Shown one piece after another: positions 1 through 21,158 of a stretch of DNA of 21,158 nucleotides. The position numbers were made by a program, and so were the translations under genes. How positions within the stretch are numbered: the stretch's first letter is position 1; every line of letters begins with the position of its first letter. A model generated the notes under the pieces. It had not been told where the DNA came from. It saw nothing but the letters and a program-made list of their open reading frames with translations, and searched no databases. The stretch comes from Candidatus Aenigmatarchaeota archaeon (lineage in GTDB: Archaea; Aenigmatarchaeota; Aenigmatarchaeia; Aenigmatarchaeales; JACQIB01): assembly GCA_046760225.1 (NCBI GenBank), contig JBHIDR010000011.1, positions 1 through 21,158 of the forward strand. Reading direction: 5' to 3'.

Positions 1-323
1 TATTTCTTGAGCTTGATTATTGCAGCAGCCATGTCCCCTTCCTCTTCCAGTGCTTTCCTTGCACCTTCCTCATTTGCTCCTGTCTGGCTCATGACCGTTT
101 CTATGTCTTCCTTTGTGAATTTCTCCTTCCCTCTTTCGATAATTTTCCCTATTATCTGCAGGGTTTCCTCTCCTCCCATTTTTACCTTGGTTACCTGGGG
201 GTTCTCCACAACAAGCTCCTTTGAGGGGGTCTTTATTATCACTTCCTCTGCATCTATTTCCTCTGTCTTTATTCCCATCTGACGCATCATTTTCTCCATC
301 TGCCTGCCTTTCATGTTGAACAT
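1..323 (-). CDS. nac: Nascent polypeptide-associated complex (NAC) protein; stop codon probably cut by the window edge
   Basis: Not in the ORF track. Manual translation from ATG at 323 gives MFNMKGRQMEKMMRQMGIKTEEIDAEEVII...ENPQVTKVKMGGEETLQIIG...FTKEDIETVMSQTGANEEGARKALEEEGDMAAAIIKLKK (107 aa), followed by TA at the edge. This is the archaeal NAC domain plus a UBA-like C-terminus. Confidence 0.93.
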   Translation of the reverse strand, partial: MFNMKGRQMEKMMRQMGIKTEEIDAEEVIIKTPSKELVVENPQVTKVKMGGEETLQIIGKIIERGKEKFTKEDIETVMSQTGANEEGARKALEEEGDMAAAIIKLKK

Positions 324-358
324 AAGACTTTTTTGTGGCATCAACCTTAAAAAGATAT

Positions 359-1561
359 ATGATTGAGCTTCTCTTTGCAGTCATGTTGGGCTTGTTTGTT
401 GGCTGTGCCTGCGGCATATTCCCCGGCCTCCACCCAAACAGCACAATTCCCATCATACTTGGCTTCTCGTTCCTTTTCCAGCCCCTTGAAGCAGCAATTA
501 TCCTGATAAGTGCTGGTGTCACAAACTCGTTTGTTAGCTTCATACCAGCTGTCTTCCTGGGTGCTCCAGAAGCAGATTCAGCACTCTCTGTTCTCCCTGG
601 CCACAGGCTCCTCTTGCAGGGAAGGGGGTTTGAGGCAGTCAGGCTCACTGTGGTGGGCGGCCTTGGCGCTACATTTCTTGCAATACTGCTGTTGCCTGTT
701 TTTTCCTTGACCATACCATCTGTGTACCATCTTATACGGCCTGTCCTGCACTGGATTTTATTGGCCCTTGTGTTCTACATGATAATGGGTGAGGAGGGTT
801 TCAAGAACAAGATTCTGGCTGCTTATGTTTTCCTCTTGTCAGGCATGCTGGGCTATGTTGCAATTAATTATATGTCTGTTAAGGAAATTCTTTTCCCCCT
901 CCTTACAGGACTTTTCGGCCTTCCTCTTCTGTTGCTGTCAGTTAAAAGAAATGTCAAGCTGCCTGAAAGCTTTTCATTTGAATATGAAAGAATCAAGAGA
1001 AGATCAGTAATATCTGGTATTGGAATAGGGAGCCTGGCAGGCATTATAGCAGGCCTCCTCCCAGGATTGGGAAGCTCGCAGGCAACAGTGATTGCACAGG
1101 AAGCAGTTGGGCACAAGTCTGACAGGAATTTTCTCATAGCAATCGGCGGTGTGAACACCTCGGATGTCATCTATTCCCTTCTTGCGCTCTATCTCATAGG
1201 CAATGCCAGGAGCGGTATTGCTGTTGCAGTTGGTAACATGATTGCTGTTGGTTTCAACCATGTGCTGCTTTTCCTTTGCGTTATTGTTGCATCTGCAGGG
1301 GTTGCTGCTTACATAACAATAAGGATGACCAGGAAGTTTGTTTTCTTTCTGAAAAGAATGGATTACAGAAGGCTTTGCCTGCATATCTTTGTTCTCTTGT
1401 TCGCGCTCGTGGCAATCTTTTCAGGCTCCACAGGCCTGGTTGTTGCACTGGTCGCGCTCTCCATTGGCCTGATTCCGAACATTGTTGGTATCAAGAGGAG
1501 CCATTGTATGGGCTGTCTGCTATTGCCAACAATATTGCTCTTCGCCGGACTCAGCTTTTAG
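359..1561 (+). CDS. Archaeal TctA-like (tripartite tricarboxylate transporter family, COG1784-like) membrane protein
   Basis: About 400 aa, very hydrophobic. Motifs GIFPGLHPN, FIPAVFLGAP, SVLPGHRLLLQGRG, GLLPGLGSSQA and GNARSG, with an internal two-fold repeat. ATG at 359 is preferred over GTG at 335. Confidence 0.85.
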   Translation: MIELLFAVMLGLFVGCACGIFPGLHPNSTIPIILGFSFLFQPLEAAIILISAGVTNSFVSFIPAVFLGAPEADSALSVLPGHRLLLQGRGFEAVRLTVVGGLGATFLAILLLPVFSLTIPSVYHLIRPVLHWILLALVFYMIMGEEGFKNKILAAYVFLLSGMLGYVAINYMSVKEILFPLLTGLFGLPLLLLSVKRNVKLPESFSFEYERIKRRSVISGIGIGSLAGIIAGLLPGLGSSQATVIAQEAVGHKSDRNFLIAIGGVNTSDVIYSLLALYLIGNARSGIAVAVGNMIAVGFNHVLLFLCVIVASAGVAAYITIRMTRKFVFFLKRMDYRRLCLHIFVLLFALVAIFSGSTGLVVALVALSIGLIPNIVGIKRSHCMGCLLLPTILLFAGLSF

Positions 1562-4500
1562 GAACATCCACAAATTTTCCCAGTGAGCCATTGTAAGAGA
1601 AGTATATTTGTGAACCGCATTCAGGACAGGAACCGCTCAGCGGAGGTTTTTTCGAGAACCATCTGCACTTCTTGCATGAAACACCATCGCTTCCCTTGAG
1701 TGTTGTGTTCTCAGGTGATTCTGGTCTGGAATTGAGTATGTCCATGAGGCTCTTCTGCCTGCATCCTTCCAGCAGCTCTGTCCTGGTTATGTTGCATGCC
1801 TCAAATATCCTTTCCAGCGGCGGCAGCACCTGGTTCTCTATGTAATACTGTGAATCAATTTCCAGTCCCCTTTCTTTTACATACTTTGGGTCCTCTGCTC
1901 TTTTGGACAATAGGTCATTTCCCTTGATTATAACATAGCCCAGTCGCTCGCCAACAAGGTTCTGTCTTGTTGGGTCCCTCTTCCTTATTTTCTTTGCAAG
2001 CTCAACATGCGGCTGTATCCCGTCATATGCATCAAGCGACTTTGTTATTCCTTTCACAACTGTCAGCTTCTCCAGAGGCACTTTGCCGTTCGCCAAATCC
2101 TTCAACACAGCCCTCACATGCTGTGAGGCCTTGTTTATGTCCTGTTCCTTGAGAACAATTTCAAGCACTTCCTTCATTGTGTCAGATGTCAGCTCGCACC
2201 AGTCCCTTCTTATTGTCTCTATTCCTTTCATCAGTATCCTGTCCTTCCACTTGTTCCCCTTCTTGTCAAATGCCCAGCCAGCATATCTCTTCTTTGTCAG
2301 AATAAGAAACGTCCTGAATATCCTTTCAAAGCTGAGCTTGAGCCCGGGCAGCCTTTCTGTCACGAACCCCGAGATCTCGTTTCCTGTCTGCTCAGCAAGG
2401 TCAAGGTTTAGTATGTTCGTCTTTATGAAGATCGAGTCAGTATTATGAAGCAGCACCTGGCCGCAGCTGTCCACAAACATATGAGAACCCTCAACCTCTA
2501 AATCGTACACATGTCCTTCATAGGGTTCTTCAATTGTTTTTGTAATGACCTTTGCATTGTGTTTTGTGGTCGTTGTTATTGTATAGGCCTTTTTGGGCTC
2601 CCTGTATTTGATTGAGTACTTCATTCCTAAGAGCGTAAGAAGCAGACTGAAACCGCTTGCAAGCCTGAGTGATTTTGTAGTATAGCTGAAATTCCTCCTT
2701 TTGTACTGCTCTGTATAAGGCAGCTTCCTGTTCATGAACTTACGGGAACCGTCGCCAAGAACCATGTTATCCAGTACTATCCTCTGGTATCTTTCTGGTA
2801 AATTGAATACAAAATCCGGCAAGTATTTGCTGTCGCTCCTTTGCCCGCACAGCATTTTGAAAAAAACAGCTGCAAGCGAGTTCATCACCTGAAGCTTGTG
2901 TGTATTGTCCTTGTATTCAATACGCCTTCCATTGGAGTTTAGCCTTCTTATGCCCGGCATTGACGGTATTATAGACGCCTTGCAGTTTCTGAAAAGCAAT
3001 TTATAATCTTCTTTTAATTGTTTTAGCCATTTGATGTCACTCGATGCTATGCTTGCTCCCATGCGTGATTCAGTTGTTTCAGGTGTTGAGCTGCTGCCCT
3101 CTGAAACATAAGCGCCTATCAGCCTGCACAGCGCCTCCATCTCAGGTGTACCGGCATGTATCATTCTCTTTAGCATTACCGGCTCTTTCCTGTTCATCCA
3201 GCCGAAATAAAGAAGGCCGCCGTCAGTATGCACCATTGCTGTTTTCTGTCTTCCTTTGTAGAGGCTTTCCGTCCTGTATCCGCACAGGTGCTCAAAAAGG
3301 TCCAGTTCCTTGATGTTTCTTCCCCTGGGAATGCCCTCGACCCTTATCATGCGCCTTCCGCCCATGTCTTCTGGTCTTGTTTCTTCCAGTTCGCCGTTGC
3401 TTAGTGTCATTATGGAATGGTCCTGCGTTACAGCTGTCTCACCGAACTTCTGCACAACCCTGAATACCTTCTTGTCTGTTTTGTGGCGTATTACCTTTTT
3501 GATGGGCATCCAGCATGCTGTATGGGTCTTTGGGTCTACTGTAAGCGCCTTATAACCGCTTACACGCGCAGCTTCTTTGGGCCCTATATTGAAGACAGAG
3601 CCTGAGAATTCATTGAAAAGTTCTTCTATGTTCTTTGTTCTTATCGTCCCGCTCTCGTCCATGACTGTCACGAACCTTTCTGCTGTCACACTGTCCCCAT
3701 AAAGCACTTTCACAGGATGGTTGTCCTCAACAAGCTTCTTTGTCTTCATTATGTTTTCCCTTCCAAAGCTTGTTATTGAGTTTGCTATGTCCATCACATA
3801 GAGCCTTGACCTCATATAGCCAGTATAGCCATAGAGCGAGTTTGCCATTGTCTTCAGTGCGAGCTGCTTTGCGTTCAGTACCCTTGTTCTCTCAGGGTCT
3901 GTCTCCTTCCTTATCTGTTTCTTTACTTCTATTCTCGTGTCTATCATTTCACGTATGACCTTTGGAAGGACACCTTCCCTGGTTTCTTTTTTGACAAACT
4001 TGGTGCCATAGGGCGTCACAATATAATCAGAAGGTCCTTCATCAAGCAGTATTGTTGTCGGGCATATGTTGAACAGATTTATTATTGAAGGATAAAGTGA
4101 CTGGAAATCCAGAACAAGCGTGCACCCGGATGCATGCAGACCAGCAATAGGGTCGAGCACAAGCGCACCAGTAAGCCCTACTTTTTCCCTTTCAACCCTT
4201 CTCTTGCTTATTTCTGCTGCATCAGGCCTGCAGGGCATGAGTATCTTCCTCTTCTTGAACTCGTGCAGGATTTTGTTTTCATGCCTCTGTGCCTGGCCCC
4301 CGAATATGTCCTGCAGCAACAGCCCTGATACTTTTGAGAGCTCAAAGAACTTGTCAAGCATTCCCTTGTCAAGCACCAGCCTCAATGCCAGTTCAGAGTC
4401 CTTTCTGCAGTAGTCAACTATTTTCTTTACGCCCTTGAAGCCGCTGTTCCACAGTTCTCTCATCTCCTTTGGCCCGCCAACATCCATCTTTTCCATTCCA

Positions 4501-5465
4501 AGCATTTCCCTTGCAACAGTGGCAAGGTTGTACCTCCTGAAGCTTACCCATGGGTCTCTTTTCAGTATCTCAAAGGGGTCAACAATTACCCTACCACTTA
4601 TTGTTGTGACATATCCGCCCATTATTTTTCTCATGAACGGCCTCTTCTCAGTTCTCCCGAAGTCCCGCGGCACATTCAGGGCCTCCATCCTCTTCAGGAG
4701 ATAGGGCATGTCAAAGTTGTTGATGTTGTATCCTATCAGAACATCAGGGTCATAATCCTTTATCACATCAAGGAGTTTTTTCAGCATTTCCTCCTCATTT
4801 ACGCATTCAATGCAGTCGCTGTCAACCCTTATTGGCTTTGCAAGTATTGCCATGCTCTGCTTTCCCTTGTATGCCTGACTGAACCTGAGGGATATCATTA
4901 TTATCGGGTCCTTGTCAGGCTCAGGCATCCTGTCCTCGTTTGTTATGCATTCTATGTCCAGGGCAAGGTAGCGCAGCGGTATGTTCTCTGATCTGTCCAC
5001 TGGCTTTATGCTCTTTGCTTCGAATGCCCTGCACTTGACGGTGCTTGTCCTTGCAGGCATTCCCTCAACCTCGGCCCAGCCCATGCCAACAAGGCCATGG
5101 TCAGCCATGAACCTGTATATGAAAAGTATGTCTGCCTCATACGGTGTGCCGTATTTTTTTGTTATTTCCCTCATCTCTGGCACCTTTGAAGGGTCATTGC
5201 CTGTTATCTTCAGGACCCTTACTGGTTTCTCCCTGTACCCGATCGGAAGGAACATCTCCTCTGTTTGGGCAGATATCTCATGGCTCTTTTTTAGCTCCTC
5301 GATTATCTTGCCGAAATCGCTCTCCTTTGCATGGACATAGAAATATGGCCTTAGCTTGTCATAAAAAACACAGACCGTTGAGCCGTCCACCGCCTTGCCG
5401 AAAAGTCTTATCAATGGCTTGTTGTTCAGAATCGTGTAGTCGCAACCAAGAATCTGTATTTGCAT
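1551..5465 (-). CDS. polB: Family B DNA polymerase with proofreading exonuclease, intein-containing; about 887 aa after splicing
   Basis: Exonuclease motifs LALDIEC, GYNINNFDMPY and YCRKDS. Polymerase motifs LDFQSLYPSII, KTMANSLYGY and YGD|TDS (split by the intein), plus KKRYAG and KGIETIRRDW. The C-terminus has QKSLMDIL and CKKC...CPEC. Confidence 0.98.
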   Translation of the reverse strand: MQIQILGCDYTILNNKPLIRLFGKAVDGSTVCVFYDKLRPYFYVHAKESDFGKIIEELKKSHEISAQTEEMFLPIGYREKPVRVLKITGNDPSKVPEMREITKKYGTPYEADILFIYRFMADHGLVGMGWAEVEGMPARTSTVKCRAFEAKSIKPVDRSENIPLRYLALDIECITNEDRMPEPDKDPIIMISLRFSQAYKGKQSMAILAKPIRVDSDCIECVNEEEMLKKLLDVIKDYDPDVLIGYNINNFDMPYLLKRMEALNVPRDFGRTEKRPFMRKIMGGYVTTISGRVIVDPFEILKRDPWVSFRRYNLATVAREMLGMEKMDVGGPKEMRELWNSGFKGVKKIVDYCRKDSELALRLVLDKGMLDKFFELSKVSGLLLQDIFGGQAQRHENKILHEFKKRKILMPCRPDAAEISKRRVEREKVGLTGALVLDPIAGLHASGCTLVLDFQSLYPSIINLFNICPTTILLDEGPSDYIVTPYGTKFVKKETREGVLPKVIREMIDTRIEVKKQIRKETDPERTRVLNAKQLALKTMANSLYGYTGYMRSRLYVMDIANSITSFGRENIMKTKKLVEDNHPVKVLYGDSVTAERFVTVMDESGTIRTKNIEELFNEFSGSVFNIGPKEAARVSGYKALTVDPKTHTACWMPIKKVIRHKTDKKVFRVVQKFGETAVTQDHSIMTLSNGELEETRPEDMGGRRMIRVEGIPRGRNIKELDLFEHLCGYRTESLYKGRQKTAMVHTDGGLLYFGWMNRKEPVMLKRMIHAGTPEMEALCRLIGAYVSEGSSSTPETTESRMGASIASSDIKWLKQLKEDYKLLFRNCKASIIPSMPGIRRLNSNGRRIEYKDNTHKLQVMNSLAAVFFKMLCGQRSDSKYLPDFVFNLPERYQRIVLDNMVLGDGSRKFMNRKLPYTEQYKRRNFSYTTKSLRLASGFSLLLTLLGMKYSIKYREPKKAYTITTTTKHNAKVITKTIEEPYEGHVYDLEVEGSHMFVDSCGQVLLHNTDSIFIKTNILNLDLAEQTGNEISGFVTERLPGLKLSFERIFRTFLILTKKRYAGWAFDKKGNKWKDRILMKGIETIRRDWCELTSDTMKEVLEIVLKEQDINKASQHVRAVLKDLANGKVPLEKLTVVKGITKSLDAYDGIQPHVELAKKIRKRDPTRQNLVGERLGYVIIKGNDLLSKRAEDPKYVKERGLEIDSQYYIENQVLPPLERIFEACNITRTELLEGCRQKSLMDILNSRPESPENTTLKGSDGVSCKKCRWFSKKPPLSGSCPECGSQIYFSYNGSLGKFVDVPKS
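2442..3692 (-). mobile_element. Intein (417 aa) with LAGLIDADG homing endonuclease, inserted in PolB motif C (pol-c-type site)
   Basis: Starts with SVTAERFV right after VLYGD and ends HVYDLEVEGSHMFVDSCGQVLLHN before TDS. Block B is VTQDHSIM. LAGLIDADG-like blocks are LIGAYVSEG and VLDNMVLGDG. Removing it restores YGDTDS. Confidence 0.96.
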
Positions 5466-5488
5466 GCCAGTATATCATGCTTCAAGAT

Positions 5489-6331
5489 TTAAACTGTTTT
5501 CGGTATGTCCCTTATGTCCCTGGTCTCTAAATCTATCTCCACTGCCCTGTGTTTTGGCAGGCCTATGATTGTTGTTCCCTTGTAGTTCTTGGTAAAATGC
5601 TCGGTTGTTGTGGTTATGAAGATATCAGGAACAGGGTCTATCACATCATTCGGTGGCTTGTTCAGGTGCCTTCTCTTTAACAGCTCCAAGGGAACATCTT
5701 TCTCATTTATCCCGAGCTCCTTTGCAGCCTTTTTGTGGTCAGCCACATGCACAAGCACCAGCACTCCACAGCATTCATAGAACCTTGTGCCTTCAACCAG
5801 AATGTGCTTGCCTGTTGTTATTTTCATTGGGAATCTGGCAGGGCTCCTCAGGCCTGTGTCAGGAAATACAATCTTTTCAGCATAGAGCGTGTTGTTGTTT
5901 ACCCTTCCTACTGCCCCAACAACATCATCATCAAGGAGCTTTATGTCTGTGACAAGTCCCATGCTTCCTGTTGGGTCCTCTATCATATTGCCCCCTTTCA
6001 TCCCTATCACAGCCGAATGCCCCTTTGCGTTCCTTATTGAGACCGGGTTCTTGAGCTCGATCTTGTTCATCAGCAGTGCCTGCAGCTCCTTGTACCTCTG
6101 CGCATAAAGCCCCACCATGTCATGCACGCTGTAGTGTGTTGGATTTTTCAGCTCCTTGGCAATTGTTATTTGCATGCACATCTCCTCAGCCTCTCTCTTT
6201 TTTAGAACAAGCGGCTTCTCTTTCATCCTGCCCAACTTCTCAAAAACGAGCGCCGCCCTTTTTTCATCCTTTAGGAACTCAAGTGCATCAGGCTCAAGCA
6301 TTATACCCAGTTCCAGTATCTTCTTCAGCAT
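5489..6331 (-). CDS. Truncated DP1 (PolD small subunit)/B-subunit-like protein, predicted catalytically inactive
   Basis: DP1-like segments YAQRYKELQALL, VIGM...IEDPTG...LLDDDVVGAVG...IVFPD (OB-fold region) and LLKRRHL...VIDPVPDIF...YKG...IDLET. Only 280 aa, with none of the DxH, GDxxD, GNHD or GHxH metal motifs. Confidence 0.75.
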   Translation of the reverse strand: MLKKILELGIMLEPDALEFLKDEKRAALVFEKLGRMKEKPLVLKKREAEEMCMQITIAKELKNPTHYSVHDMVGLYAQRYKELQALLMNKIELKNPVSIRNAKGHSAVIGMKGGNMIEDPTGSMGLVTDIKLLDDDVVGAVGRVNNNTLYAEKIVFPDTGLRSPARFPMKITTGKHILVEGTRFYECCGVLVLVHVADHKKAAKELGINEKDVPLELLKRRHLNKPPNDVIDPVPDIFITTTTEHFTKNYKGTTIIGLPKHRAVEIDLETRDIRDIPKTV

Positions 6332-6339
6332 GTTTATCC

Positions 6340-7530
6340 TTAGAATATTTGTTCAAGAACATTCTTTACCTTTTTGGTTATGGGCCCGGAAAGCGCCAGG
6401 TTTATTGTTCTTGTCCTCCCGTACCTTCCCCTGGATATTACTTTTGTTGTTATTATGCCGAAAAGGTCTAGCTCTGCTATGAGGTCGCTTATCCTTCTCT
6501 GGGTAAGGCACTTTATTCCTGCTCTCCTGCAGTTCTCCTGGTAGAGCTCCAGCACATCCCCCGTGTTTATGTTCCTCTGCTTCTCAGAAAGCTGTATTAT
6601 TGAATAAAGCACAGCCTTGCTCTGTTTTGGCTGTGCCTTTATTGTCTCAAGTGTCCTGTCCATGTCTATTTTCTCTTCAGCATGGTCAACATGCTTTATG
6701 CTTATTGCCTCATCACCCTGCCTTTCAGCAATCTCAGCCGACACCCTCAGAAGATCAAGCGCTCTTCTTGCATCACCATGCTCCTGTGCAGCAAGTGCAG
6801 CACATTTCTCTATTACACCATCCCCAACTGTTTCTTCTCTAAATGCTATTTCAGCCCTTGCCTTGAGTATGTCCCTGAGCTGCATTGCATTGTATGGAGG
6901 AAAAATCAGCTCCTCCTCACTCAGGCTGCTCCTTACTCTGGGGTCAAGGCTGTTTATGAACCCCAGATCATTTGTTATACCTATTATGCAGACACGCGAG
7001 TTGTTCAGCTCCTCATTTATCCGCGTAAGGTTGTACAGCACCTCGTCACCTGTCTTCTTAACAAGAGTGTCTATTTCATCTATTATGAGTATGAGTGTCT
7101 GCTTTTCCTTGTCCAGAAGAGAGAAAAAGCATGAATATATCTGGTCAGTTGGCAGGCCAGTAAAAGGCACCTCCCTGCCAAGTTCCTTTGATAAATAAGC
7201 CAGCAACCTGTATTCTGTGTCAGCAGAATGCCTCATCTTGCAGTTCGCATATATCACTCTTATTCTGTGGCCATTAGCAGCCCTTCCAAGCTCACCTGTC
7301 ACCATTGTTGAAACAAGGGACTTGCCAGTGCCTGTCCTGCCGTATATGAATATGTTGCTGGGCCTGTCGCCTTTCAGAGCAGGAGCAAGTATCCTGGCTA
7401 TCTCCTCAATCTGCTTTTCCCTGTGCGGAATATTCCTTGGAGTAAATGATATTGAGAGCGCCCCCCTGTTAAGTATAATTGGTCTTGCATTCATGAATTG
7501 TGAAAAAAGCTCTTGTACTTTTTCTGACAT
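6340..7530 (-). CDS. cdc6: Orc1/Cdc6 replication initiator
   Basis: Walker A GRTGTGKS, Walker B IIDEID, LDPRVRSSL, FPPYNA, HGDARRALDLLR, and the winged-helix end SRGRYGRT. A GGTGA Shine-Dalgarno sequence precedes ATG at 7530. Confidence 0.97.
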   Translation of the reverse strand: MSEKVQELFSQFMNARPIILNRGALSISFTPRNIPHREKQIEEIARILAPALKGDRPSNIFIYGRTGTGKSLVSTMVTGELGRAANGHRIRVIYANCKMRHSADTEYRLLAYLSKELGREVPFTGLPTDQIYSCFFSLLDKEKQTLILIIDEIDTLVKKTGDEVLYNLTRINEELNNSRVCIIGITNDLGFINSLDPRVRSSLSEEELIFPPYNAMQLRDILKARAEIAFREETVGDGVIEKCAALAAQEHGDARRALDLLRVSAEIAERQGDEAISIKHVDHAEEKIDMDRTLETIKAQPKQSKAVLYSIIQLSEKQRNINTGDVLELYQENCRRAGIKCLTQRRISDLIAELDLFGIITTKVISRGRYGRTRTINLALSGPITKKVKNVLEQIF

Positions 7531-7559
7531 GATTATCACCCTTTTTTCTTCTGGAGTTT

Positions 7560-7950
7560 ATCTTTAACCATGTGAACATATTTATTGTTTTCTCCATGTG
7601 AAACAAAGGGGTCAAAATGAAGTTGCATTAGAAATAAAGGGGTTCATATGAAAGGCGAAAATACGTTGATAACCGAAGAAATAGGGTGTTTTATGCCTTG
7701 TGAACATCTCCCGTTCTATGTGAAACCAGAGAACTTCATTTTAACTTCATAAATTACCATATAACAATGTTATAATTATCTCCATAAGCAGTTTTTTCCA
7801 CCTGAAATCCCACCCCATGCTTTCCTATAAAGAAAATAAATAATAGAAATAAGAAAGAAAACATACCCCTACTTCCTATAACAATGTTATATATTATTAT
7901 AAACACACAATCTTATCTACTAACATGGGTTCGACAAGAAACCATGGGGC
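7560..7950. other. Probable replication origin (oriC) with ORB-like repeats and AT-rich unwinding tracts
   Basis: Non-coding stretch of about 400 bp upstream of cdc6. TCCATGTGAAACAAAGGGG (7593-7611) and TGCATTAGAAATAAAGGGG (7624-7642) match the archaeal ORB core plus G-string pattern. Further copies lie at 7714, 7796 and 7930, with weaker inverted ones at 7813 and 7866. AT-rich tracts lie at about 7737-7780, 7826-7862 and 7877-7903. Confidence 0.85.
7760..7891. repeat. Two identical copies of the 15-bp palindrome TATAACA-A-TGTTATA (7760-7774 and 7877-7891)
   Basis: Read directly from the sequence: 7-bp inverted arms with a 1-nt spacer, and starts 117 bp apart. Confidence 0.9.
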
Positions 7951-7951
7951 C

Positions 7952-8692
7952 CTACACACCACTAAAGTTCTGTTTCAGTGTTTCAAGAAGAACCTTTACA
8001 TCACTTCCTTTTGAAACAGCAAGGGGTATGCCTTCTATTTCAGCTATTCTCTTTGCAAGCTCATCAACATTCTCGCTCCTGTTGCCATGCAATACCACAA
8101 GCCCTGGTTTGAGGTTTGTTACTTTGAGCGCAACCATGCTGCTCTTGCCCCTGTGCGCACCAGTAAAGATCAGGGCCCTTTCACTTGTTAACCCATAAAG
8201 CTTGACCAGCTCCATTGGCGGAAGCTCTATTATTGCCTTCAGGCTGTCAATAACAGTATAACCATACAGCTTGCCCTCATTGCCCCCTCTTGTTACAAAG
8301 TTGGCTGAAAGCGACTTGCAGAAGTCCTTTGTTGATACAGGGGATGAGAACTCCTTCAGGTCAAGCACAGCATCAGAAAGCGCAGCCTTTGTTGGGAATG
8401 TTGAGAATTCCTTTATGACCTTGCCACCTACTTTTTCATCAAGCGCAATCATGGCGTCAACTATTCTCTTTATTACCTTTATCCCAGGGCTCTTCCTCCT
8501 GCTGTTCTCATAATCACTTATAACAGAGGGCATTACCTTCATTTGTTCAGCAAGTGTTCTTTGTGGTATTTTGAAGATGTTCCTCCATTTCTGTATTGTC
8601 TTGCCAGCATCAGAACTCAGCACAATCTCACCAGCAATTCTTTTTGCAACAGATTCCTTTGCAAGAGCCTCTTCATTGACCATGACAATCAT
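7952..8692 (-). CDS. Archaeal XRE-family HTH transcriptional regulator (COG1709-like)
   Basis: RIAGEIVLS...GKTIQKWRNIFKIPQRTLAEQMKVMPSVISDYENSRRKSPG forms the HTH. The C-terminal domain has YGYTVIDS, LYGLTSERALIFTG and KPGLVVLHG. The start may be 8683. Confidence 0.88.
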   Translation of the reverse strand: MIVMVNEEALAKESVAKRIAGEIVLSSDAGKTIQKWRNIFKIPQRTLAEQMKVMPSVISDYENSRRKSPGIKVIKRIVDAMIALDEKVGGKVIKEFSTFPTKAALSDAVLDLKEFSSPVSTKDFCKSLSANFVTRGGNEGKLYGYTVIDSLKAIIELPPMELVKLYGLTSERALIFTGAHRGKSSMVALKVTNLKPGLVVLHGNRSENVDELAKRIAEIEGIPLAVSKGSDVKVLLETLKQNFSGV

Positions 8693-8800
8693 ATTGTCGA
8701 ACTAGATATTTATAATTAACGATTATTTAAACTCATTTCCGGAAATTAGAGTATAGATAATAATTTATATGCTTTCAGAGCATAATGTGATAGTGATTTA

Positions 8801-9343
8801 ATGCCAATAAAGGTAAAGGATGTGATGTCAGCGCGCGTTATTTCATGCAGCCCAGGCACAACAGTTGCTGCAGCAGCAAAGACAATGAGGGATGAGGATG
8901 TTGGAAGCATTGTAATAATTGAAGGCAAGAAACCAGTTGGTATAGCAACACGGGAGGACATAACCAACAAGGTTGCAGCAGAGAACAAGCAGCCATCAGA
9001 AGTATTGGTAAAGGATATAATGACATCCCCTGTGATAACAGCTGCCTCTGATGAGGATCTTGCTGATGTTGCAAGAAGGATGAACCAGTTCGGCTATGAA
9101 AGAATGCCGGTCAAGTACCTTGACAAGCTTGTTGGTTTTATCTCAGTCAGGGACATACTCAGGGTATCACCCGGACTATTGGAATTAATGAAGGAGAGCC
9201 TTGAGGATATTGTGCCAGAGGGATTTGAGGCAGAGTTTAATGCTGGTGACTGCGAGCTGTGTGGCAATTTTGATGAGCAATTAAGAAACGTGAATGACCG
9301 CTGGGTCTGTGCTGCATGCCAGGATGAGGCAGCCGAGATCTGA
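8801..9343 (+). CDS. CBS-pair protein with C-terminal Zn ribbon
   Basis: Two CBS repeats (VKDVMS...PVGIATREDI and VKDIMTSPVIT...LVGFISVRDIL) followed by CELCG...WVCAAC. Confidence 0.9.
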   Translation: MPIKVKDVMSARVISCSPGTTVAAAAKTMRDEDVGSIVIIEGKKPVGIATREDITNKVAAENKQPSEVLVKDIMTSPVITAASDEDLADVARRMNQFGYERMPVKYLDKLVGFISVRDILRVSPGLLELMKESLEDIVPEGFEAEFNAGDCELCGNFDEQLRNVNDRWVCAACQDEAAEI

Positions 9344-9381
9344 GCAAAAGCCTTAAATTCTTGTTTTTTCTCATTATTCTC

Positions 9382-9818
9382 ATGGGCACAGCAAAAAACA
9401 TACCAAAGAACATTGAGCAACGGGAATATGTCATAGAGCAGGCAATGAAAAAGGCGATGTAAAGCACGACGAAGGAAAAGCACTGCTGTGCGCAGTCAAA
9501 ATGGGTTATTTTAAAAGCTATGAGAAAAGGGACAGAGTATACAGTGAATTATGCAAGAAAATAATACCAAAAAGAAAGCTTGACAAGCTCTTTAGAACCA
9601 TTTATGACAATTATCTGGATGATAAATATATTCAGTCGCGCCTGCATCATATGCAGGAAGAGGGCAAGGACAAGAACAGCCCAGTAAGGCAGGCCATATT
9701 GTCCAGGACATATGATACACAAAAACAAAAGAAGCCAAGGAGGCCCAAGAAGAGCACAAAGGCAGAGGATGATGAAATAGAAAAGACCCTTGCTGAACTT
9801 GAGGAAGATGCTTCATGA
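9382..9818 (+). pseudogene. Hypothetical gene apparently split by a 1-nt frameshift (26-aa ORF at 9382-9462 plus an open frame continuing into the 9501-9818 ORF)
   Basis: ATG at 9382 lies about 25 nt after a BRE/TATA-like AAAAGCCTTAAAT. The -1 frame is open from 9417 to 9818. One extra A in the A5 run at 9448-9452 gives a continuous 145-aa protein. Confidence 0.5.
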
Positions 9819-10054
9819 TAGTTTCCATTAAGGCACATCCGAACTCAAAGAATACACGCTTTCTATGGAAAGACAATATACTGCATGCATACCTCACAGA
9901 GCCTGCAAAGCACAACCGCGCCAACAGGCAGCTGGTCAAGGAACTGACAAAAATATTCGGTCCATGCAGAATAGTGAAAGGAACAGGCTCAAAAAACAAG
10001 ACGGTTGAGCTGCCCATTAAGGACAAGAAAGAGTTAAAAGCTTATCTTTCTTAA
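9815..10054 (+). CDS. DUF167/UPF0235 (YggU-like) protein
   Basis: IKAHPNSK...AYLTEPAKHNRANRQLVKEL...IVKGTGSKNKTV; ATGA overlap with the upstream ORF. Confidence 0.85.
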   Translation: MIVSIKAHPNSKNTRFLWKDNILHAYLTEPAKHNRANRQLVKELTKIFGPCRIVKGTGSKNKTVELPIKDKKELKAYLS

Positions 10055-10061
10055 TATTATC

Positions 10062-10499
10062 ATGGACAAGGACCATGTAAAGGACATTCTGAAACAGCCC
10101 ATCAAAGAGGCAAAAATAGATTATGATGAATCATGGGTTTCCGAGATAGCAGACTTTGTAATGGACCCAGACTCCCTTGTTAACGACACATTCAGGGGAA
10201 GCATGAGGTACAGGAGGGGAATTGTAATGGGCCCGGATTCATTTAACAATGGTGCATACAGGGGATGCATTGTGAGGTACAGAAAAGACCTCTTGGACCT
10301 ATTCATTGCTGCTACTGATATTGCATATGCTGATGCTGAAGAAAAGGAAATCTACATGAGGGCGCTTGACAAGGTCTGGACACAGGTGTACAGGCGGGGC
10401 CTTCCAACAACATGTAAAAACTGCAAGGCCTGCCATGATGATGAAGAGGAGGAAGAATTCGAGGAAGAATATTATTCTGAGGACGAACTGCCTTTTTAA
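10062..10499 (+). CDS. Hypothetical protein with CxxCxxCH motif and acidic tail
   Basis: 145-aa ORF tightly packed between its neighbours, ending CKNCKACHDDEEEEEFEEEYYSEDELPF. Confidence 0.75.
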   Translation: MDKDHVKDILKQPIKEAKIDYDESWVSEIADFVMDPDSLVNDTFRGSMRYRRGIVMGPDSFNNGAYRGCIVRYRKDLLDLFIAATDIAYADAEEKEIYMRALDKVWTQVYRRGLPTTCKNCKACHDDEEEEEFEEEYYSEDELPF

Positions 10500-10531
10500 A
10501 CCCCCATCACCTTTAAAAGCTTTAGATATCT

Positions 10532-10894
10532 ATGACTAAGCAAGGAGAAAAAGAAGAACTGCTGGCTCTGCTTGGCAAGGTCAAGCACATGCCAGTTATA
10601 GTCGAAGGAAAACGCGATCAAAACGTTTTACGTTTATTTGGTTTCACAAAAATCACCCAAATAAGAAAGGGGATATATGAGACAGCTGAGGAGGCTGTCA
10701 AGAAGCATAAAAGAATCATGATCCTCACTGACTTCGACAGGGAAGGCAGCAAAATAGCTGCCCAATTAACTCTTTTTCTCCAGAAACTCGGATGCAAGGT
10801 TGAGAGCAATATGAGAAGGAAAATCAAGTTCGCATTCGTCAAGAACAAGATAACGGCAATAGAGGAACTGAAATCATTGTTAAAAAAGAGGTGA
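10532..10894 (+). CDS. Small TOPRIM-domain protein (UPF0292/COG1658-like)
   Basis: TOPRIM motifs VIVEGKRD and ILTDFDREG; lies directly upstream of dnaG, as is common in archaea. Confidence 0.9.
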   Translation: MTKQGEKEELLALLGKVKHMPVIVEGKRDQNVLRLFGFTKITQIRKGIYETAEEAVKKHKRIMILTDFDREGSKIAAQLTLFLQKLGCKVESNMRRKIKFAFVKNKITAIEELKSLLKKR

Positions 10895-10899
10895 ATTAA

Positions 10900-12063
10900 A
10901 TGGCAAAATTAGCACAAACAGCCTCAAAGTACGTTATATACGCTAAATTTGAGGCAGACGGCACAGTTGAAAAGCCAGATGTCATAGGCGCTGTGTTTGG
11001 TCAGACAGAGGGCCTTCTGGGTCCTGAAATGGACCTGAGGGAGCTCCAGCAAACAGGAAGAATAGGAAGGATTGATGTTGACCTCAGGACAGAGGCAGGA
11101 AAGACCCGCGGAACCATAATAATACCGTCTTCATTGGGCTCAGCTGAAACAGCCATGATAGCAGCCACAATAGAGACAATAGAGCGTGTTGGTCCGTGTA
11201 CATCAAAGATAAAAGTAGAGAAAATAGACGATGTCAGGATAGGAAAAAGGAGTTATGTTGTGAGCAGGGCAAAGGAGCTTCTTGGAAAAATGTTATCCCA
11301 GGGCGTGCCAGAGACACAGGAAATATCAAAAGAGATCAAGAGGGCAGTAAGAACATCTGAGATAGTCAAGTACAAAGGGCTGCCTGCTGGCCCGAATGTG
11401 GAATCAGGCGACGGTATAATCGTGGTTGAAGGAAGAGCTGATGTTGTGAACCTCTTGAAGGCTGGTGTGAAGAACACAATAGCCATAGAGGGCACATCCA
11501 TCCCAAATGCAATAAAGGAGCTTTCAAAGGAAAGGGAGACAACAGTCTTTCTTGATGGTGACCGCGGCGGAGACCTCATACTGAAGGAAATGGCAGCAGT
11601 TGCTGATGTGGACTTTGTTGCAAGGGCACCTGAGGGCAAGGAAGTCGAGGAGCTGAGCAAGAAAGAGGTATTCAAGGCCCTGAGGGAAAAGGCACCGCTT
11701 ACAGAAGTAAAGGCACCAAGGGCACGTGCCAGAAGGAAAGAGGAAAGGCCCTACAAACCAAAGAGGATTGAACCGGAAAAGGCTGAGAAGTTCAAGAAAA
11801 TAATCAATGACCTGACAGGCACAAGAGCAGCATACTTCCTTGATAACGAAGGCAGCCCAATTGGCAAGGTTCCTGTTAAGGAGATGTTCAATGCAATCAA
11901 GGAGCTTGATGCAAAGACCCTTTTGTTTGACGGAGACATAGACCAGAAGCTGATAAGCTTCTGCTCCAAAAGAGGAATCAAGCACATAGTTGGAATGAGA
12001 ATCAGGGGCAGGATAAGCGTTCCGAGCAACATTGAGGTCCTGACAGCAAAGGACCTCGATTGA
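10900..12063 (+). CDS. dnaG: Archaeal DnaG-like protein (TOPRIM; exosome-associated in characterised archaea)
   Basis: VEKPDVIGAVFGQTEGLLG, DLRELQQTGRIGRI, IIVVEGRADV, FLDGDRGG and RAPEGKEVEEL; GAGGTGA Shine-Dalgarno sequence. Confidence 0.96.
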   Translation: MAKLAQTASKYVIYAKFEADGTVEKPDVIGAVFGQTEGLLGPEMDLRELQQTGRIGRIDVDLRTEAGKTRGTIIIPSSLGSAETAMIAATIETIERVGPCTSKIKVEKIDDVRIGKRSYVVSRAKELLGKMLSQGVPETQEISKEIKRAVRTSEIVKYKGLPAGPNVESGDGIIVVEGRADVVNLLKAGVKNTIAIEGTSIPNAIKELSKERETTVFLDGDRGGDLILKEMAAVADVDFVARAPEGKEVEELSKKEVFKALREKAPLTEVKAPRARARRKEERPYKPKRIEPEKAEKFKKIINDLTGTRAAYFLDNEGSPIGKVPVKEMFNAIKELDAKTLLFDGDIDQKLISFCSKRGIKHIVGMRIRGRISVPSNIEVLTAKDLD

Positions 12064-12092
12064 ATTTTTTAATAGCAAGCCCAAATATTATT

Positions 12093-13160
12093 ATGAAACA
12101 TCTTGGCAGGCTAAGGGCTCTTGCAGGGCGCAGGCCACTTGATGCGATTCTGGTAACAGGCAAGAAGAACCTGTGCTATTTTACAGGCGTTTGCGAGCCT
12201 TCTGGAATTCTGGTCATACCAAAGAGCAACGGGCCTTTCATAATCACATCTATTGGTGGAAAACAGGAACTAGGAGCATGTGGGATAGAAGCTTATTCTA
12301 TTGGTCCTAGGGCAGACATAAAACAGAAATCAGCTTTCCGCGCAATACAGAAGATGCTCGGTAAAAAGAGACTGAAAATAGGATATGATGCCAGGATGCC
12401 GCACGAGTATTTTGAGAAAATGCAAAAGGAAATGAGAGCAAGGCTATTCAACATAACACCCCTTCTTATCAAGCTAAGGGCGATCAAGACAAGCGAAGAG
12501 GTAAAGAAGATAACAAAATCATTGAGAGCAGCAGAAAAAGGAATGAGAGCTGCCTCAGAATCCATAAGGCCAGGAATAACTGAGAACGAGCTTGCAATAA
12601 TAGCAGAGCATGCAATGAGAAAATCCGGTGCAGAATGGTTCTCATTCAGGGGCATGGTTGCTTCAGGCCCCAACCCGGCCAAACCCCACTTCATCCCATC
12701 GAATCGCAGGATAAGGCAGGAAGACCTCATAGTTATTGACATAGGCGCTGTTTACAGGGGATACTGCTCTGACATAAGCCGCACTTTCTGCATAAAACCA
12801 AGCAAAAAGCAGAAAAAGATATACAGTATTGTGCTCAGTGCGCAGAAAGCAGCAACAGCAAAAGCAAGGCCAGGTGCAAAGGCAAAGGCCATTGACAGGG
12901 CAGCCAGAAACCTAATAGAAAAGCATGGTTATGGAACCAACTTCATCCATCCAACAGGACATGGTGTTGGCCTGGACATCCATGAAGCACCATCAATATC
13001 ATCTGATTCAAAAGAAACCTTAAAGCCAGGCATGGTCTTCACAATAGAGCCAGGCATATATATAAGCGGATATGGTGGAGTGCGCCTGGAAGATATGATT
13101 TTATTAACAAGTAAGGGGAAAATAAACTTAACAAAGTTCCCTAAAAGACTAGAGGTGTGA
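12093..13160 (+). CDS. Xaa-Pro aminopeptidase/prolidase, M24 family
   Basis: Metal-ligand motifs IDIGA..GYCSDISRT, HPTGHGVGLDIHE, FTIEPGIY and GVRLED. ATG at 12093 is preferred over TTG at 12060. Confidence 0.95.
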   Translation: MKHLGRLRALAGRRPLDAILVTGKKNLCYFTGVCEPSGILVIPKSNGPFIITSIGGKQELGACGIEAYSIGPRADIKQKSAFRAIQKMLGKKRLKIGYDARMPHEYFEKMQKEMRARLFNITPLLIKLRAIKTSEEVKKITKSLRAAEKGMRAASESIRPGITENELAIIAEHAMRKSGAEWFSFRGMVASGPNPAKPHFIPSNRRIRQEDLIVIDIGAVYRGYCSDISRTFCIKPSKKQKKIYSIVLSAQKAATAKARPGAKAKAIDRAARNLIEKHGYGTNFIHPTGHGVGLDIHEAPSISSDSKETLKPGMVFTIEPGIYISGYGGVRLEDMILLTSKGKINLTKFPKRLEV

Positions 13161-13162
13161 GC

Positions 13163-14239
13163 ATGGTTGATCCACGTGTTAAAAAACTTGCTGAAATACT
13201 GGTTGATTATTGTGTTTTCGTGAAGAAGGGCGAACGTGTGATAATAGATGGATCAGTTGAGGCATCTGACCTCATAAAAGAGATATACAGACTTGTGATA
13301 AAACGTGGTGCATACCCATGGGATGACATATCAATCCCGGGGTTAGGTTATATATTCTATAAGAATGCCTCCAAAGAACAGCTGAAAAAATATCCTAAGA
13401 TATGGGAATATGTTGTAAAGAGGTCTCAGAAATACATAGGCATAGGCTCCCCAATAAACACGCGCGAATTCTCGAACATAGACCCCAAGAGGATAGCAAT
13501 AAGACAGAAGGTCACGCGGCCCATAACAGACTACATAGTCAATGCAAGACCAAAGATATACCGCGTTACCCTAGATTACCCAACACCTGCTCTTGCACAG
13601 GACGCTGAGATGAGCATGGAAGAATATGAGGACTTTTTGTTCAGTGCATGCCTGCTTGACTGGAAAAAGCTCTCAAAGAGACTGAAGAGGCTACAGAAAA
13701 TACTGAACAGAGGCAAGACAATCAGGATTGTTGGCAAGGACACAGACATTTCCATGAACATATACAAGAAGTCTTTTGTTATAGATGATGGTCATGAGAA
13801 TATGCCAGGAGGAGAAATATTCTGCGCACCTGAAAAGTATTCTGCAAACGGTCATATACGCTTCACCTATCCTGCAATAAGGCAAGGAGTTGAAGTCACC
13901 AACATCTATCTTGAGTTCAAGAAAGGAAAGGTTGTAAAGGCAACAGCAGACAAGAACCAGAAGTTCCTCAGGCAGATGATTGCAATGGATGCTGGCTCTA
14001 AATACCTCGGCGAACTGGGAATAGGAATGAACCCCAAAGTAACCAAGTTCACAAAGAACCTGCTCTTTGATGAAAAGATAGGCGGCACAATACACCTTGC
14101 ACTCGGAATGGCTTACAAGGAATGCGGCGAGCCAAACAAATCAGCACTCCACTGGGACATTGTCAAGGACTTGCGCAAAGGTGGAAAATTAATCTTGGAC
14201 GGAAAGACAATCCAAAGAAACGGGAAATGGTTAGTGTAA
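13163..14239 (+). CDS. Thermophilic metallo-aminopeptidase, M29 family (AmpS/AmpT-like)
   Basis: DPRVKKLAEILVDY, AQDAEMS, NMPGGEIFCAP, LGELGIG, LFDEKIGGTIHLALGMAY and SALHWDIV; GAGGTG Shine-Dalgarno sequence before ATG at 13163. Confidence 0.95.
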   Translation: MVDPRVKKLAEILVDYCVFVKKGERVIIDGSVEASDLIKEIYRLVIKRGAYPWDDISIPGLGYIFYKNASKEQLKKYPKIWEYVVKRSQKYIGIGSPINTREFSNIDPKRIAIRQKVTRPITDYIVNARPKIYRVTLDYPTPALAQDAEMSMEEYEDFLFSACLLDWKKLSKRLKRLQKILNRGKTIRIVGKDTDISMNIYKKSFVIDDGHENMPGGEIFCAPEKYSANGHIRFTYPAIRQGVEVTNIYLEFKKGKVVKATADKNQKFLRQMIAMDAGSKYLGELGIGMNPKVTKFTKNLLFDEKIGGTIHLALGMAYKECGEPNKSALHWDIVKDLRKGGKLILDGKTIQRNGKWLV

Positions 14240-15499
14240 TTTTTTCTTGAGGTCTTTGAGTGCTTCAGGTAGAGAGAGCGGATTCTTCTTGTCCTTTACC
14301 TTTTCGTATGCCTGCTTGCCCAAACAGTTGACAAGTTTTATTCCAAGCTTCTTACATGCTCTTTCAAGTGCAACATAGCTTTCTGCTGTTGGTTTGAAAT
14401 AGCAGTAATACTTTTTATACTTCTGCGACTTCAGATAGTTTTCAATTCTTTTCTGGTTGACCTTTATGTACAGCTTCTTTATCTCCCTTGTCTCTTCCCA
14501 TTCTGGCCAGTCATACTTGTTGAAGGGATAATGATCAACAAATTCGTAAGGTATCACTCCTGGTGAGCTTATTGCAATCAAGTGCAACCTTGGCCTTATT
14601 TTTAATTTGTCTATTGCTGAAAATATTGCCTTGTGTAGTTTTGAGTGGAAATATGGTTTCCTGTATGCGCATGTAATGAAGAGAGCAATATCATTCTTTT
14701 CCGGCCGCTCATAGAATCTTGAAAAATAATCATGCCATACAATATAGAAGGGATGTACAAGCTCTTTCTTTGTCGCACCCCTGATAAAGGGCTGCTCATG
14801 AAACCTTGGTATGAATGCGAAATTATCAAACTCCTTTTCACAATCCTTATACGGTTTTGTTAATTTATCAAACTCTTTTCTGTCAAGTGGCTCCCATTTG
14901 CCACTTACCCACATGTTATAAAGCGGCGCTCTTGAGTGTGGAAAAACATTTATCAGAACAATGCTGTCTGAATAATTCCTTGCAAACCCAACAGATTTCT
15001 TTAGGCTTTTCTTGCGGTCCTTTACCCAGGGAAGGCCCACCATCAGATATGTTCTCAGCCCGCATTTGTTTCTTTTCAATGTCTCTGCTGCCCTAACATA
15101 ATCCTCAGCAATGAACCCCTTTTTATATTTCTTTAATATCTTGTCGTCAGCGATCTCAAGACCAATTGCAACCGTAAGCTTCACTCCTTTGAAATCTGTT
15201 AGATTTTCATCTGTGATGAATTCTGGTCTGCTTTCTATTACTAGTTCTTTTATACCCCCCTGCATGCATTTCTGCGCAACATACCTTCTTACCATTCTGG
15301 GAAACTGCTTGTCATCCAGAAAACTTCCGCTTGCAAATATCTTGAGCCTTTTTACTTTTTTTATTTTCCTGAACTTATCATCAATAGCCTTCTTTAGCCT
15401 GTGTATCTGGGGTGGTGGGCCAACAAGCTTTCCCCAGCCGCATCCAAAACATTCTCCCCATGCGCATTTCCCACCAGAGAGTATTATTGTCCTTTCCAT
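14231..15499 (-). CDS. Fusion of a RaSEA-like radical SAM domain and an ArcS-like (DUF5591) domain; putative archaeosine biosynthesis enzyme
   Basis: The N-terminal part has CAWGECFGC, KIFASGSFLD, IESRPEFI, VAIGLE, KGF and RTYLM (RaSEA/TIGR01210-like). The C-terminal part has ALFITCAYRKPYFHSKLH, HLIAISSPGVIPYEF and YPFNKYDW (ArcS-like PCS.RKPY...SP.G.VP.E...YP...YD pattern). Confidence 0.82.
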   Translation of the reverse strand: MERTIILSGGKCAWGECFGCGWGKLVGPPPQIHRLKKAIDDKFRKIKKVKRLKIFASGSFLDDKQFPRMVRRYVAQKCMQGGIKELVIESRPEFITDENLTDFKGVKLTVAIGLEIADDKILKKYKKGFIAEDYVRAAETLKRNKCGLRTYLMVGLPWVKDRKKSLKKSVGFARNYSDSIVLINVFPHSRAPLYNMWVSGKWEPLDRKEFDKLTKPYKDCEKEFDNFAFIPRFHEQPFIRGATKKELVHPFYIVWHDYFSRFYERPEKNDIALFITCAYRKPYFHSKLHKAIFSAIDKLKIRPRLHLIAISSPGVIPYEFVDHYPFNKYDWPEWEETREIKKLYIKVNQKRIENYLKSQKYKKYYCYFKPTAESYVALERACKKLGIKLVNCLGKQAYEKVKDKKNPLSLPEALKDLKKKLH

Positions 15500-15535
15500 A
15501 GCAAAGACTTTAATTCAAGACTTTAAATAAATAAT
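15500..15535. promoter_or_regulatory. Putative 36-bp bidirectional promoter between the radical SAM fusion gene and thg1
   Basis: AAGACTTTAA occurs twice (15504-15513 and 15517-15526). TTTAAT at 15509 and TTTAAA at 15522 each lie about 25 nt from one of the divergent ATGs. Confidence 0.55.
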
Positions 15536-16321
15536 ATGAAAAAACCATGGCAAATCTACGGCTACCCCAAGCCCAAATCAGAGGCCTCGCGTGGAACACT
15601 ATCCCTGGTGGATTGGGAGATATATTCCGGGATAGAAATACCTGAAAAGCCAGTTTTCATAAGGCTTGATGGCTGGAAGTTCCATCCGCTTTGCAAGCGC
15701 CTGAAGCTGAAGAAGCCCTATGACAGGCGTTTTGCTTCTGCCTTGGTCAAGACATCAAAAGAGTTTTTCAAAACCTTCAGCTGTAACCTTGCCTACATAT
15801 TCTCAGATGAGATCAACCTCCTCTTTCTGAAAGTACCTGGCTTCAAGAGAATAGAAAAAATAGATTCTGTTTTTGCAGGAATAGCCAGCAGCACATTTTC
15901 AGAACTAATGAAGACAAAGGCATCTTTTGACTGCCGCTGCATCCCAATGCTCAAAAAATCAGACATAATTAATTATCTTATCTGGCGCCAGGCAGAGTGC
16001 TTCCGCAACCATAACAACAGCTGGGCCCACCAAATGCTAATGAAATCTGGCTTATCAGCAAGCCGTGCACAGAAAAGACTATCAGGCATGAACACAGCCC
16101 AGATACAAAAGTTGGTCAAAGAAAGGTTCAACCTCGACCTCTTTGCAACCCCAGCATGGCAGAGAAGCGGAATTCTCCTTTACAAGGAAAAGTATTTGAA
16201 GGAAGGCTATGACCCAATAAAAAAGAAAAAGGTCAAGGTTTTCCGCTTCAAGGTCAAGGAAGACTGGTCTCCGCCCGACTTCAGGGACAAAGGCAAAAAA
16301 TTTATAAATAGCTTTCTCTAA
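15536..16321 (+). CDS. thg1: tRNA(His) guanylyltransferase Thg1-like protein (3'-5' polymerase)
   Basis: IRLDGWKFH, AYIFSDEINLLF, RIEKIDS, FDCR, YLIWRQAECFRN and PAWQRSG. Confidence 0.94.
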   Translation: MKKPWQIYGYPKPKSEASRGTLSLVDWEIYSGIEIPEKPVFIRLDGWKFHPLCKRLKLKKPYDRRFASALVKTSKEFFKTFSCNLAYIFSDEINLLFLKVPGFKRIEKIDSVFAGIASSTFSELMKTKASFDCRCIPMLKKSDIINYLIWRQAECFRNHNNSWAHQMLMKSGLSASRAQKRLSGMNTAQIQKLVKERFNLDLFATPAWQRSGILLYKEKYLKEGYDPIKKKKVKVFRFKVKEDWSPPDFRDKGKKFINSFL

Positions 16322-16329
16322 TTAGAGGA

Positions 16330-16722
16330 ATGTGCGATTATAAAAAAGCAGTTATCTCAGGTGTGATATCCTATGCAATATTGTTCCTGATAATATCAGC
16401 ACTGATGGGAACACCGCTCTGGACAAGTGGGTACATCAACTACATAAATCTCATAATAGTATTCATCGTTGTATTCCTTGTGGCCCAGAAATATTATTTC
16501 AGAGGCATCAAACCCAAGGCGAACGAGGGTCTGGTGTTAGGAATAATCATGGCAATAGTTGCTTTCTTAATAGAGATACCAGTGATGGCATATGGATTTG
16601 CAGCTGACATGGGAATGAACTGGTTCACACAGTGGAACATACTCACAGGATACATCCTAACAATAATAGCAGCACTATTAGCGTCAAAGACACTTGGGAA
16701 AACCACAAGAAAGAAAAAGTAA
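16330..16722 (+). CDS. Small membrane protein of unknown function, about 4 TM helices
   Basis: 130 aa with four hydrophobic segments and a basic tail; GAGGA Shine-Dalgarno sequence; starts 8 nt after thg1. Confidence 0.8.
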   Translation: MCDYKKAVISGVISYAILFLIISALMGTPLWTSGYINYINLIIVFIVVFLVAQKYYFRGIKPKANEGLVLGIIMAIVAFLIEIPVMAYGFAADMGMNWFTQWNILTGYILTIIAALLASKTLGKTTRKKK

Positions 16723-16756
16723 GGCCTTTATATTTTCTTTTTTCTTTATTCTTTTA

Positions 16757-18439
16757 ATGCTTGAACTCATAGACAGGGACGCAGGAGGAAGAATATCAAG
16801 ATGGGAGATAGGCAAGCACAAGATAACCTTGCCCAATATCTGCATTGTAATCAATCCTAACAGGATGCTGATCAAACCAAGAGATATGAAAAAATACGGC
16901 GCAGAAATAATAATCACAAATTCTTACATAATACAGAAGCACGAGAATCTGAGAAAGCAGGCAGTAAAGGGCATACACCGCTTTCTTGGTTGGGATGGAC
17001 CAGTCTATACAGACAGCGGAACATTCCAGATGTATTCGCAGAAGGTAAAGGGGATCGATCCTGAGAAGATAATAGAGTTCCAGAACGCAATCAACTCAGA
17101 CATTGAAACCCCTGTTGATGTCTTTACCTTGCCTGATGACACAAAGGCAGTTGCAAAGAAGAAGCTGAATGAAACAACCAGACGTGTAAAACAGGCCAGA
17201 AAATCAGTTGTAAATCACCTTGCCGGACCCATACAGGGAGGAATGTCCCTTGACCTCCGCGCAGATGCAAGCAGAAAGATTGCAAAGATAAACCCGGACG
17301 TGTTCGCAATCGGAGGAATAGTTCCTCTGATGGAACAGTACATGTTCAAGGAGTTGTGTGACATTGCTCTTACATGCAAGAAGAACCTGCCCGCGCATCG
17401 ACCATTACACGCTTTTGGTGCAGGACACCCCATTACATTTGCTATTCTAACAGCATTTGGTTGTGATTTGTTTGATAGCGCGATATATCACATAGCTGCC
17501 CGCCGTGGCGGATACCTTACAATCAACGGCACATACCACCTTGATGACCTGAGGGAATTCCCATGCTCATGCCCGGTTTGTGCACACTCAACACCAGATA
17601 AGCTAAAACAAATGAAAAAGGAAAAACAAGAAGAATTTCTCACCAAGCACAACCTTCACATCACATTCTCTGAACTCAGGACAGTGCGCCAGGCCATAAG
17701 AGAGAACTGGCTCTGGGAACTCGTGCAAATAAGGGCACGCGCCCATCCATCACTGCTTGAAGCATTAATGTTCTGCCTAAAGAAGTACGGGAATTACCTG
17801 GAAAAACTCGATCCCATAACAAAGAAATCAGCGTTTTTTTATTCAGGAGAAGAGAGCAAGTATAGACCTGAAGTAAGAAGGGCAAGAGCTTGGCTAAAAA
17901 GAGTAAAGTCAAGAAGAACCTTCATCAAAGAGCCTTTTGGTAAGGTGCCCCTTCCTCTGCTCGGGGTTTATCCCTTTGGCCAGAGCCTTGTGCCAGGTTT
18001 CAAGGAACCAAAAGGCAAAGTAAAACCAAAAGAGATTATTGCAGCAACAGTCCAGTATCAATATGGTTCAAAACTAAGATTAAAGAAACCAAGAATAGAA
18101 GTTTCAAAAAGAACAGGAAGGATAAGAAGAATATGGAAAGGAAAAACACTTGTTGGAACAATCAGGTCTTATGATGGCCTATTCTTGCCCACAAGGGAAG
18201 GCGCAAAACTTGTGAAAATGAAAAAGGTTTTTGTTGAAGACAAGGAGGTTGCAGAATACATAAAGAAAGGAAAGAGCATGTTTGCAAAGTTCATAAGCAA
18301 GGCAGATGACATAATTCCTGGCGAGGAAGTTGCAGTTTACAGGAGCAAGGAGCTTCTTGCTGTTGGCCGTGCCCTGCTTAACAAAAATGAAGTCAAAGAA
18401 ATGGAGCGCGGAATTGCGGTTAAGACCAGAGCCACCTGA
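16757..18439 (+). CDS. tgtA: Archaeosine tRNA-guanine(15) transglycosylase (ArcTGT)
   Basis: IIITNSYII, YTDSGTFQ, GPIQGG, AIGGIVPLME, HAFGAGHP, DLFDSA, the Zn site CSCPVC...HNL, RARAHP and a C-terminal PUA-like domain. The real start is most likely ATG at 16757. Confidence 0.96.
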   Translation: MLELIDRDAGGRISRWEIGKHKITLPNICIVINPNRMLIKPRDMKKYGAEIIITNSYIIQKHENLRKQAVKGIHRFLGWDGPVYTDSGTFQMYSQKVKGIDPEKIIEFQNAINSDIETPVDVFTLPDDTKAVAKKKLNETTRRVKQARKSVVNHLAGPIQGGMSLDLRADASRKIAKINPDVFAIGGIVPLMEQYMFKELCDIALTCKKNLPAHRPLHAFGAGHPITFAILTAFGCDLFDSAIYHIAARRGGYLTINGTYHLDDLREFPCSCPVCAHSTPDKLKQMKKEKQEEFLTKHNLHITFSELRTVRQAIRENWLWELVQIRARAHPSLLEALMFCLKKYGNYLEKLDPITKKSAFFYSGEESKYRPEVRRARAWLKRVKSRRTFIKEPFGKVPLPLLGVYPFGQSLVPGFKEPKGKVKPKEIIAATVQYQYGSKLRLKKPRIEVSKRTGRIRRIWKGKTLVGTIRSYDGLFLPTREGAKLVKMKKVFVEDKEVAEYIKKGKSMFAKFISKADDIIPGEEVAVYRSKELLAVGRALLNKNEVKEMERGIAVKTRAT

Positions 18440-21158
18440 CCTTCTTTTTTCTCTTGAGCATCTTTCTTCTGGAAACCAGTAGCCCAACACCTATTACTAT
18501 AACAACACCAGCAAGCACTGCTTCGGTTGTTGGGAATATGAAATAGCCTGTTGGCCCACTTACTGACGCTTCTGTTATTTCAGGCATATCTGCAATAATT
18601 GCAAAGTATGAGAACCCTTCTGATGTTGAAGAGTATGTGTAAGAATCCTCTTCAGGAGCCTCATATGAAACAAGCACGATTAAATCCTGCATATCAAATG
18701 CAGATGATGATGCTTTCGTGGTCCAAAGCTCGAACAGATAAAGCACATCATTTGGTCCTATTGACACTTTGCCTGTGTCCGGATCCATTACAGAAGAAAG
18801 AAATGATGCTATCTCTGGTTGATCTCCGAAGGGCTTGAAGTAAGGCGGCGTGTCCCCGTTCCTAAGCACTATGACGTTCTTGCCACCATCTTCTGTACTG
18901 ATTGTAAGTCGACCCTTTGCCTTTATGTGCACTTTGTCACCGCTGCTGACATCAAACTCTTGGGAATAATATCCTGCCTCTTTATCGGTGTTGACATTGG
19001 CTCCGCCAAACAACTCTTCATAACCTCCACCCCCTATCATGCCCCATGCATAAACAGGAATGTTTTCGCCTCTGGCGCTGAACGCAGAGCCAAGCACCTT
19101 GATTTTTATCTTCCCACTCTTCTTGACAGTCACCTCATCATCATTCACATCAAAATAGTCACCATCATCGACTTCTCTTTCTGTTGGCAGCTTTTCCCAT
19201 TTGCCCCTGTTCCAGCGCACGAGCTTTATTTTATCAGGATTAAGTCCGTTTTTCTCAAGCCATTCCCTGTCAACAACGAACTTTATCACAGCTTCTTTTA
19301 TTTCCTCATCTGTAACGTTCTTGTCTATCTTGAGGTACTGGTAAACCGCCCCATGCTTCCTGTCCACATCAGCAGGCTTCTCAGGCAGCTTCTTTACCAC
19401 TATGTGGATTCCTGGTACCCTCTTTGAAGGTGTTATTACAATCTGAACCACTAGCTGTTTTTCATTGGGCAGGTCAACTGAAACGCTCTCGTTCTCATCT
19501 ACCTCAGGTATGTATATTTCAGTTGAGTTGTCATCCTGGTTCTCCTTTACTTCCGGCTCTTCTTCTGTTTCATTCTTGCTCGTCTTGTTCCCAGGGGTGA
19601 CTATTTTGTTAAGATCGTCATCTCCTCCCGAATCATCACCGTCATCAGGCGGGCCCCGTGTAGTTAGTGGAAGCCAGTCCTTCCAGTGCGGAAGGTCTGA
19701 GTCACCAAGGCCATCACCATTACTGTCATAGCCATCATAGTCGTGCCAGAAGTTTCCTCCCATCCAGCTGCCACCGATTATGTTGTTGCCCTGGACCTTG
19801 GTTATGTTCCATCTGTTGTTCTGTTCGAGGTATGTTGCATTACAGTGGAAATAAACATCATACTCATTATCAAAGTAGTTGTTCCATATACTATTGTTGA
19901 TTGTATTGTCGCTTTTGAACAGAAGGCCGTAGTGCCCTCCGGTAAAATAATTGCCTGTTATGTTGTTTCTTTTTGTAGGAGCAGTGCCACCAAGCCGCAG
20001 CCCCCTTGTACAGTTGAACCTGTTGTCTGAAATAATATTGTCACTGCCCTTCCACTTGATGCATGTATCAATGGCAGTAGGATTTTTTGAATAGAACTTA
20101 TTTCCCGAAATCACTGACCAAGCAGCCTGTGATGTCATCCAGTTGTCAATACCCTCGCTGGCCGTGAAGTTGATTGTATTGTTGATTATGTTCAATTTTG
20201 GTGCGGTTGGGTTCTGTGACTGTGGATAAATGCTTCCATTCACTATAGTGCTGCCACGCAGCGTGTTGTTTTCCTTATAGCCATACTGGAAGTAGACAAC
20301 TCCAAGAACATAGCTGTCTCTGACCACGTTATCAGACCCTGACATGTTCAGACCGGAGTATGATGTGATGTCCCATACATCATTCCGGCCACCAGCTATG
20401 CGGGGCTCTAAGGACGGGAACGTGAGGTTCCATGCCATGCTGCTGTTCGGCTCAAAAATGAGTTTATTCATGCTCATATCGCTTATGTTGTTGTAGAGCC
20501 CTCCCCTCATCTCAATTTCATCAAGTGTATTATCCGATATAGCTGCATTCGAAGAACCGCTCAGGTAGATTTTCTTGTTGCTTCCTGTGAAGGTGTTTGT
20601 GTTGAGCGTGACCTTGGATGCGCCTGTTATGCTCACAGCCAGGCCCCCAGAGCCAATTGTGTTGCCTGTTATTATTGCTTCATCTCCTGTGAAGGTAACA
20701 GCGTTGTTACAGTCAGATAACGTGTTGCCTGTAAGCGAGAACAGGTCTGAGCTTGATGAGATTATACAGTTGTTGAGTGTTGAGTCCTTTATTCTGACAA
20801 TGCTATTTGTGCTTGCGCTCAGGCTCCATGGGCTTGATTCTGCATCAACAACAGAGTCCTGTATGTACAGCTTTCCGTACTGCTTTACACTGACTGTGCC
20901 GAAAGTCAGGTTGCAGTTCGTGAAGTTGTAGGTCCTTCCTGCCTCAATATCAAGCGTGCTGAATGTCATGTCGCAGTTCTCATAAGCACTAGGAGCAATT
21001 ATTATCGGTGCATAGTCATTGTTGTGCGGGAGCATTGTATCGCCAATCCCGTCACCATCATTATCATCACCAAGATAGTTCCACCACCAGTTTCCTGCAG
21101 TCCAGTTGCCCCCTATGATGTTCGTGCCCGCTGTCTTTGTTATGTTGAAAATGTTGTC
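18420..21158 (-). CDS. Large cell-surface protein, 5'-truncated: parallel beta-helix (NosD/CASH-like) modules, PGF-pre-PGF-like domain and C-terminal TM anchor
   Basis: The frame stays open to the window edge (DNIFNITKTAGTNIIGGNWTAGNWWWNYLGDDNDGDGIGDT). It has Asn-rich beta-helix repeats, VYQYLKI...IKFVVDREWL...LVRW...WEKLPT...GFSYFAI, then PTGYF, a hydrophobic helix and a basic tail. Confidence 0.88.
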   Translation of the reverse strand, partial: DNIFNITKTAGTNIIGGNWTAGNWWWNYLGDDNDGDGIGDTMLPHNNDYAPIIIAPSAYENCDMTFSTLDIEAGRTYNFTNCNLTFGTVSVKQYGKLYIQDSVVDAESSPWSLSASTNSIVRIKDSTLNNCIISSSSDLFSLTGNTLSDCNNAVTFTGDEAIITGNTIGSGGLAVSITGASKVTLNTNTFTGSNKKIYLSGSSNAAISDNTLDEIEMRGGLYNNISDMSMNKLIFEPNSSMAWNLTFPSLEPRIAGGRNDVWDITSYSGLNMSGSDNVVRDSYVLGVVYFQYGYKENNTLRGSTIVNGSIYPQSQNPTAPKLNIINNTINFTASEGIDNWMTSQAAWSVISGNKFYSKNPTAIDTCIKWKGSDNIISDNRFNCTRGLRLGGTAPTKRNNITGNYFTGGHYGLLFKSDNTINNSIWNNYFDNEYDVYFHCNATYLEQNNRWNITKVQGNNIIGGSWMGGNFWHDYDGYDSNGDGLGDSDLPHWKDWLPLTTRGPPDDGDDSGGDDDLNKIVTPGNKTSKNETEEEPEVKENQDDNSTEIYIPEVDENESVSVDLPNEKQLVVQIVITPSKRVPGIHIVVKKLPEKPADVDRKHGAVYQYLKIDKNVTDEEIKEAVIKFVVDREWLEKNGLNPDKIKLVRWNRGKWEKLPTEREVDDGDYFDVNDDEVTVKKSGKIKIKVLGSAFSARGENIPVYAWGMIGGGGYEELFGGANVNTDKEAGYYSQEFDVSSGDKVHIKAKGRLTISTEDGGKNVIVLRNGDTPPYFKPFGDQPEIASFLSSVMDPDTGKVSIGPNDVLYLFELWTTKASSSAFDMQDLIVLVSYEAPEEDSYTYSSTSEGFSYFAIIADMPEITEASVSGPTGYFIFPTTEAVLAGVVIVIGVGLLVSRRKMLKRKKKVRWLWS

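Follow-up and report, generated by a model that had tools for sequence, protein, structure and literature searches.

The locus described here raises the question of which replicative polymerase an Aenigmatarchaeota archaeon keeps beside its replication origin, and with which partner. In the window (the whole stretch of 21,158 nt that was analysed), the list of open reading frames gives three co-oriented genes on the minus strand: orc1/cdc6 at 6340-7530, a DP1-like (B-subunit-like) gene encoding 280 aa at 5489-6331, and an intein-bearing polB at 1551-5465. The gaps between them are 8 nt from the cdc6 stop codon to the ATG of the DP1-like gene and 23 nt from the DP1-like stop codon to the ATG of polB, so that the coordinates and the spacing given in a preliminary description of this DNA were reproduced. 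The reading that we favor, and consider probable, is that the last two genes encode a two-subunit family-B replicase in the form it takes in Aenigmatarchaeota, located in an old oriC-cdc6-DP1-(DP2) island.

The open reading frame of the initiator gene begins with a GTG at 7539, and the ATG at 7530 is its likely start, in agreement with the relatives, which align from residue 4. The product clears the NCBIfam equivalog NF001625, of ORC1 type, with 508.8 bits against a cut-off of 501 and matches the Pfam families Cdc6_lid and Cdc6_C. Upstream of it lies an AT-rich intergenic region (7540-7951; GC 0.39) that carries repeats and a palindrome pair, with a sign change of the GC skew nearby; these features point to a probable replication origin adjoining cdc6, where the preliminary description had placed one. 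Four ORB-like copies of CYWTGTGAAM stand on the plus strand inside 160 nt (7568-7577, 7594-7603, 7696-7705 and 7716-7725), and five matches occur in the whole window against a shuffle mean of 0.61, with five or more in none of 100 shuffles. Two of the ORB-like copies are extended by 27-nt repeats containing AAAGGGGT (7595-7621 and 7626-7652). Furthermore, the palindrome TATAACAATGTTATA is present in two copies around an AT-rich stretch (7760-7774 and 7877-7891), a count that 0 of 100 shuffles reached. The exact sequence TATAACANTGTTATA was found in 7 of the 19 related loci introduced below, in 6 of those 7 just upstream of cdc6. CYWTGTGAAM was rejected as an ORB common to the relatives, in which it gave four single scattered matches across the 19 loci; since it is barely matched there, it is either specific to this genome or no ORB, and it is kept here as a local repeat.

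The DP1-like protein has no match in Pfam. Nevertheless, the NCBIfam model of the PolD small subunit (NF003118) matches its residues 3-159 (5.8e-11), and a profile built from 40 sequences of its family recovers solved DP1 chains, with 6knb_A at 2.7e-28. When ten representatives were looked up, one cluster of the family was found under the name [quoted passage not shown] An AF2 model of the protein (pLDDT 95.6) has eight Pyrococcus abyssi DP1 chains as its top Foldseek matches in the PDB (E 2e-11 to 2.3e-10), with Pol epsilon subunit 2 and Pol delta p50 next in rank, the structural matches having TM scores of 0.56 to 0.63 on the query. Positions 58-180 of the family profile align to DP1 residues 124-265, the OB fold, and positions 200-276 to the C-terminal part of the phosphodiesterase, while the middle is absent. 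Three regions can be delimited on this basis. Residues 1-52 (6176-6331, minus strand) form a helical N-terminal region, with helices modelled at residues 2-51 in the position of the DP1 N-domain; at the sequence level the resemblance to that domain is weak (E 0.3 for 2kxe_A; 3.2 bits against residues 3-57 of 6knb_A). Residues 69-157 (5861-6127, minus strand) comprise a long helix and the OB fold, with the motif EDPTG, and residues 168-280 (5492-5830, minus strand), with the motifs LLKRRHL, PDIF and NYKGTTII, are what is left of the phosphodiesterase fold, namely its C-terminal half.

The OB fold is thus present, and the calcineurin-like phosphodiesterase fold is partial, its N-terminal half being gone. 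The preliminary description had stated that all phosphoesterase ligands are absent, which holds for motifs I-III, whose stretch is deleted, and for motif V (GHxH), which reads TTTEH; for motif IV the loss is less certain, since H195 lies one alignment column off the motif IV histidine. The full set of metal and catalytic ligands from motifs I-V by which an active DP1 is recognized is not found in this protein. Moreover, ligand loss alone understates the change, given that half of the fold has also disappeared. The label "paralogue" used earlier, which would imply a true DP1 elsewhere in the genome, should also be revised: the ancestral oriC-cdc6-DP1 linkage is retained here, and an orthologue, the DP1 proper to this lineage, is therefore the more likely identity of the protein.

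The polB gene (1551-5465, minus strand) encodes a precursor of 1304 aa, or 887 aa after the predicted splicing. Its product matches the Pfam families DNA_pol_B (6.2e-103) and DNA_pol_B_exo1 (4.8e-39) and contains Exo I, II and III as well as motifs A and B; the YGD|TDS of motif C would become whole once the intein is spliced out. The best match of the N-extein among solved sequences is human Pol delta's catalytic subunit (2.8e-66), whose 227.6 bits slightly exceed the 217 bits of Thermococcales PolB, a comparison of scores. The intein itself (residues 592-1008, 417 aa; 2442-3692, minus strand) is inserted in motif C and is recognized by the Pfam domains Intein_splicing and LAGLIDADG_3 and by TIGR01443 for the intein C-terminus. 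As judged from its sequence, it has the marks of class 1, namely S592, H1007-N1008, T1009 at the +1 position, an endonuclease domain and a conserved host motif.

Where ordinary archaeal PolBs end, this one continues. At residues 1237-1244 (1734-1757, minus strand) it carries QKSLMDIL, a putative PIP-like box by the PIP consensus, and the Q of this motif hardly varies, being shared by at least 90% of 17 tails. A four-cysteine zinc module (C1264, C1267, C1280 and C1283) and the last 21 residues follow (1554-1676, minus strand), in accordance with the four-cysteine ending noticed earlier. NCBIfam models of the DP2 C-terminus match residues 1261-1303 (NF011302, 1.6e-5), and the three best PDB matches of a tail profile are all zinc finger III (Zn-III) of DP2, from 5.3e-7 (6knb_B) to 6.3e-6, aligned over DP2 residues 1127-1156 and 1119-1148. 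The four cysteines are invariant in all 17 rows of the alignment (the window and 16 complete tails). In the zinc loop of the window, KKPPLSG, KK takes the place of the RR of DP2 and most relatives, a departure that speaks against the binding discussed below. The comparison with eukaryotic Cys tails made in the preliminary description stands as far as the presence of a C-terminal Cys module is concerned, but the module is a lone ribbon of the DP2 Zn-III type, with no helical bundle, and not a two-module domain.

Conservation of the gene pair was evaluated in 19 related loci (12 of them titled Aenigmatarchaeota), which were found through the DP1-like protein with a six-row alignment. The DP1-like gene lies directly upstream of polB on the same strand in 19/19 of these loci, a sample that, being seeded with the DP1-like protein, would miss Zn-tailed PolBs that have no DP1 neighbor. 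The gap between the two genes ranges from -1 to 82 nt and is 9 nt or less in 12 of the loci, and each of the 17 PolBs of the relatives whose 3' region falls inside the locus carries the Cys module. Zn-tailed PolBs were found 24 in number. The synteny expected from the preliminary description is therefore borne out for DP1-like and polB. It is not for cdc6, which directly precedes the pair in only 7/19 loci and so is no fixed feature. The idea that the cdc6-adjacent loci form a single clade was discarded, as a PolB tree (unrooted, from a quick search) spreads them over at least three clusters.

This neighborhood also bears on the possibility that the two genes came with a mobile element or virus that has integrated here, and do not encode the chromosomal replicase. 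A viral or mobile provenance has been suggested for the PolBs of group B6 (PMC7544198), and the polB gene carries an intein with a homing endonuclease. However, the pair is situated between orc1/cdc6 with the origin-like region, on one side, and housekeeping genes (a TctA transporter, DnaG and tRNA modification), the neighborhood is conserved across relatives, and neither an integrase nor a tRNA gene nor a boundary formed by repeats was seen, all of which make a mobile origin of the locus very unlikely.

The proposal of the preliminary description that PolB stands in the position of DP2 and may have the inactive DP1 relative as its partner agrees with the predicted complex of the two proteins. 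The prediction scored 0.73 in three runs, whereas the best of three controls scored 0.01, and it passed a mark that 116 of 157 solved complexes clear, as do 2 of 215 mismatched pairs. Between runs, at least 96% of the contacts are shared, with a partner pLDDT of at least 69. In the model, the zinc-finger loop of PolB docks onto the OB fold and preceding helix of the DP1-like protein, with an interface at residues 65-80, 111-123 and 134-135 of the latter. Partner confidence in these predictions is only about 70. It is important to consider that the pass may reflect the memory by the model of solved complexes of DP1 with DP2 or of the Pol alpha and epsilon C-terminal domains with their B subunits. 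Additionally, the helices through which PolD's catalytic subunit touches the phosphodiesterase are missing, as is half of that domain, so that the interface would be smaller than any solved one. Taken with the Zn-III homology, the conserved adjacency, the invariant cysteines and the binding reported for the clade in PMC12680538, the modelled complex suggests that the PolB and the 280-aa protein of the window bind each other physically.

A competing explanation is that PolB acts alone, using its zinc ribbon for contacts with DNA or PCNA, while the 280-aa protein works at the origin independently of PolB (e.g., with Cdc6 or GINS), and that the two genes are neighbors only because they lie in one replication island. 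In archaeal PolD the Zn-III region also lies close to the nascent duplex (PMC6355029), and the old linkage of cdc6 and DP1 has been read as a connection between Cdc6 and DP1 (PMC2643942), both of which would suit such a division. Transcription of polB may be separate as well: the TATA-like TTTAAAT noted earlier was found at 5487-5493 (minus strand), where it overlaps the DP1-like stop codon and is centered some 25 nt upstream of the start codon of polB, and relatives with wide gaps between the two genes have TATA-like boxes at comparable distances, so that polB may be uncoupled from the genes before it. A scan for sigma-70 promoters and intrinsic terminators was set aside as inapplicable to archaea. 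Against a solitary PolB, the tail is exactly the element by which DP2 binds DP1; according to PMC6355029, the PolD Zn-III loop (KxRRxP) docks at the groove between the OB and phosphodiesterase domains of DP1, and the affinity of a 20-residue Zn-III peptide for DP1 is nanomolar. Furthermore, adjacency to polB is universal among the sampled loci and adjacency to cdc6 is not, and a two-hybrid interaction has been reported for the clade (PMC12680538). We thus regard a PolB that works without the DP1-like protein as improbable.

The eukaryote-like pairing of a PolB with an inactive DP1 is already described for Aenigmatarchaeota, and the window is a further member of that group; the architecture is not new, since Kazlauskas et al. 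(2020; PMC7544198) proposed it for Aenigmarchaeota. Their text defines the PolB group B6-aenigma1 with one DP2-like zinc motif, places the group B6 PolBs in a Delta-like clade and states that most Aenigmarchaeota are without DP2 and that DP1 is inactive there. More recently, AlphaFold3 and yeast two-hybrid assays were reported in which DP1 binds PolB-DP2CTD in Aenigmatarchaeota (PMC12680538, 2025), a lineage without DP2 yet with DP1, the tail being termed a "degenerate DP2CTD." The two-hybrid pair consisted of Aenigmatarchaeota proteins other than those of the window. Compared with B6-aenigma1 and PolB-DP2CTD, the window shares a PolB with human Pol delta as its best solved sequence match, a single C-terminal C4 motif like Zn-III and an inactive DP1, and nothing essential differs; its nearest relatives are titled Aenigmatarchaeota. 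No earlier statement of DP1-polB gene adjacency was found in the main text and supplement of PMC7544198 as available to us, nor anything on Aenigmatarchaeota gene order in the available text of PMC12680538, and the half-deleted phosphodiesterase, the DP1-polB operon beside cdc6 and the origin, and the intein were not found in either of these texts. What is added here is the half-deleted phosphodiesterase, a graded decay series in relatives, the origin-proximal synteny and the intein.

These publications suggest that DP2 is likewise missing from the genome of the window, of which 21 kb are covered here. That limited coverage leaves room for a DP2, active or degenerate, encoded elsewhere as the partner of the 280-aa protein, with PolB as an independent second polymerase; the legend of Figure S16 in PMC7544198 includes DP2 sequences from Aenigmarchaeota in its alignment, implying that some members retain a DP2 relative. 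However, most of the phylum is said in the same source to be without DP2, and PMC12680538 describes a lineage that retains DP1 without it. PolD depends on a nuclease activity and on a phosphodiesterase half that are both missing from the 280-aa protein, and the slot after DP1 is taken by polB in every one of the 19 loci. A partnership with a distant DP2 therefore appears highly improbable.

The comparison with better-known systems helps to place the two-subunit family-B replicase that we favor. With archaeal PolD (P. abyssi, PDB 6HMS/6T8H) it shares a homologous small subunit and, in the predicted complex, the dock of the Zn-III loop at the OB side of DP1, and with Thermococcales PolD the gene order oriC-cdc6-DP1-catalytic subunit. 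In contrast, the catalytic subunit is a family-B enzyme and not the double-psi beta-barrel DP2, proofreading resides in PolB and not in DP1, and the C-terminal helices of DP2 and half of the DP1 phosphodiesterase are absent. Eukaryotic Pol alpha, delta and epsilon (PDB 4Y97, 5VBN and 6TNY) likewise combine a family-B subunit, a C-terminal Cys module and a nuclease-dead, DP1-derived partner (whose binding is, in the window, a prediction), and their B subunits are strong structural matches of the DP1-like model; they differ in having two Cys modules, a helical bundle and a full-length inactive phosphodiesterase, as opposed to the lone module, missing bundle and halved fold of the window. The PolB3-DP2CTD of Baldrarchaeia (PMC12680538) is another archaeal fusion of a PolB with a DP2 C-terminal domain that is reported to bind DP1 in a lineage without DP2. 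According to the legend of Extended Data Fig. 6 of that source, Baldrarchaeia have a full-length, eukaryote-like domain, while that of Aenigmatarchaeota is shorter and has another predicted structure.

In the mechanism we propose, the intein would splice out to give an 887-aa PolB that is active as a polymerase and carries a 3'-5' exonuclease of its own, and behind the PIP-like box a single zinc ribbon derived from DP2 zinc finger III would follow. The basic, proline-rich loop (KKPPLSG) and the C-terminal strand would dock on the OB fold and preceding helix of the 280-aa protein. Since such a PolB would proofread by itself, the phosphodiesterase of DP1 would be dispensable, and half of it would have been deleted in the lineage of the window. 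The remaining N-terminal helices, OB fold and half phosphodiesterase would then probably serve, as DP1 and the B subunits of eukaryotes suggest by analogy, as a non-catalytic adaptor between the polymerase and the replisome (GINS/CMG). Binding of Gins51 by the DP1 N-terminal domain has been described (PMC9023282).

The DP1s found beside Zn-tailed PolBs occur in three states. Some, of about 380 to 400 aa, have phosphodiesterase motifs I, II, IV and V, which are kept in 4 of the 19 relatives (L004, L009, L013 and L016); others are full length with the ligands gone; and the rest become progressively shorter, down to the half-fold form of 280 aa. Tentatively, and with some doubt on our part, this series, taken with the place of polB in precisely the DP2 slot of the ancient oriC-cdc6-DP1-DP2 island, could represent a stepwise decay of the second subunit within one phylum, with the window as its end-point: DP2 would have been displaced in situ by a PolB keeping only Zn-III, and an N-domain, OB fold and half phosphodiesterase, together with a zinc module some 40 residues long, would make up a minimal working B-subunit interface.

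To our knowledge, all eukaryotic replicative polymerases are chimeras in which a family-B subunit holds a nuclease-dead descendant of DP1. The C-terminal Cys domain that grips this descendant was inherited from PolD. Aenigmatarchaeota are among the few archaeal lineages with a eukaryote-like chimera of this kind, published in 2020 and partly tested in 2025, and the window, while raising no new question, is a clean and complete example that unites an origin-proximal operon context, the most reduced form of DP1 seen here, a single-zinc-finger tail and an intein. It is chiefly of use as a compact candidate for the biochemistry and structure of a minimal interface between PolB and a B subunit, and it is also a data point on the decay of the DP1 nuclease once PolB proofreads. 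If the stepwise decay is true, it would amount to a natural dissection of the nuclease loss in eukaryotic B subunits.

The three minus-strand genes that the preliminary description had placed side by side are arranged as it said. They are orc1/cdc6 at 6340-7530 (the open reading frame opens with a GTG at 7539, while alignments with relatives begin at the ATG at 7530), a DP1-like gene at 5489-6331 encoding 280 aa and starting 8 nt past the cdc6 stop, and polB at 1551-5465, encoding a 1304-aa precursor and starting 23 nt past the DP1-like stop. The TTTAAAT reported upstream of polB was located at 5487-5493; it shares bases with the DP1-like stop codon, and its centre and the polB ATG are about 25 nt apart. 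The cdc6 product passes the NCBIfam ORC1-type equivalog NF001625 (508.8 bits against a cut-off of 501) and contains the Cdc6 lid and winged-helix domains. A TctA-family transporter gene at 335-1561 on the plus strand converges with polB, and the 3' ends overlap by 11 nt.

PolB carries exonuclease motifs I (D170-x-E), II (N247...FD) and III (Y352...D356) and polymerase motifs A (D453) and B (K538), while motif C is interrupted between YGD and TDS by a 417-aa intein (residues 592-1008; 2442-3692, minus strand) with a Ser start, a His-Asn end, Thr at +1 and a LAGLIDADG domain. The predicted spliced protein has 887 aa, and its relatives have 886 to 915 aa. The insert is absent from all 18 related polB genes that reach the site (locus L006 ends before it), and among 24 tail-matching proteins, the window's own included, the sole other intein-bearing PolB is P0172, of 1376 aa. 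Among solved structures, the N-extein has its best sequence match in the human Pol delta catalytic subunit (2.8e-66, 227.6 bits), with Thermococcales PolB marginally behind at 217 bits; the Pol delta match is compatible with the "Delta-like" position that PMC7544198 gives to group B6.

As had been claimed, PolB ends in a four-Cys module, C1264-x2-C-x12-C-x2-C1283, followed by 21 residues. It is preceded by a linker and by QKSLMDIL (residues 1237-1244), which is PIP-like. Residues 1261-1303 match the NCBIfam PolD large-subunit models (1.6e-5), and a profile of 17 tails, in which all four Cys are invariant, has as its three best solved matches the large PolD subunit DP2, at residues 1127-1156 in T. 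kodakarensis (5.3e-7) and 1119-1148 and 1124-1153 in P. abyssi. The matched DP2 region is zinc finger III (Zn-III). In PolD, the Zn-III loop with its KxRRxP motif occupies a groove at the DP1 OB/phosphodiesterase (PDE) interface, a 20-residue peptide from Zn-III has nanomolar affinity for DP1, and two more DP2 helices contact PDE loops (Raia et al. 2019, PMC6355029, in the portions available). Compared with PolD DP2, the Aenigmatarchaeota tails lack the helices and retain the loop (YRRxPL in the consensus, SKKPPL in the window), which matches the "degenerate DP2CTD" wording in the accessible part of PMC12680538.

The DP1-like protein has no match in Pfam, and its residues 3-159 match the NCBIfam PolD small-subunit model (5.8e-11). 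An exhaustive search with it returned 285 cluster representatives at E <=0.001, 93 of them at <=1e-10; lengths among the best 150 of the 285 are all 125 to 398 aa, and therefore this is a family of short proteins rather than pieces of ordinary DP1. A 40-member profile of the family matches solved DP1 structures (6knb_A, 2.7e-28; P. abyssi 6t8h_A, 5.4e-25), with positions 58-180 aligning with the OB fold and positions 200-276 with the C-terminal portion of the PDE domain (6knb_A residues 393-494). The DP1 stretch between these two parts, which bears catalytic motifs I-III, has no counterpart in the profile; motif V reads TTTEH, and a single His sits one alignment column off the motif IV His. 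The middle gene had been described as DP1-like and devoid of phosphoesterase ligands, which is correct and even understated, because half of the PDE fold is missing too. With the confident AlphaFold2 model (mean pLDDT 95.6, pTM 0.86) as query, P. abyssi DP1 chains take the first eight places among the Foldseek matches in the PDB (E from 2e-11 to 2.3e-10), ahead of human Pol epsilon subunit 2, Pol delta p50, the Pol zeta accessory subunit and the Pol alpha B subunit.

Scanning one genome per species with a pattern gave 19 related loci (12 titled Aenigmatarchaeota and 7 "uncultured archaeon"), and polB lies directly downstream of the DP1 relative on the same strand in every one, with gaps of -1 to 82 nt (<=9 nt in 12 of the 19). 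Every one of the 17 PolBs with its 3' region inside the locus carries the Cys module; L006 and L012 stop short of it, and the L003 contig ends just past it. The comparison proposed earlier thus upholds the adjacency of the DP1-like gene and a Zn-tailed PolB, with the scope that all loci were found through the DP1 relative, so that a Zn-tailed PolB lacking such a neighbour is invisible to the scan. The cdc6 gene is directly upstream of the DP1 relative in 7 of the 19 loci (L001, L002, L003, L005, L006, L008 and L019), spread over at least three clusters of a quick unrooted PolB tree; L007, with 93 nt upstream, is uninformative on this point.

Structure prediction, likewise suggested beforehand, was run on the DP1-like protein (40-row alignment) with PolB residues 1215-1304 (17-row alignment) and a zinc ion. 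The complex scored 0.73 in each of three runs, against 0.01 for the best of three controls, under custom alignments and a riding zinc ion that differ from the conditions of the tool's calibration. Of 157 solved complexes, 116 attain the pass mark, as do 2 of 215 mismatched pairs; a pass indicates likeness rather than binding of these very proteins, and may reflect model memory, because PolD, Pol alpha and Pol epsilon complexes have been solved. Contacts agree by at least 96% between runs, with partner pLDDT of at least 69. The predicted interface comprises DP1-like residues 65-80 (the long helix that precedes the OB fold), 111-123 (OB, with EDPTG), 134-135 and 226, and PolB residues 1262, 1272-1278 (KKPPLSG), 1281, 1287-1289 and 1296-1303, with L1276 predicted in a pocket made by the DP1-like helix and the EDPTG turn.

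Taken together, the DP1-like protein and PolB quite probably form a two-subunit replicase, which is the most likely reading. PolB would perform both polymerization and proofreading, while its Zn-III ribbon would grip the OB side of a DP1 whose nuclease is dead and whose PDE fold is half deleted. Eukaryotic B subunits offer a parallel for linking a polymerase to GINS/CMG. The DP1 N-domain contacts Gins51 in T. kodakarensis (PMC9023282, available text), and by analogy with both cases the kept N-terminal region of the DP1-like protein probably ties the enzyme to GINS/CMG. According to the accessible text of Kazlauskas et al. 2020 (PMC7544198), the PolB group B6-aenigma1 has one zinc motif of DP2 type, DP2 is missing from most Aenigmarchaeota, an inactive DP1 group exists, and replacement of DP2 by this PolB was proposed. 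The rival readings, in which PolB works on its own, the DP1-like protein partners a hidden DP2, or the pair stems from a mobile element, are, even jointly, rather unlikely. In the available part of PMC12680538 (2025), DP1 binds PolB-DP2CTD in AlphaFold3 and yeast two-hybrid analyses, in both Aenigmatarchaeota and Baldrarchaeia. The pairing inferred in the preliminary description is therefore right and a rediscovery, because these two papers already report it.

Upstream of cdc6, the intergenic region 7540-7951, where GC falls to 0.39, likely holds a replication origin, to judge from its sequence. It contains four same-strand copies of the ORB-like word CYWTGTGAAM inside 160 nt (the whole window has five matches; shuffled versions averaged 0.61, and none of 100 had as many as five), two of which lengthen to 27-nt repeats with AAAGGGGT. 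The word is not recurrent among relatives, with four single scattered matches across the 19 loci. A palindrome, TATAACAATGTTATA, occurs as two exact copies (7760-7774 and 7877-7891) either side of an AT-rich stretch and, as TATAACANTGTTATA, in 7 of the 19 related loci (L001 at 6557, L002 at 432, L003 at 3385, L005 at 6646, L006 at 6580 and 6669, L019 at 6416 and L014 at 6803). Six of these seven have it just upstream of cdc6, at a usual distance of 150-250 nt in Aenigmatarchaeota loci; in the L014 locus, which has no cdc6, it precedes the DP1 gene. The palindrome may serve as an origin element or else as an operator, perhaps one bound by the neighboring HTH protein. The GC-skew sign change near 8500 is not independent origin evidence, because it coincides with a gene-strand switch. 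Linkage of oriC, cdc6 and DP1 is described for Thermococcales, Halobacteriales and Methanosarcinales, with DP2 also in the P. abyssi island (Berthon et al. 2008, PMC2643942, in the text available).

Across the origin-like region from cdc6, and co-oriented with it, lies the gene of a 246-aa HTH_3 protein (4.8e-5; 7952-8692, minus strand); L001, L003 and L006 have proteins of like size and start sequence in the same place. About 3 kb from the region, the gene of a small Toprim-like protein of 120 aa (PRK04017 family) stands immediately before that of archaeal DnaG (NF003108, 4e-145; 10532-12063 for the two, plus strand), adding to the local replication-gene island. The window also holds a tRNA-modification cluster (14231-15499, minus; 15536-16321 and 16694-18439, plus), in which a 422-aa protein joins a RaSEA-like radical-SAM N-part (TIGR01210, 1.5e-31, residues 4-182) to an ArcS-alpha-like C-part (235-389), a fusion that looks unusual, alongside a Thg1-like guanylyltransferase and TgtA. 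A large protein (871 aa or more; 18420-21035, minus strand), whose reading frame may run past the window end, contains a PGF-pre-PGF domain (1.2e-22) and is probably a surface protein.

The DP1 relatives of the loci, aligned with the window protein (all but that of L012, whose PolB is identical to that of L011), form a graded series. Those of L004, L009, L013 and L016 (383-393 aa) keep motifs I (SDxH), II (GD), IV (HG) and V (HxH) with motif III altered; L014 and L017 are partial; L007, L010, L011, L015 and L018 are full length and ligand-less; L002, L003, L005, L006, L008 and L019 have 314-361 aa; and in L001 and the window (276-280 aa) the whole region is deleted. Motif III, whose canonical form is GNHD, reads KGE[VI]D or RGHLE in the first four (genes at about 7980-9160), and the L004 protein still matches Pfam Metallophos_2 (7.7e-12). 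Going by these motifs, the four DP1s might still be nucleases beside Zn-tailed PolBs.

In many loci, a stand-alone metallophosphoesterase of about 225 aa lies 1-2 kb upstream of the DP1-polB pair (L004 6246-6923; by size and start sequence also L005, L008-L010, L012-L015 and L017-L019), often beside an Hjc-like resolvase and a CBS-domain protein. The Pfam basis is L004 only (Metallophos, 1.3e-16; Hjc, 1e-8), and the CBS assignment in relatives comes from the CBS-like gene of the window (8801-9343) and similar start sequences; no such metallophosphoesterase was seen within the window.

No earlier statement of the graded series or the PDE deletion was found in the literature searched, as represented by the available portions of PMC7544198 and its supplement. 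A tentative scenario, to which we give slightly less than even chances, is that DP2 was displaced in situ in this lineage and that DP1 then decayed stepwise to a minimal interface.

Follow-up and report, generated by a model that had tools for sequence, protein, structure and literature searches.

A shortened DP1 homologue as the probable accessory subunit of the neighbouring family B DNA polymerase in Candidatus Aenigmatarchaeota

We find that a 280-residue protein encoded between the orc1/cdc6 initiator gene and a family B DNA polymerase (PolB) of a Candidatus Aenigmatarchaeota archaeon is a homologue of archaeal DP1 and of the eukaryotic polymerase B-subunits. This protein, here called mini-DP1, has retained the helical domain at its N-terminus and the OB fold, together with about 45% of the phosphoesterase (PDE) fold. 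It very probably acts as the accessory (B) subunit of PolB, whose start lies 23 nt downstream of the mini-DP1 stop. The window, by which we mean the whole 21,158-nt stretch that was analysed, corresponds to contig C11 in an assembly of 851 kb with a completeness of 83%. Along its minus strand orc1/cdc6 is followed by mini-DP1 and then by PolB, which carries an intein and ends in a zinc finger of the DP2 type (Table 1). The initiator gene scores 508.6 bits on NF001625 (cut-off 501 bits). An earlier note on this DNA had described an intact reading frame tightly coupled to cdc6, and both parts of that description hold, as the frame is open over 280 residues with no stops and 8 nt separate the cdc6 stop from the mini-DP1 start. 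The motifs that the note quoted are all found in the protein: IEDPTG at residues 117-122, VVGAVG at 137-142, IVFPD at 154-158, VLVHV at 192-196 and PDIFITTTTEH at 235-245. The nearest named homologue, from a Candidatus Aenigmatarchaeota MAG, is 52% identical and annotated as 'hypothetical protein'.

Table 1. Positions of the cluster genes and of their domains in the window.
Feature	Position	Strand	Description
orc1/cdc6 initiator gene, first of cluster	6340..7539	-	NF001625; Cdc6_lid and Cdc6_C domains
mini-DP1 gene	5489..6331	-	280 aa plus stop; apparently non-catalytic DP1/B-subunit homologue
N-terminal helical domain of mini-DP1, residues 1-52	6176..6331	-	model helices 2-7, 14-19, 23-35 and 45-51; NF003118 match from residue 3
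Linker helix and OB fold of mini-DP1, residues 54-160	5852..6172	-	model strands 104-155; surface on which the PolB zinc finger is predicted to dock
PDE remnant of mini-DP1, residues 161-280	5492..5851	-	motifs II and III deleted; I, IV and V substituted
Family B DNA polymerase (PolB), 1304 aa	1551..5465	-	PF00136 E = 6e-103; PF03104 E = 5e-39
PolB C-terminal tail, residues 1255-1304	1554..1703	-	CxxC...CxxC zinc finger; Cys 1264, 1267, 1280 and 1283

Homology and fold of mini-DP1

The NCBIfam model for DP1, NF003118, matches residues 3-159 of mini-DP1 along positions 10-213 of its 481 (E = 5.8e-11). At 42 bits the match stays far under the 445-bit cut-off, and it covers the N-terminal domain and the OB fold only. 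The Pfam scan of mini-DP1 returned no family at E <= 1, the PF04042 model (DNA_pol_E_B) matched nothing anywhere in the 83%-complete assembly of the organism's own genome, and a single-sequence phmmer search of mini-DP1 against PDB sequences gave nothing at E <= 10. Mini-DP1 thus shows neither of the profile marks of the DP1/B-subunit superfamily, a PF04042 match or a DP1 equivalog hit above cut-off. A profile built from five mini-DP1 sequences does match solved DP1 chains (6knb_A, E = 4.8e-5; 6hms_A, E = 7e-4). It aligns residues 68-186 of mini-DP1 with 140-285 of 6knb_A and, in a weak stretch, residues 212-256 with 433-490, and because the region between the two stretches is unaligned, some 150 DP1 residues have no counterpart in mini-DP1.

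Structure comparison was carried out on an AlphaFold2 model computed from a 113-row alignment (pLDDT 96.4, pTM 0.88), which superseded a run with only five sequences that had reached a pLDDT of 66.5 and rendered the OB region poorly. In a Foldseek search with this model, the listed matches at E <= 0.001 (42 in total) were all DP1 or eukaryotic B-subunit chains, with a match at E = 1.9e-11. The top structural match in VIA-align was P. abyssi DP1 (6t8h_A; Z = 19.1, rmsd 3.3 Å, 227 residues aligned), in which residues 54-280 of the model correspond to 196-616 of the chain. Among the eukaryotic B-subunits, Pol delta p50 scored Z = 17.4, Pol epsilon p59 16.3 and Pol alpha p70 15.0. Chains of the Pol epsilon B-subunit align over residues 1-280 of mini-DP1, including the N-terminal domain (7pfo_A; Z = 16.1, rmsd 9.9), and the OB domain taken by itself (residues 94-157) gives VIA-align matches with Z of 7.5-8.5. 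Within the OB fold the stretch E118-D119-x-T121-G122 is nearly invariant. An OB and a PDE fold that superpose on those of the superfamily are therefore present in mini-DP1, the PDE fold only in part. The kinship with DP1 that the earlier note had proposed is borne out by the NF003118 match, the profile matches to PDB chains, Foldseek and VIA-align alike, and the Foldseek comparison with DP1 and the eukaryotic B-subunits, which the note had proposed, returned both.

The order of N-terminal domain, OB fold and PDE region is that of archaeal DP1 (P. abyssi 5ihe and 6t8h; T. kodakarensis 6knb). Mini-DP1 differs from these proteins in the PDE region, which has 123 residues against 270-272 in DP1 of the same class and gives no match to PF04042, and in its partner, which would be PolB and not DP2. 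Its likeness to the B-subunits of eukaryotic Pol alpha, delta, epsilon and zeta (3e0j, 5vbn, 4y97) is of another kind, as both are non-catalytic DP1 homologues. They also share a design in which the homologue docks on the zinc module at the C-terminus of a B-family polymerase, an arrangement that is predicted in our case. The eukaryotic chains among the matches span 410-573 residues, compared with 280 for mini-DP1. Eukaryotic B-subunits keep a PDE fold that is inactive but of full size, whereas about half of that fold is gone from mini-DP1.

The phosphoesterase remnant and its conservation

We sized the deletion by aligning mini-DP1 with the full-length DP1 of two genomes of the same class (G054 and G047). 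The motifs are named here after what we take to be the five PDE motifs, DxH, GDxxDG, GNHD, H and GHxH, at positions read from the same-class full-length DP1. Most of the shortening after the OB fold falls in a single block of 106 residues that is absent after mini-DP1 residue 180 and that holds GDxxDG and GNHD (motifs II and III); smaller gaps span 6, 10 and 17 residues. Motifs I, IV and V are substituted, and the residues that replace them are not conserved among orthologues. The five motifs with their metal ligands that mark an active DP1 are thus missing from mini-DP1. An accompanying DP2 was not found either, the matches to DP2 models in the organism's own, 83%-complete genome being the PolB tail only. 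With two motifs deleted and the other three substituted, mini-DP1 cannot be a canonical PDE nuclease, and judged from its motifs it is a catalytically dead relative of DP1. These results agree with the earlier note in that the catalytic core is deleted and the protein non-enzymatic. They correct it in two details. The remnant is about 45% of the PDE region and not the last third of the fold, and the joint to the OB fold, put at some 25 residues, has about 30 and still holds a strand equivalent to the first PDE strand.

A nuclease or phosphoesterase whose active site had been rebuilt from non-canonical residues, for example H178, H195 and H245, would have to draw on the histidines that lie near the former motif positions in GKH (176-178), VLVHV (192-196) and TEH (243-245). 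None of these three histidines is conserved in the family, and the nearly invariant columns hold no histidine and no pattern of metal ligands. Two of the five motifs are physically missing, and PolB has an exonuclease domain of its own (PF03104, E = 4.8e-39). We regard a rebuilt active site as very unlikely.

The shortened protein is widespread. A HMMER library search with mini-DP1 found 285 cluster representatives at E <= 1e-3, among them 93 at E <= 1e-10, and among the matches listed (150 of the 285) lengths run from 125 to 398 aa and are mostly 260-390. Mini-DP1 was matched in 52 of 61 genomes of the class, a count that includes its own genome. The nine unmatched genomes comprise three of family f14 that have full-length DP1 and DP2, one of family f10 (G043) with an intermediate DP1-like gene, and five in which nothing was detected, four of these less than 90% complete. 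By comparison, PF04042 finds only 5 of the 61 genomes. Because mini-DP1 escapes Pfam, surveys of DP1 that use a PDE-domain profile will miss such forms.

In family f1, to which this window belongs, the short architecture was seen in 4/4 orthologues examined (276-291 aa, 31-52% identity, no stops). Nei-Gojobori dN/dS came to 0.07-0.33 in four of seven pairs, rough values with dS saturated at 1.6-2.9, and dS could not be computed in the other three. Within the genus, identity is 52% for mini-DP1, compared with 77% for Cdc6 and 67% for the PolB N-terminus, and on these identities mini-DP1 evolves faster than both its neighbours. This faster divergence, together with the loss of about half of the PDE domain, the blank Pfam result and the 'hypothetical protein' label of the nearest named homologue, would suit a decaying remnant, that is a recent DP1 pseudogene whose frame is open by chance. 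A pseudogene of that kind would not be expected across 52 of 61 genomes and 285 representatives, in a length kept stop-free in every f1 orthologue examined, at a dN/dS of which no value comes near 1, and with a compact fold predicted at a pLDDT of 96.4. These observations effectively refute it, and we give it the lowest probability of the readings considered here. They uphold the view of the earlier note that the gene is maintained, and the comparison of orthologue dN/dS that it had proposed was among the checks run.

PolB and its zinc finger as the predicted partner

The more constant neighbour of mini-DP1 is PolB, which lies directly downstream in 11 of 11 loci of relatives. Cdc6 lies upstream in nine of the 11; of the remaining two loci one is too short and the other (L012) has no cdc6 within 1.5 kb. 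The C-terminus of the window's PolB matches three DP2 models (NF011302, E = 1.6e-5; NF011303, E = 2.9e-5; NF003103, E = 3e-3). A complete PolB that ends in a CxxC...CxxC tail was found in 15 of 17 downstream regions fetched from relatives. The exceptions are L030, where the longest frame, which resembles PolB in its C-terminal residues, hits the edge of the stretch and shows no CxxC tail, and L038, where the longest ORF is not PolB. All four zinc-finger cysteines are invariant in the 16 aligned PolB tails. When a profile of these tails was run against three DP2-bearing genomes it matched only the C-terminal zinc finger of DP2 (E ~1e-8), and the PolB tail and the DP2 C-terminus share RRPPL.GKCP.C. 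On this sequence evidence the PolB finger is of the DP2 type and homologous to Zn-III of DP2.

A search for a separate DP1 and DP2 elsewhere in the organism's own genome, as the earlier note had advised, found neither full-length DP1 nor DP2 in the 83%-complete assembly. DP2 (PF03833) occurs in three of the 61 genomes of the class, all of family f14, and these have full-length DP1 and no match to mini-DP1. DP2 and mini-DP1 are mutually exclusive across the 61 genomes.

Complex prediction was carried out with mini-DP1 and the last 95 residues of PolB in three runs, alongside three controls. The ipSAE was 0.69 in all three runs, as against 0.01 for the best control. Of solved complexes 116 of 157 attain the ipSAE mark by which such values are read, as do 2 of 215 mismatched pairs, counts that apply here only roughly because the prediction used alignments of our own. 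At least 94% of contacts recur between the runs, and the partner pLDDT is at least 67. On mini-DP1 the predicted interface comprises residues 65-80, 111-123 and 134-135, plus 226, and on the tail it comprises residues 63-69 and 87-92 of the 95. In the predicted complex the basic loop K63-G69 of the tail (PolB 1272-1278) contacts E118-D119-x-T121-G122 in the OB fold, and the tail's terminal strand runs along mini-DP1 residues 65-69. In PolD the basic Zn-III loop is described as sitting in an electronegative groove between OB and PDE (PMC6355029), and the docking mode predicted for mini-DP1 and the PolB tail is the Zn-III mode published there for DP1-DP2. The third mark of the superfamily, a partner with a C-terminal zinc module at the OB/PDE groove, is thereby found by prediction only. 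Since complexes of DP1 with DP2 and of B-subunits with C-terminal domains had already been solved, the prediction may owe its score to them, and it shows likeness and not binding. Physical binding of mini-DP1 to PolB is nevertheless suggested by this prediction taken together with published yeast two-hybrid results on copies from the lineage other than this one.

The modelled contact does not explain why the PDE remnant is conserved, because the remnant contributes only residue 226 to the predicted interface with the PolB tail. Its nearly invariant residues are R221, P235, D236 and Y250-G252. These may be structural, or may serve another partner.

The earlier note had favoured a non-enzymatic ssDNA-binding or adaptor factor for initiation or polymerase loading. 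A stand-alone factor of the first kind would bind ssDNA through its OB fold and work with Orc1/Cdc6 at the origin, independently of PolB. The OB domain does resemble RPA OB folds (Z = 7.5-8.5), the gap to cdc6 is short and cdc6 recurs upstream in most relatives' loci, and an AT-rich intergenic stretch with clustered short repeats lies upstream of cdc6. Adjacency to PolB is more constant, however, and the best-conserved OB residues, E118, D119, T121 and G122, are acidic or small and fall within the predicted docking site of the zinc finger. Published yeast two-hybrid data also tie DP1 of this lineage to PolB (PMC12680538). We therefore consider an initiation factor that acts apart from PolB improbable, if less so than a pseudogene or a rebuilt enzyme. 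An initiation role tied to cdc6 is not supported in the form proposed, since PolB is the steadier neighbour. The reading as an ssDNA-binding or adaptor factor is too vague; a polymerase B-subunit fits better, given the DP2-type finger on PolB and its docking in the prediction.

If mini-DP1 is the B-subunit of PolB, the arrangement could work as follows. In a lineage where DP2 was not found, the B-family polymerase carries a DP2-derived zinc finger at its C-terminus, and mini-DP1 has kept the parts of DP1 that would dock the finger, namely the helical N-terminal domain and the OB fold along with the C-terminal half of the PDE domain. The same parts could also connect to other replisome proteins. 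The metal-binding PDE core is the part given up, a loss that could be tolerated because PolB has its own exonuclease domain. The N-terminal domain may in turn tether PolB to the helicase or to other replisome factors, a role modelled on the eukaryotic B-subunits.

The spacer upstream of cdc6, at 7540-7951, has several features of its own. It is AT-rich, the bin 7001-8000 having 39% GC, and it holds clustered short repeats (CCATGTGAA twice, CTATGTGAA and CCTTGTGAA) as well as a 27-nt direct repeat at 7595 and 7626. The cumulative GC skew has its minimum near 8-9 kb. The spacer is possibly a replication origin with ORB-like boxes. Over the whole window, the ORB-like TCCATGTGAAAC with up to 2 mismatches was matched three times, not significantly more than the chance expectation of 2.65, so it is the clustering of the repeats upstream of cdc6 alone that is suggestive of an origin. 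Across this putative origin from cdc6 lies an ORF of 246 aa (7952-8692, minus strand) with an N-terminal HTH_3 match (E = 4.8e-5) and a C-terminal part that is unassigned.

PolB itself shows further features. Between the polymerase thumb and the zinc-finger tail it has the sequence QKSLMDIL (PolB 1237-1244; window 1734-1757, minus strand), which we liken to the PIP consensus. Relatives show the pattern Qxx[LF]xx[ILF][LF] with the Q invariant in 16 of 16 tails, and the motif may be a retained PCNA-binding site. An intein of 417 residues (PolB 592-1008; window 2442-3692, minus strand) sits inside the polymerase motif YGD|TDS. It begins with Ser and ends in His-Asn, followed by Thr, and its similarity to LAGLIDADG homing endonucleases is weak (PF14528, E = 1.4e-3, below cut-off). 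Most PolBs of relatives have 886-930 aa and no intein; one has 1339 aa, and a frame of 1246 aa leaves the fetched stretch. A second match to family B polymerases lies outside the window (G000 contig C31:1735-2811, plus strand; PF00136, E = 4.9e-52) in a frame of 381 aa. Over two stretches it shares about 33-34% identity with the PolB of the window. No zinc-finger tail was seen for it in the genome, and it may be a fragment or a short paralogue.

Known systems and graded DP1 sizes

The pairing of DP1 with PolB is already published for this lineage. Kazlauskas et al. 2020 describe Aenigmarchaeota B6 PolBs with a one-motif DP2-like CTD ('B6-aenigma1'), together with the loss of DP2 and a group of inactive DP1 in Aenigmarchaeota ('Aenigma_GB_GCA_002789635-like'); a 336-aa DP1 match adjoins a B6 PolB on one contig in their Table S4, and they inferred that DP1 and PolB pair (PMC7544198). 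A 2025 paper in Nat Ecol Evol reports yeast two-hybrid and AlphaFold3 support for DP1 binding PolB-DP2CTD in Aenigmatarchaeota, and names Aenigmatarchaeota and Baldrarchaeia as the only archaeal lineages that lack DP2 yet have DP1 (PMC12680538). Judged by its nearest named homologue, mini-DP1 comes from the same lineage as the inactive DP1 group (PMC7544198). The features that define that group, an inactive DP1 adjoining a B6 PolB with a CTD and no DP2, are all seen here in a genome that is 83% complete. The two are alike in having a DP1 that appears non-catalytic beside a single-finger PolB, with DP2 not found. The likeness is one of layout, and mini-DP1 has 280 aa compared with the 336 of their match (PMC7544198). 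In the accessible text of PMC7544198 and PMC12680538 we found no mention of a physical loss of the PDE core, and the former describes its group as 'inactive' or 'inactivated'; a search for further literature on DP1 and PolB in DPANN/Aenigmarchaeota returned none. What may be new here is that the core is physically gone and that sizes are graded from family to family.

In eukaryotic replicative polymerases an inactivated DP1 homologue is joined to the B-family catalytic subunit by way of a zinc module at the C-terminus of the latter. The eukaryotic CTD carries two metal motifs set on a helical bundle (PMC7544198), whereas the PolB tail in the window has one finger and no bundle. The same design is reported for two lineages of archaea, of which Aenigmatarchaeota is one (PMC12680538). 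Among these the window is a clean syntenic example, which shows how far a conserved accessory subunit can shrink and so helps to define the surfaces that are essential to a B-subunit.

Sizes of the post-OB region are graded across the class. In family f14 it has 270-272 residues with all five motifs, and DP2 is present. In family f10 it has 196-197 residues, the motifs are partly degraded, DP2 is absent and the gene adjoins a PolB with the finger. Families f3 and f4 have 125-153 residues and family f1 has 119-123. The PolB tail lacks the helical bundle even in f10, and PolD is described as having contacts between the bundle and the PDE domain (PMC6355029). Because the f10 tail is already without the bundle, the loss of these contacts may have preceded the shrinkage of the PDE domain. 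We lean slightly towards the view that the mini-DP1 family is the smallest natural polymerase B-subunit, and that the size series records a stepwise erosion of a proofreading nuclease after PolB took over. The series was read without a rooted tree, and it does not by itself imply an order in time. If this view is right, a B-subunit can function without the PDE core, and the minimal module consists of the N-terminal domain and the OB fold, that half of the PDE fold which completes the docking groove, and a single PolB zinc finger. The class would then offer a natural experiment parallel to the origin of the eukaryotic B-subunits.

We also considered a swap of DP2 for PolB in place, within an ancestral cdc6-DP1-DP2 cluster. 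It has no support here, as each of the three relatives with DP2 has that gene and DP1 on separate contigs, and no cdc6 turned up within 1.5 kb of DP1 in these three genomes.

In two f10 loci (L022 in G043 and L023 in G052) the gene between cdc6 and the zinc-finger PolB is DP1-like, intermediate in form and 364-377 aa in length. These genes give partial PF04042 matches, neither genome has DP2, and the copy in G043 keeps DLH and GHSH. They are candidate transitional forms.

Follow-up and report, generated by a model that had tools for sequence, protein, structure and literature searches.

The ArcS/RaSEA pathway was defined in Euryarchaeota, and the locus described here raises the question of whether its two enzymes can be combined in one small archaeal protein. 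The window, which is the whole stretch of 21,158 nucleotides of Candidatus Aenigmatarchaeota DNA that was analysed, contains a gene on the minus strand (14231..15499) in which a RaSEA-like radical SAM domain is followed by an ArcS C1 domain, as defined by the ORF and its translation, domain matches, and collinear homologues. The ORF is unbroken from the ATG at 15499 to the stop codon at 14231-14233 and encodes 422 aa. The radical SAM domain, or RaSEA core, covers 14804..15499 (residues ~1-232; TIGR01210, BLASTP, AF2, and Foldseek), the ArcS C1/DUF5591 domain covers 14330..14794 (residues ~236-390; Pfam, ArcS models, BLASTP, and 2q07 matches), and a short helical C-terminal tail covers 14234..14329 (residues 391-422, with AF2 helices at 395-401 and 411-421), all on the minus strand.

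For domain assignment, the protein was submitted to Pfam and NCBIfam profiles. The Pfam Radical_SAM model matched residues 10-158 (E 2.6e-12, 47.7 bits; cut-off 29.5), and DUF5591 matched residues 256-390 (E 9e-15, 55.3 bits; cut-off 26). The NCBIfam RaSEA model, TIGR01210, aligned residues 4-182 with model positions 17-207 of 313 (E 1.5e-31, 109.8 bits); the runner-up radical SAM family, TIGR01212, reached 2.5e-9, which leaves RaSEA ahead by more than 20 orders of magnitude. The two ArcS models matched over the C1 part only: NF053620 aligned residues 235-368 with model positions 207-336 of 515, and NF040592 aligned residues 258-389 with positions 284-409 of 575. BLASTP gave 29% identity to the canonical RaSEA P0166 over residues 5-198 (E 2e-30) and 36% identity to the canonical ArcS P0251 over residues 239-366 (E 5e-19). 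Additionally, the C1 part matched 2q07 (AF0587) by profile (E 8.4e-15) and by Foldseek. The N-terminal domain has RaSEA as its best family, and its C-terminal partner is the catalytic C1 domain of ArcS (DUF5591), with an intact C1 motif. The sequence-only reading of this DNA had proposed an in-frame fusion of a RaSEA-like and an ArcS-like part, to be checked with TIGR01210 and DUF5591; both profiles match within the one 422-aa ORF, and the proposal holds.

The catalytic residues of both halves were located on the translation. The Fe-S cysteine triad of the radical SAM domain, C12-X4-C17-X2-C20 (CAWGECFGC; 15440..15466, minus strand), is invariant in 50 of 50 aligned homologues and aligns with the CSW...GxCxxCG signature of canonical RaSEA, although the cluster loop is CX4CX2C, whereas canonical RaSEA has at least eight residues after the first Cys. 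In a joint radical SAM alignment of 10 fusions, five canonical-type RaSEA proteins, and one reverse fusion, W14, C17, C20, G58, E89, G113, K127, and Y151 were invariant. In the C1 domain, the signature TC-AYR-KPY-FH-S-KL-H (TCAYRKPYFHSKLH; 14633..14674, minus strand) keeps every position of the published ArcS C1 motif, PC-X3-KPY-X2-S-X2-H (reported in bioRxiv 10.1101/2023.04.13.536721 and PMC5699537), except for a P to T change at position 276, where at least 90% of the family has P. S286 is invariant in the 50-row alignment, where C277, K281, P282, Y283, and H289 are at least 90% conserved, and all of these residues except H289 are invariant in a 27-row alignment. The second conserved C1 block, SPGVIPYEF..YPFNKYD (SPGVIPYEFVDHYPFNKYD; 14510..14566, minus strand), aligns with SPLGLVPRE..YPAAFYD of canonical ArcS, with S311, P313, G314, P317, P325, F326, and Y329 invariant in 50 homologues, and the family signature runs on after it as YDWPEWEET. 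The ArcS-like motifs read from the letters alone are thus present in both blocks.

The protein is also reduced relative to both canonical enzymes. Pfam and NCBIfam scans found no TGT-like, C2 (TGT_C2), or PUA domain, as the sequence-only reading had stated for the TGT-like N-terminal and PUA domains of ArcS, and only 32 residues follow C1. The tail of residues 391-422 had no family match in Pfam or NCBIfam and occupies the place of the C2 and PUA domains of canonical ArcS. In the radical SAM half, the last ~100 positions of the RaSEA model are missing, and the C1 domain comes after the barrel instead; the missing region includes a Cys-rich HNCxxC...CxC segment that was present in four of the five canonical-type RaSEA proteins aligned. 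At 109.8 bits, the fusion falls below the TIGR01210 equivalog cut-off of 212.15 bits, against ~353 bits for the canonical P0166 and P0169, and at 48.2 and 60.4 bits it falls below the curated ArcS cut-offs of 440 and 600 bits.

This truncated, sub-cut-off relative of RaSEA, devoid of the C-terminal Cys-rich segment, could fit a reading that bypasses the lysine adduct: the C1 domain itself would convert preQ0-tRNA to archaeosine, using ammonia, glutamine, or asparagine, and the radical SAM domain would have a structural role or carry out a different, later 7-deazaguanine reaction, the product perhaps not being plain G+. Two published results indicate that a C1 domain may form the amidine directly: the C1-only ArcS2 of Vibrio phage nt-1 was reported to yield dG+ in E. 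coli, a RaSEA-free host (bioRxiv 10.1101/2023.04.13.536721), and M. jannaschii ArcS was reported to take NH4+, Asn, or Gln in vitro (PMC11298593; PMC5699537). However, the family keeps the Fe-S triad and the core radical SAM residues invariant, which favours catalysis over scaffolding, and RaSEA is the closest family by the wide E-value lead given above. In T. kodakarensis, the sole system studied, ArcS was reported to need RaSEA and to take lysine only (PMC11298593). We consider direct amidine formation unlikely and prefer a two-step reaction through preQ0-lysine.

The predicted structure agrees with two catalytic modules in one chain. The AF2 model is compact and confident (pLDDT 94.2, pTM 0.88), with no segment below a pLDDT of 50. 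Its radical SAM half has a partial TIM-barrel pattern of strands and helices and matched radical SAM enzymes in Foldseek. The closest solved structure covering nearly the whole of this half was queuine lyase, 6p78, another 7-deazaguanine radical SAM enzyme, akin in both sequence (profile E 2.1e-13, positions 3-197) and fold (Foldseek TM 0.68 on the target, rmsd 3.6 over 238 columns). As predicted for the fusion, this lyase acts on a 7-deazaguanine side chain and breaks a C-N bond; it differs in being bacterial and stand-alone, in using a free base as substrate, and in having no C1 domain. The radical SAM domain of Elp3 shares the CX4CX2C spacing (CPHGKCIFC) and a related barrel (phmmer 1e-6, profile 3.6e-14), whereas Elp3 has a GNAT domain and modifies U34, and the NCBIfam ELP3 model matched the fusion at 1.9e-7 versus 1.5e-31 for RaSEA. 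Sequence and fold searches of the PDB found no solved structure of RaSEA or of an ArcS-RaSEA complex.

A genome scan placed the protein in a large family. In species-representative genomes, the fusion architecture, with ~420-440 aa, was found in 134 species-level archaeal genomes from DPANN lineages, Altiarchaeota, some Thermoproteota, and one Asgard genome, so the protein is not an isolated case. A total of 235 clusters at 90% identity match the fusion, and among the 120 matches listed, which are full-length, collinear, and 374-457 aa long, 116 carry both PF04055 and PF17884. Of 80 related loci, 77 hold the gene complete in a single ORF of 387-506 aa, and in the other three it runs into a contig end. 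These counts from independent genomes argue that the fusion family is under selection as a unit.

The same loci bear on whether the fusion could be an assembly, frameshift, or gene-calling artefact of two adjacent genes, or a decaying pseudogene. Stand-alone C1 proteins of ~200-300 aa (35 of 150 representatives) and radical-SAM-only proteins (95 of 150), some of them fragments, do occur in the same subfamilies and speak for a spurious join. Nevertheless, the single complete ORF recurs in independent loci from several phyla, the junction region is itself conserved (P231, L247, H249, and W255 in the 27- and 50-row alignments), and AF2 is confident throughout. The independent loci refute an artefact or a pseudogene computationally, and we give this explanation practically no credence.

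Other, independent fusions of ArcS and RaSEA type exist besides the family with the radical SAM domain first. P0151 is a reverse-order fusion, C1 then RaSEA, that belongs to a different C1 clade and stood apart from the present family in a quick tree of C1 domains, and P0218 is an ArcS C-terminus joined to RaSEA. The order in which fusion and fission took place is not read from this tree, as several of its short rows are fragments and long branches come together. A search for longer fused forms of 740-2110 aa, for example with TgtA, gave none at E <= 1e-10, which is weak evidence. In the phage collection, no virus carried the fusion; tblastn matches in eight phage or virus records were C1-only, lay within residues 236-417, and in no case covered 80% of the query.

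The pathway partner is encoded beside the fusion. The tgtA gene (ArcTGT; 16757..18439, plus strand) is divergent from the fusion gene and was recognised by TIGR00432 and by Pfam TGT, TGT_C1, TGT_C2, and PUA. Its ORF, 16694-18439 (plus strand), scored 458.1 bits with TIGR00432 against a cut-off of 350, and the likely true start is the ATG at 16757 (M22), in agreement with homologue N-termini. The two start codons are 1257 nt apart, which bears out the distance of about 1.3 kb given in the sequence-only reading. Judged by these matches, the neighbour is a bona fide tgtA, the pathway partner that would place preQ0 at G15.

Across the 80 related loci, tgtA lies within 10 kb of the fusion in 23; among the 36 loci whose flanks extend for 5 kb or more on each side, it is present in 15. 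It was not in the flanks of the other 57 loci, many of which are on short contigs, and in Altiarchaeota it was not in the flanks of 20 of 21 loci, the sole exception being L053, at a distance of 9.4 kb. The arrangement varies by phylum: tgtA is divergent from the fusion at 61-80 nt in L004, L006, L026, and L045, and in L052 and L073, the two loci from Thermoproteota, it follows 35 nt downstream in the same direction. Among the ORFs of the window that were scanned, 17 with Pfam and 13 with NCBIfam, there was no arcS, raSEA, queF-L, or gat-queC, and no arcS or raSEA was found in the 10-kb flanks of the 80 loci. Pfam scanning of 18 neighbour ORFs from the most conserved clusters found no queC, queD, or queE. 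Beyond tgtA, neighbour clustering of the 80 loci gave lineage-specific synteny only.

In Aenigmatarchaeota, the genes near the fusion include dnaG, cdc6, and genes for peptidases, HTH, and CBS proteins. In Altiarchaeota, an upstream gene of ~560 aa with no assigned function and a downstream HisA/HisF-type gene were observed. One large neighbour cluster was discarded as artefactual, since it arose from antisense ORFs that overlap the fusion gene.

The neighbourhood also bears on the identity of the substrate. A protein with no recognisable RNA-binding domain might act on something other than tRNA, either on 7-deazaguanine in DNA, in the manner of viral ArcS2 and DpdA, or on the free preQ0 base or nucleotide, to be inserted or salvaged later. 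The closest viral relatives of the C1 domain are indeed the C1-only proteins of the eight phage and virus records, and T. kodakarensis ArcS was reported to accept a mononucleotide (PMC11298593). However, the conserved neighbouring gene encodes a complete ArcTGT that includes the C1, C2, and PUA tRNA-binding domains, and the DpdA model scored only 24.9 bits on it against a cut-off of 200. The phage collection held no fusion-bearing virus, and the family is a conserved chromosomal gene near housekeeping genes (dnaG, cdc6, peptidases). A substrate other than tRNA is improbable on these grounds, and preQ0-tRNA is the substrate that we prefer.

The sequence-only reading had added that the fusion might rely on ArcTGT for tRNA binding. 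This suggestion is unsupported here; in T. kodakarensis, ArcTGT was reported not to co-purify with ArcS (PMC11298593). A complex prediction of ArcTGT (A3, 560 aa) with the fusion (A2, 422 aa) scored 0.00 and carries no weight for or against binding.

Compared with ArcS-RaSEA of T. kodakarensis, the fusion has the same two modules, the ArcS C1 motif and a RaSEA-type core with its three-Cys site, and shares ArcTGT as a pathway partner. It differs in being one chain of 422 aa rather than two proteins of 518 aa (ArcS P0251) and 353-362 aa (RaSEA P0166 and P0169), in lacking the TGT-like N-terminal, C2, and PUA domains of ArcS, and in a radical SAM part that ends at about model position 207 of 313, without the Cys-rich segment and with the loop shortened to CX4CX2C. 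In T. kodakarensis, the ArcS-RaSEA complex was reported to be obligate for lysine transfer (PMC11298593), a union that the fusion would make permanent. Here, as in 77 of the 80 related loci, a single ORF carries both modules, and this covalent joining may replace the ArcS-RaSEA complex.

C1-only ArcS proteins of phages and some archaea have already been described (bioRxiv 10.1101/2023.04.13.536721). These proteins, such as Vibrio phage nt-1 ArcS2, STSV2_16, and archaeal stand-alone genes, have the same DUF5591 core and, like the fusion, no TGT-like or PUA parts. Unlike the fusion, they are devoid of a radical SAM domain, and those of viruses work on DNA together with DpdA; the C1 domain of the fusion additionally carries the YDWPEWEET signature of its own family. 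The minimal lysine-transfer domain that the fusion would define according to the sequence-only reading had been anticipated, as C1-only ArcS and a mononucleotide substrate are both in print (bioRxiv 10.1101/2023.04.13.536721; PMC11298593). In archaea without ArcS, the step from preQ0 to G+ is attributed to QueF-like and Gat-QueC proteins (bioRxiv 10.1101/2023.04.13.536721; PMC11298593; PMC5699537). They perform the same pathway step as that proposed for the fusion but are non-homologous, and the fusion has no such domain. No published description of the fusion was found in the archaeosine, RaSEA, DUF5591, and DPANN literature, with a coverage that did not extend to Yokogawa 2019, Phillips 2010, Phillips 2012, their supplements, or those of the two phage papers.

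From the conserved residues and the gene context, the gene probably encodes a single-chain archaeosine synthase, a covalent, pared-down ArcS-RaSEA complex that would produce G+15 from preQ0-tRNA via preQ0-lysine. In this proposal, the two chemical steps are those of T. kodakarensis ArcS-RaSEA and, like the substrates and the sufficiency of the chain without a further subunit, are inferred. ArcTGT, encoded 1.26 kb away, would place preQ0 at tRNA position 15; the C1 domain would form preQ0-Lys by attaching lysine, through its epsilon-amino group, to the preQ0 nitrile; and the radical SAM domain, with a [4Fe-4S] cluster on C12/C17/C20 and SAM, would cut the lysine C-N bond to leave the amidine of archaeosine (G+). 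This is the most economical reading because a large family conserves the catalytic residues of both domains. Two published results make such a protein plausible: ArcS was active only when complexed with RaSEA, so a fusion makes sense, and T. kodakarensis ArcS accepted the preQ0 nucleoside 5'-phosphate, which indicates that catalysis can proceed without RNA-binding domains (both PMC11298593).

In a stronger form of the proposal, DPANN, Altiarchaeota, and some TACK and Asgard archaea would have no archaeosine synthase other than this 422-aa chain, which would perform lysine transfer and radical cleavage alone; we regard the chances of this as evenly balanced. If it is true, ArcS could do without its TGT-like, C2, and PUA domains and RaSEA without its C-terminal third, and the fusion would mark the catalytically essential parts of both enzymes. 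It would also serve as a small single-chain stand-in for the ArcS-RaSEA complex, whose structure and mechanism are still unsolved; as a compact natural chain with a confident predicted fold, the fusion is a practical object for studies of the conversion of a nitrile to a lysine adduct and then to an amidine. Hundreds of proteins labelled 'DUF5591 domain-containing protein' or 'radical SAM protein' gain an annotation. The distribution of the family suggests that reduced-genome DPANN, Altiarchaeota, and some Thermoproteota and Asgard archaea may use ArcS/RaSEA chemistry, and, if the chain is their sole two-step synthase, the ArcS/RaSEA route would reach well beyond Euryarchaeota.

The fusion is encoded on the minus strand from ATG 15499 to a stop at 14231-14233, and the ORF list and translation give a product of 422 aa. 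Pfam assigned Radical_SAM to residues 10-158 (E 2.6e-12) and DUF5591 to residues 256-390 (E 9e-15), both above the gathering score. In NCBIfam, TIGR01210 (RaSEA) matched residues 4-182 at model positions 17-207 of 313 (E 1.5e-31, 109.8 bits), and the second-best radical SAM family, TIGR01212, reached only E 2.5e-9; judged by these models, the closest family for the N-terminal half is RaSEA. The C-terminal half covered only the C1 segment of the ArcS models (NF053620, 207-336 of 515; NF040592, 284-409 of 575), and the protein fell below the curated cut-offs of both the RaSEA and ArcS equivalogs. The Pfam and NCBIfam matches confirm the single-chain RaSEA-like and ArcS-like fusion proposed in the sequence-only reading, and the motifs it listed for 14231..15499 are present in the translation. 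The C1 motif reads TC-AYR-KPY-FH-S-KL-H against the published PC-X3-KPY-X2-S-X2-H. By BLASTP, residues 5-198 were 29% identical to the canonical RaSEA P0166 (E 2e-30) and residues 239-366 were 36% identical to the canonical ArcS P0251 (E 5e-19).

The AlphaFold2 model, built from a 50-row alignment, was compact (mean pLDDT 94.2, pTM 0.88, no segment below 50). With Foldseek against the PDB, the first half matched the radical SAM enzymes Mmp10, Elp3, MiaB, lipoyl synthase, and queuine lyase 6p78 (TM 0.68 on the target), and the second half matched 2q07 (AF0587) over 158 columns. The PDB profile search was concordant (2q07, 8.4e-15; Elp3, 3.6e-14; queuine lyase, 2.1e-13). No solved structure of RaSEA or of an ArcS-RaSEA complex turned up in either PDB search.

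The radical SAM-C1 fusion is a protein family and no accident. In the clustered protein collection, 235 matches reached E <= 0.001. The 120 listed were 374-457 aa long and 46-99% identical; 116 carried PF04055 together with PF17884, and four PF17884 alone. The nearest named relatives of the window were Aenigmatarchaeota (63-66% identity). Where names were given, they were generic ('DUF5591 domain-containing protein', 'radical SAM protein'), with 'archaeosine synthase' in some JGI records. The exhaustive representative search resulted in 912 matches with E <= 0.001; of these, 161 had an E-value of 1e-10 or lower and 29 one of 1e-30 or lower. HMMs of the two halves, applied to 150 listed representatives of the 912, classified 95 as radical SAM only, 35 as C1 only, 19, fragments among them, as radical SAM then C1, and one (P0151, 680 aa) as C1 then radical SAM. 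Other joinings of the same two enzymes exist in this search: P0151 places a C1 domain before a full-length RaSEA including the Cys-rich tail, the reverse of the order in the fusion. In P0218, a 497-aa protein that is probably a fragment, RaSEA comes after an ArcS C-terminus bearing a PUA-type domain.

Scanning a single genome for each species returned 134 relatives, from which 80 loci were kept. Tallied by hand from record titles, these comprise 21 loci of Altiarchaeota and kin, 12 of Aenigmatarchaeota, 17 with other DPANN labels (Nanoarchaeota 4, Micrarchaeota 4, Nanohaloarchaea 3, Nanobdellati 3, Woesearchaeota 1, Parvarchaeota 1, Iainarchaeum 1), seven of Thermoproteota and kin (among them a 'Kor1' MAG, Thermofilaceae, Culexmicrobium, and Methanomethylicota), one Asgardarchaeum, four with Euryarchaeota-type labels, one of them on a 2.3-kb contig, and 18 unclassified. 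The gene is a single complete ORF of 387-506 aa in 77 loci, and a contig end cuts it in the remaining three. Such independent loci exclude an artefact as the source of the fusion, and we regard that explanation as having a negligible probability. Both in the window (15111-15530, plus strand) and in many of the loci L001-L079, the fusion gene is overlapped by antisense ORFs of about 90-230 aa; these were rejected as conserved genes and considered spurious, since their clustering merely reflects conservation of the sense strand.

In an alignment of 50 homologues, the cluster triad C12, C17, and C20 was invariant, as were K53, G58, D62, Q65, E89, G113, K127, Y151, and N184 of the radical SAM half and S286, S311, P313, G314, P317, P325, F326, and Y329 of the C1 half; C277, K281, P282, Y283, and H289 were at least 90% conserved. 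When fusions were aligned together with five canonical-type RaSEA proteins, four of which pass the TIGR01210 cut-off, W14, C17, C20, G58, E89, G113, K127, and Y151 were invariant. Defining parts of both RaSEA and ArcS are missing from the fusion. The canonical RaSEA loop after the first cysteine (8 to about 45 residues) is shortened to four, and the last third of RaSEA is absent, including the HNCxxC...CxC segment found in four of the five canonical-type proteins. The canonical RaSEAs P0178 and P0210 carry a variable insertion of up to about 45 residues between the first cluster cysteine and GxCxxCG, an unusual length for a radical SAM cluster loop. P0135, a 424-aa homologue on a divergent branch, keeps the radical SAM triad and has lost the C1 motif (...PESVRGSPTGSDLY...), which may indicate decay or altered function of its C1 half.

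The tgtA neighbour named in the sequence-only reading was borne out: the ORF at 16694-18439 (plus strand) scored 458 bits with TIGR00432 (cut-off 350) and has TGT, C1, C2, and PUA domains. Its true start is probably ATG 16757, since MLELIDRDA is also where its homologues begin; this codon lies 1257 nt from the start codon of the fusion, on the opposite strand. By tblastn with the window proteins, tgtA was found in 23 of the 80 loci and in 15 of the 36 with at least 5 kb on each side. In 20 of the 23 it repeated the arrangement of the window, divergent and upstream of the fusion, with gaps down to 61-80 nt (L004, L006, L026, L045); in three it was downstream on the same strand, at 35 nt in L052 and L073, both Thermoproteota. 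The Altiarchaeota loci have different surroundings, with no tgtA close by except in L053 (9.4 kb away). A substrate other than tRNA is quite improbable for the fusion, since the neighbour that is conserved, tgtA, encodes a full ArcTGT of the tRNA type. In none of the 80 loci did tblastn detect a further RaSEA or ArcS gene in the flanks; three additional ArcS matches were rejected as tgtA itself, a paralogue.

Between the fusion and tgtA lies a Thg1-like gene (15536-16321, plus strand; Pfam Thg1 and Thg1C), which starts 36 nt from the fusion start codon on the other strand. Together, the three genes would form a tRNA-maturation cluster. The Thg1-like gene had no tblastn counterpart in the 80 related loci, and its placement is therefore particular to this window. 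The space separating Thg1 from tgtA holds a hydrophobic ORF of 130 aa (16330-16722, plus strand) with no Pfam or NCBIfam match; tgtA overlaps this ORF if read from the more distant TTG start, and is clear of it if read from ATG 16757.

The window is archaeal (G+C about 44%), and its genes include an intein-containing family-B DNA polymerase, cdc6/orc1, and dnaG besides tgtA and the Thg1-like gene. The polymerase (1551-5465, minus strand, 1304 aa) carries Intein_splicing at residues 609-1008 between two DNA_pol_B stretches (Pfam). The 280-aa ORF at 5489-6331 (minus strand), without a Pfam match, weakly hit only N-terminal positions 10-213 of 481 of the DNA polymerase II (PolD) small-subunit model (42 bits). 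The domain scan placed cdc6/orc1 at 6340-7539 (minus strand). The adjoining intergenic stretch 7563-7745, of low G+C (0.39 for 7001-8000), contains repeated TCCATGTGAAAC...AAAGGGGT elements and inverted repeats, which we take to resemble the ORB boxes of a replication origin. A reading frame at 18420-21158 (minus strand) is still open where the window ends; its large product, over 900 aa long, combines beta-helix repeats of the NosD type with an acidic linker and a hydrophobic C-terminal anchor, and is thus probably a surface protein.

According to PMC11298593, the ArcS of T. kodakarensis attaches lysine to preQ0-15 and is active only when complexed with RaSEA, which converts preQ0-Lys to archaeosine; ArcTGT and ArcS do not co-purify, and preQ0 nucleoside 5'-phosphate suffices as substrate. 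These facts fit a covalent fusion of two catalytic cores without RNA-binding domains, and we therefore propose the same two-step chemistry, which the fusion probably carries out within one chain. Its C1 domain would transfer lysine to preQ0-15 as ArcS does, and its radical SAM domain would then convert preQ0-Lys to archaeosine as RaSEA does. The main competing explanation, that C1 makes the amidine directly and the radical SAM half has another role, draws on phage nt-1 ArcS2, which appears to form the amidine directly in E. coli (bioRxiv 10.1101/2023.04.13.536721); we consider it unlikely. Under the two-step chemistry, the fusion is predicted to work like the ArcS-RaSEA complex, yet its architecture is distinct.

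Two elements of the sequence-only inference are not new: C1-only ArcS proteins have already been described (bioRxiv 10.1101/2023.04.13.536721), and so has the fact that lysine transfer can do without tRNA architecture (PMC11298593). A description of the radical SAM-C1 fusion was not found in the literature searched, of which coverage was partial, so an earlier report is possible. To a specialist, the fusion is a logical 'Rosetta stone' and not a shock; its real value lies in its breadth beyond Euryarchaeota and in its use as a minimal model.
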